NCBI RefSeq assembly: GCF_009649845.1 | Contig: NZ_WJIE01000009.1 | Coordinates: forward strand, 96,685 to 160,684 | Direction: 5' to 3' | DNA from: Polyangium spumosum | GTDB lineage: Bacteria; Myxococcota_A; Polyangia; Polyangiales; Polyangiaceae | Length of the DNA stretch: 64,000 nucleotides | The notes under the pieces: generated by a model | Told to the model about the DNA's origin: nothing | Seen by the model: the letters and a program-made list of their open reading frames with translations, nothing else | Databases searched by the model: none | Position numbers and translations under genes: made by a program | In this document: positions 1 through 64,000 of the stretch, piece after piece | Layout of the letters: every line of letters begins with the position of its first letter | How positions within the stretch are numbered: the stretch's first letter is position 1

Positions 1-838
1 GCGCGCGTTGCGCGAGGTCGAACCACTTCTGCGCGCCCTCCTCGTCCTCCTGGCGGATGCGCAGCACCTCGGCGCCGAGCACGGCGGCGTGGGCGCGCGA
101 GGCGGGCGTCGGCGAGACGCGCGCCTCGGCGTCGAGCACCTCGACCGTGCCTTGCCAGTCCTGGTCCCGCGCGAGCAGGCCGCGGAGCTGGCGGTGCGCG
201 AGCGGAGAGCTCGGCGCGAGCTCGCGCGCCTCGGCCGCGATCGCGCGCGCCGTCTGCTCTTCGCCCGCCATCGCGTAGATCTCGGACACCGCCACGAGCG
301 CCTTCGCGCGCGCGGCCTTGTCCTCCATCGCCTCCGCCTCGGCGCGCAGCCACGCGGCTCGCTCGGCCCACGCGTCACGCTGCTGCGTGCGCACGAGGTG
401 CGCCGTGGCGTCTTGCTCGTCGTCGAACGTGGGCGCCCCCGCGAGCGGCGCGCGCTCTCGCCGCGACGGCGCGACCGGGGCGTCGTCGTCGGCCTCGGCT
501 TCGGCTTCGGCCTCGATCTCGGCGACGACCTCGGCCACCGGCGTCTCCTCGACGGCCGATCCTGTCGGCGTGACGGCCTCGAGATCGACGGCCGGCCGCA
601 CCTTCGTCTCTTCGACGAGGGCCTCGACCAGCCCGTCCTCCTCGGGGACGGTCGGCATCTCGTGCCGCGCGTCCTCCTTTGCTTTCGCCGTCACCTCGCC
701 GATCTCGGGCTCGCCGCGGTTGCCCCGCAGCGACGCCATGAGCTCCTCGGGGACGTGCGCCATGATGGTCGCCGCGTCGTCGTCGTCGTCTTCGACCGCG
801 TCCGCTGCGAGGTCGATCTCGTCTTGGGGCTCGCTCAC
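1..838 (-). CDS. hypothetical acidic/helical (TPR-like) protein, 3' end outside window; GTG start at 838 (alternative ATG at 769)
   Basis: Manual translation of the minus strand gives an open frame from GTG at 838 (VSEPQDEIDLAADAVEDDDDD...AEAEAMEDKAARAKALVAVSEIYAMAGEEQ...) running to the window start. AGGA/GGAG-like RBS 10-17 nt upstream. It lies 32 nt downstream of the stop of the 1624-aa TPR gene. The + strand ORF 8..913 is its Arg-rich antisense. Confidence 0.5.
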   Translation of the reverse strand, partial: MSEPQDEIDLAADAVEDDDDDAATIMAHVPEELMASLRGNRGEPEIGEVTAKAKEDARHEMPTVPEEDGLVEALVEETKVRPAVDLEAVTPTGSAVEETPVAEVVAEIEAEAEAEADDDAPVAPSRRERAPLAGAPTFDDEQDATAHLVRTQQRDAWAERAAWLRAEAEAMEDKAARAKALVAVSEIYAMAGEEQTARAIAAEARELAPSSPLAHRQLRGLLARDQDWQGTVEVLDAEARVSPTPASRAHAAVLGAEVLRIRQEDEEGAQKWFDLAQRA

Positions 839-870
839 GGGACCTTGATCCTTTGCTCCAGAATCGCTGC

Positions 871-3800
871 TCACCGAACACCCATGCCGAGCTTCTTGCG
901 CAGCTCGAGGTAGCTGGGGGAAAGCACGAACGAGAGAAGGCGGCGCGACCGCTCGTTCTCGGTGACCACCGAGCCGAGCTGATCCCGCGGCACGTTCAAG
1001 ATGTCGCTCAGCACGATCGACACGTCGCCGGCGGCGATCACCGCCATGCGGTCCAGGCTTCGCCGTGCCGCGTGTGTCCACGCGCGCGCGTCCTGCTTGC
1101 TCGCGACGACCTTCTGGCAGACCTCGCCGATGCTCTTGCGGATCTTGCGCGAGATCTCCTTGTGCACCGCGCGCTGGATCTCGCCGTAGACGGCGTAGCC
1201 GGGGTTCGCCACCTTGATGTCGACCTCGTTGCACGCCGCGATGACGACAGACGCGACCGTGGCCTCGTCGCGCGTGCGGAGCGAGGTGATCCCGCGCCGC
1301 AAGGCGAAGACCGTCCGCGCGATGGCCGAGCGCGCCGCCGCGTCGAGCGGCGTCGTGATCCCGGAGCCGATGACGATCGAGGGCACCTCGCCGGCGACGC
1401 CGTGAACGCGCATCGGCTCGGGGCCGCCGACGTAGACCTCGAAGTCACCCTCGAAGCCCACCGCGCCCATCCACTCCGCGACCGCCACGCGCAGCGGGTG
1501 GCCGCCGCGCGAGTCGACGCGCTCCTTCTTGCCGACGCCGAGCGAGCCGAGCGTCGGGCCGAGCGCGAGCGTCACCGTCTCGGCCATGAGCACGAAGAGC
1601 TCCGCGATCGGGCCGTGGTCCTCCGGATCGGCGATCTCGGCCATGGCCCTCGCGTCGAGCACGATCTGGGGCCGCGTCGCGACGCGACCGTCGATCCGCT
1701 TGAGCTCCGTGGAGATCGCGTCGTCGTCGCGGCCGAGCGAGACGAGGCAGCCGAGCGTCGCCTGACGCAGCGCCGCGTCCTGCCCTGCCTGCGCGATCTT
1801 CGCGAGCCGCTCGACGCGATCGGCGTCGCACGGATCCTCGGAGAGCTTCTGCACGAGCACGCTCTTCGCGCGGCCGAGCAGCTTCTGGCGGAGCGCCGCG
1901 TCGTAGCTCGTCGTGAGCACGAGATCGAGCGCCTCGCCGTCGTCCGGCGACTCGTCGAGCAGCTTCACGACCGCGCCCTCGGCCTTGAGCGGCTCGTTGA
2001 TCTTGTCGCGCCAGATCGCCATCGCGAGCCGCGCGGCCTCCATGCGGCCCTCGCGCTTCTCGCGCTCCTGCATGAGCTGCTCGAGGATCGCCGTCGCGCG
2101 CGACCAGGCGCCCGTCTTGGCCGCGACACGCGCGAGGCGCTCGCGCACGGGCGGCGTGGACAAACCGGCCTCGTGGAGGCCGACGAGCACCTTGAGCGCC
2201 TTCTCGGGGGCGTTCAGCTTGTTCTCGTAGATGTCCACCGCCGCGACGCCTGACATCAGCCGCTGCTGCGCCGGCGCCTCGCCGATGCCCGAGAGCCGGC
2301 CGAGGAAATCCGCGGCCTCGGCGAACTTGCCCATCGTGATCGAGATCTCGCCCGAGAGCGCGAGCGCGCCGACGTGATCGGGCTCGAGCATCGTGACGTT
2401 CTCGAGCGCCGAGAGCGCGCCCTCGCGATCACCCTTCTTGCGGAGCACGCGCGCGCGCTCCCAGAAGAGCTTGCCGATCTCTGCCTCGTCGTCGGCGACG
2501 TCGAGGCGGCGCCCGATGATGTCGAGCAGCCTGTCGTCCTCGTTGCGCCCGCGGACGCGGCGGAAGAGTTTGTCGAAGGCGATCGAGCGGCTCGGGTCCC
2601 GATCGAACGCCCGGGCGAACGCGATCTCCGCGTCGTCGTGCGCGTCGGTGTGCTCGAGCAGGATGACGCCCGCGGACTCCCAGAACACGGCGCCCCGCGT
2701 ATCGTCCCGGCTGAGCGCGCCGAGCTGCGCGAGCGCGAGCGCCGTCGACACGTGATCGCCGAGCGCCTCGCTCGCCGCGCGCACGCCTTCCCACGACACG
2801 ATGTCGTCCTGGCGCCGCTCGACGGCCGCGCGGAAGGTGGCGAGCGCCGCCTCCACGTTGCCCGCCGCGAGCTCCGACCAGCCGGCGAGCGCGGCCGCGT
2901 CGTGACCCGCGTCCTCGCCGAGCGCATGGCTCACGTTCTTCAGGGCGAACGCGCGGCGGCGCGGATCGCAGCCGGGCATCGCGAGCTCCAGGTTCGCGAG
3001 GCGCGTCGCGTCCGACGTGCCGGCGAGCATGGGCTGCGGCGTGCTCGGCTGATCCAGCATCGCCACGAGCGCGGCCGACGCATCCATCGCCGACCACGGC
3101 TCGTCGTCGAGGAACGCGCCCACCGCGCGGCGCGCGGACACCTCGGCCTCGCGATCCTTCGCCGCGAGCGCCGCGCCGAGCCACTCGAGCGCGGCGTAGA
3201 GCTTCGGCTCCGCGTCCGCCCAGGCCGCCGCGCGCGACACCGCCGCGCCCGGGTCCTGATCGACCACGCGCGCCAGCCGGTACGCCTCGGCCCGCGCGAT
3301 CGCCGTCGCCTCGTCGCCCTGATCCTCCAGCCGATCGAGCGCGCGATCGATCGCCGCCCGATCGCTCTGCGCATCCGGCCACGTGAGCCGCGCGAGCCCC
3401 GCGGCGACCGTGATGTCGCCCGAGCCCTCGGCCTCCGCCGTCTCCAGCGCCGTCAGCGCCTCGGCGCGATCCCCCGCCTCGCCCTGACCGACCTCCAGGC
3501 CGAAGCGCTCGATCGCGATGCTCGCCGGATCTGCGCCTGCCTCCGCCGCCGTCACGAGCGCGCGGCGACGACCGTCGAGGCTGTCCGGATCGGCCCCGCG
3601 CAGCGCCCACGCGAGCAGCGCCGCCGCCGCCTTCGAGGCGCTGCCGCGCGCCTGCTCGACGAGCTCGATCGTCTTCTGCCGATCGCCGAGCCGCCACGTG
3701 AGAAGCGCAGCTTCCAGGTAGAGCGCCGCGCCGAGCTCGATGTCCTCGGTCGACGTCGCGCACGCCGACAGGATCGTCGACGCGGCCGTGAGGTCACCCG

Positions 3801-5745
3801 CGCGGCGCTCGAGCTCCGCGAGGAAGAGCGCAACCACCTCGTCCGACGGTGACGCCTCGTGCAGCTCGCGCAGCCGCGCGCGGGCGTGATCGACGTTGCC
3901 CGAGCGCACGCTGCGCAGCGCAGCGACCACCCAGAGGCCACGCGCGAGGTCCGGGTCCGTCTCGGCCTTGGCGAGCTCCTCGATCGTCTGTGCGATCGGG
4001 CGGAAGGCGACCACCTCGCCCGGCGTGAGCTTCTTCGCGCCGAGCGCGTACGCCGCGAGCACGTGGCCGAGCCACGCGGAGGCGTCACCGCCCTGCGCTG
4101 CGAGCTGCGAGAACGCCTCGGCCGCGCCGGCGGAGTCACCACGCAGCGCGCGGCTCCGGCCGAGCTCGAACCAAAGGCTCTCCTCTTCGCCCCGCTCCGC
4201 GCCGCTCGCGACGAGCTCCGCCGTCACCTGCTCGTACCACGCCGCGTCGCCGCGGACCGAGGCGAGGGTGCGCGCGATCCGCGCGAGCAGCGGCGCTGGC
4301 GTGCCGAGCGCCGCGGCCCGCCCGAGCGCGGCCTTCGCCGCGTCCGAGTCGCCCGCCTGGCATGCCCAGACGTAGGCCGCGATGATCTCCGCGCGCGCCT
4401 TCGCCTCGTTCGTCGGGCACGAGGCGCCCGACGCCTCGAGTGATCGCGCGAGCGCCGCCGGATCTTGCGCGTCGCTCAGCAGATCGAGCTCGAGCGCGCG
4501 CGCCATGATCGACGCCGGGTCCGCTTCGAGCGCGCTGCGGAGCGCGCCGAGCGCGCCGTCCCGGTCGTTGTCGAGCATCGCCGCCTCGGCGATCCGCAGC
4601 CAGAGCGCCGCGGCGCCCGGTCCTGCGACGCCGCGCTCGAGCTCCGCCTTCGCGAGCTCCGCCGCGCCCTTCGCGTCGCCGTTCGTCTCCAGCGAGGCGA
4701 GGCGCGAGCGCGCGATGACCGACGACTGCGGGAGCTGCTCGGCGGCGCGCGCGAGCAGCTTCACCCAGCCCTCTTGATCACCTGCGCGCCGCTTCAGCTC
4801 CGCCGCGCGCAGCCACGCGTCGGCCGCGTACTCCGCGCGCCGCGCGTAACGCGGCACGCCGCTCGCGTCGCCGCGTGTTTCCTCTTCGAGGGCCTCCTCG
4901 ATGAGCTGCGCTTGACCTTCCAGGGCCCGCGCGAGCGCCGTCGGGTTGTCCTCCCGCGCGGCGATCGACTCGAGCGTCACCTGCGACCGGAAACGCCCCT
5001 GACCATCCAGCGCGGCGGCGGCGTCGATCAGATCGTACGCGCGCTGCGCGTCGCCTGCCTTCGCCGAGAGCTCCGCGAGCTCGATGAACAGGATCGCCTT
5101 CCACGTCGGATCCGTGGCGAGCTCGGCGCGCGCCTCGATGGCGCGCATGCGCCCTGGCAGGTCGCCGTCCTTCGCCGCGATGAGCTCGAGCTCGAGCCAC
5201 GGCGTCGGGTCCTCGGGGCTCGCGCCGACGGCCTCTTCGAGCGCTTCCTTCGCGCCGGCGAGGCTCTGCTCGTAGTCCTGCAGGAACGCGGCGCGCTCCC
5301 AGAACGCGCGGGCGCGCTCCTCGGGGGAGACGGAGGCGCGCGTGAGCGCCTCGAGCAGTTTCCCGAGGTTCTTGATGGACTTGCGTCGGGTCAAGATCCG
5401 GACGAGGGCCTCGAGCGGCTCGCGGAACTGCGGGTCCGCGTTGAACGCCGCGAGGTAGTCCCGCGCGGCGGACGGCTCCTCCCCGTGTTTCTCCTCGAGT
5501 ACGCCGCACTCGTGCAGGAGGAGCGCTTGGAGCGCGTTGTCCTCCTGCGCGGCGTGCTCGGACCTCAAACGATTGAGCAAGGCCGCCGCATCCTCGGCCT
5601 GCCCCGTGGGCATCGGTGTCTCTACCGTCATTGGGCTCGACGCTCCCGCGGAGACGGGTTTCTGGTCCATTGCATGCTGCGTGGGGAGACTAGCCAAACG
5701 GTGCGTCGGGAGTAAAGCGTGCTCGCGACGGATCGCGACGATCAC
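871..5745 (-). CDS. large TPR-repeat protein (1624 aa as tracked; true start may be an internal Met near 5631-5670)
   Basis: Long ORF with non-degenerate Ala/Leu/Glu/Arg-rich helical-repeat composition typical of TPR arrays. Diverse C-terminal about 300 aa. Antisense frames are R/G-rich junk. Confidence 0.75.
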   Translation of the reverse strand: MIVAIRREHALLPTHRLASLPTQHAMDQKPVSAGASSPMTVETPMPTGQAEDAAALLNRLRSEHAAQEDNALQALLLHECGVLEEKHGEEPSAARDYLAAFNADPQFREPLEALVRILTRRKSIKNLGKLLEALTRASVSPEERARAFWERAAFLQDYEQSLAGAKEALEEAVGASPEDPTPWLELELIAAKDGDLPGRMRAIEARAELATDPTWKAILFIELAELSAKAGDAQRAYDLIDAAAALDGQGRFRSQVTLESIAAREDNPTALARALEGQAQLIEEALEEETRGDASGVPRYARRAEYAADAWLRAAELKRRAGDQEGWVKLLARAAEQLPQSSVIARSRLASLETNGDAKGAAELAKAELERGVAGPGAAALWLRIAEAAMLDNDRDGALGALRSALEADPASIMARALELDLLSDAQDPAALARSLEASGASCPTNEAKARAEIIAAYVWACQAGDSDAAKAALGRAAALGTPAPLLARIARTLASVRGDAAWYEQVTAELVASGAERGEEESLWFELGRSRALRGDSAGAAEAFSQLAAQGGDASAWLGHVLAAYALGAKKLTPGEVVAFRPIAQTIEELAKAETDPDLARGLWVVAALRSVRSGNVDHARARLRELHEASPSDEVVALFLAELERRAGDLTAASTILSACATSTEDIELGAALYLEAALLTWRLGDRQKTIELVEQARGSASKAAAALLAWALRGADPDSLDGRRRALVTAAEAGADPASIAIERFGLEVGQGEAGDRAEALTALETAEAEGSGDITVAAGLARLTWPDAQSDRAAIDRALDRLEDQGDEATAIARAEAYRLARVVDQDPGAAVSRAAAWADAEPKLYAALEWLGAALAAKDREAEVSARRAVGAFLDDEPWSAMDASAALVAMLDQPSTPQPMLAGTSDATRLANLELAMPGCDPRRRAFALKNVSHALGEDAGHDAAALAGWSELAAGNVEAALATFRAAVERRQDDIVSWEGVRAASEALGDHVSTALALAQLGALSRDDTRGAVFWESAGVILLEHTDAHDDAEIAFARAFDRDPSRSIAFDKLFRRVRGRNEDDRLLDIIGRRLDVADDEAEIGKLFWERARVLRKKGDREGALSALENVTMLEPDHVGALALSGEISITMGKFAEAADFLGRLSGIGEAPAQQRLMSGVAAVDIYENKLNAPEKALKVLVGLHEAGLSTPPVRERLARVAAKTGAWSRATAILEQLMQEREKREGRMEAARLAMAIWRDKINEPLKAEGAVVKLLDESPDDGEALDLVLTTSYDAALRQKLLGRAKSVLVQKLSEDPCDADRVERLAKIAQAGQDAALRQATLGCLVSLGRDDDAISTELKRIDGRVATRPQIVLDARAMAEIADPEDHGPIAELFVLMAETVTLALGPTLGSLGVGKKERVDSRGGHPLRVAVAEWMGAVGFEGDFEVYVGGPEPMRVHGVAGEVPSIVIGSGITTPLDAAARSAIARTVFALRRGITSLRTRDEATVASVVIAACNEVDIKVANPGYAVYGEIQRAVHKEISRKIRKSIGEVCQKVVASKQDARAWTHAARRSLDRMAVIAAGDVSIVLSDILNVPRDQLGSVVTENERSRRLLSFVLSPSYLELRKKLGMGVR

Positions 5746-5834
5746 GCGCGCCGCCGTGATGTGCGCGTATTCCTGCGCGGATCGTGGGCCGACTTGCCGG
5801 CTTGGTTGGGGGGAAAGGGAGACCGCCCGCTCGC

Positions 5835-6131
5835 TCAGCTCTTGCCGAGCATCGCGTCGAGCTTCTCGCGCAGCTTCGTCTCGACCACGGGGCGCATCGG
5901 GCGCAAGAAGAGCGGCAGCTCCACCCGGATCCGCACGACCTCTGCGTCGACCCGCACCGACCCCCGCGTCCCCTTCGCGGGCCCGCTCGGCGCGTCGAGC
6001 CGCAGCTCGTCACCCTCCCAGCGCCAGCGCACCCCGCGGCGTTGCTCCAGGCGCCTCGCGAGATCCTCCGCGCGCCTCCGCGCCGCGTCCTCGCTCATCC
6101 CGTGCGGCCTGTGGATGTCGATCTGCGCCAT
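5835..6131 (-). CDS. putative polyhydroxyalkanoic acid system protein (PHA_gran_rgn family)
   Basis: 98 aa; MAQIDIHRPH...RWRWEGDELRL... pattern matches the small PHA-system protein family (TIGR02610-like) as I recall it. Confidence 0.6.
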   Translation of the reverse strand: MAQIDIHRPHGMSEDAARRRAEDLARRLEQRRGVRWRWEGDELRLDAPSGPAKGTRGSVRVDAEVVRIRVELPLFLRPMRPVVETKLREKLDAMLGKS

Positions 6132-6159
6132 CGCGTGTTGTCCCCTCCGCCTCCGCGCC

Positions 6160-6756
6160 TCAGTCGATCCGCTGCACGATCCAGTAGCCGCGCGGCGTGT
6201 CCACGACGTCGCTCACGCTGCCCTTGGCGAGGCTGAAGAGAACATACTCGGGCGCCGGCTCCAAAATTCCGCGCGGCAAGCGCCCCGCGTTCTCCATCGA
6301 GCCCTTGTCGCCCTTCGCCACCGTCGCCTTGAAGTCCGTCTTGGCCTCCTCGGCGAGCTGCTTGGCGAGCGTCAGCGCCTCCTCGCGGGGCCGCGCGTTC
6401 TGCGGCGCCCCCTGCGCGCCCTTGTACTGCACGAGGATCACCCCGAACACGACCGACTTCGGCGCCTCCCCCGCGAGCGGCGGCGGCGCCTCGCCCGTGA
6501 GCAGCAACGCCCCGCCCGCGTCGACCGGACCGCCGCCCGTCGGATCGGCTTCGCCCGTGGGATCGCCGGCCCCTGCGTCCGCGCTCTCTTCGCCTGCGTC
6601 GGCCGACGCCGTCGCGTCCGGCCCTGCGTCGCTCGGCGCGCCTGCGTCGGGCGTGCTCTCGGTGGGCGACGCTCCGCGGCGACCGCCCGGAAGGACGACG
6701 AGCGCGATGGCCCCGAGGACCAACGCTGCGAAGAGGAGGGCGGTCAGCTTCTGCAT
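6160..6756 (-). CDS. secreted PpiC/parvulin-type peptidyl-prolyl cis-trans isomerase
   Basis: N-terminal signal peptide (MQKLTALLFAALVLGAIALVV). Acidic low-complexity linker. C-terminal rotamase-like region (ILVQYKGAQGAP...EEAKTDF...KGDKGSMENAG...DVVDTPRGYWIVQRID). Confidence 0.75.
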   Translation of the reverse strand: MQKLTALLFAALVLGAIALVVLPGGRRGASPTESTPDAGAPSDAGPDATASADAGEESADAGAGDPTGEADPTGGGPVDAGGALLLTGEAPPPLAGEAPKSVVFGVILVQYKGAQGAPQNARPREEALTLAKQLAEEAKTDFKATVAKGDKGSMENAGRLPRGILEPAPEYVLFSLAKGSVSDVVDTPRGYWIVQRID

Positions 6757-6939
6757 GGCGCGAGCGCGTTAGCACATTTCCCCAGCCCAGCGGAAGCGCG
6801 CGGGCGATGCCACGCCGCCCGCCCGCTCGCCGGACGGGCCCCGCGCCCGGGACGCGTGTCGAAAAGAGCCGCGCAGCCTCGAACCCTGGTAGAAGTGAGC
6901 GACGCGGAACGATCTCGCGCAAAAGGGCCCCTCGAAGGC

Positions 6940-9900
6940 ATGAGCATGGTCAAGGTCGAGTGCGACTCCTGTACGTCCCCGTACCAGGTGGAGGAACGGC
7001 GGATCCCGGCGGCGGGGCTCAAGATGCGTTGCTCGAAGTGCGGCAACAGCATCCTCGTGAAGAAGCCCACGGACGTCGCCGAGGAGATCGATCTCCCGTC
7101 GCCGGTGGCGCCGCGCGCGAAGGCCGGCACCGAGCCGCTGATGCCGCGCCCCTCGCCGGGCAAGGCGCCGACCGCTCCGCTCGCGCCGAAGCCCCCCGTG
7201 CTTCCCGCCGTCAAGCCGAAGCCGCCCGCGCCTGCGCCGAAGCCCGCGCCGAAGCCCGAGGAGGCCACGGAGCTCGATCTCTGGGGCGCCGACGAAGACC
7301 CCGGCTTCGGCGAGATCGATCTGCCCTCGCCCGCGAAGCCGACCGTGAAGCAACGGGCCGTCTCCGCGCCCCCCGCCGACGAGGAAGAAATCGCGGACCT
7401 GCCCGTGCCCGCGAAGCCAACCGTTCGGCAGATGCCCGCGGCCGTCCACGAGTTCCCCCTCGACGACGACGAGGAGGAGGACGCGGCGCTCGCGGCGATC
7501 GAGATGTCGTCGCCGAGCAAGCCGACGGTCCGGCAGATGACGACCCCCGTGACGGCGTCCCTCGAAGTGGACTTGCCGTCCCCCTCGCCGACACGCGCGG
7601 CCCCGGCGAAGGCCGCGCCGCCGAAGCGCGACGACAAGCCGACCGCGCCCGCGCGCCCCGCGGCGAAGGGCTTCGGCGAGATCGACCTGCCCTCGCCCGC
7701 GCGCCCGGCCGCGCCGAAGCCGCCGCCGCAGAGGCCCCAGGAGAAGCCGACCGCGCCCGCGCGCCCCGCGGCGAAGAGCGAGCCGGACGCCGACCTGCCC
7801 GCGCCCGCGCGCCCCACGAGGAAAAGCGCGCCCGAGATCGACCTGCCCGCGCCTGCGCGTCCCGCGCCGCCGGCCGCCAAAGGCTTCGGCGAGATCGATC
7901 TACCCGCGCCCGCGCGCCCCGCCCCGGCCGCCGCAAAAGGCTTCGGCGAGATCGACCTTCCCGCGCCCGCCCGGCCCGGCCCGGCGCGTCGGTCCTCGGC
8001 CGCGCTGCCGGCCGCGTTGCGCGAAAAACCCGTCAGCAGCTTCGATCTGCCTGCCGTCGCCGCCGACGCCGCGCTCGACATGGGCGCGTTCGGCGAGATC
8101 GACCTGCCCGCGCCGGACCTCGGCGGCTTCGGCGAGATCGACCTGCCCGCGCCCGAAGCCTCGTTCGGTGACATCGAGCTCTCCCTGCCGCCGCCCGCGG
8201 CCGCCGCGCCCCGCGCCGAGACGTCTGGCAAGGCCACGTCCATCTCCTCGTCCGTCACCGCCATCGCGCCGCCCATGTCCGCCGTCGCGGCCTTCGACGC
8301 GGGTGACTTCGGCGAGCTCGACCTTCCCCTCGCGAGTGATCCTCCGCCCGCGCCTCTCGCGGCTCCGCCCGCTTCGCCGCCACGCGCCGCGCCTCCCGTG
8401 ACCGCCGGCTTCGAGCTCGACGACGCCGCCTTCGACGCCGCGTTCGCCGATCCGCCGCCCCCCAAGGCCGCCGCCGTCGCTGCCCCCGTCATCACGCCGA
8501 TGCCGGCGAGCACGCGCGCCGCGGCCCCCGTCTCCAAGCCGGGCGAGGAGTTTTCCCTCGGCGAGCCCGACATGGACCTCTCCACCGGCGCGCCCATCAG
8601 CGTCGGCGCCGAGACCCAGCGCGCCGAGCCCCTCGTCGTCGAGGCGCCTCCTGCTCCGCCGCCCGAGAGCGACGGCATCGGCGACGAGGTCGACCTCGCG
8701 CCGGGCTCCTCGGCCAGCCTCGACGCGCTCGCCAGGCGCGACAAGGCTCCGAAGAGCCTCGCGAGGCCCGACAGCGAGCCCCGTCGCCGCGGCCGTGGGC
8801 GTGTCTACGCGATCGGCGCGGCCGTCCTCTTCGCGATCGGCGGCGGCGCCCTCGCGCTCTTGCCCGACATCGGCCCCTTCGGCGCGCACGCCGTGAGTGA
8901 TCTCCTGAACGCCTCCGCGCACGCCGACGCGCTCGCCGCCCTCGAACGAACCACACAAGCGACCCTCGACGAGGACACCGCCGCTGCCGCCGCGCGCGCC
9001 ATCGAAGCTGCCAAGGCCGCGCAGCTCGCGCGCCCGCGCCACCGCGCGACGGCCGCCTACGCCGCGTACGTCGCCTTCGCGCGCAGCATCCGCCACGGCC
9101 GGCGCGGCGACGACGAGACCCTCGGCAAGCAGCTCCTCGGCCAGACCGAAGAGCCGAGCCGCGAGCGCACCCTCGCCGTCGCCGCGCAACACGCGCTCGC
9201 CGGCCGCCTCGAGCCGGCCCGCCGCCTCACCAAGGATGCGCTCGACGCTTCCCCGAACGACATCGACGCGGCCGTGCTGCTCGGCGAGATCGAGCTCGCC
9301 TCGAACGCCACGGCCGACGCGCTCGTCGCCTGGAAACGCGCTGTCTCGATCCGCAGCGGCGCCCGCTCGCTCTTTGGCCTCGCCCGCGCCGAGCTCCGGA
9401 AGGGTGACCTCGCGGCGGCCGAGAAGGCCGCGCGCGCCGCGCTCGAGGCCTCGCCCAAGCACGCCGCCGCGCGCGCCTTGCTCGCCGCGATCCTCGGCCG
9501 CGACAAGGCAAAAGAGGCCGAGGCCCTCGAGCTGCTCGGCAAGGTCACGGCCGAGGGCGACGTCCGCGCCTCCGGCAGCGAGCGCGAGCTCGTCGACGCC
9601 TACGTCGAGACCGGCCTCATCCACCTCGCGCGTTCGCGCATCACCGCCGCCGAGCAGGCCTTCGCCGCTGCCCTCGCGATCGACCCGCGCGACGTCGACG
9701 CGCTCGTCGGCCACGGCGAGCTCTTCTACCGGTCGAGCCGCTACTCGCAGGCGCTCCTCCGCTTCGAGGAGGCCATGCGCGCCGACGAGACCAGCGTCGC
9801 GGCGCGCGCCGGCGCGACGAAGACCCTGGTCGCGCTCGAGCGCCCCAAGGACGCGAAGGTCCTCGCCGAGAAGCTCCGCAAGGACAAGCCCGACCTGGCC

Positions 9901-11220
9901 GTGGGCGCCTATTGGCTCGCCCTCACCGAGGCCGCGCTCGGCAACAGGCAGGGCGCCGAGGCCCTCCTCAACGAGGCCATCAAGCTCGGCGGCGCGCAGC
10001 ACGAGCTCGTCGTCGCGTCTTACGTCGGGCTCGCGGAGATCCTCGCCGCCGTCGGCCGCGGCGACGAGGCGCAGGCCAAGCTCACCGAGGCGAGCGCCAA
10101 GTTCCCTGGCTTCGCCGCGCTCCACCGCGCCAAGGCCGAGGTCCACGTGGAGGCGGGCCGCTACCCCGAGGCGCGCGCCGAGTTCGAGGCGGCGCTCGCC
10201 AAGGAGGACGACCTCGCCACGCGCTTCCGCCTCGGCGTCACGCTCCGCCGCATGCGCGCCTTCGACGAATCGGCGAAGGTCTTCGACCAGGTCGCGGCCG
10301 TCGACAAGGAGTACCCGGGCCTCTCGCTCGAGCGCGGCCTCCTGTACGAGGAGACGGGCGAGAGCGAGCGCGCGCTCGAGATGTACGCGGCGGCGCTGGC
10401 GAAGGCGCCTTCGGACATCGACCTCAAGATGCGCGTCGGCTCGGCGCAGGTGATGGCGGGCCACGCGGCGCAGGCCGAGCCCATCTTGCGCGAGGTCCTG
10501 AAGGAGCGCGCCGGCTCCTCGGACGCGAACCATTTCCTCGGCCGCGCCCTGCTCATGAAGGGCGGCTCTTCGGCCGTGGGCGAGGCGATCCGGTTCCTCG
10601 AGCGCGCGACGGAGATCGACGGCAATCGCGCCGAGTATTTCCTTTACGTCGGCTGGGCGGCGAACACGCTCGGCCAGTTCCCGAAGGCCGAGATGGCCTT
10701 GAAGCGCGCGCTCGAGCTCGACCGCGAGCTCGCGGACGCCTACTGGCAACGCGGCGTCCTCCTCCACAAGCAGGGCCGCACCCTCGACGCATTGGCGGAC
10801 CTGGAGATTGCCTTGCAAAAGCGCCCCTCCCGGCACGAGGCGCACGCCACGATGGCGCTTTGTTATCAGGAGCTCGGCCGCTGGCCGGAGGCGCAAGCGG
10901 CGTGGCAAAAGGCGATCGCGGGTAATGGCTCGGTGGCCGAGTGGCATTACCGGCTGGGGAAGATCTTCGAATCGAACGGCAACAAGCTCGCCGCGACGCC
11001 GGAGCTCGACAAGGCCGTGGAGCTGCTCGCGCAGAAGGGCGGGGCCGTGGAGAGCTGGCACGCGGACGTGTACTTCCTCCACGGCGAGGCGATGCGCGCG
11101 ACGGGGCAAAAGGACAAGGCCGTGAAGAGCTACCTCCGATTCAAGGAGGTGGCCCCGATGGAGCATGCGTACCGGCCGGATGTGGACCGGGCGTTGATAT
11201 CGCTGGGGCAGGCGCCGTAG
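6940..11220 (+). CDS. MJ0042-type zinc-ribbon / Pro-rich repeat / single-TM / TPR protein (1426 aa); architecture reminiscent of GltJ/AgmX-class gliding-motility proteins
   Basis: ATG at 6940 (MSMVKVECDSCTSPYQV...MRCSKCGNSILV: CxxC...CxxC zinc ribbon), in frame with tracked ORF 5719..11220, whose 5' 1.2 kb is non-coding read-through. About 14 'FGEIDLP(A/S)P' motifs in a Pro/Ala linker (7300-8340). Hydrophobic segment RVYAIGAAVLFAIGGGALALL. C-terminal multiple TPR-like repeats. Confidence 0.8.
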   Translation: MSMVKVECDSCTSPYQVEERRIPAAGLKMRCSKCGNSILVKKPTDVAEEIDLPSPVAPRAKAGTEPLMPRPSPGKAPTAPLAPKPPVLPAVKPKPPAPAPKPAPKPEEATELDLWGADEDPGFGEIDLPSPAKPTVKQRAVSAPPADEEEIADLPVPAKPTVRQMPAAVHEFPLDDDEEEDAALAAIEMSSPSKPTVRQMTTPVTASLEVDLPSPSPTRAAPAKAAPPKRDDKPTAPARPAAKGFGEIDLPSPARPAAPKPPPQRPQEKPTAPARPAAKSEPDADLPAPARPTRKSAPEIDLPAPARPAPPAAKGFGEIDLPAPARPAPAAAKGFGEIDLPAPARPGPARRSSAALPAALREKPVSSFDLPAVAADAALDMGAFGEIDLPAPDLGGFGEIDLPAPEASFGDIELSLPPPAAAAPRAETSGKATSISSSVTAIAPPMSAVAAFDAGDFGELDLPLASDPPPAPLAAPPASPPRAAPPVTAGFELDDAAFDAAFADPPPPKAAAVAAPVITPMPASTRAAAPVSKPGEEFSLGEPDMDLSTGAPISVGAETQRAEPLVVEAPPAPPPESDGIGDEVDLAPGSSASLDALARRDKAPKSLARPDSEPRRRGRGRVYAIGAAVLFAIGGGALALLPDIGPFGAHAVSDLLNASAHADALAALERTTQATLDEDTAAAAARAIEAAKAAQLARPRHRATAAYAAYVAFARSIRHGRRGDDETLGKQLLGQTEEPSRERTLAVAAQHALAGRLEPARRLTKDALDASPNDIDAAVLLGEIELASNATADALVAWKRAVSIRSGARSLFGLARAELRKGDLAAAEKAARAALEASPKHAAARALLAAILGRDKAKEAEALELLGKVTAEGDVRASGSERELVDAYVETGLIHLARSRITAAEQAFAAALAIDPRDVDALVGHGELFYRSSRYSQALLRFEEAMRADETSVAARAGATKTLVALERPKDAKVLAEKLRKDKPDLAVGAYWLALTEAALGNRQGAEALLNEAIKLGGAQHELVVASYVGLAEILAAVGRGDEAQAKLTEASAKFPGFAALHRAKAEVHVEAGRYPEARAEFEAALAKEDDLATRFRLGVTLRRMRAFDESAKVFDQVAAVDKEYPGLSLERGLLYEETGESERALEMYAAALAKAPSDIDLKMRVGSAQVMAGHAAQAEPILREVLKERAGSSDANHFLGRALLMKGGSSAVGEAIRFLERATEIDGNRAEYFLYVGWAANTLGQFPKAEMALKRALELDRELADAYWQRGVLLHKQGRTLDALADLEIALQKRPSRHEAHATMALCYQELGRWPEAQAAWQKAIAGNGSVAEWHYRLGKIFESNGNKLAATPELDKAVELLAQKGGAVESWHADVYFLHGEAMRATGQKDKAVKSYLRFKEVAPMEHAYRPDVDRALISLGQAP

Positions 11221-11293
11221 GCGGGGGCGGGAGCGGAGGCGCAAACGCGGAGCGGGTCAGCTCCGGCGGCGGCGCGCGAGGACCATTTCCGGA

Positions 11294-11515
11294 TCACTTC
11301 ACGAACAGATCCGCATACGTGAGCGCCACCCGGCCCTCGGCGTCGACGAGCCGGACCACCTCCCCGCGCCCGTCCCCGTCCGCGTCGTCGAGCTCTGACC
11401 CCTGCTCGAGCCCGAGCGGCCCGTTGAGGTACCACGCCGAGAGCCCTTCGTGCCGGTACGAGACCCAGCCTTGCGTTTTTTGAAGAGCGCGCGCCGGGGA
11501 GGATGCGACCGTCAA
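11294..11515 (-). CDS. possible small ORF or gene remnant with FG-GAP-like fragment (LDDADGDGRGEVV)
   Basis: 73-aa ORF convergent with the zinc-ribbon/TPR gene. Composition plausible, but no start-context or homology support. Confidence 0.25.
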   Translation of the reverse strand: MTVASSPARALQKTQGWVSYRHEGLSAWYLNGPLGLEQGSELDDADGDGRGEVVRLVDAEGRVALTYADLFVK

Positions 11516-11658
11516 TGCATCCGCCTGCTCATCTTGCCGTTCGTGGATAGTTCGCTGCCGATTTTGGACAGGCGAATGGAGGATATGCAGCTTGACGTGC
11601 CCGAATGTGTCTGTAACAGTCGCCGCCGAAAAGCTCGAATCGCGCGGAGAGGTTCAGA

Positions 11659-13239
11659 ATGACGAAGGCATCCATGACACCCCTATTGCTCGCTCTGCTG
11701 GCGGGCGGCTCGCTCGGCTGCGAGACCGGCGAAGGAGGCGGGAGCGGCGGCCAAGGCGGCCAAGGTGGCCAAGGCGGCCAAGGCGGCCAAGGCGGCCAAG
11801 GTGGCGGCACGTGCACCCCCGAGGACGACGGCAATCCCTGCACGGAGGACGTCTGCGAGGACGGCGTGCCCACGCATGCGCCCACGGCCGCGGGGACCAC
11901 CTTGCCCGATCAGGTGAGCGGTGATTGCCAGCAGGCCGTGTGCGACGGCAATGGCACCGTGACCCAGCAAAATGACGACGCCGACCTGCCGCCGGACGAC
12001 GCGGACCCCTGCAAGGTGCCCGCGTGCAGCGCCGGTCAGCCCGCCATGGCCGACGCGCCGGACGGTACCACCTGCGGGGAGGGCGACGCGTGCACGCCGA
12101 CGTATACCTGCCAGGCCGGCATGTGCCACGGGGACTCGCTCGTCTGCGGCGCGAACGAGGGCTGCGACGCGGGCGCGTGCGTCTGCTTGGTCGGCCCTTA
12201 CAAGCCCGTCGGCACGACCGTCGCCATGGCGCCCGAGAACGGGGATACCGAGGTCGCGGATCTGGATGGAGACGGCAAGCTCGATTTGATCACCGTCGAG
12301 AGCAAGTTCGACGGCGCCGGCAATGTCAGCGTGCGCCTCGGCCTGGGCGACGGCACGTTTGGCCCGCTGGTTCAATACGCCGTCGCGATGAGCCACGGCG
12401 TCACCGCGGCGGACGTGAACGGCGACGGCAAGCCGGACGTCGCGCTCGTCGGCGCCCAGAGCAACAACGTGCACGTGCTGCTGAACCAGGGCGATGGCAC
12501 CCTCGCCGCTGCCGTGGGTTACCCGACGAACGGGTTCCCGTATTACATCGCGGCCGCGGACGTGAACGACGACGGCGCGGTCGACCTCGCCGTCGCGTAC
12601 CTCTCCGACAGCAACGTGAGCGTGTTCCTCAACCAGGGCGCCGGCACGTTCGCGGCCAAGGCCGACTACCTGATCGCGGGCTTTGGCGGCTCCGACGGTC
12701 TCAGGGCCGGGGACCTCGACGGCGACGGCAAACCCGACCTCGTGTACTTGCGCGACGACGCGGCCCACGTCCTCCTCAACCAGGGCGACGGCACGTTCGG
12801 CGCCGCGACGTCCTACCCCGTGGGCTTTGGCATTCGCGCCGTGGACATCGCCGATCTGAACGCCGACGGGAGCCTCGATCTCGCGGCGGCCTACTTCAAC
12901 GGAGGTGCCGCCAACGGCATGGGCGTGCTCCTCAACCAGGGCAACGGCACGTTCGCCGCCGCGGTCGACCATGCCGTCACCTTTGGCGCCACCGGCATCG
13001 CGGCCGGTGACATCGACGGCGACGGCGACCCGGACCTCACCGTCGCTAGCCCGAGCAACACCACCTTGTCGGTGTTCCTCAACGCGGGGGACGCGAGCTT
13101 CGGCGCGCCGACCACGTACGCCATGGCAAACGGCGCCTACGGCATGACGGCGGGCGATCTGAACGCGGACGGCCGGTCGGACTTCCTCATCGGGGGCATC
13201 GGCGCCGTGCAGGTGTTCCTCTCGACCTGCGCGCCCTGA
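11659..13239 (+). CDS. FG-GAP/VCBS-repeat (integrin-alpha-like beta-propeller) lipoprotein
   Basis: Signal peptide plus lipobox (LLAGGSLGC). (GGQ)n linker. Cys-rich module. Repeated DxDGDGKxD...LLNQGDGTF motifs typical of FG-GAP repeats. Confidence 0.85.
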   Translation: MTKASMTPLLLALLAGGSLGCETGEGGGSGGQGGQGGQGGQGGQGGQGGGTCTPEDDGNPCTEDVCEDGVPTHAPTAAGTTLPDQVSGDCQQAVCDGNGTVTQQNDDADLPPDDADPCKVPACSAGQPAMADAPDGTTCGEGDACTPTYTCQAGMCHGDSLVCGANEGCDAGACVCLVGPYKPVGTTVAMAPENGDTEVADLDGDGKLDLITVESKFDGAGNVSVRLGLGDGTFGPLVQYAVAMSHGVTAADVNGDGKPDVALVGAQSNNVHVLLNQGDGTLAAAVGYPTNGFPYYIAAADVNDDGAVDLAVAYLSDSNVSVFLNQGAGTFAAKADYLIAGFGGSDGLRAGDLDGDGKPDLVYLRDDAAHVLLNQGDGTFGAATSYPVGFGIRAVDIADLNADGSLDLAAAYFNGGAANGMGVLLNQGNGTFAAAVDHAVTFGATGIAAGDIDGDGDPDLTVASPSNTTLSVFLNAGDASFGAPTTYAMANGAYGMTAGDLNADGRSDFLIGGIGAVQVFLSTCAP

Positions 13240-13284
13240 CGCGCCGCGCCCGCCGCGCCTGCGCCCGCGCGCGCTCGTGAACGT

Positions 13285-14364
13285 TCACGGCCGGCGTCGC
13301 GGCTGCAGGCGCGGCAGGCCCGCGGCCGCGCGCCCCGCGGACAACGTCGCGGAGGGGCTCTCGCCGAACCGGCGCTTGTATTCGACGCTGAATCGCCCTG
13401 GATGACCGAGCCCGAGCGCGGCCATGACGCTCGCGACCGATGTACTGGCCGAGGGCTCGGCCAGGTGGCGGCGCGCGAGCTCGAACCGGCGCCGACGCAG
13501 GAAATCCATCGGGGGCATTCCCCGGCACGCCACGAAGGCTGCCCGGAGGGACCGCTCCGGCGCGCCTGCCGCGGCGACGATGTCGGCCAGGGTGATGGGC
13601 TCCGCGGCGTGCGCGGCCATGAATTCCTCCGCCCTGCGGACGCAATCCGGGGCCACGCGCGGCTGCGGCGCATCGAGGATCGCCGAATGGTTGTGCCGGG
13701 TGTGTACGAGGAGGCTCGTGAAGAGCGCGCCACGCAGCGCGCCGAGCACCATCGGCGAGGCCCATGGCTGCTCGATCTGGCGGCGAAAGAGCTGCGCGAC
13801 CTCGTGTACCGTGCTCCCCGGTCCGTCCTCGAGGTCGAGCGCCACATCGAAGCAGATCGGGCCGCGCAGCGCAGCGCCCGTGAGCGCGGCGAAGTGGGCG
13901 TCGAGCGCTCCGCGATCGATCACCAGGGTCCGCCCGTGAAACGCCGCGGTGACATCGATGAAGCAGGACCGCCCTGGTGAAAACAGCGCACCCCGCCGGC
14001 CCGGCGCGACGTGGAAGGGCTCGCCCGCGTGGTCACCGGCGCTCTCTCCTTCGTCCGAGAGACACAGGATGTAGTGCTCCCCGCTGTCCGGCAGGGAGGC
14101 CTGCCCTCCGCCGGCCCAGTCGCCCATCACGACACGGGTCGCGCCGAAGGAGACGAAGCCCAGCGCACAGCCGAAAGTTTGGTCGCGCTTGGGCTCGAGG
14201 GTCGCCTCTGCATAAACGTGGCTGAAGACCTCCCGGGCCTCGCCGACGTCGCTGGTGCACACGAGCTGAGCCCGCGCAATCCCGGCCTCCTGCGCCGCCG
14301 TGGCGCGCGAGGGCCCTTCAGCTCGAGGGCTTGTTCGGTCGAACCGACGCGCACCATCCGGCAT
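13285..14364 (-). CDS. AraC-family transcriptional regulator (start uncertain)
   Basis: C-terminal twin HTH (ITLADIVAAAGAPERSLRAAF...MPPMDFLRRRRFELARRHL...SVASVMAALGLGHPGRFSVEYKRRFGESP). N-terminal ligand-binding-like region. Confidence 0.75.
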   Translation of the reverse strand: MPDGARRFDRTSPRAEGPSRATAAQEAGIARAQLVCTSDVGEAREVFSHVYAEATLEPKRDQTFGCALGFVSFGATRVVMGDWAGGGQASLPDSGEHYILCLSDEGESAGDHAGEPFHVAPGRRGALFSPGRSCFIDVTAAFHGRTLVIDRGALDAHFAALTGAALRGPICFDVALDLEDGPGSTVHEVAQLFRRQIEQPWASPMVLGALRGALFTSLLVHTRHNHSAILDAPQPRVAPDCVRRAEEFMAAHAAEPITLADIVAAAGAPERSLRAAFVACRGMPPMDFLRRRRFELARRHLAEPSASTSVASVMAALGLGHPGRFSVEYKRRFGESPSATLSAGRAAAGLPRLQPRRRP

Positions 14365-14443
14365 TGGCGAGGAAGGAAGCGCAAGTATTTCGAGGATGTC
14401 AAGCGATTGCGAGCCCTGCGCACGTCCTCCCTCAGCCCGTCCT

Positions 14444-14715
14444 CATCCTCCCGCAGGCTGATTTCATCCTCCCGCAGGCTGAACGCATCCTCCCGCCAGG
14501 CCGATTTCATCCTCCCGCCGGGCTGACCTCATCCTCTCGCAGGCTGATTTCCTCCTCCCGCCAGGCAGACCTCATCCTCCCGCAGGCAGACCTCATCCTC
14601 CCGCCAGACCGACCTCATCCTCCCGCCAGACCGACCTCATCCTCCCGCAGGCAGACCTCATCCTCCCGCAGGCTGATTTCATCCTCCCGCATGCAGACCT
14701 CATCCTCCCTCCCTG
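14444..14715. repeat. minisatellite: about 13 tandem copies of a degenerate 21-22 bp unit (CATCCTCCCGCAGGCTGATTT / ...CCGCCAGACCGACCT)
   Basis: Read directly in the sequence. Lies in the intergenic region between the divergent AraC gene and the small gene at 14790. No unique spacers, so it is not CRISPR. Confidence 0.85.
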
Positions 14716-14789
14716 ACGAGATCGTGCTGCCCCTGAAGGAAATCTCCGTCGCCGGCGTCTCTCCCGCACCCCAACAACGGAGGTGCTCG

Positions 14790-15287
14790 ATGACGACGAC
14801 GTACGCCCCTTATACAGGCCCCATGGACGCGACCCTCACCGACGTGCAGGACGACCTCGTCGACCTCGCCGCTGGAGCCTCCAAAGGCTTCCGCGGCGTC
14901 CAGCCCGGGATCGAAGGTGTCTGCGACGAGCTCGCGGGCTCCGTCGCCGTGTTCGGCGAGGCCGCCGGCATCTCCCCCAAGCTCTACGAGCGGTTCGTCG
15001 GCGAGACCAAGAGCATCGACGCCCTCGTGAAGAAGGAGGCCATCCTCGAGAAGATGCTCGAGGCCACCCGCGAGTCCCGCCGCCTCAAGACCCACCAGCG
15101 CGAGAACACCATCGCCCAGATGGTCGACATCACGAAATCCACCGCCCAGCGCACCGGCGACAAGGCCCTCCTCGCCCCCTTCGAGAAGACCATCCGCTAC
15201 AACGCCCAGACCGCGCTCCGGGCCGCCAAGACCCGCCGCAAGAACAAGGCCGCGAAATCGGAGGCCCCGTCAAGCTCCGAAGCGTGA
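14790..15287 (+). CDS. hypothetical helical protein (165 aa), immediately upstream and co-oriented with tssJ
   Basis: GGAGGTG RBS 6-12 nt upstream of ATG at 14790. Balanced amino-acid composition. The upstream part of tracked ORF 14331..15287 runs through the minisatellite and is rejected. Confidence 0.6.
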   Translation: MTTTYAPYTGPMDATLTDVQDDLVDLAAGASKGFRGVQPGIEGVCDELAGSVAVFGEAAGISPKLYERFVGETKSIDALVKKEAILEKMLEATRESRRLKTHQRENTIAQMVDITKSTAQRTGDKALLAPFEKTIRYNAQTALRAAKTRRKNKAAKSEAPSSSEA

Positions 15288-15456
15288 GCCCGCCCGGGCC
15301 CCGCCTCGCCCCGCTCGCCTCCTCCCGCCCCCCCGTCCCGCCCCCTCGGCCACCCCACAGCCGTCCTCTCTAACCCATCGTTTCCATTCTCCTCCGCGCC
15401 CCGTCTTCGCGACTTTGTAGACCCGTCCCGCACGATCGCTCTACCCTTCACGTCGC

Positions 15457-15957
15457 ATGGCCTCCTCCAGGCACCGTCCGGGCGGGACGACGAGCAGGGC
15501 GCGATTCATCGTGGCCCTCGCCTCGTGCCTTGCCCTCTCGAGCCTCGGCTGCTCCGCGGGCCCCCCGCCGACGCGTTTTCTCGTCGAGGTCGCCATCACC
15601 GCCAGGGCGAACCGCAATTCGCCCGTCCCCATGACCCTCGTCGCGGTCCAGGAGCCGAAGCTCTTCGACCAGATCGTCAAGCTCACCGCCAAGCAGTGGT
15701 ACGACCAGCGCGAGCAGATGCGCCGGGATTATCCGAGCGGCACCGCCTTCACCGAGTGGGATTGGGAGTTCGTCCCCGGCCAGTCGCCCCCGCCCGTGGT
15801 CGTCGAGGTCGACGGCAAGGCCGTCGGCGCCGTCATCTTTGCCAATTATCGCTCGCCCGGCGATCATCGCTTCCGGATCGGCCCGCAGCGCCGCATGCGC
15901 GTCGACCTCGGTGACGATGATCTCGTCGTGAGCCCCCTCGATGCTCCGGAGGAATGA
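15457..15957 (+). CDS. tssJ: type VI secretion lipoprotein TssJ
   Basis: 166 aa. Lipobox (LSSLGCS). Size and internal pattern (ARANRNSPVPMTLVAVQEPKLFDQ...RFRIGPQRRMRVDL) match TssJ/SciN. First gene of the T6SS operon; 4-nt overlap with tssK. Confidence 0.8.
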   Translation: MASSRHRPGGTTSRARFIVALASCLALSSLGCSAGPPPTRFLVEVAITARANRNSPVPMTLVAVQEPKLFDQIVKLTAKQWYDQREQMRRDYPSGTAFTEWDWEFVPGQSPPPVVVEVDGKAVGAVIFANYRSPGDHRFRIGPQRRMRVDLGDDDLVVSPLDAPEE

Positions 15958-17288
15958 GCATGCGCGCCGACGACATTCCGCTCGCGATTCAATGGCACGA
16001 CGGGATGCTCCTGTCGCCGCAGCACTTCCAGGAGGCCGATCGCAGGGCCGAGCGCCTCCTCGCTTATCACCTCGGCCAGGCGAGCCCCTACCACCACGGC
16101 ATCGTCACCCTCAAGCTCGCCGAGGGCACCCTCGCGAGTGGCCTGCTCCGCGTCCAGCACGTCGAGGCCATCATGCCCGACGGCACCCTCGTCCATCACG
16201 TCGCCGGCAAGCACGACCTCTCCGTCGACCTGCGCCCCCACGCCGCGCTCGTCCATCACGCGCCCGCCACCGTCTACCTCGCCGTCCCGCGCGCGCAGAT
16301 GGCCGTCTCCGCCTCCGCCGCCGACCTCGCGCGCCACCGCTCCGCCGAGGGCGCCGCCGTCGTCGACGAGCACACCGGCGAGGACCCGCTCGAGATCCCC
16401 CGCATCGCCCCGAGCTGCCGCCTGCTCGTCGCCGCCGAGCCGCCCCCGCGCCTCGTCTGCTTGCCCATCGCCCAGGTCCGCCTCGAAGGCGAGGCCTTCG
16501 TCGCCACCGACTACATCCCGCCCACGCTCGGCGTCGCCCAGGGCTCGCCGCTCGACGAGATGTGCCAGCGCCTCACCGGCCGCCTGCGCGAGAAGGCCAT
16601 GCGCCTCGCCGAGAAGTCGAACTTCCTCTCCCGCACCACCGATCGCGAGCTCATCGGCGAGATCCGGCGCCAGATCCAGTGCCTCGTCGCCGCGCTCCCG
16701 CCCTTCGAGGCCGTCCTCTATTCCGAGCGCCCGCACCCCTTCAGCCTCTTCGTCGCGCTCACCGGCCTCGTCGGGCAGATCTCCTCCCTCGCGCGTACAC
16801 CCGTCCCGCCGCTCCTGCCCCGCTACCGGCACGACGACCTGCGCGCGACCTTCGAGACCGCCCGCGATCACATCTTCCGCATGGTCGACGAGGGCATCAT
16901 CGAGTCCTTCACCGCGTACCCCTTCGACCTCAAGGAGGGGAAGTACAACGTCCTCTTCCAGCGCGAGTTCCGCACGCGCGCCCTCGTCGTCGCCGTCCGT
17001 GTCCAGCGCGGCGTGCGCGAGGATCAGCTCCTCAACTGGATGAACGGCGCGCTCATCGGCGCCCCGGCCCGCCTGCGTACCATGCAGGAGAGCCGCATCC
17101 TCGGCGCGGGTCGCAAGCGCGTCGAGCGCTGCGGCGACCTCGTCGCCACGCCCGGGACCTTGCTCTTCGAGCTCGAAGAGCAGAGCGTCTACCTCGACCC
17201 GGGCGAGCCGCTCACCTTGTGCAACACGGCCGATCCGACGGGGCAGAGCGGCCCCTCCGAGGCGGTCCTCTACGTGAAGAGCGGGTAA
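15954..17288 (+). CDS. tssK: type VI secretion baseplate protein TssK
   Basis: N-terminus IQWHDGMLLSPQHFQEADRRAERLL is the TssK signature; 444 aa. Confidence 0.9.
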   Translation: MSMRADDIPLAIQWHDGMLLSPQHFQEADRRAERLLAYHLGQASPYHHGIVTLKLAEGTLASGLLRVQHVEAIMPDGTLVHHVAGKHDLSVDLRPHAALVHHAPATVYLAVPRAQMAVSASAADLARHRSAEGAAVVDEHTGEDPLEIPRIAPSCRLLVAAEPPPRLVCLPIAQVRLEGEAFVATDYIPPTLGVAQGSPLDEMCQRLTGRLREKAMRLAEKSNFLSRTTDRELIGEIRRQIQCLVAALPPFEAVLYSERPHPFSLFVALTGLVGQISSLARTPVPPLLPRYRHDDLRATFETARDHIFRMVDEGIIESFTAYPFDLKEGKYNVLFQREFRTRALVVAVRVQRGVREDQLLNWMNGALIGAPARLRTMQESRILGAGRKRVERCGDLVATPGTLLFELEEQSVYLDPGEPLTLCNTADPTGQSGPSEAVLYVKSG

Positions 17289-17295
17289 CGGGCCG

Positions 17296-18048
17296 ATGGC
17301 TTCTCCGGGACGACCCGCGCTCAGCTCGAAGCACGCGACGCACCGCGACCAGCGCGTCCTCGTCGACGCGTTCTGCAACTTCCACGCGGACGTCGTCACG
17401 CAGAAGCGCCTCGTGGTCGCCTCGGGCGGCGCCCTCCCCCACGACGCCATCCAGCAGCGCCTGCTCGACGCCTTCGAGCAGCAGGCGAGCAAGATCCAGG
17501 GCTCGCTCCCCGAGCACGAGCGCCGCCTCTTCGAGGAGACCCGCTACGTCATGATCGCCATGGCCGACGAGGTCTTCCTCCACCTCGACTGGCCCGGCCG
17601 CGCGCCCTGGGCCGACAAACCCCTCGAGTCGGTCGTCTTCCAGACCCGCGACTCGGGCGACCGCTTCTTCAACCGCATCGACGACGCCCTCTACGGCCGC
17701 GCGCCTGCCTCCTCGCAGCTCCTCACCGTCTACCTCACGGCCCTCGCCCTCGGCTTCCGCGGCCGTTACGCGCCCCTCGGCACCGGCGAGCCCGAGACCT
17801 ACCGCGCCCGCATCGTCGACTTCCTCGCCCGCACCGATCCCGAGATCGTCCGCGGCGAAGACCTCTGCCCCCAGGCGCACGAGCACACCGCGACGGACGC
17901 GCCGCTGAAGCGCTTGCCCTCCCTCTCCCGAGGCCTCTTGCCGTTCCTCGTCGTCCTGCTCGGCTGGATCGTCATCGGCGAGATCCTCTGGCTCTATCGC
18001 ACGGCCGAGCTCGACAAGGTGCTCGACCGCATCGAGGGCGCCTCGTGA
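17296..18048 (+). CDS. tssL: type VI secretion membrane protein TssL (DotU/IcmH family); no peptidoglycan-binding extension
   Basis: DotU-like core (LLTVYLTALALGFRGRY) followed by a C-terminal TM helix; 250 aa. Confidence 0.85.
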   Translation: MASPGRPALSSKHATHRDQRVLVDAFCNFHADVVTQKRLVVASGGALPHDAIQQRLLDAFEQQASKIQGSLPEHERRLFEETRYVMIAMADEVFLHLDWPGRAPWADKPLESVVFQTRDSGDRFFNRIDDALYGRAPASSQLLTVYLTALALGFRGRYAPLGTGEPETYRARIVDFLARTDPEIVRGEDLCPQAHEHTATDAPLKRLPSLSRGLLPFLVVLLGWIVIGEILWLYRTAELDKVLDRIEGAS

Positions 18049-21000
18049 CCGTCGGCTTGCTCCTCAAGATCCTCGCGGGCCTCGCCGCGCTCGCCGTCGT
18101 CGGCGTGGGTGTCTACGCGCTCGTCCTCGCGCAGAAAAAGAAGGCGCAGAAGGCCGCCGAGCTCGCCAGGCGCGAGGGCAAACCCGACGCCGTCGCCGAG
18201 ATCCGCGCCTCCGTAGGCAAGGCCAAGGCCGCCCTCGTCAAGAAGGTGCCCGACAAGGCCGCGCGCGAGGAGATGCCGCGGTTCCTCGTCCTCGGCGAAC
18301 CTTCCTCCGGGAAGACCACGCTGCTCGGCGGCTCGGGCCTCAGCGTCGGGCTGCACGAGGGCGGCGATCCCGCGCCCGGCGACAGGTCCGCCGTCCACCT
18401 CTGGATGCTCGGCAAGGCGCTGCTCGTCGACGTCGCCGGTGGCCTGCTCTTCGGCGAGGGCGGCACCGCCGCGCCCGATGGGCCGTATCGCGCGCTGCTG
18501 CACGAGCTCAAGCGCCTCTACCCCGATCGCCCCGTCGACGGCATCCTCCTCACGGTCCCCTGCAACGAGGTCATGCCCCAGGCGCGCTCCACGCCCGCCG
18601 AGCGCAAGCGCAAGGCGACGGTCCTGCGCGCCGCGATCGCCCTCGCGCAGCAGACCCTCGGCATGAACGTCCCGGTCTACGTGGTCGTCACGCAGACCGA
18701 TCGCCTCTCCGGCTTCCGCAGCCTCGGCACGGAGGTCACGCAAAACGGCAAGGACGACATCCTCGGCTGGTCGAGCCCGCACCCGCCCTTCACCGAGGGC
18801 TCGGACGACTGGGCCTCCGAGGCGATCGGCTCCGTCCGCGACGCGCTCCTCCGCTACCAGGCGCGGCGCTTCGCCGGCGCCCCCGTCGTCCGCTCGCCCG
18901 ACGACTTCTTCCTCTTCCCGAGCGAGATCGAGTCCCTCGGCGACGGCCTGCGCACCTACGTCGATCCCGTCTTCCTCGAGGGCGCCGGCCAGGAGACGCT
19001 CACGCTCCGCGGCATCTACTTCACGGGCCTCGCCGATCCGCCCGCCGGCCCTCTGCCGCTGCCGGCTCCCGGCGCCTCGCCCGCCGCGCTCGCGCCCCCC
19101 GCCAAACCTGCCGCCGCGGCCGCGCCGCCGGGCAAGGTCCTCTTCACGAAGGACCTGTTCGAGCACAAGGTCTTCGCCGAGCGCAACCTCGGCAAACCCG
19201 CCGCCGCCGCGCTCCGCCGTCGCCAGCGCGTGAACCTCGGGCTCCAGCTCGTCGCGGGTTGCCTCGCGGGCATGTTCCTCGCGGCCCTCTGGATCGACGC
19301 CTCGCGCCTCGAGCGCCGCACCACGGCGGTCATGCCCTTCCTGCGCGACGTCCAGAGCAGCGTCCTCTCGGCGAAGAGCGAGGCCCCCGGCACCGAGACG
19401 AGCTTCGAGGCGAAGAAGCTGCGCGCCAAGGCCCTCATCGAGAAGCTCGAGACGATCGAGGAGTCGGGCCGCCTGCGCTCCCCGCTGAACCCTGCCTCCT
19501 GGTGGAGCCGCCTCGACGGCCGCGTCGACAGCGCCTTCGTCATCGCCCTCGAGCAGGTCCTCGTCGACACCTTCCGCGCCGGCCTCGACGAGGAGGCCAA
19601 CCACCTCCTGCGCCCGCTGCCGCCGCAAGCTCCGCCCGACACGTTTTTCCCGCTCAGCGTCGAGAAGAGCCAGGAGTACATCCTGCTCGAGACGTGGCTG
19701 CGCGAGCTCGGCGCGTTCGAGGCCCACGTCGCGCGCCACGACGCCCTGCTCGGCGAGCTGCCGAAGGACGCCACGCCCGACGCGCGTATGCAGGGCGTCG
19801 CCGACCTCTCGGACTACCTGCTCGGCTACAAGACCTCACCCACGATCGCGGTCGAGTACTACCGCAACGCCCTCGCCCGCGGCGCGCGCCGCCAGCCCTT
19901 CGACCTCGCCCCGCGGCGTGATCCGGCCCGCGAGAAGGCGCAGGCCCTCTTCAAGGGCTTGCAGGATCGTGTGCTCGAGGCCTACAGCGACGCCGTCGTC
20001 CGCGCCGACGTCGAGCAGCTCGTCCAGAGCCTGAAGGACCTCGAGACGAAGGGCGCCGAGTACACCGCGCAGGACCTCTGGACCTTGCGTGACGCGATCG
20101 CCCGCGTCGAGGCGCACCTCGGCGCGCCCACGCTCGCCTGGGTGTCGAGCGAGTCGCTGCCGCCGAACGAAGGCATCGCGGGCCTGCTCAAGGCCGTCAA
20201 GACCTCGCGCCTGCTCGGCCCCGACGTCGAGGCGGCCCTGCGCGGCGGCGTCGACGCGCGCCTGCTCGATCTCAAGACGTACGTCGCGAGCGCGGGCGCG
20301 CCCCTCTCCGGGCCCATCCTGGAGCGCAAGGGCGGCGTCCTGCTCATGCGCCTCTCGCCCTTCATCCTCGGGCTCAAGGCGCCCATCGACGCGCTCCGCC
20401 AGCAGACGTTCATGACGGCCGAGGAGGAGCAGACCCTCACGGCCGAGCTCGATCGCGCCCGCGTCGACTGGGACGCCGAGGTCCTCAAGGAGGCCTCGCG
20501 TTTGCCCAAGGACTACGAGACCTTCCTCCAGGGCAAACTCCTCACGACCATCGACCCGCGCGTCCGCAACACGATCTCCGATCTCACGGTCCGTCAGGTC
20601 AAGGCGAGCACCCTCGGCGCCGTCGCCCGCGCCGCGCGGCCGGCCACGCCCCTGCCTGGGAACAGCAATCGCCAGTTCGAGACCGTACGCGCCGACGCCG
20701 CGAACCTCGGCCAGGCGATGGCCCCCATCCGCGAGATGATCGGCGCGTTCGTGCGCCTGCGCATGGACGACGCCCGCGACAGGTTGCGCGAGCTCTTGCG
20801 CGGCCAGGGCTCCGAGGTCCTCGGCCGCGGCGCGGAGGTCCTGCGCGCCGAGAACCTCTACGGCCTCAAGAAGGGCGGCTTCACCTGGTGGGACGGCCGG
20901 TCCACGCCTGCCTTCGAGGCCTTCAGCGTGCCCGACGCGGGGCGGTTGTCCGAGTACGCCGCGGCCCAGCGCACGCGCGCGGCCACGCTGCACAAGGAGC

Positions 21001-22112
21001 TCGCCGAGCCCGTGCTCGCCGCGATGGAGAGCCCCGAGGTCGCGGGCGACGGCGCCGGGGATCCAAACGTCGCGCTTTGGCAGAACGTCGCCTGGCCGCT
21101 CAAGGACCACGAGAACAAGAAGGCGGGCAACGGGGTCTCGAACCTCGAGACCTTCATGCTCTCGGACCTCCCGCTCATCACGGGGAAGAACTGCATCGCC
21201 GAGCTCGACAAACGCGCGAACGTCGACGGCTCGGGCGGGTTCTTCGCGGGCAAACAGAAGTACATCGTCGAGGAGCTACGCGAGCGCTGCCGCGCCCTCG
21301 CCGGCGACGAGATGCGTGATCGGTACGCCGCGCTCCGCCGCACCTTCAACCGCGAGCTCTCGGGCAAGTTCCCCTTCGTCAAGATCGAGCCTGGCATCCG
21401 CGTCGAGGACGCGCGGCCCGAGGTCGTCCGCCGCTTCCTCCAGGACGCCGGCGATTTCCGCGCCGATTTTGGCTACGTCCTCGGCAAGGAGACGAAGGCC
21501 TCGGCGGGCGAGGTCGGCCGCTTCCTCGACAAGATCGAGGCCGTCCGCGCCTTCATGATGCCCATGTGGGCGCAGGTCGAGTCGGCCGAGGACGGCATCT
21601 ACGACGTCAAGGTCGAGTTCCGCGTCAACCCCGGCCTCGAGGTCGGCGGCAACCGCATCGCCGAGTGGGCCATGCGGCTCGCGGACGAGCGCCTCTTCCG
21701 TGACGGCCCCAAGGTCGAGGCGAGCTGGCGCGTGAACGATCCGGTCCGCGTCGATCTGCGCTGGGCGAAGTCGAGCCTCGACGTGCCTCTGTCGACGCAG
21801 GGCCCGAACGTCTTCGTGAACGACAGGACCGTCACCTTCGAGGAGCGCGGCCCCTGGGCGCTGCTCCGCATGATCGCGTTCCACCAGACCTCCGCGCGGG
21901 ACGCGTCGCAGAAGTCCGAGGGCGGCTCGCACGTGCTCGGCTTCGTCATCCAGTCCTCGCCGGATCCCACGGGTGGCTTCATCGAGCGCGTCGGGACCGA
22001 GGCCAACACCGTACGTGTCTTCATCCGCATCGGGATCACCGGCGTCGAGAAGGACCGGTTCCTCCGCTACCCCGAGTTCCCCGCGGTCGCCCCGACCCTC
22101 TACGAGAGATAA
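18045..22112 (+). CDS. tssM: type VI secretion membrane protein TssM (IcmF family)
   Basis: 1355 aa. N-terminal TM helices. Walker A motif (LGEPSSGKTTLL). IcmF-like length. 4-nt overlap with tssL. Confidence 0.9.
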   Translation: MTVGLLLKILAGLAALAVVGVGVYALVLAQKKKAQKAAELARREGKPDAVAEIRASVGKAKAALVKKVPDKAAREEMPRFLVLGEPSSGKTTLLGGSGLSVGLHEGGDPAPGDRSAVHLWMLGKALLVDVAGGLLFGEGGTAAPDGPYRALLHELKRLYPDRPVDGILLTVPCNEVMPQARSTPAERKRKATVLRAAIALAQQTLGMNVPVYVVVTQTDRLSGFRSLGTEVTQNGKDDILGWSSPHPPFTEGSDDWASEAIGSVRDALLRYQARRFAGAPVVRSPDDFFLFPSEIESLGDGLRTYVDPVFLEGAGQETLTLRGIYFTGLADPPAGPLPLPAPGASPAALAPPAKPAAAAAPPGKVLFTKDLFEHKVFAERNLGKPAAAALRRRQRVNLGLQLVAGCLAGMFLAALWIDASRLERRTTAVMPFLRDVQSSVLSAKSEAPGTETSFEAKKLRAKALIEKLETIEESGRLRSPLNPASWWSRLDGRVDSAFVIALEQVLVDTFRAGLDEEANHLLRPLPPQAPPDTFFPLSVEKSQEYILLETWLRELGAFEAHVARHDALLGELPKDATPDARMQGVADLSDYLLGYKTSPTIAVEYYRNALARGARRQPFDLAPRRDPAREKAQALFKGLQDRVLEAYSDAVVRADVEQLVQSLKDLETKGAEYTAQDLWTLRDAIARVEAHLGAPTLAWVSSESLPPNEGIAGLLKAVKTSRLLGPDVEAALRGGVDARLLDLKTYVASAGAPLSGPILERKGGVLLMRLSPFILGLKAPIDALRQQTFMTAEEEQTLTAELDRARVDWDAEVLKEASRLPKDYETFLQGKLLTTIDPRVRNTISDLTVRQVKASTLGAVARAARPATPLPGNSNRQFETVRADAANLGQAMAPIREMIGAFVRLRMDDARDRLRELLRGQGSEVLGRGAEVLRAENLYGLKKGGFTWWDGRSTPAFEAFSVPDAGRLSEYAAAQRTRAATLHKELAEPVLAAMESPEVAGDGAGDPNVALWQNVAWPLKDHENKKAGNGVSNLETFMLSDLPLITGKNCIAELDKRANVDGSGGFFAGKQKYIVEELRERCRALAGDEMRDRYAALRRTFNRELSGKFPFVKIEPGIRVEDARPEVVRRFLQDAGDFRADFGYVLGKETKASAGEVGRFLDKIEAVRAFMMPMWAQVESAEDGIYDVKVEFRVNPGLEVGGNRIAEWAMRLADERLFRDGPKVEASWRVNDPVRVDLRWAKSSLDVPLSTQGPNVFVNDRTVTFEERGPWALLRMIAFHQTSARDASQKSEGGSHVLGFVIQSSPDPTGGFIERVGTEANTVRVFIRIGITGVEKDRFLRYPEFPAVAPTLYER

Positions 22113-22117
22113 CCGCG

Positions 22118-23197
22118 ATGTCGTCGACGAACGCCCTGCACATCGATCTGGAGACGTTGCTCCAGCCCATCTCCGAGGAGGCGCCGTGTGGCGCGTCTCT
22201 CCGGTACGAAGGCACGTACGACCGGGTCCGCGAGGCGCGCCGCGAGGACGATCCGTCGCTGCCCATGGGCGACTGGGAGACCAAGCTCAAGGTCGCCGAC
22301 TTCGCGCTCGTGGACAAACTTTGCCAGGAGGCGCTGCGCAAGAAATCGAAGGACCTCCAGATCGCGGCGTGGCTCGTGGAGGCTTGGCTGCGGCGCTATC
22401 GCGTGAAGGGCCTCGGCCAGGGTTTGTCGCTCGTCGCCGCGCTCTGCGAGCGGTACTGGGACGGCCTCTTCCCCGCGCTCGGCGACGACGAGGACGCCTC
22501 CGCGCGCGCGGCGCTTTACGAGTGGATGGACGACGTCCTCTCCGATCGCCTGCGCCAGACGCCGTTCGCGGACGGGGACGCGTCGTTCTCGCTGCTCGAT
22601 TGGGAGCTCGGCGCGAAGGCCGGGCCTGTGGACGGGGAGGGGGAGGCGGCGCGGCCGACGCGGGAGTCGCTGCTCGCCAAGATCTCGCTCGGCGGCGCGC
22701 GCTTCACGGACGTCGCGCTCGACGCGGGCACGGCGATCATCGCGGCCGAGGCGGCCGAGGCGGCGATCGCCGCGCAGATCCCGCGCCCGCCCACGCTGCG
22801 CCGCGTGCGTGAGGTCCTCGCGCAGATCGAGATGCTCGCGCGGGACGCGGCGCGTATCAACGGCGAGAGCGCTCCCTCCGCGGCGAGCGCGCCCGGGGAG
22901 AGCCCGCCGCTGCTCGGATCGGCCGCGGCGGCGGCGGCGGCGTTCACGGCCTCGGGCGGCGCGGGGGCGTCGGGCTCCTTCGCCATCTCGAGCCGCGCCG
23001 ACGCGTATTACCGCCTCGCCGAGGCGGCCGAGTACCTCATGCGGACCGAGCCGCACAGCCCCGTCCCGTACCTGGTCAAACGTGCGGTGCAGTGGGGCAA
23101 CATGTCGCTCGCGCAGCTCCTCTACGAGTTCGTCGGAAACCCTGATGATCTCGTGGCGATACAGCGCTTGCTCGGGATGCGCGGGAGGGAGGAATAA
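22118..23197 (+). CDS. tssA: type VI secretion protein TssA (ImpA N-terminal domain)
   Basis: ImpA_N-like N-terminus (LLQPISEEAPCGASLRYEGTYDRVREARRED). Confidence 0.85.
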   Translation: MSSTNALHIDLETLLQPISEEAPCGASLRYEGTYDRVREARREDDPSLPMGDWETKLKVADFALVDKLCQEALRKKSKDLQIAAWLVEAWLRRYRVKGLGQGLSLVAALCERYWDGLFPALGDDEDASARAALYEWMDDVLSDRLRQTPFADGDASFSLLDWELGAKAGPVDGEGEAARPTRESLLAKISLGGARFTDVALDAGTAIIAAEAAEAAIAAQIPRPPTLRRVREVLAQIEMLARDAARINGESAPSAASAPGESPPLLGSAAAAAAAFTASGGAGASGSFAISSRADAYYRLAEAAEYLMRTEPHSPVPYLVKRAVQWGNMSLAQLLYEFVGNPDDLVAIQRLLGMRGREE

Positions 23198-23358
23198 CGG
23201 GGGATCCGCGAGCGCGCCCCTACGAGGGTGTTGTGTTTTCGAGCCCGAGCACGGTAAGAAGGAAAATGCGCCAGAAGTAGACCCCGTGCGCGGGCGGTGT
23301 TTCGGGAAGTTCGCAAAGCCGCGGCTGCCGCCGCGAGAGCCGAGGAAGGGAGCCATCG

Positions 23359-23862
23359 ATGGCAGAGAGCAAGCAGCACTGGCTGGACCGGAACCGTCCG
23401 CCGCGTGTGCAGATCACGTATGACGTCGAGACGGGCAACGCAATCGAGAAGAAAGAGATCCCGTTCGTCGTCGGCGTGCTGAGCGATCTGGGGCAGAACC
23501 CGGCGAATCCGCTGCCCAAGCTGAAGGATCGCAAGTTCGTCGAGGTCGACCGCGACAATTTCAACGACGTCCTGGCCTCCACGAAGCCGGAGATCACGGT
23601 GAAGGTCGACGACGTGATCAAGGGGACGGGCAAGATCGCGATTCCCCTGACGTTCACGCACATGGACGATTTCCGGCCCGAGCGCCTCGTCGAGCGGATC
23701 CCGGAGCTCCGCAAGCTGCTCCGCGCGCGCGAGCGCCTGAACGACCTCCTCGCCAAGCTCGAAGGCAACGACGAGCTCTCGGCGGCGCTGCGTGAGGTCA
23801 TGGAGAGCACCGAGGCTCTCGAGAAGATCAAGGCGGAAGTTTCGAAGGACGACCAGAGCTGA
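23359..23862 (+). CDS. tssB: type VI secretion sheath small subunit TssB (VipA)
   Basis: 167 aa; PPRVQITYDVETGNAIEKKEIPFVVGVLSDL matches the TssB consensus. Confidence 0.9.
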   Translation: MAESKQHWLDRNRPPRVQITYDVETGNAIEKKEIPFVVGVLSDLGQNPANPLPKLKDRKFVEVDRDNFNDVLASTKPEITVKVDDVIKGTGKIAIPLTFTHMDDFRPERLVERIPELRKLLRARERLNDLLAKLEGNDELSAALREVMESTEALEKIKAEVSKDDQS

Positions 23863-23883
23863 GTCCGCGCGGAGGATACGAAC

Positions 23884-25386
23884 ATGCCGGAGACGAGCAG
23901 CGCGAAACAACACATCGACACGAGCGCGGATGGCGCGGCGATCATCGATCAGATCCTCGCCGAGGGCGCGATGGTCCGGGGGGACAACCCCGCCCAGAAG
24001 CAACACGCCCGCGACATCGTCGGGGAGTTCTGCCAGCAGATCCTCGATGAGCGGGATCCTGCGGACAAGCAGCGGGCCATCGACCTCGGCGCGGTCGCGG
24101 CCATTCAGGATCGCATCAACGAGATCGACGAGATCATCGGCAAGCAGCTCGACGTGATCCTGCACGCGGCCGAGTTCCAGTCGCTCGAGGCGCGCTGGCG
24201 GGGGCTGCACTACCTCGTCATGAACACGGAGACGAGCACGCGGCTCAAGATTCGCGTGATGAACGTCCGCAAGGACGAGCTCCGCAAGGATTTCGAGTCG
24301 GCGCCCGACTTCGATCGCAGCGCGCTCTTCAAGAAGGTCTACGAGGAGGAGTACGGCACCTTCGGCGGCGCGCCGTATGGCCTGCTCCTCGGCGACTACG
24401 AGTTCGACGGATCGAGCCCGGACGTCGGCCTCTTGACCGAGCTTTCGAAGGTCGCGGCGGCGGCGCACGCGCCCTTCATCTCGGCGGCGAGCCCGTTCCT
24501 CTTCGACATGGAGAACTTCGGGCAGATCGGCGTGCCCGGCGATCTCGCCAAGCTCTTCGAGAGCACGCAGCTCATCAAGTGGCGCGAGTTCCGCGAGAGC
24601 GAGGACAGCCGTTACGTCGGCCTCGTGCTCCCGCATGTGCTCATGCGCCTCCCGTACGGCCCGAAGGGCGTGCCCGTGGACGGCTTCATGTACGAGGAGA
24701 ACGTCGGCGCCGAGGACAAGAACTTCCTCTGGGGCAACGCGGCGTACGCGCTCGGCCAGCGGATCACGAACGCGTTCGCGCATTATGGCTGGTGCGCGGC
24801 GATCCGCGGCGTCGAGGGCGGCGGCCTCGTCGAGAACCTCCCGGTGCACGTCTTCAAGACGAGCGACGGCGACCTCGCGGTGAAGACGCCGACCGAGGTG
24901 GCGATCACCGATCGCCGCGAGAACGAGCTCTCCGAGCTCGGGTTCATCGGGCTCTGCTATCGCAAGAACAGCGGCCAGGCTGCGTTCTTCGGCGGCGCGA
25001 CCGCGAACAAGCCCAAGGTGTACAACCTGCCCTCGGCGACGGCGAACGCGCGTCTGTCGGCGCAGCTCCCGTACATCATGGCGACGAGCCGGTTCGCCCA
25101 TTACATCAAGGTCATGATGCGCGACAAGATCGGCAGCTTCATGACCAAGGACAACGTGTCGTCGTACCTCAACAACTGGATCGCGGACTACGTGCTCCTC
25201 AACGACGACGCGGGTCAGGACACGAAGGCGCGGCTGCCTCTTCGTGAGGCGCGGATCGACGTCACCGACGTTCCGGGCAAGCCGGGCGCGTACCGCGCCG
25301 TGGTCTTCCTGAAGCCGCACTTCCAGCTCAACGAGCTCACGGTCTCGATGCGCCTCGTGGCGGATCTTCCGCCTCCTGCAGCGTGA
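23884..25386 (+). CDS. tssC: type VI secretion sheath large subunit TssC (VipB)
   Basis: 500 aa; conserved TssC stretches (FQSLEARWRGLHYLV, GAPYGLLLGDYEFD, LPHVLMRLPYG). Confidence 0.95.
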   Translation: MPETSSAKQHIDTSADGAAIIDQILAEGAMVRGDNPAQKQHARDIVGEFCQQILDERDPADKQRAIDLGAVAAIQDRINEIDEIIGKQLDVILHAAEFQSLEARWRGLHYLVMNTETSTRLKIRVMNVRKDELRKDFESAPDFDRSALFKKVYEEEYGTFGGAPYGLLLGDYEFDGSSPDVGLLTELSKVAAAAHAPFISAASPFLFDMENFGQIGVPGDLAKLFESTQLIKWREFRESEDSRYVGLVLPHVLMRLPYGPKGVPVDGFMYEENVGAEDKNFLWGNAAYALGQRITNAFAHYGWCAAIRGVEGGGLVENLPVHVFKTSDGDLAVKTPTEVAITDRRENELSELGFIGLCYRKNSGQAAFFGGATANKPKVYNLPSATANARLSAQLPYIMATSRFAHYIKVMMRDKIGSFMTKDNVSSYLNNWIADYVLLNDDAGQDTKARLPLREARIDVTDVPGKPGAYRAVVFLKPHFQLNELTVSMRLVADLPPPAA

Positions 25387-25492
25387 CGGGCTTCGCAGAT
25401 CGGTGTAGGGTGTAAATCATGGAGATCGCCGTCCCACGCGCGGATACTCGCGCGCGGGCGGCGATCATCGACGGGGACGCGGAGGATTTACG

Positions 25493-25987
25493 ATGGAAAC
25501 CAGCTTTTTGGAGATCGAGGGCGTCAAGGGCGAGAGCACGGCGGCGCAGGGCAAGGACAAGATCGAGGTCATGTCCTTCAGCCACGGCGTGGCGATGCCG
25601 CTGACGAGCGGCGCCTCGGCGAACGCGCGCGCGCACGGCCGCTGCGTGCATCAGGACTTCACGTTCAGCAAGTACCTCGACATCACCTCGCCGACGCTGA
25701 ACCTCAAGTGCAGCGGCGGCGACAACATCAAGAAGGCCGAGCTCACCGTCTTCCAGGCCGACAAGAACGACGGCGACATGGTCCTTTATTACAAGATCAC
25801 GTTCGAGGACGTGATCCTGACGAACATCTCGGTGAGCGGCGGCTCGGGTGGCCGTCCCATCGAGACGGTCACGTTCAACTACCGCAAGATCAAGTGGTCG
25901 TACGCCCAGCAGGGCCAGCCTTCGCCGGCGGGCAAGAAGGGCACGGCCGAGGCGGGCTGGACGCTCGAGGAGAACAAGAAGCTCTAA
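25493..25987 (+). CDS. hcp: Hcp (TssD) tube protein
   Basis: 164 aa; FLEIEGVKGEST...VMSFSHGV pattern typical of Hcp. Confidence 0.9.
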   Translation: METSFLEIEGVKGESTAAQGKDKIEVMSFSHGVAMPLTSGASANARAHGRCVHQDFTFSKYLDITSPTLNLKCSGGDNIKKAELTVFQADKNDGDMVLYYKITFEDVILTNISVSGGSGGRPIETVTFNYRKIKWSYAQQGQPSPAGKKGTAEAGWTLEENKKL

Positions 25988-26023
25988 CCCGAGGACGTAT
26001 TCTCGTCCCAGGGGAGCGACAGA

Positions 26024-26500
26024 ATGGCGAAGGCGTGGGGATCCACGAGCGCGGGCAGGGTTCCCCTGTTCGATCGGCTGATCGACGAGAACCCTGCTCA
26101 AAAACAGGAAGTGGTCCCCTATTGCACCCTCGACCGAGACGGGCTGCGCGCCTCCGTGGCCCGCGAGCTCGGTCGAATCCTCGGCACCCGCAGCCCCATC
26201 TCCGGCGACGAGGCCCTCTCCCGACCGCGCACGACCATCGATTACGGGTTGCCCGACCTCGAGCTCGGCGGCCGTGCGCTCGTGCCGGAGGAGCTGCGCC
26301 GCCTCGTGCGCCTCGTGCAGAAGACGATCGAGGCGTACGAGCCGAGGCTCCAGAACGTACGCGTGGAGATCAAGCGACGCGAGGACGCGCCGCCGCACGC
26401 GCGGCTCGTCGTCGCGCTCACGGCGACGCTCGTCACGGACGAGGTGCGTGAGCCCCTCTCGTTCGAGGCGCCGCTCGAAGCGAGCTCGGGGGCCGCATGA
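26024..26500 (+). CDS. tssE: type VI secretion baseplate protein TssE (gp25-like)
   Basis: 158 aa; gp25/GPW-like pattern (LFDRLIDENP...TIDYGLPDL). 4-nt overlap with tssF. Confidence 0.85.
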   Translation: MAKAWGSTSAGRVPLFDRLIDENPAQKQEVVPYCTLDRDGLRASVARELGRILGTRSPISGDEALSRPRTTIDYGLPDLELGGRALVPEELRRLVRLVQKTIEAYEPRLQNVRVEIKRREDAPPHARLVVALTATLVTDEVREPLSFEAPLEASSGAA

Positions 26501-28305
26501 GCCGGGGTGATCCCGATCGGGAGATGCTCGAGCTCTACGCGCGCGAGCTCGTGTATCTGCGCGAGCGCGGCGCCGAGTTCGCCAAGGACTATCCGAAGAT
26601 CGCGGCGCGCCTCGGCACGTCGAGCCAGGCCTCGGCCGATCCACACGTCGAGCGCCTCGTCGAGGCCTTCGCGTTCCTCTCGGCGCGCCTCACGCGCGAC
26701 ATGGAGGCCGAGCTGCCGATTTACACGACGTCGCTGCTCGGCGTCCTCTATCCGCAGCTCGTTTGCCCCGTCCCTGCGATGGCGATCGCCGCCTTCGAGG
26801 TCGACCCGAAGGAGCAGAAGCTCGGCTCCGGCTACACGGTCGACAAGCACACGCCGCTCTTCGCGGCCTCGCAGAGCGGGCCCGTTTGTCATTTTCGCAC
26901 CGCGTATCCGGTCACGCTCTGGCCGATCGAGATCACGCACGCGGGCATGGTCCCGCCCGAGAACCTCGACCTGCCCGGCTGGCTCGTCGCGAACGCCGCG
27001 GCCGTGCTCGAGATCGAGCTCTCGACCGGCGGGGTCCCGCTCGACAAACTCGGCATGCGCTCGCTGCGCTTCCACGTCGCGGGCGGGGGCATGGGCGCGG
27101 CGCGGCTCTACGACCTCGTCGCCGCGCACGCCGTCGGCGTCCTCGTGGTCGGGGACAACCCTTCGCAGGACTGGGCCCACGGCAAGATCCGCCCCGTCGG
27201 CTTCGAGGCGAGCGAGGACGTCCTGCCGTATCCGCCCCACGCGCACCGCGGCCATCGCCTCGTGCAGGAGTATTTCGCGTTCCCGGAGAAGTTTCATTTC
27301 TTCGACATCGAGCTCCCGAAGCTCCCGCCCCGGAAGAACGCGAAGATCCTCGTCCTCTTCGACCAGAAGCCGCCGGCCGGCGCCGCGGTCCGCAAGACGA
27401 CGCTCTCGCTCGGCTGCACCCCGATCATCAACCTCTTCCCGCGCAGCGCCGAGCCCATCCGCGTCGATCACACCCGGCCCGAGTATCGCCTCGTCGCCGA
27501 CGCGCGCCGCGAGCGGACCACCGAGGTCCACTCGATCACGCGTGTGGCCGCCACCGCGCCCGGCGAGCCCAAGCAGATCGATTACGCGTCCTTTTTCTCC
27601 TTCGTGCACCACCAGAAGGGCGAGCGGCCGCGCGCCTTCTGGCACGCGCGCCGTGTCGCCACGGGCCGCAAGGACCTGCCGGGCACCGACCTCTGGCTCA
27701 CCTTCGTCGACACCGACTTCAAGCTCGCGCGTCCGCCCTCGGAGACCGTCTACGCGGGCGTCCTCTGCACGAACCGCGACCTCGCGAACGAGATCGCCAA
27801 GGACACCCAGCTCTCCCCCGAGCGCCCCATCCCGGCCCGGAAAATCGTTTGTCTCACGAAACCGACGCCCCAGCGCGCGGCGCCCATGGGCGGCGAGGCC
27901 CTCTGGCGGCTCGTCTCGAACCTCTCGCAGAACCACCTCTCGATCACCGACGGCAAGGCCGGCGTCTCCGCGCTCCGCGAGATCCTGCGCGCGTACGTCT
28001 TCGGCGATTCGCCCGACGCCGAGCGCCAGATCGACGCGCTTCTCGACATCTCGAGCCGCGTCGTCACGCGCCGCCTCGGCAGCGACGCGTGGCGCGGCTA
28101 CTGTCGTGGCCTCGAGATCACGCTCACGCTCGCGGACGAGCAGTTCGCCGGATCGAGCCCGGTCCTTTTGGCCTCGGTGCTGAGCCGCTTCTTCGCCTTG
28201 CAGGCGCACATCAATGCGTTCACCGAGCTCGTCCTGAAGCGCGCCTCGCGCGCGGAGGTCTGGAAGCGATGGCCGCCCACGGCTGGCGAAAGAGCCCTTC
28301 TGTAG
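26497..28305 (+). CDS. tssF: type VI secretion baseplate protein TssF
   Basis: 602 aa; N-terminus LELYARELVYLRERGAEFAKDYPKIAARLG is the TssF signature. Confidence 0.9.
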   Translation: MSRGDPDREMLELYARELVYLRERGAEFAKDYPKIAARLGTSSQASADPHVERLVEAFAFLSARLTRDMEAELPIYTTSLLGVLYPQLVCPVPAMAIAAFEVDPKEQKLGSGYTVDKHTPLFAASQSGPVCHFRTAYPVTLWPIEITHAGMVPPENLDLPGWLVANAAAVLEIELSTGGVPLDKLGMRSLRFHVAGGGMGAARLYDLVAAHAVGVLVVGDNPSQDWAHGKIRPVGFEASEDVLPYPPHAHRGHRLVQEYFAFPEKFHFFDIELPKLPPRKNAKILVLFDQKPPAGAAVRKTTLSLGCTPIINLFPRSAEPIRVDHTRPEYRLVADARRERTTEVHSITRVAATAPGEPKQIDYASFFSFVHHQKGERPRAFWHARRVATGRKDLPGTDLWLTFVDTDFKLARPPSETVYAGVLCTNRDLANEIAKDTQLSPERPIPARKIVCLTKPTPQRAAPMGGEALWRLVSNLSQNHLSITDGKAGVSALREILRAYVFGDSPDAERQIDALLDISSRVVTRRLGSDAWRGYCRGLEITLTLADEQFAGSSPVLLASVLSRFFALQAHINAFTELVLKRASRAEVWKRWPPTAGERALL

Positions 28306-29324
28306 AGGCCTGGCTCTTCGACGAGGGGCACGCCTTCGATTTTTATCAGGCCGTCTCCCTCCTCGAGCGCTGGCGCGAGGGCGACGCCGTCCCCGTCGGC
28401 GAGGGCTCCGATCCTTCACGCGAGGCCGTGCGGTTCTCGTCGAGCATCGCGCTCTCCTTCCCCGAGACCGACGTCGCGAAGATTCGCCCGCCGCACCGCG
28501 AGGGCCAGCCGGCGAAGATGCTCGTCAACTTCCTCGGCCTCGGCGGCGCCCTCGGCCCTCTGCCGCCGCCCATCGTCGAGTCGATCTTCATGCGCGCCGT
28601 CCGCGGCGACACCGCGGCGCGTGATTTCCTCGACATCTTCAATCACCGCCTCGTCTCCTTCGCTTATCGGATCCGCAAGGGCCACCGCGTCGGCCTCGGC
28701 GCCTCCTCGCCCGAGAAAGACGCCGCGGCGCGGCACCTCTTTTCGCTGCTCGGGCTCGGCTTTCGCGCGCTCGAAGGCCGCCTCGCGGTCCAGGATCGCG
28801 CCCTGCTCGAGCACGCGGCGAACCTCTCGAGCGAGAGGCGCTCGCTCGAGGGCCTCGTGGCCATCCTCCGCCGCCATTTTGGCGTCTCGATCGAGCCCAT
28901 CCCGCTCACCGGGGCGTTTCATCCCATCGAGGACGGTGATCGTACTGCGATCGGCCGCTCCGGCCAGAACCGCGCCCTCGGCCGCGACGCCTGCCTCGGG
29001 GGGCGCTTCTGGGATCAGGAGTCGACCTTCGACCTGCGCATCGGGCCGATGAAGCTCGACGAATTCCTTCGATTCCTCCCGGGCGGCGACGCGCTCGCGC
29101 CGCTCTGCTCCCTCGTGCGGTTTTATGCTGGCGCCCGATTCCACTTCGGCCTCGTCCTCGTGCTCGCCGAGGGCGAGGCGCCGCGGGCGGCGCTTGGTCG
29201 CCCTGGGCGCGCGCTCCTCGGCCAGATCGCGTGGCTCGGCGACGTGGGCAAGGTGGGCAGGAGGGACCGCGAGGTGCGTTTGTCCCGTGCGGCCATTCGG
29301 AAGGGGCTCGGGGAGGCTGGCTGA
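28269..29324 (+). CDS. tssG: type VI secretion baseplate protein TssG
   Basis: ATG at 28269, in frame with the 3' part of tracked ORF 26763..29324 (MAAHGWRKSPSVEAWLFDEGHAFDFYQAVSLLER...). TssG-like; overlaps tssF by 37 nt. The 5' 1.5 kb of that tracked ORF is an off-frame artefact inside tssF. Confidence 0.85.
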   Translation: MAAHGWRKSPSVEAWLFDEGHAFDFYQAVSLLERWREGDAVPVGEGSDPSREAVRFSSSIALSFPETDVAKIRPPHREGQPAKMLVNFLGLGGALGPLPPPIVESIFMRAVRGDTAARDFLDIFNHRLVSFAYRIRKGHRVGLGASSPEKDAAARHLFSLLGLGFRALEGRLAVQDRALLEHAANLSSERRSLEGLVAILRRHFGVSIEPIPLTGAFHPIEDGDRTAIGRSGQNRALGRDACLGGRFWDQESTFDLRIGPMKLDEFLRFLPGGDALAPLCSLVRFYAGARFHFGLVLVLAEGEAPRAALGRPGRALLGQIAWLGDVGKVGRRDREVRLSRAAIRKGLGEAG

Positions 29325-29377
29325 GGCTTGTCAACCGAGCGTGTGCCGGGATATCGTTCGACTGAGGCTTTTTTCGC

Positions 29378-32300
29378 ATGACGACCGAAGACCAGAGCCA
29401 GGGCGCCACGGAGAGCATTCCGAGCAAGCTCGGGAAGTTCGCGCAGGAGCAGATCGACAAGGCCGAGGTCACGGTCACGAAGGGCGTCTCCACCGTCCGC
29501 GACTCCACGAACGGGATCATCGGCAAGGCCGAAGAGCAGATCCTCAAGCTCAACAAGGCCCTCTACGAGACCAAAAACGGCATCTCCTCCGGCATCGACA
29601 CGGCGATCAAGGAGACCGAAGGGCAGCTCAAGGGCATCACGCCCGAGCTCAAGAAGATGGGCGAGGACGCCATCGCGTCCGCGAAGTCGAAGCTCGACGG
29701 GCTCGTCGGCGAGGTCGAGGGCAAACTCGAATCGCAGAAGGACTCGCTCGTCACGACGGCGAAGGATCAGATCCAGAGCGCGGCCGACGCGGCGAAGGGC
29801 AAGATCGACGAGATCGGAGAGCTCGGCGAGGAGCAGGCGACGAAGGTCCTCGACGCGGTGAAGGCGCAGGCCGACACGGTCGAGCAGAAGCTCGGGGACA
29901 TCGCGGGCGAGATCGACGGCAAGATCGAGGCGATCGGCGACGACGTCCGGAGCAAGTTCGAGGCGGCGATCGCGAAGGTTCCCGATCACGACGGCGCCAA
30001 GGCCGAGATGTCGGCGAACATCGACGCCGTCGTGGGCGAGCTACGCGAGGCCACGAAGGGCTCGATCGATCAGGCGCGCGAGACGCTGAAGAGCCTCGTC
30101 CAGCAGACCGACGACACGATCAAGCAGACGATCGGCGACGTGCGGCGCGCGATCGGCGAGGTCCCGACCCGCATCAACCAGTGCGCGCAGGACATCCTCG
30201 CGAAGGTCGACGACGCCATCCAGAAGACGATCGACGAGATCGCGAACCTCGCGCGTGGTCTCGTCGCGCGCACGGCGGAGCTGCTCAACGAGGCGCTGCT
30301 CACGATCACGAGCACGATCGACAAACTGCTCGCCGACGGCTTCGCGCTCGTGCGGGGGATCAAGGCCGACCTCGATCGGCTGCTCGACCAACTGCTCGAG
30401 CAGATCCGCGACCTGACGCTCGGCACGCTCGAGGACGTGCGCAAGGCGGCGAACGAGCTTCTCGGCACGTTCGAGGCCGAATGCAAGAAGATCCTCCAGA
30501 CGATGGAGGACTCGGTCATCGTCTCGGTCGAGGAGCTCGGCGGCAAGATGAACGCCTCGATCAAGGCGCTCCAGGCCGACTTGAACCTCGAGGCGGACAA
30601 GATCGTCCGGGACCTCGTGGCGGAGGGCGCGAAGGGGCACGACGACGCGCTCGCGGACTTCATCAGCGCCGGTTATGAAGAGGACACCTCGGTCATCCCC
30701 AAGATCCGGGCCAAGGGCGAGGCTGCGATCAAGCAGATCGAGGCCAAGACCAAGGCGCAAGGGGAGAAGCTGATCAAGGACTTCGAGCTGCAAGCGACGC
30801 TCTTGAAGCCGAAGATCCAGGCGCAGGGCATCAAGGTCATCGCGCAGATCGCCGCGCTCGGACCGAAGCTCGCGATGCAGGCCATGCAGATCGCGACGAG
30901 CATCGCGTCGTCGATCAAGGACAAGGGCGAGGCGGTCAAGAAGACGTTCGAGGAGCTGCAATCGACGCTCGTCGACGCGATCACGAAGAAGATCCCCGAT
31001 TACCTCGAGAGCTGCAAGAAGCAGATCAAGGCCGCGGCGGACGCGCTCGTCGAGGCGGGCAAGACGTTCTACGAGAAGACGCTCGCCGACATCATGGGGG
31101 CGATCAAGGCGGCGGAGCAGCGGTTCAAGCAGCTCGCCTCCGAGATGAAGGACCTCATCGAGACGCAGGTGCTCGAGCTCGTGGCCTCCATTCGCCGGAC
31201 GGTGGAGACCTCGATCCAGCGCTTCAAGGACCTCGGCGCGGCGTTCGAGGACAAGACGAACGCGCTCGTGAACGACATCCCGGCGCGGATCCTCAAGCTG
31301 GAGCAGGTCGCGCGGACGGCGGTCGAGAGTCAGATCGCGCTCGCGCAGGGGCTCGCGAATGCGACGAAGGAGGACATCCTCCTCAAGGCGCGGACGGCGC
31401 TCGCGGAGATCAAGAAGGCGGCGTACGGGGTCACGGCGGGCATTTCGGGTGATCTGGGCGCATTGAAGGGGACGCTCGCCGCGATCGTGCCGGCGGGCGG
31501 GGGGCTCGACGCGGCGGGGGCGATCAACCTCGTGGTCTCGGGCGGGCTCGAGCAGATGGTCACGTCGGCGGCGAACGCGGCGTCCGCGGCGGTGACGGCG
31601 GGCGTGAACGCGGCCGAGGCCGTGAACAACGCGGCGGAGCAGGCGGCGGCCGCGATGGGGGCGGCGGGGTTCGAGGGCGCCTCGAAGGCATTGACGGACG
31701 TGCTGAACCAGCAAATGGGGGAGGTGCGGACGGAGGGCGAGAAGGCGAAAAACGTCATCGCCGCGGCGAAGGAGAAGACGATGGCGGTCGCCAAGGAGGC
31801 GAACGACGCGTGCTCCGAGGCGGCGGCGGCGGCGCAGGCCGAGGCGGCGAAGGTCGTGGAGGCCGCGCAATCGACGGGCGACGCGATCAAGGCCTCGGCG
31901 GACAACCTGACGAAGAGCCTCGAGAAGGCGAAGGAGATCGTCAAGGACGCCGGCAAGACCGCGATGCAATCGATGAAGGAGGCCCAGGACGCGCGCAAGG
32001 GCGGCGACGGCGCGCAGGCCGGCGCGGGGGCACAAGCCGGGGCGGCGGCAGGCGCGGACGCGGGTGGGGCGGACGCGGCGGCGGACGCGGGTGGCGCGGA
32101 GGCGGCGGCGGACGCGGGCGGGGCGGAGGCGGCGGCGGATGCGGGTGGCGCGGAAGCTCCGGCGGCGGAGGCGGCGGCTCCCGAGGCAGCGGCTCCCGAG
32201 GCCAAGGCAGAGGTTCCGGGCGCCAAGGCAGAGGTTCCGGGCGCCAAGGCAGAGGTTCCGGGCGCCTCGAAACCGGAAGCGGGCGCCGATGTAGCGGCGC

Positions 32301-33091
32301 CGGCCGTCCCGAAGGCGCCTCCGGGCGCCAAGGTGCCGGAAGCGGCCGCCAAGGTACCGGAAGCGGGCGCCAAGGTACCGGAAGCGGGCGCCAAGGTACC
32401 GGAAGCGGGCGCCGGTGTAGCGGCGCCGGCCGTCCCGAAGGCGCCTCCGGCCGCCAAGGTACCGGAAGCGGCTGCCAAGGTACCGGAAGCGGGCGCCAAG
32501 GTACCGGAAGCGGGCGCCGGTGTAGCGGCGCCGGCCGTCCCGAAGGCGCCTCCGGCTGCCAAGGTACCGGAAGCGGCCGCCAAGGTACCGGAAGCGGCTG
32601 CCAAGGTACCGGAAGCGGCTGCCAAGGTACCGGAAGCGGGCGCCAAGGTACCGGAAGCGGCTGCCAAGGTACCGGAAGCGGGCGCCGATGTAGCGGCGCC
32701 GGCCGTCCCGAAGGCGCCTCCGGCCGCCAAGGTACCGGAAGCGGGCGCCAAGGTACCGGAAGCAGCCGCCCCTGCGGCGGCGCCGGCCGTCCCGAAGGCG
32801 CCTCCGGCCGCCAAGGTGCCGGAAGCGGCCGCCAAGGCAGCGGTCCCGGGCGCCCCGGCGGCCGCCCCGAAGGCCCCCGAACCCCCGGCCGCGCCGGCCG
32901 ACGCCGCGCTCTTCGCCCCGAAGGCCGCGCCCGCGGCGCCCAAACCCCCGGCCGCGCCCGCGCCGCCCGCCGCTCCTTCCATGCCCGGCGCCGCGAAACC
33001 TCCCGCCGCGCCCGCCGCGCCCGCCGCCCCCAAGCCCGTCCTCCCCGGCGGCGGCAAATGGCCCGGCCCCGGCGGCAAGCCCGGCCCCTGA
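29378..33091 (+). CDS. large (1237 aa) Lys/Glu/Ala/Ile-rich all-helical protein of unknown function with C-terminal AKVPEA(A/G) tandem repeats and a Pro/Ala-rich tail; T6SS-operon-associated
   Basis: Starts 54 nt after the tssG stop on the same strand. About 900 aa of amphipathic-helix/coiled-coil-like sequence. Then about 25 perfect 8-aa repeats. Composition is atypical for this genome (high Lys/Ile). Confidence 0.75.
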   Translation: MTTEDQSQGATESIPSKLGKFAQEQIDKAEVTVTKGVSTVRDSTNGIIGKAEEQILKLNKALYETKNGISSGIDTAIKETEGQLKGITPELKKMGEDAIASAKSKLDGLVGEVEGKLESQKDSLVTTAKDQIQSAADAAKGKIDEIGELGEEQATKVLDAVKAQADTVEQKLGDIAGEIDGKIEAIGDDVRSKFEAAIAKVPDHDGAKAEMSANIDAVVGELREATKGSIDQARETLKSLVQQTDDTIKQTIGDVRRAIGEVPTRINQCAQDILAKVDDAIQKTIDEIANLARGLVARTAELLNEALLTITSTIDKLLADGFALVRGIKADLDRLLDQLLEQIRDLTLGTLEDVRKAANELLGTFEAECKKILQTMEDSVIVSVEELGGKMNASIKALQADLNLEADKIVRDLVAEGAKGHDDALADFISAGYEEDTSVIPKIRAKGEAAIKQIEAKTKAQGEKLIKDFELQATLLKPKIQAQGIKVIAQIAALGPKLAMQAMQIATSIASSIKDKGEAVKKTFEELQSTLVDAITKKIPDYLESCKKQIKAAADALVEAGKTFYEKTLADIMGAIKAAEQRFKQLASEMKDLIETQVLELVASIRRTVETSIQRFKDLGAAFEDKTNALVNDIPARILKLEQVARTAVESQIALAQGLANATKEDILLKARTALAEIKKAAYGVTAGISGDLGALKGTLAAIVPAGGGLDAAGAINLVVSGGLEQMVTSAANAASAAVTAGVNAAEAVNNAAEQAAAAMGAAGFEGASKALTDVLNQQMGEVRTEGEKAKNVIAAAKEKTMAVAKEANDACSEAAAAAQAEAAKVVEAAQSTGDAIKASADNLTKSLEKAKEIVKDAGKTAMQSMKEAQDARKGGDGAQAGAGAQAGAAAGADAGGADAAADAGGAEAAADAGGAEAAADAGGAEAPAAEAAAPEAAAPEAKAEVPGAKAEVPGAKAEVPGASKPEAGADVAAPAVPKAPPGAKVPEAAAKVPEAGAKVPEAGAKVPEAGAGVAAPAVPKAPPAAKVPEAAAKVPEAGAKVPEAGAGVAAPAVPKAPPAAKVPEAAAKVPEAAAKVPEAAAKVPEAGAKVPEAAAKVPEAGADVAAPAVPKAPPAAKVPEAGAKVPEAAAPAAAPAVPKAPPAAKVPEAAAKAAVPGAPAAAPKAPEPPAAPADAALFAPKAAPAAPKPPAAPAPPAAPSMPGAAKPPAAPAAPAAPKPVLPGGGKWPGPGGKPGP
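32200..32840 (+). repeat. intragenic perfect 24-bp tandem repeats (GCCAAGGTACCGGAAGCGGGCGCC...; about 25 copies, encoding AKVPEAGA/AKVPEAAA)
   Basis: Visible directly in the DNA; interspersed GVAAPAVPKAPPAAKVPEA variants. Likely copy-number variable. Confidence 0.85.
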
Positions 33092-33174
33092 CGCGACGAG
33101 CGCGAGGGCACGACTTCCACGTTTCTCGAAGAAGCCCCTTGCGGACTTAGTTCGAGGATGTTAGAAGTAGGCCC

Positions 33175-33501
33175 GTGACCTCGAAGCTGGATCGTCACGC
33201 GCAGCAGCTCAGCGCGCTTGGCCATCCCGTTCGCCTTCAGATCCTGCGCTTCGTCGTGCAGGGGGGCGAAGGGGGGACGTCGGCGGGCGAGATCCAGGCG
33301 CATGTCGATCTGCCGGCGTCGACCTTGAGCCATCACCTGAAGCGGCTCGTCGAGGCGGGCCTGTTCACGACCCGCCTCGAAGGCACATTTCACTACTACG
33401 CCGCCGATTACGCGGCGCTCCTGGCCCTCACGGGTTACCTCTGGGAAGACTGCTGCAATCGTGGCAAAGGCGGCAAAGTCGTGAAGAGCGGCTGCTGCTG
33501 A
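33175..33501 (+). CDS. ArsR/SmtB-family metalloregulatory transcriptional repressor
   Basis: HTH region (LSALGHPVRLQILRFV...ASTLSHHLKRLVEAGL). Cys-rich C-terminus (CCNRG...SGCC), consistent with metal sensing. Confidence 0.85.
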   Translation: MTSKLDRHAQQLSALGHPVRLQILRFVVQGGEGGTSAGEIQAHVDLPASTLSHHLKRLVEAGLFTTRLEGTFHYYAADYAALLALTGYLWEDCCNRGKGGKVVKSGCC

Positions 33502-33566
33502 ACGGCCGCTTTTTTTGGGCCCCAAGGTTCGAGTTTTTTGGAAGCAAGAAGAAAAGGAGACTCCCC

Positions 33567-34070
33567 ATGAACGTCCTCAAGCCCCACGTGTCCCTGAACG
33601 TCACCAACATCGAGCAATCCGTGGCCTTTTACGAGAAGGCGTTCGGCGTCGCGGCGACGAAGCGGCGGGCCGGATATGCGAAATTCGATCTGCAGGTCCC
33701 CTCGCTCAACCTGACGATGCAGGAGGCCCCTCGCACGGGGATCAACGTCAGCCATTTCGGCGTGCAGGTCGCGAGCACCGAGGATGTCCTCGAAGCCAAG
33801 GCCCGCTTCGAGGCCCAGGGGCTGAAGACCCTCACGGAGGAGGAGACGTCTTGCTGCTACGCCGTGCAGGACAAGGTGTGGGTCGAGGATCCGGACGGCA
33901 ATTCGTGGGAGGTGTTCGTCGTGAAGGCGGACGCCGACGTGATGGGGACGTCCACGGCGCTGAACAAAGACGCGAGCGCGTGCTGCACGCCCGTCGGCCT
34001 CTCGGAGAAAAGCGAAGTGAAGAGCGAGGTCAAGCCGACGGCGTCGTCCTGCTGCGGCCCGAAGACCTGA
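33567..34070 (+). CDS. ArsI/CadI-family metalloenzyme (glyoxalase/VOC fold; C-As lyase or Cd-induced type)
   Basis: Strong resemblance to ArsI/CadI (LNVTNIEQSVAFYEKAFG...YAKF...SLNLTMQE...HFGVQVASTEDV...CCYAVQDKVWVEDPDGNSWEVF) with a C-terminal Cys-pair tail. Confidence 0.85.
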   Translation: MNVLKPHVSLNVTNIEQSVAFYEKAFGVAATKRRAGYAKFDLQVPSLNLTMQEAPRTGINVSHFGVQVASTEDVLEAKARFEAQGLKTLTEEETSCCYAVQDKVWVEDPDGNSWEVFVVKADADVMGTSTALNKDASACCTPVGLSEKSEVKSEVKPTASSCCGPKT

Positions 34071-34073
34071 GGC

Positions 34074-34463
34074 TCAAGGCACCTGCACGGTGACCTGCCC
34101 CGGGAACGAGATCTGAATCACCCCGCCCCACATACACATCAGCTTCGAGCTGTTGTTCAGCGCGGGCATGTTCGCCAGTAACACCGTCGGAGCACCCACG
34201 ATCCACGGCGCCGGCGTGTTCGGGATACACGGCATCGGCGTGAGCACCCCCATCGCCGCCGCCGTCGCCGCGGCCACCGTCGGGTTCGCCAGGCTCTGAC
34301 ACATCCCGAACGGCAGCACGTTCAGCATCGGCTTGCCGTCCATGATGTTCGCGAGTGGCCCCGGGGCGGTCATCGTCCGGTTTGCGGGCAGCACCGTGAG
34401 CGAGCTCGGCGCCACGCCGAAGCTGCATTGCATCATCGCCCCCATGCATACGTGCTGGCCCAT
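34074..34463 (-). CDS. DUF4280-family protein (PAAR-like T6SS spike-tip candidate)
   Basis: Internal Met start at 34463 (MGQHVCMGAMMQCSFGVAPSSLTVLPANR...TPMPCIPNTPAPWIVGAPTVLLANMPALNNSSKLMCMWGGVIQI), characteristic of DUF4280. Its start codon abuts the stop of the upstream MORN gene (ATG...TGA junction). The tracked ORF's first 27 codons are rejected. Confidence 0.8.
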   Translation of the reverse strand: MGQHVCMGAMMQCSFGVAPSSLTVLPANRTMTAPGPLANIMDGKPMLNVLPFGMCQSLANPTVAAATAAAMGVLTPMPCIPNTPAPWIVGAPTVLLANMPALNNSSKLMCMWGGVIQISFPGQVTVQVP

Positions 34464-34465
34464 CG

Positions 34466-35221
34466 TCAGCCTCCCGCGAGTTTGTTCACGATCTTGTCGA
34501 AGAAGGACGTCTCCTTCTCCTCGGACTTCGACTTCGGGAGGCACTTGTCGTCGTACTCGACCTCGCCGCGCTTCTCGCCGTCCTTGTACGTCGCCTTCGC
34601 CTTGAGCTTGCCGTTCACGTCGTAGCTGAAGGTGTCGCCTTGTTTCTTGCCGTCGTCGTAGGTGGCCCGCTCGCGCACCTCGCCGTCCGGGAAGTATTCG
34701 ATCACCTCCCCGTGCAGCTTGTCCGCCTTGTAGTGCGCTTTCCGCAGCGTATTGCCCTTGCCGTCGAGGAAAAGCGACTCCCCCTCGAGCTTGCCGTTCT
34801 TGTAGAACGAACGTACGACCTCGCCCCCCTGCTCGTCGAACGATTGAAACGGTCCGTTTTGCTTGCCCTTCTCGAAGAGCAACAACGTCCGCAGGCGCCC
34901 GTCCTCGTAGAGCCGCGTCGGCCCGTGTTGCTCGCCCTTCACGAACGTGACGACCTGCGAGAGCTTGCCGTTCTCGTCGAAGAGCTTCGTCTCGCCGTGC
35001 AGGAGGCCGTCCTCGAACGACGAGCGCTCGACCTCGCGCCCCTCCGGGTCGTACGTGATCGACAAACCGTGGAGTTTTCCCTTCTGATAACTCGCCCGGT
35101 GCGCGATCTGTTTTTCGGTCTCCCCGTACTGGACGAACTCGCCGTGCAGCGCGCCGTCTTCCATCTGGAACCGGGTGAGCAGCTTGCCGTTCTCGTCGCG
35201 CTCTTCGTGGTCGGTCGGCAT
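34466..35221 (-). CDS. MORN-variant (YwqK-like) repeat protein
   Basis: About 10 repeats of YxDGKLxGExxxYDENGKL, typical of the MORN_2/YwqK family. Between vgrG and the DUF4280 gene on the same strand. Confidence 0.8.
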   Translation of the reverse strand: MPTDHEERDENGKLLTRFQMEDGALHGEFVQYGETEKQIAHRASYQKGKLHGLSITYDPEGREVERSSFEDGLLHGETKLFDENGKLSQVVTFVKGEQHGPTRLYEDGRLRTLLLFEKGKQNGPFQSFDEQGGEVVRSFYKNGKLEGESLFLDGKGNTLRKAHYKADKLHGEVIEYFPDGEVRERATYDDGKKQGDTFSYDVNGKLKAKATYKDGEKRGEVEYDDKCLPKSKSEEKETSFFDKIVNKLAGG

Positions 35222-35234
35222 GAATGGCCTCGCC

Positions 35235-37235
35235 TCAGTTGATCTTCACCATGCCGCCCTTCAAGGTCAGCATGCCGCCGCCCTCCACGGCGGCCTGCGC
35301 GCCGCCCTTCGCCTTCAGCGCGATCGCGCCCTCGAGCGTCATGTTCGTCCCGCCCTTGGCCTTGAAATCGGTGCCGGCCTTGAGCGTCATCCCCGTCCCG
35401 CTCTCGGCCTTGAAGTCCGTGCCCGCCTTCATCGTGAAGGCCTGCTTGGCCTTGATCGTCACGCTCTTCGCCTCGATCACGAGGTCGCCGTCGACCTTGA
35501 TCGTGTAGTTCTTCGTCACCTTGTAATCGAGGTTCGCCTTGTTCGTGTGCGCCTCGTCCTTCGTGACCTCGAGCGTGCGTTTGCCCTTCACGGCGTGGAG
35601 CTCGTCGCCCTTGTCCACCTTGATCGTGCGGTTGCCCTTCGTGACGGTGAGCGTCTCGTCGCCCTCCTCGATCGTCACCTTCCGCTCGTTCTTGACGTTC
35701 ATCGCGACATCGTGGAGGACCTTCACGGTCCAGTCGTTCTCCACCTCGAAGAGCATGTCCTTCTGGGCGTGCGCGTAGAACTCCTCGTTATCCTTCTTGT
35801 CGTCGAAGCGCAGCTCGTTGCCCGCGTCGCCCTCCTTCGAGGAGCGGCTCAGGATCGTGCTCTTCGTCTGCATGTCCGGCAAACCGTAGGGCACCGTCTG
35901 CTCGGCGTTGTACACCGAGCCCGTCACGAGCGGCCGATCCGGGTCGCCGTCGATGAAGCTCACGACGACCTCCTGCCCGATCCGCGGCAAGAACCACGTG
36001 CCCCAGCTCTTGCCCGCCCAGGCCTGCACCACGCGCACGAAGCACGAGCTCTTGTCGTCCTTCGCGCCCTTGCGATCCCAGTGGAACTGGACCTTGATGC
36101 GCCCGTATTCGTCCGTCCACTGCTCCTCGCCGCTCTTGCCCACGACGACGGCCGTCTGCGTGCCCGGGATCGCCGGCTTCGGCGTGATACGCGGCGCGCG
36201 GTACGAGGTCTTCTTCGGGAACGCCTCGAAGGTATTCGTGTACCCCTCCTGGCTCGCCCGGTGCGAGACCGAGAGCAGCACCCAGTCGGTGTTCGCGTCG
36301 TCCCGATCATGCTCGTCGAGCTTGAACGCGTGCCCCGCCGTGAACGCGCGGCACGTGGACGTGCCCGCCAGACGCACGGCCCGCGCCTCCTCGGCCTCGA
36401 TGCGCAGCTTCGCCCGCGCGTCCCCCGGGCTCTTCTCGACGTGACCGCCCGGGTATTCGAAGAGCTCGAGCTTGCCCGATTCGCCCGCGACCTCCGCGAG
36501 GAGCGACGTGCTCGGCATCTCGAAGTTGTAATCCGTCGCCGCGTATTTGCCCGCGACGATCTCCTCCTCGAGCGTGCACTCGAGGACGGCGTCCTCGTCC
36601 GTCGACGTGGAGAACTGCTCGACGAAGCGCGCCTTGTCGAGGTTCGGGCACGCCGCGGCCGACGCGCTGTCGTCGGAGAGCACCATGACGTGCTTGCCGT
36701 CCTCGTGCGCGAAATAATAGTGGATGCCCTCGTCCTCCATGAGGCGCGAGACGAAATCGAGCGCGGTCTCCTGGTACTGCACGCAGTACGGGCGCGGCGT
36801 GTAGGAGCCCTTCAGCGAATCCTTGAAGTGCTCGCCCGACGAGAACCCGAGCTCCTGGAAGAGCTCCTTCAGGATGTCGGGCACGCTCTTCTCCTGGAAG
36901 ATGCGGCAATCGCTGGTCTTGCCGAGCAGCCATAACCACGGGTGCAGCTCCGCCCGGTAGCGCGTCTGCTTGCCGACCCGCCCCGCCTGGACGAACCGCG
37001 TGCAGATCCCGTGGATGAAGCGCGGCTTCTCCTTCGCCATGCCCCGCACGGTCAAGGTCACGCCCTTGCCGACGATCGCCTTGAAGTCGAGGGCCTTCTC
37101 CGGCGAGACGAGCTCGAGCTCGAAGCGGAACAGCCCCGAGATCCGCTCCTCCCCGTGCAGATCGACGAGGAGCACGGCGTCGGGTCCGAACGGCGTCGCG
37201 ATGCCGATGCCAAGTGTGCCCTGCGGATAAGGCAT
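35235..37235 (-). CDS. vgrG: VgrG (TssI) spike protein; no C-terminal effector extension
   Basis: 666 aa. gp27/gp5-like VgrG core (LFRFELELVS..., SVSHRASQEGYTNTFEAFP, WAGKSWGTWFLPRIGQEVVVSFIDGDPDRPLVTGSVYNAEQ). C-terminal gp5 beta-helix repeats (TLEVTKDEAHT...VTKNYTIKVDGDLVIEA...). Confidence 0.9.
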   Translation of the reverse strand: MPYPQGTLGIGIATPFGPDAVLLVDLHGEERISGLFRFELELVSPEKALDFKAIVGKGVTLTVRGMAKEKPRFIHGICTRFVQAGRVGKQTRYRAELHPWLWLLGKTSDCRIFQEKSVPDILKELFQELGFSSGEHFKDSLKGSYTPRPYCVQYQETALDFVSRLMEDEGIHYYFAHEDGKHVMVLSDDSASAAACPNLDKARFVEQFSTSTDEDAVLECTLEEEIVAGKYAATDYNFEMPSTSLLAEVAGESGKLELFEYPGGHVEKSPGDARAKLRIEAEEARAVRLAGTSTCRAFTAGHAFKLDEHDRDDANTDWVLLSVSHRASQEGYTNTFEAFPKKTSYRAPRITPKPAIPGTQTAVVVGKSGEEQWTDEYGRIKVQFHWDRKGAKDDKSSCFVRVVQAWAGKSWGTWFLPRIGQEVVVSFIDGDPDRPLVTGSVYNAEQTVPYGLPDMQTKSTILSRSSKEGDAGNELRFDDKKDNEEFYAHAQKDMLFEVENDWTVKVLHDVAMNVKNERKVTIEEGDETLTVTKGNRTIKVDKGDELHAVKGKRTLEVTKDEAHTNKANLDYKVTKNYTIKVDGDLVIEAKSVTIKAKQAFTMKAGTDFKAESGTGMTLKAGTDFKAKGGTNMTLEGAIALKAKGGAQAAVEGGGMLTLKGGMVKIN

Positions 37236-37348
37236 GGAGCTCCGAGCGAGCGTACCGGGGATCGTCGCCTCCCGGCAAGAGGCTTGATCTCTGGCGCGCG
37301 CGTTGCGAAGATCGGTATCGTGCCCCGGCCCGAGAGAGAGACCCGCCG

Positions 37349-38191
37349 ATGACGTTCTTCCGGACGGGCCACGGTCTCTTCCAGTTCGGGAGGCCGAAGC
37401 GCCTCGACAGGCACGGGATCCTCTCGTTTTTGCGCGGCATCGCGCTCGATCGCCGCGGCATGCTGGAGCTGCGGCGTATGCTCGCCGAGGAGCTGCATCG
37501 CAGCTCGATCCACAACCTGCGCGACGATGTCGTGATCGAGCAGCTCGCGGAGCGGTACCTGCGCGGCTCGCTCACGCTCGTCCACGTGCGCCCGCCCGAC
37601 GTTGGGCTCGAGCTCGAAGGTTTCCTCGTCGAGGGCGCCGACGTCACGCCGCTCGTCGGCCCCAAGAACGAGGCCGGGGACCTGCGCCCCGCGCCCGAGG
37701 TCCCGCCGGAGTATCCCGTCCTCGCGCGGGTCGAGTCCGATCAGATCGTCGACTCCACGCTGAAGCTCTGCGCGAAGCTCGCGGACCTGCTCTTCGGGGC
37801 GTTTGGCCTGCAAAAACGCCCGTCGACCCTGGCGAAGGAGCTCGTGTTGCTCGCGGCCGAAGAGGCGAGCGGCGTGAAGCTCGCGAACACGAAGGTCGAC
37901 CTCGGCCTCGGCCTGCAGCTCCACCCGCAAGGGAAGGTCCTGCTGCCCGATCCGCAGGTGAAGGACGCGTACGTCGCCGCGGCGGCCGAGATCGCCGCGG
38001 GCCCGCGCCCGGCCGCGAAGGGCCTCATCGATCTGATGCTGCCGCTCACGCGGGTCGATACGAAGCGCCGCTTCGAAAACCCCGTCGGCGCCGGGCTGGT
38101 GAAGAGCGAGTCGGTCGAGGAAGCGGCCCCTCCGCCCGCGCCCGCGCCCGAGGACAAACCGGCGCCGAACCGCTGGATCTTCTCGCTCTGA
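37349..38191 (+). CDS. hypothetical protein (280 aa), divergent from vgrG
   Basis: Internal Met at 37349 (MTFFRTGHGLFQFGRPKRLDRHGILSFLRG...) with balanced composition and a Pro-rich C-terminus. The competing minus ORF 37058..38344 is Arg/Gly-rich junk. No recognisable domain. Confidence 0.5.
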   Translation: MTFFRTGHGLFQFGRPKRLDRHGILSFLRGIALDRRGMLELRRMLAEELHRSSIHNLRDDVVIEQLAERYLRGSLTLVHVRPPDVGLELEGFLVEGADVTPLVGPKNEAGDLRPAPEVPPEYPVLARVESDQIVDSTLKLCAKLADLLFGAFGLQKRPSTLAKELVLLAAEEASGVKLANTKVDLGLGLQLHPQGKVLLPDPQVKDAYVAAAAEIAAGPRPAAKGLIDLMLPLTRVDTKRRFENPVGAGLVKSESVEEAAPPPAPAPEDKPAPNRWIFSL

Positions 38192-38205
38192 CGTCGCGGC
38201 TCCCG

Positions 38206-38988
38206 TCAACGCACGACGCGTAACGCGCCGTCGACCTTCGCCACGTAGACGGGGATCTGGAGCTGCGAGCCGTCCTTGTCCGGCACCGTCTGGAGCAGCG
38301 GGCGCTTCGGCTTTCGCATGAGCTCCCAGATCCGGCCCTCGCACATCGAGACCGGCAGGATGTCCGTCGCCCCGAACGCGAGGTCCATCGGGCCCGGCAG
38401 CAGCTTGCCCTGCACGAACTCCACGAAGTCGTCGCGCATGCGCGCCTCCGTCTCGTAATACGCTTGCCCGAAATCGCGTATCTTCGGCGCGAACTCCTTC
38501 ACGAGCCCCACCACGTCCGACGCGGCGAAGAGGTCCCGCAGGCGCGTCGCGTAGGCGAGCAGCGGCTCCGGATCCTCGATCGGCTCCGCTTCCCGGAGGA
38601 GCTCGGGGAACGCGGGGCCCTCGTTGTCGAATTCGAACGAGAGCTGCAAAGGGATCGCCGGGACCTGCCCGGCGAGCGCTTTTTGTACGTCGATGGAGAG
38701 CACGACGTCGCCGGCCTCGTCCGGCGCCACGATGTCCCCGGCCTTGTACGCCGACACCGAGCCGGTGATGTCGATGTCGAGCGGCGAGCTCATCCCTTTC
38801 CGCGTGATCGTCGGGAGCGCCTGGATGCCGAGCACGTTCCCCTTGCCGACGAGGAGCTGGTTCACCGGCGGCGCCACGCTGATCGGCGCCCGCGCGTCCA
38901 CGGCGAGGAGCTGAAAGCCGTTCAGCGTGACCCGCGCGAGGCAGGCGCGCAGCGACAGGTTCAGGTGGAAGATCGGTTTGTCCTGCAT
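38206..38988 (-). CDS. hypothetical protein (260 aa), immediately downstream of the giant toxin gene; candidate immunity/adaptor
   Basis: Balanced composition; 4-nt gap to the upstream gene's stop. No signal peptide or known domain recognised. Confidence 0.6.
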   Translation of the reverse strand: MQDKPIFHLNLSLRACLARVTLNGFQLLAVDARAPISVAPPVNQLLVGKGNVLGIQALPTITRKGMSSPLDIDITGSVSAYKAGDIVAPDEAGDVVLSIDVQKALAGQVPAIPLQLSFEFDNEGPAFPELLREAEPIEDPEPLLAYATRLRDLFAASDVVGLVKEFAPKIRDFGQAYYETEARMRDDFVEFVQGKLLPGPMDLAFGATDILPVSMCEGRIWELMRKPKRPLLQTVPDKDGSQLQIPVYVAKVDGALRVVR

Positions 38989-38992
38989 GCGC

Positions 38993-41900
38993 TCACTTGC
39001 ACTTGTCCACGAGTTCCTTGCACGGATCGATGTAGCTGGCCGACATGATCTTATCGAGCTCCTTGTTCACGAAGCTCAGGAAGGTCTTGTCGTCGATCCA
39101 GTCGCGCGCCCAGTCGCGCGTGCCGATGATGTCGAGCCGCTGCCGGATGTCGTGCGCGAGCCCCTCGATCGAGCTCGAGTCGCGGAAGATGTCCTTGCGG
39201 GCGTCGATCTTCGCCGCGAGCGTCTGCGCGATCTTCTCGGTGGACCATTGCGTGTCCGGTGTCCACGCGCTCCCGGACTCCGTGAACACCCGGATGTTCA
39301 GCCCGTCGGTGAGTTTGTCCTCGAGGATCTCCTCGATCTGGCTCCGCGTGATGAAGGGGGCCGTGTAGGGCTCGTCCGGCCATTCGAAGTCCCCGAGGTC
39401 CTCGGCTTCGATGAACGTCTGCTGCGAGACGTGGTTGCCCAGCCAGCCGCCCGGGCCCACCGACGCCTTGATCTTCCCCGCGAGCCCCGTCCAGCTCATG
39501 GAGCTCTTCATCGAGAAGCCTTCCCGGCTGTGGATCTGGAGCTTCCCCTGGAATTCGAACCCGCTCTCCAGCGTGGCCTCGAATTCGACGCAGCTCCCTG
39601 CCTGGACACGCGCCCCCACGGCGCCCGCGATGCTCAAGGTGAACGGGATCGCGACGGTGGCGTCCACGCCCGGGCTGACGCGCTCGATCTCGTAGTTGAT
39701 GGAGACGCCCCCCTCGATCTTCGCGAAGAGCTGCGCCTTGAAGCTGCAGCTCGCGATCCCGACGCCGATCTCGGCGGAGGCCGAGAACAGGTTGAACTGG
39801 AAGATCAGCTTCGCCCCGGCGTACGCCCGTTCGTCCTTGTATTCCTTCTGCTGCCATTCGAGGTTGAAGACGCCCTGGAGGACCTGGAACTCCCACTGGG
39901 CATACCAGCCGATCTTGGGGACCGCGTCCTGGATGCCCTTCATGATCTTGAGCGCGTGCTGCACGAGCCCCACGATGCCCAGGATCGGCTGGATGACGTC
40001 GGCCGCGTTGACGAGCGACTTGCCATCCATCGTGATGGTGACGCCCTCCCCGAAGGGTTTTTTCTCCGCCCCCTTCTTGGGTTTTTCCCAGCCGGCTGGC
40101 TCCTCGAGCGACTCTCCTGCGTCGACCCACGCGAGGCCCTTGCTGCCGTCGGAGAGCGTGACCTCGTCGAGCTTCTCCCCGAGCTTCGAGCCCATCTTGG
40201 CGCTGCGCACCTTGGGCATTTTGATCGCGAGCGCGAGCTTGTTCGGCGCGTAGACCGCGATGGTGAGGGGCTTTTCGAATCCCTCGACCTTGTACTCCGT
40301 CGCCGCGGTGAAGGCCTTCCAGAACGTGGCGCCGAGGATGTTGTGGCCCAGGGTGCCCTTGAACGCGACCTTGACGTCGTATTGCGTGTAGCCCTCGCCC
40401 GCGGCCTTCCCCTGCACCGTGACCTTCTCGCCCCCGCGCGACACCGTGATCGCGCTCGGCGAAGGCTTCGCGCCGCCCCGGTAGAGGAGCGTCACCACGT
40501 CCTCGAGCGTCTGCGCGTCGGGGACCACCTCGAAGCGGGCCACGTTTTTCACGCGGCTCTTTCGGCTCGCGAGCTCGTGCGCGCAAAAAACGACGAGCTC
40601 GCTCTCCCCCGCGCCCGTCGTCGCCCCGCCCGACGTCGAGCCGGCCGTCTCGCCCTCCTCGGACGTCTCCTCCGTCGCCTCGTTCTCCGCCGGCGGCGCC
40701 TGCAAAAGCGAGAGCGTGCGCCAGTGCTCGATGAGGCCGATCGGGTGCAGGTGCCAGACCTTGTCCTTCGAGGGCAAACCCGCGCTCGATGCGTCTCCCC
40801 AGAAGCCGAGCTTCTTGATGTACTCACGCGTCGTCGCGAGCGACGCGTCGTCGAGGTTCCACGGCGGCCCCTTCAATCGATCGAGCCCCGGCACCTCGCC
40901 GGCCCACTCCGTCGGATGCAGGCACGCGATCCGCCGCAGCTTCTCGGCGATCGCGGGGTCCTTCAAGGCCGCCTTGATCTCCGCCGCCGAGACCTTCCCG
41001 TCCTTGTTCTCGTCGACGAGCCCGAGCAGGCTCGGCGCGTCGCAGAGCCCATCCTGGCTGAATTTGCCGGGCTCCTCGATCCGCTGCCAGCGCGGCCAGT
41101 CGTACGCGAAGAGGACCTTCGTATCCTTGTCGACTTCGATCCAGCCCTTCCCCCCGCCGAAATCCACCTCTTGCCAGACCTTGCCCTCCTTGTCCTTGAA
41201 GACCCGCGCGTCCGAGGCGGGCAAGATCTCGGTGAAGATCTCCGCCGCGTTCGAGCCCGCCCCGTCCTCGAACACGACCGCGCCGTCGGGTTTTTCCTTG
41301 GAAAGGACGGGCAACGCGCTCTTCAGCGTGTAGCGCGACGTCTTGCCGTCCCAGTCCCCGAGCAGCTCGCGCTTCGTCCAGCCCGTGCGTTTCTCCTGCT
41401 CCGCTTTCGGGAGCACATACCGCACCTGGCGGTCGCTCTCGCCCTTCTGCGCGACCCAGTACACCTTCGCGCCCTTCGGCGCGTTGATTTCAATCGTCGC
41501 GCCCCCGCCGGGCTCGGTCGTGAGCGTCGCGAGTGGCGCCGCCAGCGTATACGCCGCGCTCCCCTGGTCATACGCCCCGAGCAGCTCGCGCTTCGTCCAT
41601 CCCACGGCCTCGCTGCAAGCGACCTTGCGCAGATCGCCGGGCGGCTGCTCCACGAGGCTGAGGCGTGCGCCGGCGGGCCAGTCGACCTTCACCTCGGGCG
41701 GCGTGACGTTCTTGCGTGTCTTGAACTTCGTGCCCGCCGCGATCTGCAAGAGCCCCGGGCCGCCCTTGTCGCCCTTGGGGTTCTTCATGAACTCGACGTC
41801 GCCCGTCAGCACCTCGAAATGGGTCGTCGCCGGCCGCGTGAAGAACACGCCCGGATACCCGAGAATGGCGCCCGCCGTGACCGGGATCTTGCACGCGACC

Positions 41901-44017
41901 ACCTGATCGAACTTCTCGGGCTCGAGCTTGCACTCGTATTTGATGTTCGGGTCGCCCTCGCCGCCCACGTAGACCCAGCCGCCGCCCGAGAGCTCGTGCC
42001 AGCCGGTCCCGATCTTCCCCCCGGGCGCGACCGCGTTCGGGTCCTTGAAGCTCACCTCCTCGCCGAGCTTGGCCACCCGCAAGACCTTGCTCCCCCGGCC
42101 CGTCTCGCGCACGTTGAGCCCCCCCGAATCCTCGGTGGTCGCAATCGTGAACTTGTGCTTCTTGAACATCACGGGCGGGTTCTTCTTCTGCGCGTCGGTG
42201 TACTCCTCGAAAGGCAAGAGGTGCATCACCAGCGAGAAGAGCTCGAGCTTCGCGCCCTTCGGCGTGTACCGCTCGTGCCGGACGAGCACGAAGCCATTCG
42301 AATACCGCATCGGCTCGCCCGCGAGCTCCACCTCGAGCGCCTTCTTGTTGATGCGATACGCCACGATGTCGCCGTCGGCGATGGCCTGGAGCGCATCCGC
42401 GCCCGCGTCGAGGTGCACGCCCCCGTGCCAGAAGTTGTTGGCCCCGATGGGGAAGAACCCGCCCTCGCCCCCCTCGTTCAGCGAATAATGGGCCTCGGCG
42501 TCCTTGCCGACGATCGGGAGGCGGATGCTCGCGCTCGCGCTCGCAGGCGTGAGGAAATCCCCCTCGACGAGGGTGTAAATGAGCGAACGCGTGCCGTCCT
42601 TGGCCGGCTTGCCGGAGAGCTCGTTCTGGAGCGTGCCCTTGATCGAGGTGTCCGCCTCGATCTTCTTGATGAAATCGACGTAGCTCTTGATCCCCGCGAT
42701 CACCTGGCAGCCCGCGGACCAGGCGCGGCTGCGGTCCGCGGCGACCAGGCCCGTGTCGCCGCCGTAATGGATGTTGATGTCGCCCGCGTCGTACGCCGTC
42801 GCGTGGGTGTCGCCGACCGCGCCGACCTGCTCCTCGTCGCCGACGAGCGCCGTCCGTACGGTCGGGTCCGGCCGGAGCGCGCGATAGTTCTTCCCGCTCA
42901 GGTCCTTCCCCGTCATGCCGTCCTTCAGGCTGACGTGTGTCCCGTACCGCGAGATCCCGTGATTGCCGAGCGCATACTTGTGTTGCCCGAGCAAGAGCAC
43001 CGACTGGCTGCCCTTGATCGTCCACTCCGTGGTGCACTGGTAGAGCGCGACCTTCTTCTGCCCCGCCGTCGTCTTGTAGACGAGGAACATGCAATCGTCG
43101 TACTTCGTGTTCGTGCTCTGGACCGGCTTCTTCTCCTTGTGATCGAAGCCGCGCGCCGCGAGCAGGTTCACGCGCCCGTTCTCGTCCTGGAAGTCGTACG
43201 CGCTTTTCCCCTCGTTGCCGAACCGCTTCTGCGCCCGCTTCCACACCTCGCGCAGGTGGTCGTAGAGCACGTCCTCGGGCATCGTGGAGAGGTCGAACTG
43301 CGTCGTCGGCTCGCGATACACCACGAGCGGCGCGTCGTCGTCGTCGTCGTCCTCCGCCCCCGTGCCGCCGGCCTTCTTCAGGAAATCCGAGCGATCGAGG
43401 ATGCGCCAGTTGTACCCGCCGCGTTGCGCCACCGCGAACGAGCCGTCCGCGTTCCGGGGCTTCTGGTTCTTGAGGTTGGTATTGTCCCTCCAGTAATCGA
43501 GGTCGTGGATGAGCGCGCAGAAGCCCGGGTAATCGTTGTCCTTGACGCAAGCGACGAGCCGCGGGTGCTTCGTCGAGAGGTCCCCGCGATACGCGAGGTC
43601 GACGAGCACCTCCTTCATCGGCGTCGGGTACTTCTCCCAGTCGCCGCCGTAGTCCGCGACCCTCGTCTTCGCCTTCTCGACGTAGGCGGGATAAATCTTC
43701 TGGTAGAGCGTCTTCGCGACGTCCTTCGAGATCGTCGGCAGGCTCGCGACGTTGTCCGCGACCCACTTCTTGGCCGCGTCCCCCTTCTTCCCCGCGCCAT
43801 TGCTCAGCTTCTCCGCGTCGGCCGCGGACACGCCCGCCGCGACGAGGTCGGCCTTGACCACCGCCTTCGTGCGGCCCCCCATGTCGTAACCGGCCCCGAG
43901 CGTCACCCCGGACGCGGCCGAATCGGGCCAATGTACCTCGAGGATGTCCTTGGTGTTGCCCCCCTCGACGGCGAACGTGAGCTCGGAGAAATGGGGGAAG
44001 ACGTGGGTGCCGCTCAT
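38993..44017 (-). CDS. giant (1675 aa) putative polymorphic toxin / T6SS cargo effector: lysozyme-like (GH24-like) N-terminal domain, EF-hand-like loop, hydrophobic beta-rich C-terminal domain
   Basis: ATG at 44017 (MSGTHVFPHF...), an internal Met of tracked ORF 38993..44140. N-terminal region resembles phage lysozyme (E...D...T spacing, then KEVLVDLAYRGDL...LVACVKDNDYPGFCALIHDLDYW). EF-hand-like loop DENKDGKVSAAEIKAAL at about 40955-41014. Duplicated GWTKRELLG modules. C-terminal Gly/Ala/hydrophobic segments. Lys-rich, lower-GC composition than neighbours. Confidence 0.75.
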   Translation of the reverse strand: MSGTHVFPHFSELTFAVEGGNTKDILEVHWPDSAASGVTLGAGYDMGGRTKAVVKADLVAAGVSAADAEKLSNGAGKKGDAAKKWVADNVASLPTISKDVAKTLYQKIYPAYVEKAKTRVADYGGDWEKYPTPMKEVLVDLAYRGDLSTKHPRLVACVKDNDYPGFCALIHDLDYWRDNTNLKNQKPRNADGSFAVAQRGGYNWRILDRSDFLKKAGGTGAEDDDDDDAPLVVYREPTTQFDLSTMPEDVLYDHLREVWKRAQKRFGNEGKSAYDFQDENGRVNLLAARGFDHKEKKPVQSTNTKYDDCMFLVYKTTAGQKKVALYQCTTEWTIKGSQSVLLLGQHKYALGNHGISRYGTHVSLKDGMTGKDLSGKNYRALRPDPTVRTALVGDEEQVGAVGDTHATAYDAGDINIHYGGDTGLVAADRSRAWSAGCQVIAGIKSYVDFIKKIEADTSIKGTLQNELSGKPAKDGTRSLIYTLVEGDFLTPASASASIRLPIVGKDAEAHYSLNEGGEGGFFPIGANNFWHGGVHLDAGADALQAIADGDIVAYRINKKALEVELAGEPMRYSNGFVLVRHERYTPKGAKLELFSLVMHLLPFEEYTDAQKKNPPVMFKKHKFTIATTEDSGGLNVRETGRGSKVLRVAKLGEEVSFKDPNAVAPGGKIGTGWHELSGGGWVYVGGEGDPNIKYECKLEPEKFDQVVACKIPVTAGAILGYPGVFFTRPATTHFEVLTGDVEFMKNPKGDKGGPGLLQIAAGTKFKTRKNVTPPEVKVDWPAGARLSLVEQPPGDLRKVACSEAVGWTKRELLGAYDQGSAAYTLAAPLATLTTEPGGGATIEINAPKGAKVYWVAQKGESDRQVRYVLPKAEQEKRTGWTKRELLGDWDGKTSRYTLKSALPVLSKEKPDGAVVFEDGAGSNAAEIFTEILPASDARVFKDKEGKVWQEVDFGGGKGWIEVDKDTKVLFAYDWPRWQRIEEPGKFSQDGLCDAPSLLGLVDENKDGKVSAAEIKAALKDPAIAEKLRRIACLHPTEWAGEVPGLDRLKGPPWNLDDASLATTREYIKKLGFWGDASSAGLPSKDKVWHLHPIGLIEHWRTLSLLQAPPAENEATEETSEEGETAGSTSGGATTGAGESELVVFCAHELASRKSRVKNVARFEVVPDAQTLEDVVTLLYRGGAKPSPSAITVSRGGEKVTVQGKAAGEGYTQYDVKVAFKGTLGHNILGATFWKAFTAATEYKVEGFEKPLTIAVYAPNKLALAIKMPKVRSAKMGSKLGEKLDEVTLSDGSKGLAWVDAGESLEEPAGWEKPKKGAEKKPFGEGVTITMDGKSLVNAADVIQPILGIVGLVQHALKIMKGIQDAVPKIGWYAQWEFQVLQGVFNLEWQQKEYKDERAYAGAKLIFQFNLFSASAEIGVGIASCSFKAQLFAKIEGGVSINYEIERVSPGVDATVAIPFTLSIAGAVGARVQAGSCVEFEATLESGFEFQGKLQIHSREGFSMKSSMSWTGLAGKIKASVGPGGWLGNHVSQQTFIEAEDLGDFEWPDEPYTAPFITRSQIEEILEDKLTDGLNIRVFTESGSAWTPDTQWSTEKIAQTLAAKIDARKDIFRDSSSIEGLAHDIRQRLDIIGTRDWARDWIDDKTFLSFVNKELDKIMSASYIDPCKELVDKCK

Positions 44018-44058
44018 GATGCCACCGGACGTGGGATGATACACGTCGGCGCGGCGGA

Positions 44059-45603
44059 TCACTCCATCAAAAGACCCATCCGCGCGAAGCGCAGGAGCTT
44101 CTGCTCGGTGATCTCGGCGAAGACGTCGGCCGACACGCAAGGCGCGCCGTTCATCTCCACCGACACCTCGCCGCGCCGCGCCTCCTCGAGCGCGGCCTCC
44201 GTGAGCGCCGCGGCGTCACGTGTCCCGTCCATCCGCGCGAGGATCACCCGATCGAAGCTGTCGACCTGCACGCCCTCGTGCAGGAGCGTCGTGCAAAACG
44301 GGCTGCCCACGCTCGCCTGGTAACGCGCGAACGAAAAGGCCCGCGGGCGCTCGCTCACCCCACGCGCGACGGGCTTCGGCGAGGCCCAGAGCCGGAGCGC
44401 GTTTTTCGTGTACAACCCGAGCAGGTTCCGCGCGAGCCGCGCCCGCGCCTCCCCCTCGAACGCGGCGAGCCCGAGCCTCTCGCCCGCCTCCCAGGCGAGC
44501 GCGTCGAACGGCAAGCCCCCCGGCGCGCGCGCCGCGAGCGCGACGAGCGCGGCCTTGAGCGTCGCCTGATCCGTGGAGATCGTGCCGCCCGGCCCGAGGA
44601 ACGTCTCCTCGACGCCCTCGCCGAGGTTCGGGCTCGTCGCGCCCGGCGTGAGCGGCGAGGCGACGACGAGCGGAAAGAGGCGATCGACCGAGACACGGCG
44701 CGAGATCGCCACGTCGTCGCGGCAGAGGACGGCGCGGCGAAAGCAGCGGAGCTCGAGCAGGTCGAGGGATTGCTGCATGGCCACGACGTCCCCGCCCGAC
44801 CGCGCGCGTACGGCCTCCGCGGCGGCGGGGCCGAGGCGCTCGGGGAGGACGAGCGGGACGTGCGCGTCGGTGACGAAGGCGAGCCCGGCGTCCTGCATGT
44901 CGCGGGCGAAGTCGGAGAAATACTCGGCGCGGTTGTACGCGACGAGGTGCTCGCCGAGCAGGTAATCGTCCGCGAGCTGGCCGAGGGTCTGGAGCTCGCT
45001 CGCGAGCCAGGCGCGCGCCGGATCGGCGGCGAGGGTCTCGGCGGCGCCGAGGAACTGCAAAAAAGCGCGCGCCTTCACGACGCGCTCGGCGGCCGATCCT
45101 TCCGCGCCGACCTCGCGGCGGAGCATGTCGCGCAAGGCGCCGCGCAGGTGCCAGCCGGGGAGGGTATTGAAGCTGATGTAGGCGAGCCCGTGGGGCGCGA
45201 GGTGCCTGCGGACGAGGCGTCGCAGGGCCGCGCGCGCGTCGTCGGGGATCCACGAGTACACGCCGTGACAGACGATGTAATCGAAGGAGGCGGGCTCGTC
45301 CTCGAATTCGCGGACGTCGGCGAGGTGGAGGGCGAGGTTCTGGAGCCGCGCGCCCTCGGCGTGCTTGCGGGCGACGGCGAGCGAGTCTTCGGCGCGGTCG
45401 AGGGCGACGAAGCGGCTCTCGGGGAAGGCGGCGGCCATGGGCAGGACGTTGCCGCCGGTGGCGCAGCCGATCTCGAGGAGGCGGCAGCGAGCGGGCGGAG
45501 CGGGCCGGAGGCCGAAGAGGGCGCCGACCGCGCCGAGGTGGTCGGGGTGTGTCTCGGCGAAGGGCAGGGCCTCGTAGAAATAGTCCTCGTTCGGGGGGGC
45601 CAA
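44059..45603 (-). CDS. class I SAM-dependent methyltransferase with C-terminal methyltransferase-regulatory-like domain (start uncertain, possibly TTG at 45603)
   Basis: C-terminal 510 aa of tracked ORF 44059..46536. SAM-binding motif region (RLLEIGCATGGNVLPMAAAFPESRFVALD...FDYIVCHGVYSWIP). The 5' part of the tracked ORF is an off-frame read through a repeat region. Confidence 0.7.
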   Translation of the reverse strand: MAPPNEDYFYEALPFAETHPDHLGAVGALFGLRPAPPARCRLLEIGCATGGNVLPMAAAFPESRFVALDRAEDSLAVARKHAEGARLQNLALHLADVREFEDEPASFDYIVCHGVYSWIPDDARAALRRLVRRHLAPHGLAYISFNTLPGWHLRGALRDMLRREVGAEGSAAERVVKARAFLQFLGAAETLAADPARAWLASELQTLGQLADDYLLGEHLVAYNRAEYFSDFARDMQDAGLAFVTDAHVPLVLPERLGPAAAEAVRARSGGDVVAMQQSLDLLELRCFRRAVLCRDDVAISRRVSVDRLFPLVVASPLTPGATSPNLGEGVEETFLGPGGTISTDQATLKAALVALAARAPGGLPFDALAWEAGERLGLAAFEGEARARLARNLLGLYTKNALRLWASPKPVARGVSERPRAFSFARYQASVGSPFCTTLLHEGVQVDSFDRVILARMDGTRDAAALTEAALEEARRGEVSVEMNGAPCVSADVFAEITEQKLLRFARMGLLME

Positions 45604-45709
45604 GCGTTTTCTCCGGGAGGGCGGGCACCTTGGCGAGATCGGGGTGCGGGCGCAAGTGTTTGCCTTCCCGGGCCAGCCTGCCCCATGCTGCTCGCCCGTC
45701 GGTCTGCGT

Positions 45710-46609
45710 ATGGATGGTCTTTCCCTGGTCCTTCTCGCCGTGCTCGCGGCGCTCGTGCTGGTGATCGTGGTGCTCCTGCAGTCGCGAGGCGCGCTCGCGC
45801 GGGAGCTCGCGGCGGCGCGGGAGGAGGCGGCGAAGAGCGGAACGGCACTGGCGAAGAGCGGAACGGAGCCGGCGAAGAGCGGAACGGAGCCGGCGAAGAG
45901 CGGAACGGCACTGGCGAAGAGCGGAACGGAGCCGGCGAAGAGCGGAACGGAGCCGGCGAAGAGCGGAACGGAGCTGGCGAAGGCGCGGGAGGAGCTCGCG
46001 AAGAGCGGAACGGAGCTGGCGAAGGCGCGGGAGGAGGCGGCGAAGAGCGGAACGGAGCTGGCGAAGGCGCGGGAGGAGGCGGCGAAGAGCGGGGAGGCGC
46101 TGGCGAAGACGCGGGAGGCGCTTGCGAAGACCGGGGAGGACCTGGCGAAGACGCGGGAGGCGCTTGCGAAGAGCGGGGAGGAGCTGGCGAAAGCGCGGGA
46201 GGACCTGGCGAAGAGCGAGGAGGCGCTGGCGAAGACACGCGAGCAGCCCGCGAAGCGTGAAGGGGACCTCGTGGCCGCGATGCAACGCGTCGAGGCGCTC
46301 TCCCGCGCCCTGCGGCAAGCCGAGCAGGAGGCCGAGGCGCTGTCCATCCAGAAGGACGCGTTCGCCGCGGAGGCGCGCGCGCTGCGCGACGAGCTCGAGC
46401 GGCGCAAGAAGGCCGCCGAGCAAGCCGCCGCCGCCGAGGGCAAGCCGCTCCCCACGCAGAAGCCGAAGGCCCGGCCGTCGAAGCCGCCGGAGCCAATCAC
46501 GGCATTTTTCTGTCTGATCTGCGGGGAGGGGAGCAACGGGGCGAAGCCGCACCGCTGCCTCGTCGAGGAGGAGGAGCAGCGGAAGAAGGTGGCGATGGGG
46601 AGGAAGTAG
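45710..46609 (+). CDS. membrane-anchored coiled-coil repeat protein with C-terminal Cys motif (300 aa)
   Basis: Met at 45710 (MDGLSLVLLAVLAALVLVIVVLL = TM helix). Heptad/14-aa repeats AKSGTEP / ELAKAREEAAKSGT. C-terminal FFCLICGEGSNGAKPHRC. Both strands are open through the repeats; the plus frame is preferred because of the TM helix and coiled-coil logic. Confidence 0.55.
   Translation: MDGLSLVLLAVLAALVLVIVVLLQSRGALARELAAAREEAAKSGTALAKSGTEPAKSGTEPAKSGTALAKSGTEPAKSGTEPAKSGTELAKAREELAKSGTELAKAREEAAKSGTELAKAREEAAKSGEALAKTREALAKTGEDLAKTREALAKSGEELAKAREDLAKSEEALAKTREQPAKREGDLVAAMQRVEALSRALRQAEQEAEALSIQKDAFAAEARALRDELERRKKAAEQAAAAEGKPLPTQKPKARPSKPPEPITAFFCLICGEGSNGAKPHRCLVEEEEQRKKVAMGRK
45820..46260 (+). 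repeat. intragenic 21-bp tandem repeats (GGCGAAGAGCGGAACGGAGCC; about 20 copies, partly degenerate)
   Basis: Seen directly in the DNA; encodes the AKSGTEP / LAKAREE repeats. Confidence 0.8.
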
Positions 46610-46697
46610 CCTCACCCACCAGCCCCCTCTCCCGCCCCCCAACCCCCTCACCCCCCAACCCCCTCTCCCGCGGGGCGGGAGAGGGGGAGGGGAGCGG

Positions 46698-52640
<5,943 letters not shown>

Positions 52641-52744
52641 CGAACCTCGACCTCCACGCGCGACACACGCCGGGGAGCTACGGACGCGGCCAGGCCGCAA
52701 GGAAAAGGAGTTATTGTGACCATGCTAAGGCCGGCGACGCCCCG

Positions 52745-53776
52745 CTAGAAGCTGTAATCGATCTCGACGCCGCCCCTGCCCGGGCTCGCGTCGGCGCGGA
52801 GGCGCAACCGGGGCTCGGTCGAGCCGAATTTCGAGGGCGGGGGCTCCGTGAGATACAAGATGACGCCGGCCGCCAGGGCGCCGAGACCCACGGGCAACGC
52901 GACGCTGCTGACGACGCCGGTGATCGCCGCCGTGTCCTTGGCGCCCTCCCCGGTCGGATTGCAGATCCTGCCGGAGCAATTCTTCTCGATCGGCTCCTTT
53001 TGCGCCCAGGTGATGACCCCCGTCACGATGCCGCCGAGGATACCCACGGCGCCCACGCCGCCGAGCGTGTAGGCCATCACGCGCCGCCCCGAGATCCCGG
53101 GATCGAGCGCGGGCATCATCGACGGCACCGGCTGGAGGGGCTTCGCCGTCTTCGTGGGATCGCCGCCGGTCGCCGTCGCCGGCGGCATCACGACGTTGAC
53201 CACCTGGTTGTCTTTCTCCTTCACGGTGAATTTCGTGAACGACGAGGCGCGCCCCGGGACCTCCGTCGTGAGCACGTGTTCGCCCGGATCGATCGGGAGA
53301 GGGATGCCGATGGCCAGCGGGACGAGCGGGCCGCCGTCGAGCGGCTTGCGCAGCACACGCGTCGTTGACGGGGCGTCGCGCGGGACGCGCAGGATGACCT
53401 TGGGGATACGCTTCTCGAGCTCCTCCCGCCGCGCCGAAGCCGCCTCCTCGTTGTCGCGCTCCGCCTTCTTTTCGAGGTCCGTGAGCTCGCCGAACTTGTC
53501 GAGGTAGTCGTCGTAGTGCACCGCCGCCGTCGCGATGCGCCCCCACTTGTCGTAACACTGGGCGATGCGGTAGAGGGTCGCGGGCCGCGGATCCTCCCGG
53601 TAGAGCTGCTTCAGCGCCTTGCACGCCTCCTCGAAGCGGCCGGCGTCGATGTTCGCCTGCGCCTCGTCGAGCGCGCTCTTCGGCTGCGCGGGCGCGTCAG
53701 CGTCCTCGGCCCAGGCTTGCTCGGTCCCGGCGTGAAACACAACGACGCCCGCGAGAAACCACAATACACACCGCAT
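52745..53776 (-). CDS. secreted TPR-like / PEGA-like protein with C-terminal TM segment
   Basis: Internal Met at 53776 (MRCVLWFLAGVVVFHAGTEQAWA = signal peptide). Helical N-terminal region. PEGA-like beta segment (GEHVLTTEVPGRASSFTKFTV). TM helix near the C-terminus. Confidence 0.6.
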   Translation of the reverse strand: MRCVLWFLAGVVVFHAGTEQAWAEDADAPAQPKSALDEAQANIDAGRFEEACKALKQLYREDPRPATLYRIAQCYDKWGRIATAAVHYDDYLDKFGELTDLEKKAERDNEEAASARREELEKRIPKVILRVPRDAPSTTRVLRKPLDGGPLVPLAIGIPLPIDPGEHVLTTEVPGRASSFTKFTVKEKDNQVVNVVMPPATATGGDPTKTAKPLQPVPSMMPALDPGISGRRVMAYTLGGVGAVGILGGIVTGVITWAQKEPIEKNCSGRICNPTGEGAKDTAAITGVVSSVALPVGLGALAAGVILYLTEPPPSKFGSTEPRLRLRADASPGRGGVEIDYSF

Positions 53777-53968
53777 CGTTTGCGATGTTACGGGTCGATC
53801 GCGCGCAGGATCAAGAACATTGCAGGGCGCGACGGCCGTTCGTGGGCAGCCCCTGATCGTCGGCCGGCGCGCCGGTCTGGGCGCGACACTTCGCTCATGC
53901 CCGAGCGCGACCGTGGACGCGTTCACCACGGCGCCCTCTGGATGGGGACGCTCGCCCTCGATCCGTGA

Positions 53969-54943
53969 TTACTTCGTCGCGGGGGCGGGCGCGGTCGTGG
54001 GCGCGGGGGCGGGCGCGGCGCCGTGTCCGCCGTGCGGATCCCCTGCTGCCGCCTCGGCGTCGACCGAGACGCCCTTGCGGGTCGTCTTCGTCAGCGGGCC
54101 CTCGAGGGGCTTTCCGTCCTTGTCCACGAGCTCGACCGTGACCTCGTAGTCGCCCTTGGGCAGGTTCTTCGCGACCTTCGGCGCCCAGGTGGTGAACTCG
54201 CCGGTGAGCGGCGTGGCGAGGGCGGGGCTCGTGACCGTGTATTTGACCTTCTCGCCTTTGTCGAGCTGCGTGCCGAAGAGGTAAAAATCGAGCAGCAGCT
54301 CCTTGCCCATCGCGCCCTTGTTTTCGCCCTTGGGGCGGCTGTAGACGACGTGCGGCTTCTTCGGGTCGAAGGTGCTCTTGCCCTTCTTGCCGACCCAGAA
54401 CGTCAAGAGCTGCTGCGCGCCCTGGCCCTTGACCGACTCGTGCGTCGCGCGGCTCGCGAAGGCGACGAGCGTGTGCTCGCCCTCGGTGAGCTCGGCGCCG
54501 GCGGGCAGGAGCTCGGCGATCTTCACGGGCTTCTTCGTGTCGTAGATCGGCTTGTACGGGTGATCGTCGAGGATGAGGTGGACGTGCGGCCCGTTCACCA
54601 CCGTGGCCCAGTCCTTCACGTCGAGCTTGACCTCGAAGTCCTTGGCCTTGGCGAGGTCCCCGACCGACGCGTCGTTCTTCGGCGCCGTGATCTTCACGCT
54701 CGGCAGCGGCTTCGGGTCCTCGCTCGGCTTCATGTCCTCGACCACGGGCGCCGGCGCTGCGGGCTTCGCCTCGGTCGTCGTCGTCGTCGCCGTCGACGTC
54801 GCCGCCGCCTCGGGCGTCTGCGTCGCCGTCTCCGCCGGCTTCGCCTCCGTCGACGGATCCTTCACCTCGGTCTCCCCGCCGCCGCACGCGAAGGCGCCCA
54901 CGGCGAGGGAGAGCATCCCGACAAACGATAACGTGGTTTTCAT
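53969..54943 (-). CDS. hypothetical lipoprotein (Thr/Ala/Pro-rich linker plus beta-rich domain)
   Basis: Met at 54943 (MKTTLSFVGMLSLAVGAFACGGG = lipobox). The long frame 53895..57449 on this strand is an antisense artefact. Confidence 0.7.
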   Translation of the reverse strand: MKTTLSFVGMLSLAVGAFACGGGETEVKDPSTEAKPAETATQTPEAAATSTATTTTTEAKPAAPAPVVEDMKPSEDPKPLPSVKITAPKNDASVGDLAKAKDFEVKLDVKDWATVVNGPHVHLILDDHPYKPIYDTKKPVKIAELLPAGAELTEGEHTLVAFASRATHESVKGQGAQQLLTFWVGKKGKSTFDPKKPHVVYSRPKGENKGAMGKELLLDFYLFGTQLDKGEKVKYTVTSPALATPLTGEFTTWAPKVAKNLPKGDYEVTVELVDKDGKPLEGPLTKTTRKGVSVDAEAAAGDPHGGHGAAPAPAPTTAPAPATK

Positions 54944-55008
54944 GGTCCGCCCCTCTAACGCGGCGCCGGGCGCGCGTCGAGAGGTGCGCGCCGGGTTTCG
55001 TCCGTTCG

Positions 55009-55623
55009 TCAGTAGAAAAACGCCGCGCAGCACCCCTCCTGGTTGTCACACGCGCCCTTCGGCTCCTCGCACGTCCCGCGCAGGGATTGGTTCTCCCGGC
55101 ACGCACACTGCCACGTCCCGTCGGCTCGCATCGTGCACGCCGATCGCATCTCGCCCACCGCCGCGCACGTCGTCGAGCAGCTACACACATGCGACCCCGA
55201 GGTGCAGCTCTGCCCCACGCACGCGCTCGTCTCGGGCCGGGTTTGTCCCTGCGCGCACGCCCGGAACGCCTCCTCCTCGGCCTTGCACGCGGCGGGCGGC
55301 ACGACCTGGGACGGGATACACGCGAAGTCCGCTTTCTGATCGGCCCAGCACCCGAGCAGCGCCTCGAACGCGCCTTCACAGGCCTCCTCCGCGCCGAGGT
55401 AGGCCGCGCAGTCGTCCGCGCACTTCGACCACACGAAGCAGTTGATCTGCGCGACGTGATCGCAGAGCTCGCCGCAACGCGCCGGGGGCGGGCTCGGGCC
55501 TTCGCCGCCCGCGCCGCCCGCGCCGCCCGTCGGGGGAGGGGGAGGGGCCTCGTCTCCGCCACAGGCGGCGAGGCCCAGCAAGGTCCCGAAGACGAGCATT
55601 TTCCAGCCGATTCCGATACGCAT
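55009..55623 (-). CDS. Cys-rich lipoprotein (204 aa, about 26 Cys)
   Basis: MRIGIGWKMLVFGTLLGLAACGG lipobox; Gly/Pro linker; Cys-rich globular region. Confidence 0.65.
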   Translation of the reverse strand: MRIGIGWKMLVFGTLLGLAACGGDEAPPPPPTGGAGGAGGEGPSPPPARCGELCDHVAQINCFVWSKCADDCAAYLGAEEACEGAFEALLGCWADQKADFACIPSQVVPPAACKAEEEAFRACAQGQTRPETSACVGQSCTSGSHVCSCSTTCAAVGEMRSACTMRADGTWQCACRENQSLRGTCEEPKGACDNQEGCCAAFFY

Positions 55624-55666
55624 CGGGCGACTGTATCCCGGCGCGTCGGCCTTCGGGAAGCGCCGT

Positions 55667-57163
<1,497 letters not shown>

Positions 57164-57324
57164 GGCGGGCGCGAGTTTGGCGCAAGTCGGCGGGGATGAA
57201 AATGGTCGGATCACGCGTGAACCGTGCCTCTTCCTCGGAGCATCGGGCCTGTCGCGATTGTCCGGAGCATCGCGTTGACCCGGCAAGAACGTGAGGGTAC
57301 CCTCGAATCACCCCCGGACTCGCC

Positions 57325-58137
57325 ATGCAGACCAGCCACGAACGCCCCCCCATCAAGCCCCGCGATCCCGGCCTCACCTTCGACGAGACCGTCCCGCGCC
57401 ACTGGTTCGGGGGGAATGCGCTCGCCACGCACATCGCGAACGGGGTCAACCTGCTCTTCCCCGCGGGCGAGCGCTTCTTCGTGCGCAGCGTCCACCATTA
57501 CCTCGACAAGCTCGACGACCCCGCGCTCCGCGAGCAGGTGAAGGGCTTCTTCGGCCAGGAGGGCCGCCACGCGAAGCTCCACGAGCGGTTCTTCGAGCGG
57601 CTCGAGCAGCAAGGTTACGAGATCAAGCCCTTCCTCCGCGTCTACGAGCGTATCGCCTACGGCCTCCTCGAACCCGCGTTCCCTCCGGCGTTTCGGCTCT
57701 CCGTGACCGCGGCGGCCGAGCATTTCACCGCCATCATGGCCGAGAATGCGCTCCGCGAGCGGTTCCTGGATCACGCGCACCCCGCGCTGCGCGACCTGCT
57801 CTTCTGGCACGCCGCTGAGGAGATCGAGCACCGCGCCGTCGCCTTCGAGGTGCTCTCCAGGGTCGCGCCGAGTTACCCCCTGCGCGTCGCCGGCATGGCC
57901 ATGGCCGCTACCACGCTCGCGGCGTTCTGGATCGCCGGGACGATCGTCTTGCTCGATCAGGACCGCCGTCGCGGCCTCGACCTCCGGGCCGAGCTCGCGA
58001 AGCTCGGCGATCATCCGATCGGCCAGCGCGTGTTCTTGCGGGGCATCAAGTCCTACCTCCGCCGCGATTTCCACCCCTTGCAGGCCGAGATCGACGACCT
58101 CGCGCGGCAATGGCTAGAAGCGAAGGGCATGGCATGA
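57325..58137 (+). CDS. predicted metal-dependent hydrolase (PF10118-like)
   Basis: 270 aa; HYLDKLDDP...FFGQEGRHAKLHERFF...AAEEIEHRAVAFEVL motifs typical of that family. Confidence 0.65.
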   Translation: MQTSHERPPIKPRDPGLTFDETVPRHWFGGNALATHIANGVNLLFPAGERFFVRSVHHYLDKLDDPALREQVKGFFGQEGRHAKLHERFFERLEQQGYEIKPFLRVYERIAYGLLEPAFPPAFRLSVTAAAEHFTAIMAENALRERFLDHAHPALRDLLFWHAAEEIEHRAVAFEVLSRVAPSYPLRVAGMAMAATTLAAFWIAGTIVLLDQDRRRGLDLRAELAKLGDHPIGQRVFLRGIKSYLRRDFHPLQAEIDDLARQWLEAKGMA

Positions 58138-58781
58138 CCCTGCCCGTGGATCCCGGCCCGCGGGCGGCGCGCCGCGTCCTCTCGATCGACAGCGCGTACG
58201 ACGAGGACACGGTCGAGATCCAGCGGATGCGGGATTCACTTTATGCCGGCCTCGGGGGCCACGTCGTGCGGCTCGGCCGGACGCTCACCGAGCGCGGCAC
58301 CGTGCTCGAGGTGCTGCGAAACGCGGACGCCGAGGGGCGGCCTTTCTCGACGATCCTCGTCACCTCCCACGGCGAGCCGAGCCGCGTCCTCGACACGAAT
58401 TCGCCGGACGGGCTGCTGCTCGCCGCCGATTTCCCCGAGGACGAACTCCGGGTCTGGGCCCAGGGTCGGGCGATCCATTTCATGTGCTGCGACACGGGCG
58501 CGGGCCCGCTGCTCACGCGGCTCTCGGGCCTCGGCGCGCGCCTCGTCGTGGGGTTCGAGGGCAAGCCGCGCTGGCATTCGGCCGAAGGGCGGCAGCGCTG
58601 GCGCGAATTCGACGCCGAGAGCGTGGGCGTCGTGATCGACGCGCCTTCTCCGGAGGCCGTGAGCGAGCTGCGCGCGCGCTGGCTCGGCCTCCTCGAGGCG
58701 TGGCTCCCGACGGCGGCTCCGGGGTATGCGGAGGATTTGCGCGAGATGCGGCAGACGCTCCGGACGATGGTGATCCTGTGA
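58134..58781 (+). CDS. hypothetical protein (215 aa) with putative His/Cys dyad (ILVTSHGEP ... IHFMCCDTGAG)
   Basis: ATG at 58134 overlaps the upstream stop (ATGA). Balanced composition. The caspase/CHAT-like dyad spacing is an inference only. Confidence 0.55.
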   Translation: MTLPVDPGPRAARRVLSIDSAYDEDTVEIQRMRDSLYAGLGGHVVRLGRTLTERGTVLEVLRNADAEGRPFSTILVTSHGEPSRVLDTNSPDGLLLAADFPEDELRVWAQGRAIHFMCCDTGAGPLLTRLSGLGARLVVGFEGKPRWHSAEGRQRWREFDAESVGVVIDAPSPEAVSELRARWLGLLEAWLPTAAPGYAEDLREMRQTLRTMVIL

Positions 58782-60151
58782 GGCGCATCGATCGGACGAG
58801 GCGCGTCCTCGCGGCGGCGCTCGTGGGCCTGCTCTGGGCCGGCTGCGGCGGGACGCGGATGATCGGCAGCGGCCCGCACGCCCACGGCGAGGCCGCGCCC
58901 GAGGGCATCCGGTACCATTTGCCGAAGACGCTCGTCGAGGTGCACGTCCGGACCACGCTCACGTCGCGCAAGAGCGTCTCGTACGAGAAAAACGACGCGG
59001 GGCTCTTCGAGTTCGTGGTGAAGAGCCTGCCCTTCGACGTCGAGGAGAGCGCGGCGACGGTCACGGTCCTCTACGTGCCGGACACGCGGGCGTTTTATGC
59101 GCTGCGCCTCGAGCCGGGCCGAACCTCCGACGATAAGCTCGTCGTCGAGACGTACGGCAATGGGCTCCTGAAGTCGATCAACATGGAGAGCGCGGGGCAG
59201 GAGGGGCAGATCGTCACGAAGACGCTCGAGGCGGCGGCGAACATCGCCGACTTCCTCGTGGGGCTCGCGGATCGCGGGACCGACGCGGCGAGGGCGTTCG
59301 CCTGCAAGAAGCTCCAGGCCGATCCCTCGGCCGCGAAATTCCCCTGCGAGGACCTCGAAGGTTTGCCCATGCAGACGTTGTATTTCCTCGCGGCGGACGC
59401 GGAGGGCCGGAAGCTCTTCTCGCGCGCCCACGAGCTCGACCGCGTGGTCCGCGCGCGCAGGAAGGCGAGGGAGGAGATCGACGACAGGATCGCCGCCGCG
59501 GATGGGAAAGAGCTCGCCGTGCTCGAATCGAAGCGCGCCTTGCTCGAAGCCTCGGTCCGCGCCGCGCAAGACGAATGCAAGGAGGTGCGCCTCGCGTTCG
59601 AGGCCGGGCTCCGGGCCTTCGCGCAGGAGCAGCGGTTCGCGCCGGAGTCGATCACGCGGGACGTCGTGCGGGTCTTCGACGTCGCGGAGATCCCCGACGA
59701 GGCCACGCTGCCCGAGGGCACGAAATCGGCTGACGTCCCGGCCAAACTCGCGCATCACCCGGCCATGCTGGAGCTCTGGAACGGGGCACGTTTTGCGCTC
59801 GCCCTGACCCCCGAGCGAGGCGCGGCGGCGAAGAGCCCGACGAGCGCCCCGCCGGACGAGGAAGCGGAGGGGCGCGTGTTTTATCGCCCGTCCCGCGCGG
59901 CCACGCTCCGGCTCCTCTCGCAAGGGAAAATCGCGGATTCGTCGGAGGGACACGTCGGCGAGGCGTTCGAGGGGGTGCGTATCGTGGACGCGCGGCGCAT
60001 CGACGTGATGGATCCACGCGAGCCTCCGGCCACGGTCTCCTTCGACCCGGCCGCGTTCGCCGAGCGCAGGCTCGCGCTCGTCTTCGACACGAAGGGCCGC
60101 CTCGTGCGTTTTTCGCAGAGCAGCAGCTCGTCCCTCACCGGTTCGCGTTGA
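58778..60151 (+). CDS. hypothetical lipoprotein (GTG start, 457 aa)
   Basis: GTG at 58778 overlapping the upstream stop (GTGA). VRRIDRTRRVLAAALVGLLWAGCGG lipobox. No known domain recognised. Confidence 0.6.
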   Translation: MRRIDRTRRVLAAALVGLLWAGCGGTRMIGSGPHAHGEAAPEGIRYHLPKTLVEVHVRTTLTSRKSVSYEKNDAGLFEFVVKSLPFDVEESAATVTVLYVPDTRAFYALRLEPGRTSDDKLVVETYGNGLLKSINMESAGQEGQIVTKTLEAAANIADFLVGLADRGTDAARAFACKKLQADPSAAKFPCEDLEGLPMQTLYFLAADAEGRKLFSRAHELDRVVRARRKAREEIDDRIAAADGKELAVLESKRALLEASVRAAQDECKEVRLAFEAGLRAFAQEQRFAPESITRDVVRVFDVAEIPDEATLPEGTKSADVPAKLAHHPAMLELWNGARFALALTPERGAAAKSPTSAPPDEEAEGRVFYRPSRAATLRLLSQGKIADSSEGHVGEAFEGVRIVDARRIDVMDPREPPATVSFDPAAFAERRLALVFDTKGRLVRFSQSSSSSLTGSR

Positions 60152-60161
60152 TCCGACCGGC

Positions 60162-61854
60162 TCAAGGGGCCCGCCGCGGCAACTGCACCACGAAGGTCGC
60201 GCCGGGGCCCTCCGTGCTCTCGACCCAGATGGCCCCGTCGTGCGCCATGACGATCTGGTGGGCAATGAAGAGGCCGAGCCCGAGACCGCCGTAATGCTCG
60301 GAGGGGACGGCCCGCTCGAATTTGCTGAAGATCCGGGCGCGCGCCTCCTCGGGGATGCCGATGCCATGATCACGCACGACGAGGCGCGCCGTGTGAGCGT
60401 CGGCGGACAGGTCGACGTCGACGGGCTTGCCCCTGCCGTATTTGAGCGCGTTCGAGACCAGGTTCGTCACCACCTGCTCGACACGAAGCGCGTCCCACTG
60501 GCCCGTCACGGGCCCCTCGCACGTGAAGTGAAACGTGCTGCCGACGCGGGCCGCGTCCGGCTCGAGGCGCTCGAGCACCACGCGGACGATCTGCGCGAGA
60601 TCGACCTCCTCGCGCCGCAACGAGAGGCGGCCGAGCGTGATGCGTGACACGTCGAGCAGGTTCTCGATCAAGGCCTCCAGGCGCTCGGTATGGCGCTCGA
60701 GGGCCTGCTGCTTCTGGACGAGCCGCGCGTCCGGAGACGCCGCCTTGTGCAGCGCGACGCGCAGGCTGCCGAGCTGGAGCTTCAGGCTCGTGAGCGGCGT
60801 TCGGAGCTCGTGCGAGGCGATGGCCAGGAAGTCGTCGCGCGCGCGGACCGCGGCGCGTTGCTCCTCGAGCGCCGCGTCTCGCGCGCTCTCCGCGTGTTTG
60901 CGCTCGGTGATGTCGAGGACCACGGCGCCGACGCCATAAAGCTCGCCCGACCGCGCTCGCACCGCATAAAAGCTCGCAAGCCAATGACGCCGCTGTTCCG
61001 GGGGGGTCGCCGCCGTTCGTCCCGAGGCCTCGATGTCGCGGGCGGGCTCTCCTGTCGTGAGCACGCGCCTGAGCACGGGCTCGAGCTCCACGCCGACGTC
61101 CGGCACGACCTCCGAGGGCGTGCGGCCGAGGTGCGCCTCCACGGGCAGCCCGTTCATCGCGGCCAGCGCCTCGTTCATTCGCACGTATCGCAGGGCGGTG
61201 TCCAGGAACGCGAGGCCGACCGGGGCTCGCGTGAACAACGCGTCGAGCAACGCGCCTGCCTTGCGCGCCTCCTCGGACGCGCGCTCGGCGACCTCTCGGG
61301 CGTGCCGCTCGGCCTCCTCGGCGCGCTTGCGGGCCGTGATGTCCATGAAGAACCCCTCGATCGCGATGAGCTCCCCGTTGGGCCCGAAGACACCGACGCC
61401 CCGCTCCCAGATCCATTTCTCCTCGCCGGATCGGGTCCGCAGGCGCCAGTCGACCTCGAAGGGCCTGCGCGCCTCGAGGGCGGTTTGCACCTCGTTCCAG
61501 GTCCGGTCGAGATCGTCTGGATGATAGAGCGAAGCGAAGGTGACCTCCCGCGTCTCGACGAAGGCCTCCGGCGGGTAGCCGGTGAGCTCGCGGATGCCCT
61601 CGCTCACCGATATCACGGTCCAGTCGTGATCGTTTTTGCATCGATAAGCCGCGCCTGGCAGGGTGCTCATGAGGGTCGAGACCACGCGCTCCGTGGCCGC
61701 GCGCGCGGCGAGGCACCGGCGCAGGCGCGTGGCCAGGAGCACGCAGAGCGACACGGCCAGGAGGATGGCAAAAAGCAGCCCGACGAGCACGCTCGGGTGG
61801 ACCGCCGCGCTGCACGGGGTTTGCCAGGTGGACAGGCCGCCCACGGTGGGGCGT
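60162..61854 (-). CDS. PAS-domain sensor histidine kinase (start tentatively GTG at 61854)
   Basis: N-terminal TM helix, PAS-like repeats, H-box (ASHELRTPLTSLKLQLGSL), HATPase_c motifs (NLVSNALKYGRG..., RDHGIGIPEE..., GGLGLGLFIAHQI). Confidence 0.85.
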
Positions 61855-61917
61855 GGGTGTGCAAGCGCCGGACCGTGATCGGGGAGGGAGGCGCCGCCCG
61901 CGGAGGGCGGGCATCGA

Positions 61918-63168
61918 TCACTTCTTCTTTTTCTTCTTTTTCCTCGGGGGAGGCGGAGGCCGCGTCTTTCCCGGCGCGGCGGGGACCCAGGGCGCGGCCC
62001 GATCGATCGGGCGGGGCGTATCGACGGGTAATGCCTTTTCGCCGGCGCGTTTGACCGTGAACGACGAATAAACGACGTTGTACATGTGGGCGCCGCCGAA
62101 ATTCGAGAGGTCACCGACGGCCGCGACGCCGATCGGAATGCAGAAGAGGCTGCGGCGCTCGTCGTCGAGCTCGCTGTAGGGGATGAAGTTGCCCTTGTCG
62201 TCGCGCACGCCGCGCGTGTAGCCGCCGCCGCCGCCTTGCGACATCCCGTCCTCGATCGCCTGGGCGAGCTGCAAGATGATCTCGTTCGCGCAGATGGGCT
62301 TGATGATGCCCCTCTCCTTGGTCCCGGCCGGATACTGGACCTTCGACTCGATCTTCACGACGACGGTGACGCCCTGTTTGTCCGCGCCCATTTGCAAGGA
62401 CCGCGCGGCGAGCTTGCCCTTCACGGATTCGGCGATGCCGGCCCAGCGGCTCGCGTCGCTGTCGTTGGTGCTGACGAGGCGCACGCCCTCGACCTTGCCT
62501 TGCCCGTCGAGCTTGACCTCGAACGTGGCGCGGGCGTCCTTGACGGCGGAGCCGCGGACGGCGTCGGCGAGGGTGGAGGAGACCACGCCGGCCGCGGGGA
62601 CGTCGATGCCGGTGGATTTGTCCTTGTTGTGGAGGGTGCCGGAGAGGACGCGGCTCGCGACGTCGGATTCGACGGGGCGCGGCGCCTCGATGGTGGTGGG
62701 CGCGGGCCGCGCCGCCGGCGCGCCGGGCACGACGCCCGGGACGGCCCAGACGGGCGTGGACAAACCGGGCAGCGCACCCACGACGGGGGACGGCGGGGGC
62801 GCGCCGCCATATTCGTCCACGGGAGGGCTCGGCGTCGCGGGGGTGGGTTCGGGCGCGGGTTCGGGCGCCGGTTCGGGCGCGGCAGCCGCAGCGGCAGCGG
62901 GCGCGGCAGCGGCAGCGGCAGCAGGAGCGGGCGCGGAAGCGGCAGCAGGAGCGGATTCGGCAGCGGGAGCGGGCGCCGGCGCTTGCGTCACCGTGCCGGG
63001 CGGGCCTTCCGTCTCGATATCGACCGTCGTATCCGCAGGCGGCTCGACGCGGGGCGGGAGGAGCTCGAGCTCCGGCGTGGGCCTCTTCGGGGCGACGGCG
63101 AGGAAAAGCACGTGCGCGGCGAGCGCGACGGCGACCGCCCCGAGTTCGCGCCCCCGTTCCTTCACCAC
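61918..63168 (-). CDS. membrane protein with Pro/Ala-rich linker, C-terminal globular domain and poly-lysine tail (…PPPPRKKKKKKK)
   Basis: N-terminal TM (LGAVAVALAAHVLFLAV). (PEPA/AAAAA)n linker. About 250-aa C-terminal domain. Ends in K7 encoded by an AAG/AAA homopurine tract at 61921-61950. TonB-like topology, but the C-terminal domain is not recognisably TonB. Confidence 0.65.
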   Translation of the reverse strand: MVKERGRELGAVAVALAAHVLFLAVAPKRPTPELELLPPRVEPPADTTVDIETEGPPGTVTQAPAPAPAAESAPAAASAPAPAAAAAAAPAAAAAAAPEPAPEPAPEPTPATPSPPVDEYGGAPPPSPVVGALPGLSTPVWAVPGVVPGAPAARPAPTTIEAPRPVESDVASRVLSGTLHNKDKSTGIDVPAAGVVSSTLADAVRGSAVKDARATFEVKLDGQGKVEGVRLVSTNDSDASRWAGIAESVKGKLAARSLQMGADKQGVTVVVKIESKVQYPAGTKERGIIKPICANEIILQLAQAIEDGMSQGGGGGYTRGVRDDKGNFIPYSELDDERRSLFCIPIGVAAVGDLSNFGGAHMYNVVYSSFTVKRAGEKALPVDTPRPIDRAAPWVPAAPGKTRPPPPPRKKKKKKK

Positions 63169-63205
63169 AGGCCGAGGCTAGCACGAGCGCCGGCCCTCGG
63201 GCACC

Positions 63206-64000
63206 TCACAGCGTGATGTAAAAGAATGCGATACACATCTCGTCCTCGGTCCCTTCGCCCTGGGTCGTCACCGTGTCGCGGCCCGTCGTGTCGTAACCGC
63301 AGGTGATCCGGGTCGTGCTGCCGCCCTTCACCTTCGGGGGCGTCTCGTACATCGAGAACGATTGCCAGTGGAAATCCCAGTTGCTCACCTCGACCAGGCA
63401 TTGCTTCTGCCCATCGAGCTCGTTCTCCACGTACATCGTCTTGCCCGCCCCGTGCATGTGCGGCGCCACGCCCCACACGGTCACCTCGGGGATCTGCGCC
63501 GGGATCGTCTCCTCGTTCGTCACGGCCGTCATCGGCTGCCCCGGCGGCAGGTTGATCCCGTTCGCCGCGACGCGCTGGATGCTCGCCTCCTTGTCGACCG
63601 AATCGGCGACGACGGTCGCGATACGCGTCTGGTCGGGGAACGCGCCGCCCGCGAGGTTGTAATGGACCTGCACGACCATCTTGCGCCCGCCCGGCAGCCT
63701 CAAGCCCGTGCCCGCGGGGTAACGCGTCGGCCCGCCGCCCGGGGCCCAGCCCACGACGAACCGCGAGGCCGAGACGCCCGAGCCACCATAACACGTATAC
63801 CCCGGGCCCGGCTCGGCGGCGTCGAGCGCTTCGGCCTGCGCCTCGGCCTCGGCCGTATCGAGCGCGAACGCGATCACGTGGTGGACGACACGAGGATCCC
63901 CCGGGAGGACCTCGTAAGCCGTGAGGAACTTGTCCGTGGGGATCCCCGGATCGACCACGAAGCAACGATAATCGTCGATCTTCGACCCGTCGGGCGTGTA
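63206..64000 (-). CDS. copper type II ascorbate-dependent monooxygenase-like (PHM/DBH-like) protein, 5' end outside window
   Basis: HH (VVHHVIAF) ... and H-x-H...M (APHMHGAGKTMYVENELDG...) arrangement resembles the CuH/CuM sites of the Cu2_monooxygenase fold. The upstream part of the gene extends past coordinate 64000. Confidence 0.45.
   Translation of the reverse strand, partial: YTPDGSKIDDYRCFVVDPGIPTDKFLTAYEVLPGDPRVVHHVIAFALDTAEAEAQAEALDAAEPGPGYTCYGGSGVSASRFVVGWAPGGGPTRYPAGTGLRLPGGRKMVVQVHYNLAGGAFPDQTRIATVVADSVDKEASIQRVAANGINLPPGQPMTAVTNEETIPAQIPEVTVWGVAPHMHGAGKTMYVENELDGQKQCLVEVSNWDFHWQSFSMYETPPKVKGGSTTRITCGYDTTGRDTVTTQGEGTEDEMCIAFFYITL

Follow-up and report, generated by a model that had tools for sequence, protein, structure and literature searches.

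GltJ (AgmX, MXAN_4862) of Myxococcus xanthus is a bitopic protein in which a zinc ribbon (ZnR) is followed by a linker, a GYF domain, a transmembrane (TM) helix, a disordered periplasmic segment and a TonB-C-like tail, with no periplasmic tetratricopeptide repeats (TPRs), and its linker carries a motif that binds MglA-GTP as well as GltJ's own ZnR; GltI (AgmK, MXAN_4863) is modelled as having several sites at which GltG and GltJ dock (PMC11135422, PMC11761067). The ZnR of another such protein, ZitP of Caulobacter crescentus, binds PopZ (PMC5182065). Polyangia also glide, and GltC, GltD, GltE, GltF and GltG as well as split GltI homologues have been listed for them, with no GltJ homologue, Sorangium included; the two Sorangium GltI homologues, sce2920/2921, follow a GltG homologue in a glt-linked locus (Luciano et al. 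2011). Here we analyzed a stretch of 64,000 nucleotides from Polyangium spumosum (GCF_009649845.1 NZ_WJIE01000009.1:96685-160684; hereafter, the window), which encodes a protein with a zinc ribbon, an array of short motifs and a long TPR domain, referred to as the ZnR-TPR protein, next to two giant proteins related to GltI in their C-terminal domain.

Domain layout of the ZnR-TPR protein

The ZnR-TPR gene occupies positions 6940..11220 on the plus strand, and its translation, beginning with MSMVKVECDSC, is a bitopic protein of 1426 aa that is 100% identical to the NCBI Polyangium spumosum entry 'tetratricopeptide repeat protein'. The GC contents at the three codon positions (GC1/2/3 = 0.76/0.56/0.90) follow a coding pattern, and two long open reading frames (ORFs) on the opposite strand, at 6744-8744 and 7900-11244, were rejected as antisense shadows of this 74% GC gene, with low GC1 and high GC2.

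The N-terminus (6940..7065, plus strand, aa 1-42) is an MJ0042-type zinc ribbon with cysteines at C8, C11, C31 and C34, which was recognized by Pfam (Zn_ribbon_4, E 8e-10) and by TIGRFAM (TIGR02098 MJ0042_CXXC, 30.7 bits with a cut-off of 20.9) and modelled by AF2 as four strands with a pLDDT of 83-88. The four cysteines are invariant among 34 orthologues. The ribbon is followed by a Pro/Ala-rich linker of ~580 aa (7066..8802, plus strand, about aa 43-621; Pro 20.5% and Ala 20.3%, counted over aa 41-620) that is intrinsically disordered according to its composition and AF2: a Pfam scan of the linker found no domain, and the portion that was modelled, aa 43-140, had a pLDDT below 60. A single TM helix (8803..8871, plus strand, about aa 622-644) was placed by the Kyte-Doolittle maximum of 2.08 at aa 622, and a TM segment is found at the equivalent position in 120 of 120 orthologues. 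The remaining ~780 aa (8872..11217, plus strand, aa 645-1426) form a predicted periplasmic TPR solenoid based on Pfam TPR matches, with many families, among them TPR_2, TPR_19 and TPR_16, matching aa ~720-1405 (E 1e-20 to 1e-31). The zinc ribbon and the disordered tail lie on one side of the TM helix and the TPR solenoid on the other. Since the sequence RRRGRGR stands just N-terminal to the helix, the N-terminus is probably inside and the C-terminus outside, and this positive-inside rule, together with the chemistry of the zinc ribbon, suggests a cytoplasmic tail and a periplasmic TPR domain. An earlier note on this DNA had described the order as zinc ribbon, Pro/Ala-rich disordered region, TM helix and long TPR domain, which is borne out by the Pfam, TIGR02098, composition, AF2 and Kyte-Doolittle data.

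The same note had likened this architecture to that of GltJ/AgmX and had suggested an HMM search for GYF and ZnR domains. The likeness holds for the type of zinc ribbon, which the search found, but it does not extend further, as GltJ lacks a periplasmic TPR domain and the ZnR-TPR protein lacks both a GYF domain and the AgmX/PglI tail. A PDB sequence search with the zinc ribbon returned the GltJ ZnR (7zok) as the best match (E 2e-7) and ZitP (2nb9) as the second (E 0.004); a fold search placed ZitP 2nb9 at the top (probability 0.99, E 0.056) and the GltJ ZnR second (E 0.14), neither of these fold matches being significant alone. BLASTP against M. xanthus GltJ aligned only 38 zinc-ribbon residues (39% identity), and the NCBIfam GltJ equivalog NF033761 gave 26.9 bits over positions 3-42 only, with a cut-off of 450 and a score of 921 for M. 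xanthus GltJ. In the ZnR-TPR protein, no GYF_2 match was found at E<=0.01 (control M. xanthus GltJ, E 2.6e-18), nor was the AgmX/PglI TonB-C-like tail (NF033768; GltJ control, 78.1 bits). A Pfam search for DUF3426 likewise had no hit, the periplasmic part being TPR. The TPR part aligned with the PrsT model over aa 741-1327 at 127.8 bits, under the cut-off of 312.2, and the BcsC model scored 15.5 bits against a cut-off of 858.

The motif array of the linker

The linker contains an array of 13 DLP-core motifs (7078..8340, plus strand), defined by regular-expression counts and a shuffle test, with the cores at aa 51, 127, 153, 211, 249, 285, 301, 320, 339, 369, 388, 401 and 461. The consensus of the array is G-F-G-E-I-D-L-P-[AS]-P-A-[RK]-P with the core [DE]-phi-D-L-P-x-P. 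The motif peptides are of the GFGEIDLPAPARP type. Within the linker, FGEIDLP was counted 6 times, FG[DE][ILV][DE]L 8 times, [DE][ILV][DE]LP 10 times and DLP 13 times, and inclusion of the degenerate copies ELDLW, DIELS and DMDLS brings the total to ~16. In 5000 composition-matched shuffles of the linker, FGEIDLP arose 0 times and DLP on average 0.6 times with a maximum of 5, compared to the 13 observed. The figure of about 14 copies given by the earlier note is therefore fair for the relaxed motif. The span it assigned to the array, 7300-8340, encloses 12 of the 13 DLP cores but misses the first, which lies upstream in the copy EEIDLPSP (aa 47-54, nt 7078-7101). At the DNA level, recent tandem duplication accounts for only part of the array, namely a 57-nt unit repeated 2.7 times (7833-7985) and a 108-nt unit repeated 2.2 times (7582-7814); the remaining motif copies are dispersed with irregular spacing, and the DNA repeats fall into families D1-D4.

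We also investigated how the motif is conserved. The linkers of 120 orthologues have a median of 8 DLP (range 2-17), with ~0 in the periplasmic part, and share the motif consensus GFGE[IV]DLP[AS][PV], and the median in 89 Sandaracinaceae-type relatives is 19 (range 7-30) with the consensus DLDLPAP[KR]. The motif was nearly confined to the linker among the ~200 orthologues examined. In 12 Polyangium-clade orthologues, 11 of the 13 copies keep their position, and the motif columns are 76% identical compared to 53% for the spacers (p 3e-15). A search for the motif elsewhere, carried out with a 31-position profile against 1.84e9 representative proteins, gave 18 hits, 17 of which are family members or fragments resembling them; low-GC lineages among these hits carry PFGDIDLPAP. 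Occurrence in unrelated proteins with no conservation had been named in the earlier note as a point against its reading, and in this search arrays were found almost exclusively in the ZnR-TPR family. These findings indicate that the array consists of a family-specific short linear motif that, as judged from the alignments, is under purifying selection. A role as a putative multivalent docking site, as the note had proposed, would fit a motif that is conserved, family-specific and placed in a disordered tail.

A separate, single acidic-amphipathic motif, GFELDDAAFDAAFAD (8410..8454, plus strand, aa 491-505), was picked out by eye as loosely resembling EDEIGAVFDQVL from the linker of M. xanthus GltJ (aa 87-108), and it serves as a by-eye lead only. 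The sequence of the GltJ motif was taken from the M. xanthus gene, the numbering in PMC11135422 being offset by 1. BLASTP aligned no part of the linker with the GltJ motif LFTDVEEDEIGAVFDQVL. In an AF2 model of aa 1-140 built on a 34-sequence alignment, only the ZnR folded and no motif was docked onto it, a weak negative result.

The neighbouring giants and the distribution of the locus

A divergent intergenic region of 183 bp (6757..6939, from the gene coordinates) is common to the ZnR-TPR gene and an operon on the minus strand. The first gene of this operon encodes a membrane-anchored PpiC/parvulin-type peptidyl-prolyl isomerase (PPIase) of 198 aa (6160..6756; Rotamase_3 E 9e-7, Rotamase E 2e-6), the N-terminal hydrophobic anchor of which is conserved. 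It is accompanied by a PHA_gran_rgn small protein of 98 aa (5835..6131, minus strand; PF09650 E 4e-23 and orthologue alignment), whose orthologues contain the sequence 'VE[IV]DLPFLL'; this was judged coincidental, as it lies inside the folded domain. The operon continues with giant 1 (871..5745, minus strand) and giant 2, the N-terminus of which (1..870, minus strand) was recognized in the frame-2 translation and continues off the window start.

The giant 1 ORF at 871-5745 (1624 aa) is a real coding sequence, and its true start is probably at 5631 or 5670, giving 1586-1599 aa. It was assigned as a TPR-like solenoid with a GltI-type C-terminal domain based on Pfam hits to TPR_19, TPR_14 and ARM_TT21, all weak, and on HHalign, the C-terminal domain corresponding to the last ~330 aa (nt 871-~1870). 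BLASTP of giant 1 against GltI aligned several segments of 24-25% identity with a best E of 1e-5, and HHalign of the two C-terminal domains, using alignments of 32 sequences vs 22, gave a probability of 93.8% and an E of 1.7e-7 over 324 collinear columns. The reversed control gave 0.2%, and all reversed and TPR controls were at or below 4%; shallower alignments of 5 sequences gave a probability of just 18-31%. Since hmmsearch with a GltI C-terminal HMM found no giant among all ORFs of nine loci, this kinship is visible only to profile-profile comparison with the deeper alignments. A single-sequence AF2 model of the giant 1 C-terminal domain had a pLDDT of 42, too low for the model to be used. 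The earlier description of the 1624-aa neighbour as GltI/AgmK-like is thus upheld for its C-terminal ~330 aa. The giant 2 fragment was identified by tblastn to giant 2 of one relative's locus and to metagenome loci; giant 2 is about 1800-2000 aa long in relatives, and its C-terminus matched GltI with a probability of 84.2% (E 7e-6) and giant 1 with 97.3% in HHalign. No signal peptide was seen in the N-termini of giant 1 and giant 2. Both giants are predicted to be cytoplasmic TPR-like solenoids that end in a homologous GltI(AgmK)-type C-terminal domain. They are not GltI/AgmK orthologues of the MXAN_4863 type, which is a single protein encoded in the glt cluster, and their locus is unlike that of the Sorangium homologues sce2920/2921 (Luciano et al. 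2011).

The ZnR-TPR protein has 690 relatives at E<1e-10, with named members from Polyangium, Sorangium, Chondromyces, Byssovorax, Minicystis, Sandaracinus, Sandaracinaceae and Polyangiales, and the family is widespread in the class Polyangia. Its divergent pairing with the operon encoding the PPIase, PHA_gran_rgn, giant 1 and giant 2 characterizes the Polyangiaceae-like clade; it was found in Sorangium, Minicystis, Chondromyces, a distant MAG and 11 metagenome loci, and persists even where the ZnR-TPR protein has fallen to 34% identity. In Sandaracinaceae-type relatives, however, the ZnR-TPR gene adjoins zapA/5-FTHF cyclo-ligase/uvrC and not the giants, other distant family members are also without the giant operon next door, and six metagenome loci have the giant operon downstream of atpD-atpC and lack a ZnR-TPR gene within the ~5 kb covered upstream. 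The pairing is not universal. The window neighbours comprise the parvulin, PHA_gran_rgn, the two giants, an FG-GAP protein, AraC and a T6SS cluster. The T6SS cluster, a full one located 4-30 kb downstream, adjoins none of the orthologues examined, and the linkage was dismissed as incidental. The earlier note had put forward a synteny comparison with the M. xanthus gltI-gltJ locus. Apart from the GltI-like giants, the surroundings of the ZnR-TPR gene contain no glt cluster genes: gltD-H and aglRQS are absent both from the window and from the DNA past the giants in related loci, which carries TypA, MoaA or atpDC in their place. Among 185k species genomes, the best 80 GltJ loci belong to Myxococcaceae, Archangiaceae, Anaeromyxobacter and unclassified MAGs, with none named Polyangia.

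Proposed function and comparison with known systems

We tentatively favour the possibility that the ZnR-TPR protein is a bitopic inner-membrane scaffold, widespread in Polyangia, whose tail may multivalently dock cytoplasmic partners, probably the GltI-like giants. Cytoplasmic partners would be brought together at the membrane by the motif array acting as a docking platform, the likeliest partners being the repeat surfaces of the two giants, while the zinc ribbon could add a further protein-protein contact, as in GltJ and ZitP, and the periplasmic TPR solenoid would join the platform to periplasmic or outer-membrane partners. By analogy, this design would parallel that of GltJ, which docks the MglA/AglZ/GltI platform to the Agl-Glt machine. 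A more far-reaching idea, which we regard as rather improbable, is that the ZnR-TPR protein and the two giants constitute an unrecognised envelope-spanning machine across Polyangia, in which the array would cluster the giant solenoids at the inner membrane. Such a machine could functionally stand in for GltJ in Polyangia, the array coupling a cytoplasmic platform to the periplasm via the TPRs rather than via a TonB-like tail.

A direct identity with GltJ was also considered, in which the ZnR-TPR protein would be the Polyangium GltJ/AgmX orthologue in an Agl-Glt gliding focal adhesion and the 1624-aa neighbour would be GltI. This would account for the shared ZnR type, for which the GltJ ZnR is closest in PDB sequence, for the bitopic layout with a disordered cytoplasmic linker and for the adjacent GltI-like giants, gltI and gltJ being neighbours in M. 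xanthus. It is contradicted by the missing GYF domain and AgmX/PglI tail, the score of 26.9 bits vs 450, a BLASTP likeness limited to the 38 ZnR residues, and the housekeeping genes, rather than gltD-H or aglRQS, that flank the operon, as well as by the lack of any named Polyangia among the best 80 GltJ loci, the absence of a listed Sorangium GltJ and the different, glt-linked location of sce2920/2921 (Luciano et al. 2011). On the strength of domain content, model score, BLASTP and gene context, we rejected GltJ orthology, which is extremely improbable. A polarity or division landmark like ZitP, HubP or FimV, in which a polar or divisome organiser would be recruited through the zinc ribbon together with the acidic repeat tail, and the periplasmic TPR domain would anchor the protein itself to the envelope, would be in line with 2nb9 ranking first in the fold search and second in the PDB sequence search, and with ZitP being a bitopic ZnR protein that binds PopZ (PMC5182065). 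The ZnR-TPR gene is also divergent from zapA in three Sandaracinaceae-type loci, but this linkage is absent in the Polyangiaceae clade, and Pfam found neither DUF3426 nor LysM/FimV domains. Moreover, zapA and 5-FTHF cyclo-ligase are a widespread housekeeping pair, so the adjacency may be incidental, and we consider a landmark function unlikely.

The periplasmic part might instead be the principal one, as a TPR scaffold for polysaccharide or outer-membrane biogenesis (PrsT/BcsC/PelB-like) with the tail as a regulatory appendage. The best of the long NCBIfam alignments is to PrsT, some relatives bear the JGI name 'cellulose synthase operon protein C', and the membrane-anchored parvulin next door is a possible periplasmic chaperone. 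All such hits, however, are far under the curated cut-offs, and the cytoplasmic GltI matches PrsT more strongly (222 bits), which argues that the hit reflects generic TPR similarity; none of the loci examined contains glycosyltransferase, Wza/Wzc, PEP-CTERM or bcs genes, and we consider this function unlikely. The parvulin could also act on the array itself, the Leu-Pro bonds of the DLP motifs being its substrates and prolyl isomerisation switching the conformation or binding of the tail. The Leu-Pro is invariant in every motif, the parvulin gene is the immediate divergent neighbour in a conserved pairing, and Par10 of E. coli favours Leu and other hydrophobic residues in front of Pro. PpiD and other anchored parvulins nevertheless face the periplasm, and if this is so here the enzyme cannot reach a cytoplasmic tail; in loci where the giants and the ZnR-TPR gene lie apart, the parvulin accompanies the giants, and we regard a substrate relationship as very unlikely. 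Finally, the repeats could have no specific function and represent low complexity generated by replication slippage, in a Pro/Ala spacer valued for its length alone, as the partial tandem duplication of the array and the copy number of 2 to 30 across relatives might suggest. Yet relatives at 34% to 100% identity, as well as low-GC lineages that use different codons, retain the core motif, DLP does not occur outside the linker, the motif columns are significantly more conserved than the spacers and 11 of the 13 copies are position-conserved, and we give this explanation hardly any credence.

Multivalent short linear motifs are rarely documented in bacteria, and the motif described here is sharply defined, family-specific and deeply conserved, reaching up to ~30 copies per protein in a membrane-anchored family whose zinc ribbon is of the GltJ/ZitP type. 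Our analysis also defines a GltI-type C-terminal domain common to a widespread, unannotated two-giant operon. If the array of the proposed scaffold docks the GltI-like giants, it would represent a second design combining a giant TPR scaffold with a ZnR bitopic adaptor, independent of the gliding machine, and would offer a tractable peptide-domain pair for client recruitment by GltI-type scaffolds. It might also explain how Polyangia, seemingly without GltJ, connect cytoplasmic platforms to the envelope.

HubP and FimV are single-pass membrane scaffolds with a disordered region of acidic repeats as the presumed recruiter of several clients, but they differ from the ZnR-TPR protein in having periplasmic LysM, C-terminal repeats of unrelated sequence, the opposite orientation and no zinc ribbon. 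ZitP shares the N-terminal MJ0042-type zinc finger, the single TM helix and a periplasmic domain, although it is small, its periplasmic domain is DUF3426, and it has neither motif array nor TPR. GltJ resembles the ZnR-TPR protein in its MJ0042 zinc ribbon, its bitopic N-in topology, its long disordered cytoplasmic linker with acidic-hydrophobic motif(s) and its gene lying next to that of a GltI-type giant; however, GltJ has 675 aa, one linker motif, a GYF domain and a TonB-C-like AgmX/PglI tail, whereas the ZnR-TPR protein has 1426 aa, 13 DLP motifs and a 780-aa TPR domain. GltI, like the giants, is a TPR-like cytoplasmic solenoid with a ~330-aa C-terminal domain ending in ...R.LL.F.LS..Y.ELR..LG..V, but it is a single protein of about 3800-4100 aa encoded in the glt cluster, whereas the two giants (about 1600 and 1800-2000 aa) are separate proteins that both carry such a C-terminal domain, and their operon also includes a parvulin and PHA_gran_rgn and is flanked by housekeeping genes. 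Common descent with the gliding system is limited to the zinc ribbon, shared with GltJ, and the C-terminal domain of the giants, shared with GltI.

Architecture of the zinc-ribbon-TPR protein and its linker motifs

The window has a GC content of about 70%, and its real genes show a GC1 of about 0.7, a GC2 of about 0.5 and a GC3 of about 0.9; by this codon-position pattern, the long ORFs opposite the zinc-ribbon (ZnR)-TPR gene were rejected as antisense shadows. The ZnR-TPR gene (6940-11220, + strand) encodes 1426 aa with the N-terminus MSMVKVECDSC, and its product is 100% identical to the NCBI entry 'tetratricopeptide repeat protein [Polyangium spumosum]'. The protein begins with an MJ0042-type zinc ribbon (aa 1-42; C8/C11/C31/C34; Pfam Zn_ribbon_4 E 8e-10; TIGR02098 above cut-off), whose cysteines are invariant in 34 orthologues. 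This is followed by a 580-aa linker (20.5% Pro, 20.3% Ala), a single hydrophobic helix at about aa 622-644 with RRRGRGR just before it, and a C-terminal TPR region of about 780 aa. AlphaFold2 modeling of aa 1-140 gave a folded zinc ribbon (pLDDT 83-88), with the remainder below 60. The order of zinc ribbon, Pro/Ala linker, TM helix and TPR region proposed in the earlier note is therefore borne out by Pfam, TIGR02098, composition and hydrophobicity. The family comprises 690 relatives (E<1e-10), which carry only generic names (for instance 'tetratricopeptide repeat protein' and 'zinc-ribbon domain-containing protein'), and we regard this description of the architecture and the family as highly probable.

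The linker contains six copies of FGEIDLP, eight of FG[DE][ILV][DE]L, ten of [DE][ILV][DE]LP and 13 of the DLP core, together with three degenerate copies; KGFGEIDLPAPARPAP is an example of the FGEIDLP type, and the Sandaracinaceae form reads DLDLPAPKG. FGEIDLP was recovered in 0 of 5000 composition-preserving linker shuffles, in which DLP occurred 0.6 times on average and at most 5 times. Twelve of the 13 DLP cores lie within 7300-8340, while the 13th (EEIDLPSP, nt 7078-7101) comes right after the zinc ribbon. Recent duplication is evident in part of the array DNA (a 57-nt unit repeated 2.7 times and a 108-nt unit repeated 2.2 times), and the remaining motif copies are scattered with irregular spacing. 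The motif counts, shuffles, positions and DNA repeats thus confirm the repeated motif that had been reported for this span.

Conservation and specificity of the motif

Across 120 orthologues of 36-100% identity (from Polyangium, Sorangium, Chondromyces, Byssovorax, Minicystis and MAGs), linkers contain 2-17 DLP (median 8), against essentially none in the periplasmic part, and the motif consensus is G-F-G-E-[IV]-D-L-P-[AS]-[PV]. The median rises to 19 (range 7-30) in 89 Sandaracinaceae/Polyangiales-type relatives, compared to a shuffling expectation of about 1.2, and the consensus there is D-L-D-L-P-A-P-[KR]. Among 12 Polyangium-clade orthologues, 11 of the 13 motif copies are conserved in position, and identity is 76% in motif columns versus 53% in spacer columns (Mann-Whitney p 3e-15).

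A motif profile of 31 positions, built from 52 instances, was searched against 1.84 billion representative proteins (E<=1e-3) and gave 18 matches; the search has limited sensitivity, since a protein reaches significance only with about three or more good copies. Seventeen of these matches are members of the ZnR-linker-TM-TPR family or fragments resembling parts of them, with 'PFGDIDLPAP' in low-GC lineages. The sole non-family match, P0131, a 565-aa hypothetical protein of Teichococcus aestuarii, has about 11 copies of an unrelated 48-aa tandem repeat containing LLGDIDLPVTADLGG. At this sensitivity, motif arrays were found almost only in this family. Judged from sequence, the conservation among orthologues together with the specificity of the profile indicates that the DLP array is a conserved, family-specific short linear motif, and the same two lines of evidence argue against slippage noise as its origin. 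The disordered tail that holds the conserved array is on the same side of the single TM helix as the ZnR.

A second array, 'G[LFY]PxP', is present in up to about 25 copies in the linkers of many orthologues (the relatives' proteins P0029, P0032, P0059, P0079 and others; GGGLPMPAHGGGLPMPAH in Minicystis), and is absent from the window protein.

The divergent operon and the wider neighborhood

On the minus strand, divergent from the ZnR-TPR gene across 183 bp, lies an operon encoding a membrane-anchored parvulin (6756-6160), a PHA_gran_rgn protein (6131-5835; E 4e-23), giant 1 (the '1624-aa' ORF, 5745/5631-871) and giant 2, which crosses the window start. This five-gene arrangement is also found in Sorangium, Minicystis, Chondromyces, a distant MAG and 11 metagenome loci, and persists where the ZnR-TPR protein is as little as 34% identical; it is not universal. 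In three Sandaracinaceae/Polyangiales-type loci (L086:8747-9070, L087:9588-9881 and L089:9513-9866), the divergent neighbors of the ZnR-TPR gene are zapA/5-FTHF cyclo-ligase/uvrC and not the giant operon. In six metagenome loci of more distant lineages (L105, L107, L109, L116, L121 and L123, at about 2900-5900), the giant operon directly follows ORFs that are atpD-atpC-like by their C-terminal sequences, with no ZnR-TPR gene within about 5 kb upstream, and is itself followed by typA in at least L107. This atpD-atpC/typA context suggests a housekeeping-like unit. The pairing of the ZnR-TPR gene with the giant operon, which encodes two cytoplasmic GltI-family solenoids, is deep but clade-limited. 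3′ of giant 2, the related loci have TypA/BipA, MoaA or other unrelated genes, and never glt genes.

BLASTP of giant 1 against GltI returned no more than weak segments of TPR type (best E 1e-5), and hmmsearch with a GltI C-terminal HMM found nothing. The last 400 residues of the giants and GltI were then compared by HHalign as profiles. Giant 1 against GltI gave 18-31% with a 5-sequence profile, as the sole long collinear match in a sliding-window scan, and 93.8% (E 1.7e-7, 324 columns) with 32 versus 22 sequences; giant 2 against GltI gave 84.2% (E 7e-6), and giant 1 against giant 2 gave 97.3%. Reversed controls stayed at or below 0.2%, and the C-terminal domain of giant 1 or GltI matched TPR segments at no more than 4% over fewer than 45 columns. 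The control of giant 2 against a TPR segment reached 73% over 89 columns, a short TPR-to-TPR match upstream of the C-terminal domain. These results and controls indicate that both giants consist of a TPR-like solenoid followed by a GltI-type C-terminal domain; signal peptides are absent in both. The giants are relatives of GltI, not orthologues, and in this sense the GltI-like neighbor described earlier stands.

In PHA_gran_rgn orthologues (L001:8733-9029, L002:8896-9192 and L003:8833-9129, loci elsewhere), 'VE[IV]DLPFLL' repeats letters of the linker motif, and the window protein (5835-6131, -) has VELPLFL at this position; the likeness of this string, which lies inside a folded domain, was judged to be coincidental. 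The frame of giant 2 holds 'PQDEIDLAADAVEDDDDD', an EIDL string without Pro, 5′ of its first in-frame ATG (about 790-870, -).

Elsewhere in the window, a type VI secretion (T6SS) cluster (15954-28305, +) encodes TssK, IcmF/TssM, TssB, TssC, Hcp, TssE and TssF, with its VgrG on the opposite strand (35235-37235, -); beside orthologues of the ZnR-TPR gene, this cluster is conserved at none. Just downstream of VgrG, a 1715-aa protein (38993-44140, -) with an N-terminal pesticin/phage-lysozyme-like domain (E 1.7e-9) is a probable T6SS cargo effector. A 1237-aa protein (29378-33091, +), encoded after the core genes of the T6SS, shows no similarity other than to apolipoprotein-like helical repeats, and a 2000-aa protein (46698-52700, -) is nearly all MopE-type Cu-binding motifs (340 bits, at least 8 stretches). 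An FG-GAP/VCBS-repeat protein (11659-13239, +) has a hydrophobic N-terminal leader with Cys as its last residue, and also a (GGQ)n tract, and its gene is followed by that of an AraC-family regulator (13285-14364, -); an FG-GAP protein lies near a family member in one other locus, L085, and not in the rest.

Possible function and comparison with GltJ, ZitP and GltI

The tail of the ZnR-TPR protein would be cytoplasmic, and its DLP motifs could dock partners multivalently, the repeat surfaces of the giants being the most plausible ones. As it does in GltJ or ZitP, the zinc ribbon may provide an additional contact, and the periplasmic TPRs would link the assembly to the envelope. We offer this docking of the giants by the tail tentatively, as a possibility that we find somewhat doubtful on balance. 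Alternatively, the protein might act as a landmark for polarity or division, or as a generic periplasmic TPR export scaffold in which the tail is regulatory; the motifs could also form a Leu-Pro switch controlled by the parvulin. The array might instead be a spacer without function, but the conservation of the motif argues against this.

The earlier note likened the protein to GltJ/AgmX. Published GltJ consists of a ZnR, a linker, a GYF domain, a TM helix (385-405), an unstructured periplasmic segment and a TonB-C-like domain (PMC11135422, PMC11761067), and therefore lacks the periplasmic TPR attributed to it. Residues L86-T107 of its linker form a motif that binds MglA-GTP and also, within the same molecule, the ZnR; once freed, the ZnR recruits MglB, and a proline-rich sequence of AglZ is the ligand of the GYF domain (PMC11135422, PMC11761067). 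M. xanthus GltJ (675 aa), recovered by a genome scan together with most of GltI, served as a control. The best PDB sequence matches of the focal ZnR were those of GltJ (7zok, E 2e-7) and ZitP (2nb9, E 0.004), which were also its top two fold matches, neither significant alone. The focal protein had no match to Pfam GYF_2 (GltJ control E 2.6e-18) or to the AgmX/PglI tail NF033768 (control 78 bits), and scored 26.9 bits, in the ZnR only, against the GltJ equivalog NF033761 (NCBIfam, cut-off 450 bits; control 921 bits). BLASTP against M. xanthus GltJ aligned only 38 residues, all in the ZnR, with 39% identity. The likeness thus survives for the ZnR, which is of the same kind, whereas the GYF domain and AgmX/PglI tail belong to GltJ and not to the focal protein.

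The M. xanthus GltJ linker motif (LFTDVEEDEIGAVFDQVLSSGT) bears no resemblance to FGEIDLP. A single GFELDDAAFDAAFAD in the focal linker (aa 491-505, nt 8410-8454, +) is loosely like the GltJ MglA/ZnR-binding motif EDEIGAVFDQVL, a resemblance in sequence that is only a lead; '...DD....AAF' strings related to GFELDDAAFDAAFAD occur in distant orthologues.

Neither the ZnR-TPR family nor the motif array appears in the papers on GltJ, GltI and ZitP that were consulted. The glt cluster encodes GltI as a single polypeptide of about 3800-4100 aa, whereas here there are two giants. S. cellulosum has two glt-linked GltI homologues, sce2920 (1774 aa) and sce2921 (2081 aa), beside homologues of GltC/D/E/F/G, and no GltJ homologue is listed for it (Luciano et al. 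2011). The ZnR-TPR protein is best filed with the known bitopic ZnR scaffolds, and the giants as new members of the GltI family.

Follow-up and report, generated by a model that had tools for sequence, protein, structure and literature searches.

A conserved array of 21- and 22-bp repeats upstream of an uncharacterised gene family in Polyangium spumosum and its relatives

A gap of 425 bp (14365-14789, 64% GC) on the chromosome of Polyangium spumosum is mostly filled by short direct repeats. Which gene do these repeats belong to, and do they act as DNA, as RNA, as coding sequence or not at all? The gap is part of a stretch of 64,000 nucleotides, the window of this analysis. On one side it is bordered by a gene for an AraC-family regulator (13285-14364, minus strand; Pfam HTH_18 and AraC_binding_2), whose AndR-like match falls below the NCBIfam cutoff. 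On the other side lies a divergent gene (14790..15287, plus strand) for a 165-aa protein, assigned to an uncharacterised, all-helical family by homology and an AF2 model. A T6SS cluster follows downstream of the 165-aa gene, with a lipoprotein ORF in the TssJ position, TssK, TssL/DotU, TssM, TssA, TssB, TssC, Hcp, TssE and TssF, and VgrG further on. The flanks given in the initial annotation, an AraC-family gene (-) and a 165-aa gene (+) separated by 425 bp, hold.

Tandem Repeats Finder (TRF) places the array at 14425-14709 (plus strand), with a period of 21, 13.3 copies, 83% matches and a score of 336. A second TRF report on the same array gives a period of 43 with 6.3 copies (score 373), and autocorrelation peaks at lags 21/22/43/65. 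With unit boundaries set by the TCCTC anchor, the array resolves into 13 head-to-tail units of 21, 21, 21, 22, 22, 21, 22, 21, 22, 22, 21, 21 and 21 bp. The 21-bp form occurs eight times and the 22-bp form five times (mean 21.4). TRF, the unit table, a motif search and autocorrelation all support the array, whose consensus is TCCTCCCGC[C]AGGCTGACCTCA; the 22-mers result from an extra C after CCGC. The unit core TCATCCTCCCGC is almost invariant across the array. Within the unit, TCCTCCCGC is conserved in 12-13 of 13 copies and the 3' part varies (GCTGATT, GCAGACC, ACCGACC), the variable alignment positions being 15 (T/A/C) and 18-19 (TT/CC/AC). On the strand that carries the downstream gene, the array is rich in C. 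The 13 full units are followed by a partial 14th (TCCTCCCTCCCTG, 14703-14715, plus strand). The first unit (14425-14445, plus strand) is degenerate, which is why the TRF limits are slightly wider than the 14444-14715 reported initially for what is the same array. The 13 copies first counted in most of the 425-bp gap agree with TRF and the unit table. Unit lengths had been put at 21-23 bp; 21 and 22 bp are found, and none of the 13 units measures 23 bp.

The unit is confined to this place. The 18-mer CATCCTCCCGCAGGCTGA, with up to 3 mismatches, has seven matches in the 64-kb window against 0.11 expected, all within the array and none elsewhere. A scan of a genome collection returned 33 single chance matches from unrelated taxa, with no P. 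spumosum contig among them. Dispersal over hundreds of loci, earlier named as the mark of a generic genomic repeat, is not observed within the 64-kb window, where no copy lies outside the array.

The array is non-coding, because the mixture of 21- and 22-bp units shifts the reading frame, stop codons interrupt three of the six frames, and the start codon and RBS of the 165-aa gene at 14790 are conserved across species. The same conclusion had been drawn from unit-length heterogeneity, and frames, stops and the conserved start confirm it. On these grounds a coding heptad (7-aa) repeat is ruled out. An ORF of 318 aa running through the array is an artefact, since the annotated protein has 165 aa and starts at the conserved start/RBS at 14790. 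Arrays of this kind explain a recurrent mis-annotation. In family proteins P0044 and P0065, spurious extensions at the N-terminus, e.g. (PDDELVL)n and (VHVERAD)n, are translated arrays, and ORFs of 115-119 aa over the arrays of loci L005 (3587-3946) and L006 (3616-3963) are very likely the same translation artefact.

The adjacent regulator gene is the obvious first candidate for a partner. The array begins 61 bp from the AraC-gene ATG in the divergent region, and the promoter of that gene must lie in or next to it. AraC-family proteins bind direct-repeat half-sites 21 bp apart at araI (araI1/araI2), where 2-4 half-sites are present. The spacing is the same here, and an AraC-family gene adjoins the array in P. 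spumosum. The repeats could thus be operators for this regulator that control T6SS expression, as the initial annotation had considered. The number of units (13) differs from the araI arrangement, however, and the neighbourhood is not conserved. The AraC gene adjoins the array only in P. spumosum and is absent from this position in all four other Polyangium species with an array or its remnant. Upstream neighbours there include a WHH/SUKH toxin-immunity pair, a 227-aa gene, a 1207-aa gene and an unrelated 355-aa gene. BLASTP of the AraC protein against the 359-aa (L003) and 355-aa (L004) neighbours yielded E values of 0.36-1.7, so these are unrelated. Because the upstream neighbour differs in each Polyangium species, the AraC gene is a species-specific neighbour. 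The distal array end coincides with a synteny breakpoint in all five Polyangium species and in every comparison made, in line with the recombination hotspot proposed earlier.

Control of the T6SS is contradicted by two further observations. Distant homologues carry the array without nearby T6SS genes, and the gene in the tssJ position has a promoter-like block of its own. This block (TTTGTAGACCCGTCCCGCACGATCGCTCTACCCT, 15414-15447) is invariant in four Polyangium species and immediately precedes the tssJ-position ORF. It reads TAGACC-N18-TACCCT about 9 nt before the ATG and may be the promoter of a near-leaderless T6SS transcript. The block points to a separate promoter for the T6SS structural genes at 15414-15447; the array is then probably not a T6SS switch, and a T6SS-specific element was rejected. 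Synteny largely refutes the operator reading for AraC and T6SS, as far as gene order can tell, and this reading is considered very improbable. The tempting inference that the array serves the neighbouring AraC gene or the T6SS operon is very probably wrong and is corrected here. Of the regulator-binding, iteron-like sites first suggested, a set of protein-binding sites stands as the most plausible interpretation; AraC as the binder does not, on account of synteny. The gap of 170 nt separating the 165-aa gene from tssJ shows no terminator-like hairpin, and consensus scans for sigma-70 promoters and terminators were negative there and likewise in the window, L005 and L006. The gap contains a C-rich repeat (GCCCCGCCC, about five copies) at 15298-15343.

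The linkage that persists is the one to the 165-aa gene. In Polyangium sp. 15x6 (L001), P. jinanense (L002) and Polyangium sp. y55x31 (L003), an array with periods of 21/22/43 bp occupies the roughly 400 bp directly upstream of the orthologue; the L003 array is degenerate. TRF detects nothing in Polyangium sp. 6x1 (L004), where a weak 22/43/64-bp periodicity remains by autocorrelation. The window unit hardly differs from unit A of the arrays in 15x6 and P. jinanense (CCTCrTCCTyCCGCAGGCyG). Homologues with 39-58% identity, located in other genomic contexts and without T6SS link, again have an array of 21-22-bp units upstream. A Polyangiaceae MAG (L005) harbors 12.7 copies of a 21-bp unit (CGACGACTTCGCCAACCAACG), and L006 has a 22/44-bp array (GGACGAnnTCGTCC). 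The unit CGACGAAGTCGTCGACCCGAC (21 bp) is present in 10.3 copies in L040 and in 10.8 copies in L052. L041 carries a 22-bp array, L042 6.5 copies of 21 bp and L043 16.6 copies of 22 bp (GTCCTGCAGGACGGCGCCCCTT); arrays in L044, L045 and L053 are short or degenerate. In all, 13 of the 14 lineages were found to carry an array just before the family gene, and its relatives across the Polyangiaceae are among them. When the 390 nt upstream were autocorrelated, the top lags were 21, 22, 43 or 64-66 in 16 of 17 loci. Across arrays, the mean unit length ranges from 21.1 to 22.0 bp.

The position is as constant as the period. In 96 kb of family loci, every array with a period of 20-23 bp and at least three copies lies just upstream of a family gene, while 243 kb of unrelated control loci contained one small array of period 20-23. 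The arrays end about 80-180 bp before the start codon. These comparisons show that the array is conserved, and with it the period, the location and the link to the gene. The 165-aa gene is the only gene consistently linked to the array. By sequence comparison, the array is assigned to the 165-aa gene and not to AraC or the T6SS, and its association with the gene is judged to be old and independent of the T6SS. The distant family members L046, L047, L049 and L057 (Chondromyces crocatus) have no adjacent array. In L057, a 15/31-bp repeat (GGGTGGTCTCTCTCA, 4.5 copies) and a 21-bp repeat of 2.7 copies occur at 3402-3547, 450-600 nt upstream. A description of this array element was not found in the searchable literature.

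The 165-aa protein is 100% identical to a hypothetical protein of P. spumosum and has 11 close homologues, although exact look-ups with proteins of the window gave no entry. A profile search with the family recovered 263 cluster representatives at E<=1e-3 (50% clustering). All members looked up, one from Chondromyces crocatus included, are named 'hypothetical'. The protein has no match in Pfam, NCBIfam, PHROG or PADLOC. Its AF2 model (pLDDT 85.6) is all-helical, with a long hairpin formed by H63-122 and H125-158. PDB searches returned only generic coiled-coil matches, with no recognisable DNA-binding fold. A C-terminal basic motif, KTRRKN, is invariant. One subfamily (P0040; loci L046 and L047) is fused to a C-terminal response-regulator receiver domain, and this subfamily lacks the array. 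The fusion hints at a signalling or regulatory output role for the family; together with the invariant KTRRKN it gives hints that the linked protein may be a regulator. P0021 contains the family domain as a tandem duplication. A plasmid or phage origin was rejected, as no homologue occurs on plasmids (PLSDB) or viral contigs (IMG/VR).

Period and position are kept, and the sequence of the units is not. Unit sequences turn over between species (concerted evolution), with the sense strand remaining C-rich in 12 of 13 consensus units. Units of several lineages have perfect arms of 5-6 bp, e.g. CGACGA-AG-TCGTCG, GTCCTG|CAGGAC, CGTGCT-N5-AGCACG and TCCTC-N4-GAGGA. The commonest core is GACGAnnTCGTC, which builds the array units of the distant loci L005, L006, L040, L041, L052 and L053 and is kept as an invariant proximal site in Polyangium. 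Because it is common to proteins whose identity to the query is only 43-55%, it is probably ancestral. In P. spumosum the unit shows no significant palindrome: the best arms measure 3 bp, as in shuffles. The units of P. spumosum thus appear to have lost the palindrome, with one invariant copy left next to the gene.

The number of units changes as well. L040 and L052 originate from different metagenomes and are nearly identical: over 2645 nt of upstream sequence there are 8 mismatches, and over 538 nt of downstream sequence 3. Their arrays, with 10 and 11 units, are set apart by exactly one 21-bp unit at the distal end. Whole units are gained and lost through slippage or unequal recombination, and the copy-number change envisaged earlier is observed at a homologous locus. 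L053 and L054 encode an identical protein. Their upstream sequences are identical over 503 nt but for one SNP, and unrelated exactly from the distal array end; downstream, near-identity continues for about 1.1 kb beyond the gene start before fading gradually. A mobile cassette was rejected for this pair, the gradual decay being ordinary recombination mosaicism. In both comparisons the arrays behave as variable-number repeats and as rearrangement boundaries.

Such dynamics could suggest a functionless, slippage-prone minisatellite which persists beside the gene by continual expansion and contraction, with no selected role. Whole-unit changes between near-identical strains, the turnover of the unit between species, the degenerate arrays of L003 and L004, the absence of arrays from distant members and the window unit without a significant palindrome are all compatible with it. 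However, position, C-rich strand orientation (12 of 13 consensus units), the 21-22-bp period and the GACGAnnTCGTC core persist down to about 40% protein identity. Neutral minisatellites are expected to last far shorter than this divergence. No such arrays occur elsewhere in the same loci, and a neutral origin is regarded as rather unlikely.

Classical phase-variable promoter tracts, e.g. the TAAA tract of Neisseria nadA, have units of 1-9 bp. The array resembles them in that the number of repeats upstream of a promoter can change by slippage, as seen in the one-unit difference between L040 and L052. It differs by its unit of 21-22 bp, its conservation over deep divergence and the binding-site-like cores of its units. 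The unit is much too long, and the array too old, for a classical phase-variable tract. A phase-variable promoter spacer, also put forward initially, does not fit: the 285-bp array lies upstream of the promoter region and is too long for a -35/-10 spacer.

Between array and gene, two short blocks are conserved. A proximal site (GACGAGATCGTGCTGCCCCT, 14715..14734, plus strand) emerged from the alignment of five Polyangium species. Within it, the ancestral palindrome-type motif (GACGAnnTCGTG) survives in P. spumosum as a single copy. The copy, GACGAGATCGTG, is located at 14715-14726, 64-75 nt upstream of the ATG, and GACGAnnTCGTGCT is invariant in the five species (alignment A2). The second block is a leader, CGTC..TC.CGCACCCC, with the RBS GGAGGTG (14779-14785) directly before the start codon (14756..14789, plus strand; invariant columns of alignment A2). 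A -35-like hexamer, TTGACG, was read by eye between array and gene in seven loci, and in the receiver-fusion subfamily, which lacks the array, a clean TTGACG-N17-TAsAGT promoter occupies the corresponding position. A consensus sigma-70 scan detected no promoter in the window, L005 or L006, so the promoter position relative to the array is given by weak by-eye matches. The proximal site is a candidate operator which would overlap the -35 region. Sigma-54 and ECF readings of the conserved leader, likewise by eye, were discarded, the GG or -35 element not being conserved in L003/L004.

An element acting as RNA was considered in addition. Transcription of the array would yield a long 5' leader of the 165-aa gene, an antisense RNA or an independent RNA, which would form hairpins or a repeated platform for proteins or ribosomes. 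Palindromic units in L003, L006, L040, L042 and L043 could form hairpins, and in several loci both strands of the array fold better than shuffled sequence. Variants in the arms of L043, e.g. TTGTCC/GGACGG, would keep pairing via G-U on the sense strand. The minus strand of the window array folds with z = -5.2. Its sense-strand RNA, however, is less stable than shuffles (z = +2.3), by which an array of sense-strand hairpins was rejected for the window; values for L001, L002 and L040 are near zero. Promoter-like TTGACG hexamers downstream of the arrays also speak against a transcribed leader. The strict period of 21-22 nt fits the DNA helix and has no obvious rationale in RNA. A known RNA family was dismissed, as no Rfam family matched at gathering score and the only sub-threshold match was sR60 with 17-19 bits versus 50. 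An RNA role is less likely and is viewed as improbable.

A DNA-level element is favored, because the period of 21.1-22.0 bp is held despite sequence turnover, the cores have dyad symmetry, the position is fixed and the proximal site is conserved. The array is proposed to be a cis-acting DNA element of the promoter region of the 165-aa gene, made up of about 13 helically phased protein-binding sites; a probability of roughly 0.5 is given to this interpretation. In general terms, the array is most likely an undescribed multi-site protein-binding control region, and from its layout it looks like a cooperative multi-site operator or an upstream activating array. Sites repeated every 21-22 bp, i.e. 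every two helical turns, would all point to one side of the DNA. They would be filled cooperatively by a protein that recognises a specific DNA sequence and is probably a dimer. The complex would end at the conserved proximal site (14715-14726), abutting or overlapping the -35 region, and occupancy would thereby set transcription of the 165-aa gene. Gain or loss of units would tune the number of sites. Since the AraC promoter must lie in or beside the array, occupancy in P. spumosum could act on the divergent AraC gene as a side effect. As the binder, the product of the linked gene itself would be the most economical choice, acting by autoregulation or self-loading, because the adjacent gene is the only conserved partner. 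The fold of the 165-aa protein provides no independent support for self-binding. A dimer on a palindrome fits the relatives better than the P. spumosum array, whose unit has no significant dyad symmetry.

On plasmids and phages, tandemly arrayed binding sites are a familiar feature. Theta-plasmid iterons, as in R6K (seven 22-bp repeats), pPS10 and RK2, are accompanied by a Rep operator at the rep promoter. The present array shares with them direct repeats at 21-22-bp spacing and a distinct symmetric site by the promoter of the adjacent gene. Unlike iterons, it is chromosomal and conserved across species at the same gene. The genes flanking the array encode no Rep-type initiator or Rep domain, and the gap 14365-14789 contains no DnaA box (TTWTNCACA) and no AT-rich unwinding region; the lowest GC over 30 nt is 43%, located outside the array. 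A plasmid iteron origin was rejected for the lack of Rep, DnaA box and AT-rich element in a gap of 64% GC.

Plasmid centromeres are a second comparison. The parC sites of R1 (bound by ParR) and pSK41 and sopC of F (bound by SopB) are arrays with an autoregulating binder; sopC consists of twelve 43-bp repeats, each with an inverted repeat. The likeness extends to about 10-13 helix-phased tandem units, a 43-bp super-period in this array, internal palindromes in relatives, a varying number of whole units and a location beside the gene of the presumed binder, overlapping or abutting its promoter. Traits of a partition centromere are accordingly present, namely phased units with a mean of 21.1-22.0 bp, 43-bp super-units and a place upstream of the family gene in 13 of 14 lineages. 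In contrast to parC and sopC, the element is located on the chromosome and does not occur in collections of plasmids and viruses, no NTPase partner of the ParA/ParM/TubZ type is conserved nearby, and the linked protein is a predicted helical hairpin with no RHH, HTH or ParB fold. A partition centromere of the parC/sopC/tubC type was rejected, given no conserved NTPase and only generic coiled-coil similarity of the linked protein.

A related explanation assigns the array a mainly structural role. The coiled-coil 165-aa protein would polymerise on its own array as an architectural, centromere-like loading site for DNA organisation, tethering or a switch. Arrays of 10-17 phased units, the 43-bp super-period in the window, L001, L002 and L041, the occurrence of array and gene as a self-contained pair in varied contexts and a long helical hairpin with an invariant basic tail are consistent with this role. 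Neither a partner NTPase nor another conserved neighbour was found, though, the family is absent from plasmid and viral collections and no DNA-binding fold was recognised; a mainly structural role is deemed unlikely. A further-reaching proposal, held only tentatively, regards the 165-aa helical hairpin as the founding member of a new DNA-binding class. The protein would load cooperatively on its own phased array as a chromosomal 'iteron/centromere-like' nucleoprotein switch, kept across the Polyangiaceae and recruited in Polyangium to the head of the T6SS cluster.

With respect to the preferred interpretation as phased protein-binding sites, it is unusual for a chromosomal array to retain its spacing of two helical turns, its orientation and its place through the whole history of an uncharacterised gene family, all the more as the sequence of the array turns over and its copy number varies. 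Array and 165-aa protein represent a concrete pair of cis-element and protein for myxobacteria, in which promoter architecture is poorly understood.

The window contains other repeats. A 21-bp repeat of 21 copies at 32322-32770, with super-periods of 63/84/105/126 bp, lies in a 1237-aa ORF of the T6SS cluster (29378-33091, plus strand) which has weak sub-threshold apolipoprotein-like matches. The repeat is coding (AKVPEAA-type heptads) and unrelated to the array. Equally unrelated is a 21-bp repeat of 20 copies at 45817-46235, which encodes AKSGTELAKAREE heptads in a 321-aa protein (ORF 45644-46609, plus strand) with an N-terminal hydrophobic segment. A 165-bp repeat of 12.9 copies (48430-50564) encodes cysteine-rich modules of the CxxGxDxDCDG type in a 2000-aa protein (ORF 46698-52700, minus strand). 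Near VgrG, ORFs are located at 38996-44140 and 35238-37235 (both minus strand); a 1715-aa protein with an N-terminal pesticin/lysozyme-like domain is encoded here and is a likely T6SS effector. Between convergent genes at 46635-46700, a C-rich repeat (CCCCCCAACCCCCTCA, 2.2 copies) is followed by its G-rich complement, and this long inverted repeat may act as a terminator.

Follow-up and report, generated by a model that had tools for sequence, protein, structure and literature searches.

A canonical type VI secretion locus from which clpV is missing in the soil myxobacterium Polyangium spumosum

Among the described type VI secretion systems (T6SS), the best structural relative of TssB and TssC from the Polyangium spumosum locus studied here is the Pseudomonas/Azotobacter cluster represented by PDB 9n4v. 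The N-terminus of the 9n4v chain is identical, over the displayed stretch, to that of an Azotobacter vinelandii locus (L041), and TssB and TssC of P. spumosum align almost over their full length with the sheath of this ClpV-positive system (192 and 701 bits, respectively). The two clusters have the block tssB-C-hcp-E-F-G in common. However, in the Pseudomonas/Azotobacter cluster clpV and vgrG follow tssG and tssJ-K-L-M-A are divergently transcribed, which is unlike Polyangium. The sheath of the P. aeruginosa H1-T6SS (PDB 5n8n and 4uqz) comes next, with 482 bits for TssC1 and 121 bits for HsiB1. H1-T6SS carries a threonine-phosphorylation module made up of Fha, PpkA, PppA and TagF, whereas none of it was found in our window, i.e., the whole 64-kb stretch of DNA that was analysed. 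Myxococcus xanthus belongs to the same phylum as Polyangium, and its T6SS (MXAN_4800-4813) is a single cluster in which all 13 core genes and tagF lie together, with tssJ adjoining vgrG and with MXAN_4807 as tssB (PMC5801462). Its sheath is more distant (PDB 5urw: TssC 407 and TssB 68 bits, against 701 and 192 bits for 9n4v). The Polyangium system can therefore not be regarded as just an M. xanthus system without clpV.

T6SS-i clusters lacking clpV are already known from Campylobacter, Helicobacter and others (PMC3428339, PMC8285248). For example, Campylobacter jejuni and Helicobacter hepaticus have a full T6SS-i core in a cluster without clpV and pose the same question of sheath disassembly, but they differ from Polyangium in phylum and gene order. 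Furthermore, the absence of ClpV in Campylobacter was noted across sequenced operons, whereas in Polyangium it is an absence at the level of the locus. In Francisella the gene set is non-canonical and the sheath is only distantly related to ours (IglB 243 bits, IglA 41 bits). It offers a mechanistic precedent, as the housekeeping Hsp100 protein ClpB takes the place of ClpV in T6SS-ii sheath disassembly (PMC5481754, PMC7182274). Loss of clpV from a T6SS locus is uncommon, with precedents elsewhere.

Judged from its genes, the P. spumosum locus is an intact, well-conserved, canonical proteobacterial-type (T6SS-i) machine whose cluster no longer contains clpV. The preliminary description had placed eleven colinear T6SS genes at 15457-29324 on the forward strand, and our analysis agreed with it in both order and strand. 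The first of them encodes a lipoprotein and is treated below; the products of the others, all on the + strand, were identified by Pfam and NCBIfam. TssK (15954..17288, baseplate) matched PF05936 (1.8e-48) and scored above the cutoff of TIGR03353. It is followed by the inner-membrane anchor TssL (DotU; 17296..18048; PF09850, 2.2e-29), which has one C-terminal TM segment, and by the IcmF-like TssM (18045..22112), which has TM segments and the Walker A motif GEPSSGKT. TssM was recognized by its N-terminal domain only (PF14331, IcmF-related_N, 1.9e-45), and TIGR03348 covered just the N-terminal part, below cutoff. Its periplasmic part of ~940 aa is divergent and matched no Pfam model, but the TssM proteins of relatives could be aligned with it throughout. 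TssA (22118..23197) is of the short form (PF06812; TIGR03363, 264.7 bits, above cutoff). The sheath subunits are TssB (small; 23359..23862; PF05591, 1.1e-53; PDB 9n4v_B, 6e-56) and TssC (large; 23884..25386; PF05943 and PF18945; PDB 9n4v_A, 5e-210), and then come the Hcp tube protein (25493..25987; PF05638, 8.4e-38) and the baseplate proteins TssE (gp25-like; 26024..26500; PF04965, 1.1e-13), TssF (26497..28305; PF05947, 2.1e-196) and TssG (28269..29324; PF06996, 3.9e-87). The overlaps were found as described earlier: 4 nt in tssJ/tssK (ATGA), tssL/tssM (GTGA) and tssE/tssF (ATGA), and 37 nt in tssF/tssG, the last of which is kept in relatives. The remaining intergenic gaps of the core cluster measure 5-161 nt.

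With a TssB/TssC sheath, Hcp, VgrG and a PAAR-type tip, TssE/F/G/K with TssA, and TssL/TssM, the locus has the composition of a T6SS-i without clpV, like those of Campylobacter and Helicobacter, in which a candidate lipoprotein stands at the place of TssJ. The other subtypes did not fit. Against TssC, the T6SS-ii (Francisella) protein IglB reached 243 bits versus 701 bits for the T6SS-i sheath. T6SS-iii (Bacteroidota) has no TssJLM-type membrane complex, whereas TssL and TssM are present here. These two proteins also speak against the Amoebophilus/eCIS-like T6SS-iv, which has no membrane anchor and a tape-measure protein; the tape-measure matches in our locus are not homology (see below).

The spike genes lie apart from the core. 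On the reverse strand, 4.7 kb downstream of it, a module at 34074-37235 comprises a VgrG spike gene convergent with the core operon (35235..37235; PF05954, 4.6e-97; PF04717; PF22178; named VgrG in GenBank), a MORN-repeat gene (34466..35221; PF07661) and the gene for a DUF4280 (PAAR-like) spike-tip protein (34074..34544; PF14107, 2.3e-35), which is 97% identical to its P. mundeleinium counterpart and probably has its true start near 34455. The preliminary description stated that no vgrG occurred in the window while placing one about 6 kb away, thus contradicting itself, and a full-length vgrG is there. Its view that the operon lacks vgrG in cis was also mistaken. The triad is contiguous with tssG in a related Polyangiaceae locus (L003) and has the equivalent position in P. 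mundeleinium, so vgrG and the PAAR-like gene belong to the T6SS locus. Furthermore, MORN homologues adjoin vgrG in L003, L006, L023, L049, L080 and other related loci.

Apart from the missing clpV, the locus is that of an ordinary T6SS. We could not detect clpV, fha, ppkA, pppA or tagF in the 64-kb window, in line with the earlier claim, when all plausible genes and 150 further ORFs were searched with Pfam. AAA, Clp_N, FHA, Pkinase, PP2C and TagF (DUF2094) domains were all absent from these about 190 ORFs. In addition, tblastn of three ClpV proteins from related loci found no match in the window even at E<=10, and the Clp-type Walker A motif GxxGxGK[ST] was absent from all six frames. The genes for threonine phosphorylation control of the H1-T6SS type (Fha, PpkA, PppA, TagF) are thus not in the cluster, and the tssM-tssA gap of 5 nt leaves no room for tagF as in M. 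xanthus. For the related loci the analysis covered at most 10 kb of flanking sequence per side, so that ClpV status refers to the locus. No clpV was present in the flanks fetched for Polyangium sp. 15x6 (3.1 kb past tssG), P. mundeleinium and L003, and N-masked sequence was checked and excluded as a cause of missing clpV in the related loci. A 14-protein ClpV profile run against a collection of 5.8 billion proteins returned no Polyangium name among the best 120 of at least 8000 candidates, which is uninformative either way. In our searches of the literature, the T6SS and the ClpV status of Polyangium and Sorangium were not described in any paper.

The eleven genes occur in the same order and orientation in clusters of the type tssJ-K-L-M-A-B-C-hcp-E-F-G-clpV-vgrG from Nitrospina, Thermoanaerobaculia, Desulfobacterales and Acidobacteriota (L004, L006, L025, L031 and others), which also share the tssF/tssG overlap and have 56-65% TssC identity. 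There, MORN and DUF4280 genes often come after vgrG, as do the module partners here. However, clpV directly follows tssG in those clusters, while Polyangium has none, carries a helical-repeat gene instead and has an inverted spike module. Among the TssC-related loci with enough flank for clpV to be scored, 57 of 63 had clpV and 6 had not, and in 54 of the 57 clpV began no more than about 500 nt from where tssG ends. When TssB, C, F, G and K were used for a neighbour-joining tree, the window, the Polyangium sp. 15x6 locus (L002) and L003 formed one clade. The other ClpV-less loci, L046 and L048, nested among ClpV-positive relatives, a pattern consistent with a single loss in Polyangiaceae and further, independent ones outside it. 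From this branching, the sampled relatives have undergone at least three separate losses of clpV from the cluster. The ClpV of the sister locus L012 is divergent, with two AAA domains and no Clp_N domain that could be detected. The preliminary description regarded the lack of clpV as unusual for canonical T6SS-i loci. This holds in so far as it is a minority state in the family, but the precedents in Campylobacter and Helicobacter and the repeated losses temper it.

Besides P. spumosum, to whose GenBank entries the proteins of the window correspond exactly, the ClpV-less layout was found in eight or more Polyangium genomes and one more distant Polyangiaceae genome. Protein clusters at >=90% identity include sequences from P. 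jinanense, P. sorediatum, P. fumosum, P. mundeleinium, three further isolates and one Polyangium MAG. The layout in P. mundeleinium is identical, and its stretch from tssK to vgrG contains no AAA gene; in L003 (Polyangiaceae, 66% TssC identity) tssG is followed by vgrG and the MORN gene after a gap of 93 nt, again without clpV. All genes of the locus are under purifying selection: dN/dS against Polyangium sp. 15x6 was 0.13-0.43 with no frame disruptions, and against L003 it was 0.14-0.37, with synonymous sites near saturation (dS about 2). An apparent stop codon in tssM of Polyangium sp. 15x6 was only its natural stop. For the question of how sheaths are recycled or disposed of in ClpV-less canonical T6SSs, such as that of Campylobacter, Polyangium provides a second, phylogenetically independent setting, in a genus of large-genome soil predators that keeps an otherwise complete T6SS under purifying selection. 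The recurrent losses suggest that a cis-encoded ClpV is more dispensable than the picture of "13 core genes" implies, and annotators should not score ClpV-less loci as incomplete or degenerate.

The locus encodes a membrane complex (the lipoprotein, TssL and TssM), a baseplate (TssE, F, G and K), TssA, the sheath, Hcp and a VgrG/MORN/PAAR-like spike. It is a member of a widespread synteny family with the order J-K-L-M-A-B-C-hcp-E-F-G-clpV-vgrG, from which clpV was deleted in the Polyangiaceae lineage; an inversion of the spike module followed in Polyangium itself, with the helical-repeat gene now standing after tssG. Most likely the contracted sheath is still dismantled by a Clp/Hsp100 unfoldase whose gene lies at another site of the 10.8-Mb genome. 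This could be a ClpV, relocated or orphaned, or else housekeeping ClpB, for which Francisella is the example, and the N-terminal helix conserved in TssC would recruit it. In V. cholerae and enteroaggregative E. coli (EAEC) this helix is the docking site of ClpV (PMC5048182). P. spumosum TssC retains it at residues about 15-30 (AAIIDQILAEG), where nine Polyangium sequences all have the same IIDQIL but differ in residues 3-13, and IIDQIL aligns with the SLLDxII helix of ClpV-positive relatives. We favour disassembly by such a trans-encoded Hsp100 since the genes are under purifying selection and the helix is unchanged in the nine sequences, and the account as a whole, i.e., a selected canonical T6SS-i whose clpV was deleted from the locus and whose sheath is recycled in trans, seems to us rather probable. 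However, the helix is also kept in all ClpV-less relatives, so its conservation may be structural and unrelated to an unfoldase. Furthermore, ClpV proteins of EAEC are specific for their own TssC (PMC5048182), so a ClpV borrowed from another T6SS subtype might not work.

According to the preliminary description, sheath recycling must use a ClpV encoded elsewhere or another ATPase. This is the likeliest reading but not the sole one, as occasional firing persists in V. cholerae when clpV is mutated (PMC10433429). The Polyangium system could likewise do without a dedicated unfoldase, firing once or turning over slowly, with contracted sheaths cleared by dilution or general proteolysis, similar to the residual activity of those mutants, to phage tails and to extracellular contractile injection systems. 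With the slow growth of myxobacteria, doing without recycling would also cost less. The lack of clpV from the locus in every Polyangium genome examined and its recurrent loss from clusters of the family, which suggests tolerance, agree with such a mode, as does the infrequent but productive firing of the V. cholerae mutants (PMC10433429). However, relaxed constraint on the TssC helix would be expected if nothing docked there, and in the P. aeruginosa H1-T6SS, whose sheath has been studied best of all the close PDB matches, Hcp secretion is abolished once ClpV1 is lost (PMC10433429). We consider this mode unlikely. That the cluster was inactivated by the loss of clpV and is now decaying is highly improbable. 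One of the 13 canonical core genes is indeed missing from the locus, but in the Polyangium loci whose DNA was inspected (the window, L002 and L081) the eleven genes and the spike module are all intact, nine genomes have intact homologous proteins, and the dN/dS values given above, read with the near-saturated dS of about 2 against L003, speak against decay. Moreover, the ClpV-less state is older than the split between Polyangium and L003, and no gene has been lost since.

The slot held by clpV in relatives is occupied in Polyangium by a gene for a 1237-aa helical-repeat protein with an Ala/Pro-rich repetitive tail (29378..33091, + strand), which was Polyangium-specific among the loci examined. 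Only 53 nt separate it from tssG, which has the same orientation. The gene takes this place in P. spumosum, Polyangium sp. 15x6 and P. mundeleinium, and its product is conserved to the same degree as the core proteins (88% identity to the P. mundeleinium homologue, gapless over 874 aa; dN/dS 0.24). These features would suit a new T6SS component, which could control sheath length or stability, render ClpV dispensable or act as a secreted effector. However, ClpV-less L003 and all other loci are without the gene, so ClpV-less life is possible without it, and the protein has no ATPase motif. A weak sigma-70-like match lies between tssG and the gene, so the two need not be co-transcribed. Large coiled-coil proteins are also numerous in myxobacteria. 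Pfam gave only sub-threshold apolipoprotein-like matches, and word-indexed searches with residues 1-881 and 1-640 returned nothing, self included, probably owing to low-complexity words. Five matches to PHROGs "tail length tape measure" families (to 1.7e-13) were rejected as evidence of a tape-measure protein. The reversed sequence matched the same families to 9.5e-16, pointing to periodicity or composition and not to homology, and full and heptad-block shuffles gave no PHROGs match. On balance a role as a new component is very unlikely, and slightly less likely still is the combination in which Polyangium genomes have no ClpV at all and the 1237-aa protein is a new accessory factor that governs the length, stability or turnover of the sheath, or else a secreted effector of very large size. 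If true, either role in ClpV-free genomes would make this a T6SS-i variant that is independent of ClpV and canonical in all else.

The boundaries of the unit are probably wider than 15457-29324, as first given, since the 1237-aa gene is conserved at one end and a conserved ORF of 165 aa (14790..15287, + strand) lies upstream of the lipoprotein gene at the other. This ORF, at 86% identity to L002 by tblastn and with a dN/dS of 0.43, matched no Pfam or NCBIfam family and is possibly the first gene of the T6SS unit. The lipoprotein itself (15457..15957, + strand) had been labelled TssJ. It has a lipobox (LSSLGC), and 33 related loci, Pseudomonas among them, have a homologue at this site. However, no TssJ model in Pfam or NCBIfam and no PDB sequence matched it, even with a 21-sequence profile, and an AF2 single-sequence model (pLDDT 37.6) was too poor for use; the protein may be TssJ-like, but the label is unproven. 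Promoter and terminator scans of the locus were at chance level and were left unused. A tandem repeat array with a 21/43-nt period and about 13 copies (14425..14709; Tandem Repeats Finder) separates a divergent araC-family gene from the first conserved ORF of the unit. An array of equal period occupies the same place in Polyangium sp. 15x6 (592-829 of L002), and the array is possibly regulatory.

The Polyangium locus is a canonical T6SS cluster without clpV, and the position that clpV left is taken by a gene specific to the genus. Such ClpV-less T6SS-i clusters were already known from Campylobacter and Helicobacter (PMC3428339, PMC8285248). Our literature searches turned up no paper dealing with a T6SS in Polyangium or Sorangium. 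The proteins of the window (G+C about 70%) were exact matches to Polyangium spumosum GenBank entries MRG95809 to MRG95824; the genome of the type strain DSM 14734 (GCA_009649845.1) comprises 10.8 Mb with 69.5% G+C (PMC10196010, supplementary data). Pfam and NCBIfam models identified, all on the forward strand, TssK (15954-17288), TssL (17296-18048), TssM (18045-22112), TssA (22118-23197), TssB (23359-23862), TssC (23884-25386), Hcp (25493-25987), TssE (26024-26500), TssF (26497-28305) and TssG (28269-29324). The junctions were exactly as first described, with 4-nt ATGA/GTGA overlaps at tssJ/tssK, tssL/tssM and tssE/tssF and a 37-nt tssF/tssG overlap, the last of which was kept in relatives. 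The preliminary description had also claimed that vgrG was lacking, which was wrong: Pfam recognized a complete vgrG on the reverse strand (35235-37235), and the next two genes encode a MORN-repeat protein (34466-35221, -) and a DUF4280 PAAR-like protein (34074-34544, -). Judged from its gene content, the locus is predicted to encode every part required for assembling and firing a T6SS-i, namely membrane complex, baseplate, TssA, sheath, tube, spike and tip. It has no gene for the unfoldase by which contracted sheaths are normally taken apart.

That the 64 kb contain no clpV, fha, ppkA, pppA or tagF is well established. A Pfam scan of every plausible gene of the window and 150 further ORFs of at least 117 aa in all frames returned no AAA+, Clp_N, FHA, protein kinase, PP2C or TagF domain, and the only new families from the ORF batch were DUF4280 and a rotamase. 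For clpV, tblastn with the proteins of Pseudomonas (L009), Nitrospina (L006) and a divergent locus (L012) found nothing in the window at a threshold as lenient as E<=10, and the GxxGxGK[ST] motif did not occur in any frame. The observation in the preliminary description was largely right; its interpretation, that recycling must use a ClpV from elsewhere or another ATPase, was reasonable but overstated.

A TssC-based scan with one genome per species returned 80 related loci. The closest by TssC identity were those of Polyangium sp. 15x6 (L002, 95%), an uncultured Polyangium (L001, 86%) and an uncultured Polyangiaceae bacterium (L003, 66%), and identities of 55-65% were found in Pseudomonas, Nitrospina, Thermoanaerobaculia, Desulfobacterales, Acidobacteriota and others. 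Most non-Pseudomonas loci shared the colinear order J-K-L-M-A-B-C-hcp-E-F-G. Of the loci with tssG, 63 had enough sequence beyond it to be scored; 57 carried clpV, and in 54 of these the gene began no more than about 500 nt after tssG. The six without it were L002, L003, L023 (Vitiosangium), L046 (Thermoanaerobaculia), L048 (Azospirillum) and L056 (Magnetospirillum); masked sequence was checked as the cause and ruled out. In L003 the order was tssG-vgrG-MORN-DUF4280, with just 93 nt between tssG and vgrG. P. mundeleinium had the layout of P. spumosum: tssG, a 1268-aa protein, one variable gene and, on the opposite strand, DUF4280, MORN and vgrG. In a neighbour-joining tree of concatenated TssB, TssC, TssF, TssG and TssK, built without bootstrap, the window, L002 and L003 formed one group, and L046 and L048 were nested among ClpV-positive relatives. 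The simplest history would be that clpV was deleted once in an ancestor of these Polyangiaceae, that the spike module was later inverted in Polyangium, and that the losses elsewhere were independent. The sister locus of this clade (L012) encodes in its clpV slot (15524-18019, +) a divergent 831-aa two-AAA protein without a detectable Clp_N domain and with an AAA core only about 41% identical to that of ClpV, which may be an intermediate in ClpV divergence or loss.

Could a cluster without its unfoldase simply be a decaying remnant? Against L002, dN/dS was 0.13-0.43 in every gene, none of which had internal stops, and homologous proteins were intact in nine Polyangium genomes, all of which argues against decay. 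An apparent stop in L002 tssM was the natural terminator of the gene. Against L003, dN/dS was 0.14-0.37, with synonymous sites near saturation at that distance. We consider it likeliest that contracted sheaths would be taken apart by an Hsp100 unfoldase encoded outside the locus, either an orphan ClpV or ClpB, a step that we infer and for which ClpB in Francisella sheath disassembly is a precedent (PMC5481754, PMC7182274). [quoted passage not shown] The helix, at which ClpV docks in V. cholerae and EAEC (PMC5048182), reads [ST]LLDxII in ClpV-positive relatives, AAIIDQILAEG in the window and ASLIDEILDQG in L003; IIDQIL was unchanged in nine Polyangium TssC sequences, while the ten residues before it varied. 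TssB and TssC of the window aligned nearly end to end with PDB 9n4v, a ClpV-positive Azotobacter-type sheath, so assigned because its N-terminus was identical to locus L041 over the displayed stretch. The other ClpV-less loci also retained the helix, so its conservation could be structural in cause. The main alternative is a low-duty machine without dedicated sheath recycling, comparable to the activity that V. cholerae retains in clpV mutants (PMC10433429).

In the position that clpV takes in relatives, a gene (29378-33091, +) starts 53 nt after tssG and encodes a 1237-aa protein with about 874 residues of helical repeats and an Ala/Pro-rich tandem-repeat tail; a simple hydropathy scan predicted no TM segment. 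Its N-terminal 874 residues were 88% identical, gapless, to the P. mundeleinium homologue, its dN/dS against L002 was 0.24, and its conservation between Polyangium species matched that of core T6SS proteins. Among the loci examined, it was present only in the three Polyangium loci covering the slot. The protein lacks an ATPase motif, and ClpV-less L003 does not encode it; a role as ClpV substitute was not demonstrable. Pfam gave only sub-threshold apolipoprotein-like matches. Several PHROGs tape-measure matches were rejected: the reversed sequence matched the same families equally well or better and shuffles matched none, so they reflect helical periodicity, not homology.

The first gene of the operon (15457-15957, +) encodes a lipoprotein (lipobox LSSLGC). 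Homologues take the TssJ position in 33 of the related loci, and this family, spanning Polyangium to Pseudomonas, matches no TssJ model. As no TssJ model of Pfam or NCBIfam and no PDB sequence matched the lipoprotein, and the single-sequence AlphaFold2 model was too poor for use (pLDDT 37.6), its identity as TssJ is plausible but unproven. Pfam recognized no domain in the periplasmic part of TssM, about 940 aa. T6SSs of this family may have a membrane complex of divergent structure. The sheath was most similar to that of the Pseudomonas/Azotobacter cluster and then P. aeruginosa H1-T6SS, whereas those of M. xanthus (5urw), V. cholerae and Francisella were clearly more distant. This pattern would suggest a placement near group 3 (i3). 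Unlike H1-T6SS, the Polyangium cluster is without the Fha/PpkA/PppA/TagF module, and it lacks both the tagF and clpV of the M. xanthus cluster, where 13 core genes and tagF form a single cluster (PMC5801462).

Upstream of the operon, about 13 copies of a 21-nt unit with a 43-nt super-period (14425-14709) lie between a divergent AraC-family gene (13285-14364, -) and a conserved ORF (14790-15287) preceding the T6SS genes. L002 has an array of the same period at the same place (592-829), diverged in sequence. The array of the window may provide binding sites for regulation. The vgrG, MORN-repeat and DUF4280 triad is conserved in many clusters of this family (e.g. L003, 15515-18673), and in Polyangium (34074-37235, -) its orientation is opposite to that of the core operon; its MORN protein may act with the spike as an accessory or adaptor. 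A 1715-aa protein encoded upstream of vgrG, on the strand of vgrG (38993-44140, -), has an N-terminal Pesticin (phage-lysozyme-like toxin) domain and is followed by two small ORFs (38206-38988 and 37741-38157) without a family match. This region is a candidate T6SS effector region, and its neighbourhood was not kept in P. mundeleinium. A PKMT-like methyltransferase (44059-46536, -; Methyltransf, MethyTransf_Reg and PKMT_2nd winged-helix domains), 15 kb from the core operon, has homologues of 33-35% identity inside or beside T6SS clusters of four unrelated taxa (L046, L031, L059, L073), directly after tssG in ClpV-less L046 (15359-16984), and may be a recurrent T6SS-associated methyltransferase. 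The locus is flanked by genes for three giant repeat proteins of a kind that myxobacteria typically have: one of 2000 aa contains 15 MopE-type Cu-binding motifs (46698-52700, -), and the other two, of 1624 and 1833 aa, are rich in TPRs (871-5745, - and 5719-11220, +).

Follow-up and report, generated by a model that had tools for sequence, protein, structure and literature searches.

A hendecad rod protein encoded at the tssG end of a Polyangium T6SS cluster resembles phage tape-measure proteins in style

We read the 1237-residue protein encoded next to tssG in a T6SS cluster of Polyangium spumosum as a tape-measure-like rod that is particular to its lineage, associated with the T6SS and probably ejected, a reading to which we give a probability of roughly 0.35. 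In the genus Polyangium, the protein is a resident of the T6SS cluster and would be a non-enzymatic, lineage-specific component of the system, exiting the cell together with the Hcp tube and the VgrG spike, either riding in the tube lumen or attached to the spike or the baseplate. Physically, its rod would be comparable to the hendecad cores of phage tape-measure proteins: stiff, a few nm thick and constrained in length. We infer the interaction with the T6SS, the ejection, the site in the machine and any ruler role; the tie to secretion is circumstantial, and a new T6SS accessory or cargo is plausible. The gene (hereafter, the target) was analyzed within a 64,000-nucleotide stretch of DNA (GCF_009649845.1 NZ_WJIE01000009.1:96685-160684; the window), with the following features:

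26024–29324 (+): tssE-tssF-tssG baseplate wedge genes, directly upstream of the target (Pfam GPW_gp25; T6SS_TssF, E 2e-196; T6SS_TssG, E 3e-87)
29328–29357 (+): promoter-like block TTGTCA-N18-TATCGT in the tssG-target gap, a putative promoter (consensus scan and conservation)
29378–33091 (+): whole ORF, 1237 residues, without signal peptide or transmembrane segment (ORF list, GC3, hydropathy)
29378–32002 (+): helical rod domain, residues 1–875, with 11/3 hendecad periodicity, family-defining (AlphaFold2, periodicity, ortholog identity)
29417–29971 (+): helix 1, residues 14–198 (AlphaFold2; constant hydrophobic phase)
29990–30667 (+): helix 2, residues 205–430 (AlphaFold2, hydrophobic phase)
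30668–30730 (+): family signature AGYEEDTSVIPKIRAKGEAAI, residues 431–451, at the helix 2/3 break (invariant columns, AlphaFold2)
30692–31408 (+): helix 3, residues 439–677 (AlphaFold2, hydrophobic phase)
31409–31540 (+): Gly/Ala-rich, weakly hydrophobic linker, residues 678–721 (AlphaFold2, hydropathy, alignment gaps)
31541–31999 (+): helix 4, residues 722–874, Ala-rich, ending in the conserved V.DAGK...M.EA motif (AlphaFold2)
32003–33088 (+): low-complexity tail, residues 876–1237 (composition)
32327–32830 (+): AKVPEA[A/G] heptad array, 16 perfect copies, with VPKAPP spacers (repeat count)
34074–37235 (−): DUF4280 (PAAR-like)-MORN-VgrG module, convergent with the target (Pfam)

The ORF begins with an ATG located 54 nt after the tssG stop codon on the same strand. 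The orthologs have MTT..QSQGATESIPSKLGKF in common at the N-terminus, and their similarity ends just upstream of the ATG, which supports this start call. GC3 is typical of the host, at 0.90 for the whole ORF and 0.95 for its helical part. No signal peptide, lipobox or transmembrane segment was found in the target (polar N-terminus; maximum 19-residue hydropathy of 1.47), so any export would need to be non-classical. The cluster consists of a probable tssJ, assigned by its signal peptide and lipobox, followed by tssK-L-M-A-B-C-hcp-E-F-G and then the target. TssK, TssL, TssA, TssB, Hcp, TssE, TssF and TssG were confirmed by Pfam, while tssM (18045–22112) and tssC (23884–25386) were assigned by size and position; their identities across the other Polyangium clusters (at least 89% and at least 92%, respectively) are evidence of conserved synteny only. 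These eight core components, VgrG and the PAAR-like protein were all assigned by Pfam to ORFs other than the target, which itself matches no core T6SS family (TssA-M, ClpV, Hcp, VgrG or PAAR) in Pfam or NCBIfam. The initial annotation was thus right both about the spacing from tssG, on which the ORF map and Pfam agree, and in calling the product something other than a canonical Tss protein.

The same annotation anticipated some 900 residues of all-helical amphipathic sequence, and the AlphaFold2 model of the rod (pLDDT 62) indeed consists of four helices of about 150–240 residues (153–239). Helices 2 and 3 are separated by a break at residues 431–438, and the linker at residues 678–721 has no secondary structure (pLDDT 23–40); it is the hydropathy maximum of the target, yet it stays below transmembrane level. 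The hydrophobic period of the rod is 3.66–3.68, with a power of 230–370 against a shuffle 95th percentile of at most 90, and there is no signal at 3.5. The hydrophobic phase is constant over stretches of ~170 residues, and the hydrophobic stripe is narrow, with I/L/V at 3–4 of every 11 positions. Structure searches, suggested at the outset as a check, returned generic coiled coils only (TM-scores of about 0.1); SMC/MukB arms, chemoreceptors and rods of this kind were the sole structural neighbors.

In Pfam and NCBIfam, the target matched no family above threshold. Searched exhaustively, 1.84 billion representatives yielded 36 matches, which define a small, rare, unnamed family with members in Polyangiaceae, in marine Myxococcota and on marine archaea-like contigs; none of the relatives found is viral. 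The phmmer E-values to full-length members range from 9e-79 to 1e-44. Like the other members, the target combines a rod of ~860–875 residues, the signature GY.ED.S.IP.IR..G at the helix 2/3 break (ten bacterial and archaeal members all share its G, Y, E, I, I and G) and the end motif V..AG...K...M.EA, followed by a disordered repeat tail. The rod is 86–89% identical to those of the Polyangium orthologs and 23–28% identical, nearly without gaps, to those of distant homologs, with conservation peaking at residues 301–600. The alignment with the archaeal homolog P0003 spans 860 residues at 26% identity with four 1-residue gaps, and nearly all gaps relative to archaeal homologs fall in the linker. 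The rod length is invariant between bacterial and archaeal members.

Seven Polyangium-type loci carry the target at the tssG end of the T6SS cluster, and the order tssM..tssG followed by the target is kept in L001–L006. In the three loci that read past the repeat tail (the window, L003 and L020), the target lies between tssG and the vgrG module, i.e. at the spot where, as originally noted, ClpV, VgrG and effectors usually sit. Nothing else intervenes in two of the three: the DUF4280-MORN-VgrG module directly adjoins the target in L020 and in P. jinanense (L003). The downstream neighbor in the window is arsR; L003 has no gene at that place. Rod identity across Polyangium is similar to that of TssG (84–91%) and TssA (78–87%), and the target evolves at the same rate as these two proteins within the genus. 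The closest non-Polyangium ortholog examined upstream (L008, 75% identity) is preceded by DUF2330, cytochrome bd oxidase and MopE-like genes, with no T6SS genes upstream, and no T6SS or sheath/tube genes were found within 10 kb of the marine Myxococcota and archaeal homologs at the loci examined. The adjacency to T6SS genes on which the initial annotation drew holds for Polyangium, where the position inside the cluster is kept, but not for L008 and the distant relatives examined. In the marine archaea-like contigs, the homolog always follows a gene for a 470–570-residue protein that matches the PHROG ‘baseplate hub’ (E 1.5e-5) and whose modeled N-terminal domain resembles phage tail-tip/baseplate chains (8rk3_O, 6tba_7A, 9occ_F, 8eon_E and 8iyk_L; probability 0.98–1.0); the archaeal homolog is paired with a phage tail-tip/hub-like protein. 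With respect to tail modules, the setting is mixed: in Polyangium the target directly follows tssE-F-G and faces the vgrG module, and the archaeal homologs lie beside the hub-like gene, but no tail genes occur within 10 kb of other family members.

The distance between tssG and the target ranges across the Polyangium loci from 54 to about 500 nt. A promoter consensus scan of the gap found one site against 0.2 expected, and the block CTTGTCAAC...GGGATATCGTTC is kept in four of the seven Polyangium loci (the window, L003, L005 and L006) and absent from L001, L002 and L004. The conserved promoter-like block and the variable gap suggest that the target is transcribed on its own and is probably not simply appended to the operon, as had been proposed.

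The target matches PHROG tape-measure families with E-values of 6e-14 to 5e-5, and these matches are lost on shuffling; by tblastn against 2.3 Gb of phage genomes (50,697 phage records), it matches tape-measure genes only. Since the reversed sequence matches the same PHROG families (E 5e-16) and also a phage tape-measure gene by tblastn (E 2e-6), the matches reflect a shared style and not homology; the equal or better reversed-sequence matches, together with the lack of any matching tape-measure model in Pfam or NCBIfam, leave the target with no demonstrable homology to tape-measure proteins. The style itself is pronounced in that the target is long, extended and almost wholly α-helical, as judged from AlphaFold2 and the 11/3 period. 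The tape-measure proteins of Butyrivibrio phage Arawn (QHJ73555.1) and Staphylococcus phage HHU-22 (XRA13969.1) are likewise very long and almost purely α-helical, with a period of 3.66–3.67 over 400–550 residues, as in the target rod, and their genes adjoin tail-tip/hub genes, which matches the setting of the archaeal homologs and, loosely, the Polyangium position after the baseplate genes. In contrast to phage tape-measure proteins, the target is encoded in a classical T6SS cluster with no chaperone G/GT genes or tail terminator at the locus, and it carries a 360-residue disordered repeat tail that is atypical of them. Lambda gpH gives no hendecad signal, so the hendecad style is not universal among tape-measure proteins.

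Classical T6SSs have been described as lacking tape-measure proteins, their length being set by cell width (PMC6450956; PMC8632748), and afp14 homologs are reported to be absent from T6SS i–iii (PMC6899500). The wedge genes of eCIS loci, afp9–afp12, are of the gp25/gp6/gp7 type and are followed by the tape-measure gene afp14 (Table 1, PMC6899500). The genes for Afp14/Pvc14 of eCIS and for the gp29-like protein of T6SS-iv, both presumed to be thin rods inside the tube, thus lie downstream of wedge genes in a position analogous to that of the target. No sequence match of the target to proteins of these types was found, and the window contains no terminator (Afp16/gp3-like) gene. The invariant rod length is the one hint of a role in the tube lumen, where the target would set the tail length in proportion to its own.

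According to a review (PMC13584744), TsmA/TagA, TsmB/TagB, TagJ, TagL/N/P, TagF and Fha are, like the target, non-core proteins encoded inside T6SS clusters; the target has no domain in common with these proteins (no ImpA_N, OmpA, FHA etc. in Pfam). The text of the review contains neither ‘Myxococc’ nor ‘coiled’, and the two sections consulted describe no comparable long helical protein. The TssA of the cluster is short (359 residues), so a partner or accessory factor may exist. A giant effector, as once suggested, lacks direct support: within the range of the Pfam models, no toxin domain or known effector marker was detected in the target, no immunity gene was found beside it, and it points toward the vgrG module instead of sharing its orientation. 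By these features, the target does not qualify as a T6SS cargo effector in the usual sense, with a toxin or marker domain and an immunity gene alongside vgrG, PAAR or an adaptor.

The main rival to an ejected rod is a cytoplasmic or cell-envelope scaffold unrelated to secretion. The protein would then be a long strut of helices ending in an entropic brush, and its adjacency to tssG would be accidental and kept by descent in one genus. We consider this possible but doubtful. The family is older than the T6SS adjacency, most members not being near T6SS genes, and the promoter-like block, the variable intergenic distance, the absence of a detectable T6SS domain or effector marker and the purely coiled-coil structural neighbors (SMC/MukB arms, chemoreceptors and similar rods) all fit a scaffold, as does L020, where the gene persists although the tssK-tssF part is gone and tssG is reduced to its last ~73 codons. 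Such a scaffold is harder to reconcile with the retention of the target at the tssG end in all seven Polyangium-type loci and before the vgrG module in three of three. It also sits poorly with the archaeal loci, where a tail-tip-like protein independently accompanies the homolog, a pairing that points to tail-type machines. The Lys bias of the target is also that of ejected T6SS parts, unlike that of the Arg-biased cytoplasmic proteins of the window. Residues 1–900 have the K/E/A/I/D/T-rich composition initially described (A 17.9, K 9.8, E 8.6, L 8.6, I 7.6, D 7.1 and T 6.2%), Arg makes up 1.9% of the whole protein, and K/(K+R) is 0.79 versus 0.15–0.35 for TssK/L/M/A/E/F/G, Tss proteins that are retained in the cell. 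The reported contrast with the host is real in these terms but not unique to the target, K/(K+R) being 0.79 in Hcp, 0.68 in the MORN protein and 0.65 in both VgrG and a 1715-residue putative effector; as glyoxalase and other proteins share it too, the bias is a weak indicator. Codon usage is host-like (AAG fraction 0.95) and leaves a distinct origin, which had been raised as an explanation, unsupported; functional constraint is the better reading of the Lys richness.

A lipid- or membrane-surface binder resembling apolipoproteins, LEA proteins or perilipins, which would protect or coat the membranes or lipid bodies of the producer or be delivered as a membrane-perturbing T6SS effector, strikes us as unlikely. 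An 11/3 periodicity, strong in the target, is a hallmark of lipid-surface-binding helices, and conditional folding would agree with the moderate pLDDT and with a sequence rich in Gly, Thr and Ala. Like ApoA-I, ApoA-IV, ApoE and apolipophorin-III, the target has 11-residue-based, K/E/A/L-rich amphipathic helices, and weak profile matches connect them: PF01442 (Apolipoprotein A1/A4/E) reaches 58.7 bits (E 8e-16), below its cutoff of 90, PF07464 (ApoLp-III) reaches 18.4 bits, below 36.3, and among PDB chains the family profile matches apolipoprotein A-IV, apolipoprotein A-I and apolipophorin-III. The apolipoprotein/LEA-like style perceived in the initial annotation is thus genuine, if sub-threshold for PF01442, but the matches are compositional, and no LEA_4 or phasin match was found (Pfam E ≤ 0.01; NCBIfam). 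We rejected membership in the exchangeable apolipoproteins on these scores, on the low Pro content of the rod (1.1%) and on its stripe. In contrast to those proteins, the target is prokaryotic, lacks a signal peptide and proline-punctuated 22-mers, and forms unbroken helices of 150–240 residues whose narrow stripe of bulky I/L/V is that of bundle cores and not of broad lipid faces; the near-absence of indels over 860 residues would be difficult to account for in a generic lipid binder, and an adjoining immunity gene is lacking. We regard as quite improbable an envelope-spanning tether, in which the rod and the Pro/Ala/Lys-rich tail would serve, like TolA or TonB spacers, to connect the T6SS, or some other structure of the envelope, with the outer membrane or with peptidoglycan. 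Pro-rich repeat tails (here, P 21%) resemble extended periplasmic spacers. Some marine Myxococcota relatives contain an embedded OmpA/Pal-like peptidoglycan-binding domain, a point in favor both of a tether and of a tape-measure-like rod; wall-directed modules occur inside phage tape-measure proteins too. The window TssL is a short form in which Pfam finds only the DotU domain, within residues 51–227 of 250, so a peptidoglycan anchor could come in trans; the same review (PMC13584744) describes such a proposal for TagL and TagN. Against a tether, the Polyangium target lacks a signal peptide, lipobox, transmembrane anchor and, by Pfam, an OmpA domain, and neither the sequence nor the charge of the tail is conserved in the family, the latter being about neutral in the target, whereas the tails measured in more distant relatives are acidic, with charges of −18 to −167.

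The tail consists mainly of A (39%), P (21%), K (10%), G (9%), V (9%) and E (8%), with no Arg and a net charge of −3. Instead of the roughly 25 perfect octapeptides first counted, it contains 16 perfect copies of the unit AKVPEA(A/G), which has seven residues; three AKAEVPG units and five VPKAPP spacers are also present. At the DNA level, about 21 imperfect copies of a 21-bp unit are nested within 84–126-bp higher-order repeats. Comparison of the repeats in related genomes, proposed at the start, revealed other heptads (AKVAVPD and AAKVEAP) and no AKVPEA copy in the P. jinanense tail, so the heptad array evolves fast. Five of eight public assemblies break at the tail.

The open reading frame at 29378..33091 (+), the target of this analysis, is present as initially annotated, beginning with ATG and encoding 1237 aa that comprise a helical rod (residues 1-875) and a low-complexity tail (876-1237). 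Its GC3 is host-like (0.90 over the whole ORF and 0.95 over the first 875 codons, in a window of ~70% GC), and the overlapping ORFs in the remaining frames are artefacts of the kind expected at high GC. An exact-sequence look-up found no identical protein on record.

The T6SS context had also been described correctly: Pfam identifies the Tss genes upstream of the target. The features of the cluster are as follows.

T6SS cluster and its neighbours in the window
15457-15957, +, probable tssJ lipoprotein, 166 aa, directly before tssK, with a signal peptide and the lipobox LSSLGC
Upstream of the target, +, TssK, TssL, TssA, TssB, Hcp, TssE, TssF and TssG (Pfam)
18045-22112, tssM, assigned by size and position, without a family scan
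23884-25386, tssC, assigned in the same way
28305..29324, +, tssG (Pfam)
29378..33091, +, target
33175-34070, +, arsR-family regulator and glyoxalase-fold gene, separating the target from the DUF4280 gene
Beyond the arsR/glyoxalase pair, -, DUF4280 (PAAR-like) protein, MORN-repeat protein, VgrG and 1715-aa protein (Pfam)
38206-38988, -, 260-aa ORF (orf260) beside the 1715-aa protein, no family match
38993-44140, -, 1715-aa protein, Lys-rich, whose N-terminal domain resembles pesticin/phage lysozyme (E 1.7e-9)

The 166-aa ORF has no Pfam match, and the tssM and tssC ORFs are at least 89% and at least 92% identical, respectively, across other Polyangium clusters. ClpV/TssH was not found among the scanned window ORFs, and no ClpV-sized ORF was left unscanned; the remaining core genes are apparently all in the cluster, counting tssJ, tssM and tssC, which were assigned without a family scan. 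The slot after tssG, occupied here by the target, presumably holds clpV in some clusters, such as those of Myxococcus. The arsR/glyoxalase pair is missing from the P. jinanense locus (L003) and from L020, a long-read contig of noisy sequence from a relative of Polyangium. Since the L003 target is directly convergent with DUF4280-MORN-VgrG, the pair is a recent insertion into an ancestral arrangement that already contained the target. The 1715-aa protein lies beyond vgrG relative to the target, with orf325 and orf260 between the two genes; together with orf260 it is likely a T6SS muramidase effector and immunity candidate, and both are kept in L020 and partly in L003.

The rod was modeled with AlphaFold2 using a 19-sequence family alignment (pLDDT 62, pTM 0.36). 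Four helices are predicted (residues 14-198, 205-430, 439-677 and 722-874), separated by breaks at KVPDHDG, the conserved signature GY.ED.S.IP.IR..G and a Gly-rich linker. In a Fourier spectrum, the hydropathy of the rod shows a single sharp peak at 3.66-3.68 residues (11/3), whose power of 230-370 far exceeds the 95th percentile of shuffled sequences (at most 90), and there is essentially no power at a period of 3.5 in the three longest helices. The hydrophobic phase is constant across stretches of ~170 residues, and the stripe is narrow, occupying three to four of every 11 positions, mainly with I, L or V. The helices are thus of the hendecad type: straight and packing into non-supercoiled bundles or hairpins. 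Conservation peaks at residues 1-100, 301-600 and 851-875, a pattern that would fit a fold-back bundle or hairpin with the signature at its conserved end. The rod may form a four-helix bundle of ~30 nm, a hairpin of ~60 nm or an extended rod of ~130 nm.

The tail was reported to carry about 25 perfect octapeptides. The AKVPEA[A/G] repeat is there, as a heptad in 16 perfect copies; in DNA it is a 21-bp unit in ~21 imperfect copies, nested in higher-order repeats of 84-126 bp. Five of the eight orthologue contigs break off inside the repeat tail, so copy number is comparable in one genome only. This is P. jinanense, whose 1225-aa orthologue contains different heptads (AKVAVPD and AAKVEAP) and no copy of AKVPEA, and whose tail shares with that of the window protein a KWPG..G.KP-like terminus. 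The tail is therefore a low-complexity spacer that evolves fast but keeps a conserved end. Recurring [IV]PE was considered as a linear motif conserved among the tails and rejected, as it is absent from the homologues P0006 and P0007 and occurs three times in P. jinanense versus 16 times in the window protein.

A word-indexed protein search returned nothing for the target and one fragment for the family profile, probably because its list of 8000 candidates was swamped by low-complexity words. HMMER, run exhaustively against 1.84 billion representatives, found only 36 matches. The full-length relatives, at 23-28% identity, form two groups. One comprises P0007-P0010 and P0013, with the clusters P0010/P0040 and P0013 labelled Myxococcales at source; the loci retrieved for P0008, P0009 and P0010 contain no T6SS genes within 10 kb. 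The other (P0001, P0003, P0004 and P0006) comes from marine metagenome contigs that look archaeal, encoding archaellins, a TFIIS-type zinc ribbon, a GPN-loop GTPase and geranylgeranyl reductase. All members share one plan, a rod of ~860-875 residues followed by a disordered low-complexity repeat tail, mostly acidic in the family and near neutral in Polyangium, and all carry the invariant signature and a V..AG...K...M.EA end motif. Aligned with the archaeal-type P0003, the window protein is 26% identical across 860 residues, and the alignment has just four gaps of one residue each, residues 1-689 being gap-free; rod length is thus under an unusually strong constraint. The family is absent from Pfam, NCBIfam and PDB and, as true homologues, from PHROGs; motif scans found no relatives in JGI metagenome contigs or IMG/VR, and tblastn found no match in plasmids. 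The target thus belongs to a new, very rare, length-constrained cross-domain family, common to Myxococcota and marine archaea-like organisms, in which rod length is nearly fixed at 26% identity.

Several database similarities point to phage tape-measure proteins. Five PHROG families annotated as 'tail length tape measure' match the target (E 6e-14 to 5e-5), and tape-measure genes are the sole tblastn matches among 50,697 phage records. The reversed target, however, matches the same PHROG families and a phage tape-measure gene with equal or better scores, whereas a full shuffle and a 30-residue block shuffle match nothing. We therefore rejected tape-measure homology: the similarity reflects a long-range periodic style, not descent. 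This shared style is physically informative. The matched tape-measure proteins, from phages Arawn and HHU-22, contain segments of 400-550 residues with the same 3.66-3.67 period as the target rod, which lambda gpH lacks. Foldseek of the rod model against PDB and viral structures returned generic coiled coils only, with TM-scores of ~0.1 and with SMC/MukB arms and chemoreceptors among the neighbours.

In every archaeal-type locus, a conserved 470-570-aa protein is encoded immediately before the homologue on the same strand, and its copies are 48-58% identical to one another. The resulting modules are located as follows.

Two-gene modules of the hub-like protein and the rod
L009, 7027-12139
L010, 8427-13441
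L011, 8215-13360
L016-L018, same module

These contigs derive from Tara and other ocean metagenomes and carry housekeeping genes around the module, with no sheath or tube genes nearby. By sequence, the partner matches nothing in Pfam or PDB, and in PHROGs it matches 'baseplate hub' (E 1.5e-5). Its AlphaFold2 model is poor (pLDDT 41) and confident only in the N-terminal ~135 residues, for which the top five PDB neighbours are phage tail-tip or baseplate chains (probability 0.98-1.0); one is a 232-residue lambda tail-tip chain, equal in length to gpL. Phage tape-measure genes adjoin such tip genes. The hub-like profile shows no relation to the window VgrG, and neither the window nor any of the bacterial loci contains a hub-like homologue.

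The lysine fraction K/(K+R) separates the proteins retained in the cell from those that leave it.

K/(K+R) of proteins encoded in the window
TssK, L, M, A, E, F, G, AraC regulator and methyltransferase (retained in cell): 0.05-0.35
Hcp (known to leave cell): 0.79
VgrG (known to leave cell): 0.65
1715-aa effector candidate (likely ejected or exported): 0.65
FG-GAP protein (likely ejected or exported): 0.62
MopE-repeat protein (likely ejected or exported): 0.63
Target rod domain: 0.79
Target tail: 1.00

The product of orf354 also falls in the 0.6-0.8 group of cell-leaving or exported proteins. The reported Lys/Ile richness of the target is borne out (K 9.8% and R 1.9% of the whole protein; I 7.6% of residues 1-900). 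Recent horizontal origin was rejected as its cause, GC3 (0.95) and the AAG fraction (0.95) both being host-like; such codon usage implies that the Lys bias stems from selection rather than from foreign origin. GC3 is the same in the high- and low-K/(K+R) groups, and Lys-for-Arg may be a proteome-wide rule for extracellular proteins in P. spumosum. The bias hints, weakly and circumstantially, at an exported or ejected target.

We favor, at a probability of about 0.35, the view that the target is a lineage-specific, non-enzymatic T6SS-associated rod that probably exits the cell alongside the tube and spike and physically resembles a tape-measure core. Scanning a single genome for each species yielded eight orthologue loci, all from Polyangium or Polyangiaceae, with 75-89% identity over residues 1-875. 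In favor of a T6SS tie, the order tssM...tssG-target is kept in L001-L006, and within Polyangium the rod (86-89% identity) matches TssG (84-91%) and TssA (78-87%) in conservation; the direct convergence of the L003 target with DUF4280-MORN-VgrG counts in the same direction. L020 likewise keeps target-DUF4280-MORN-VgrG-orf325-orf260-effector, and at 8223-8442 its tssG is cut to the last ~73 codons, preceded by ABC-transporter and nucleoside-metabolism genes, reflecting either deletion of the T6SS core operon or misassembly. The main competing explanation, somewhat unlikely in itself, is that the target is a structural scaffold with no relation to the T6SS, its place beside tssG having been inherited by chance within one genus. 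Two features weigh against a strict T6SS tie. The 54-nt gap between tssG and the target holds a promoter-like block (TTGTCA-N18-TATCGT) that recurs in four of the seven loci from Polyangium, among which the gap ranges in length from 54 to ~500 nt; in L008, the orthologue (75% identical) follows genes for DUF2330, cytochrome bd oxidase and a MopE-like protein. The proposed T6SS role is thus plausible and unproven, and applies to Polyangium only. Should the link be false, the target would be an ordinary uncharacterised structural protein, and a caution that hendecad repeats yield spurious 'tape measure' or 'apolipoprotein' annotations.

A lipid-binding, apolipoprotein-like protein is improbable. 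Pfam gives apolipoprotein-type matches only, all sub-threshold, and the family profile matches only designed bundles and apolipoproteins among PDB sequences. The target belongs to none of the families against which it was tested (tape-measure, apolipoprotein, LEA/phasin, core Tss and known accessory proteins). An envelope tether is more doubtful still. The marine Myxococcota members P0007 and P0010 (L015) carry an OmpA/Pal-like peptidoglycan-binding domain inside the rod, and the P0010/P0040 cluster is named 'OmpA family protein' at source; both proteins lack a signal peptide, and a sequence scan of the target found neither a signal peptide nor a transmembrane segment.

To our knowledge, myxobacterial T6SSs have been little studied. 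A tape-measure-like rod in a T6SS would come as a surprise, since published accounts of classical T6SSs give them no tape-measure equivalent and have cell width set the tail length (PMC6450956, PMC8632748); two consulted sections of a 2026 review of T6SS accessory factors (PMC13584744) describe no comparable protein, and its text gave no match to 'Myxococc' or 'coiled'. In eCIS loci, the tape-measure gene afp14 is placed after the wedge genes (PMC6899500 Table 1), an arrangement mirrored by the target after tssE-F-G. A conserved rod gene at this position is a concrete candidate for testing the 'no tape measure in classical T6SS' view. That a classical T6SS (T6SS-i-like, with a membrane complex) has here its first known rod of the tape-measure or tube-lumen type, drawn from an ancient length-invariant family whose marine archaeal members are paired with a phage-tail-tip protein, and either setting sheath and tube length or fired as a structural passenger into target cells, is distinctly unlikely.

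Two other window ORFs deserve mention. A 318-aa ORF (14331-15287, +), flanked by the divergent AraC regulator on one side and the T6SS cluster on the other, is perhaps not a genuine gene; its first half is a degenerate Ser/Pro/Leu-rich repeat (ILPQADLILPP, SSSRR). A 2000-aa protein (46698-52700, -) contains 15 MopE-type putative metal-binding motifs, and MopE-like proteins also adjoin the rod-family gene in L008 and L012/L013, probably by coincidence.
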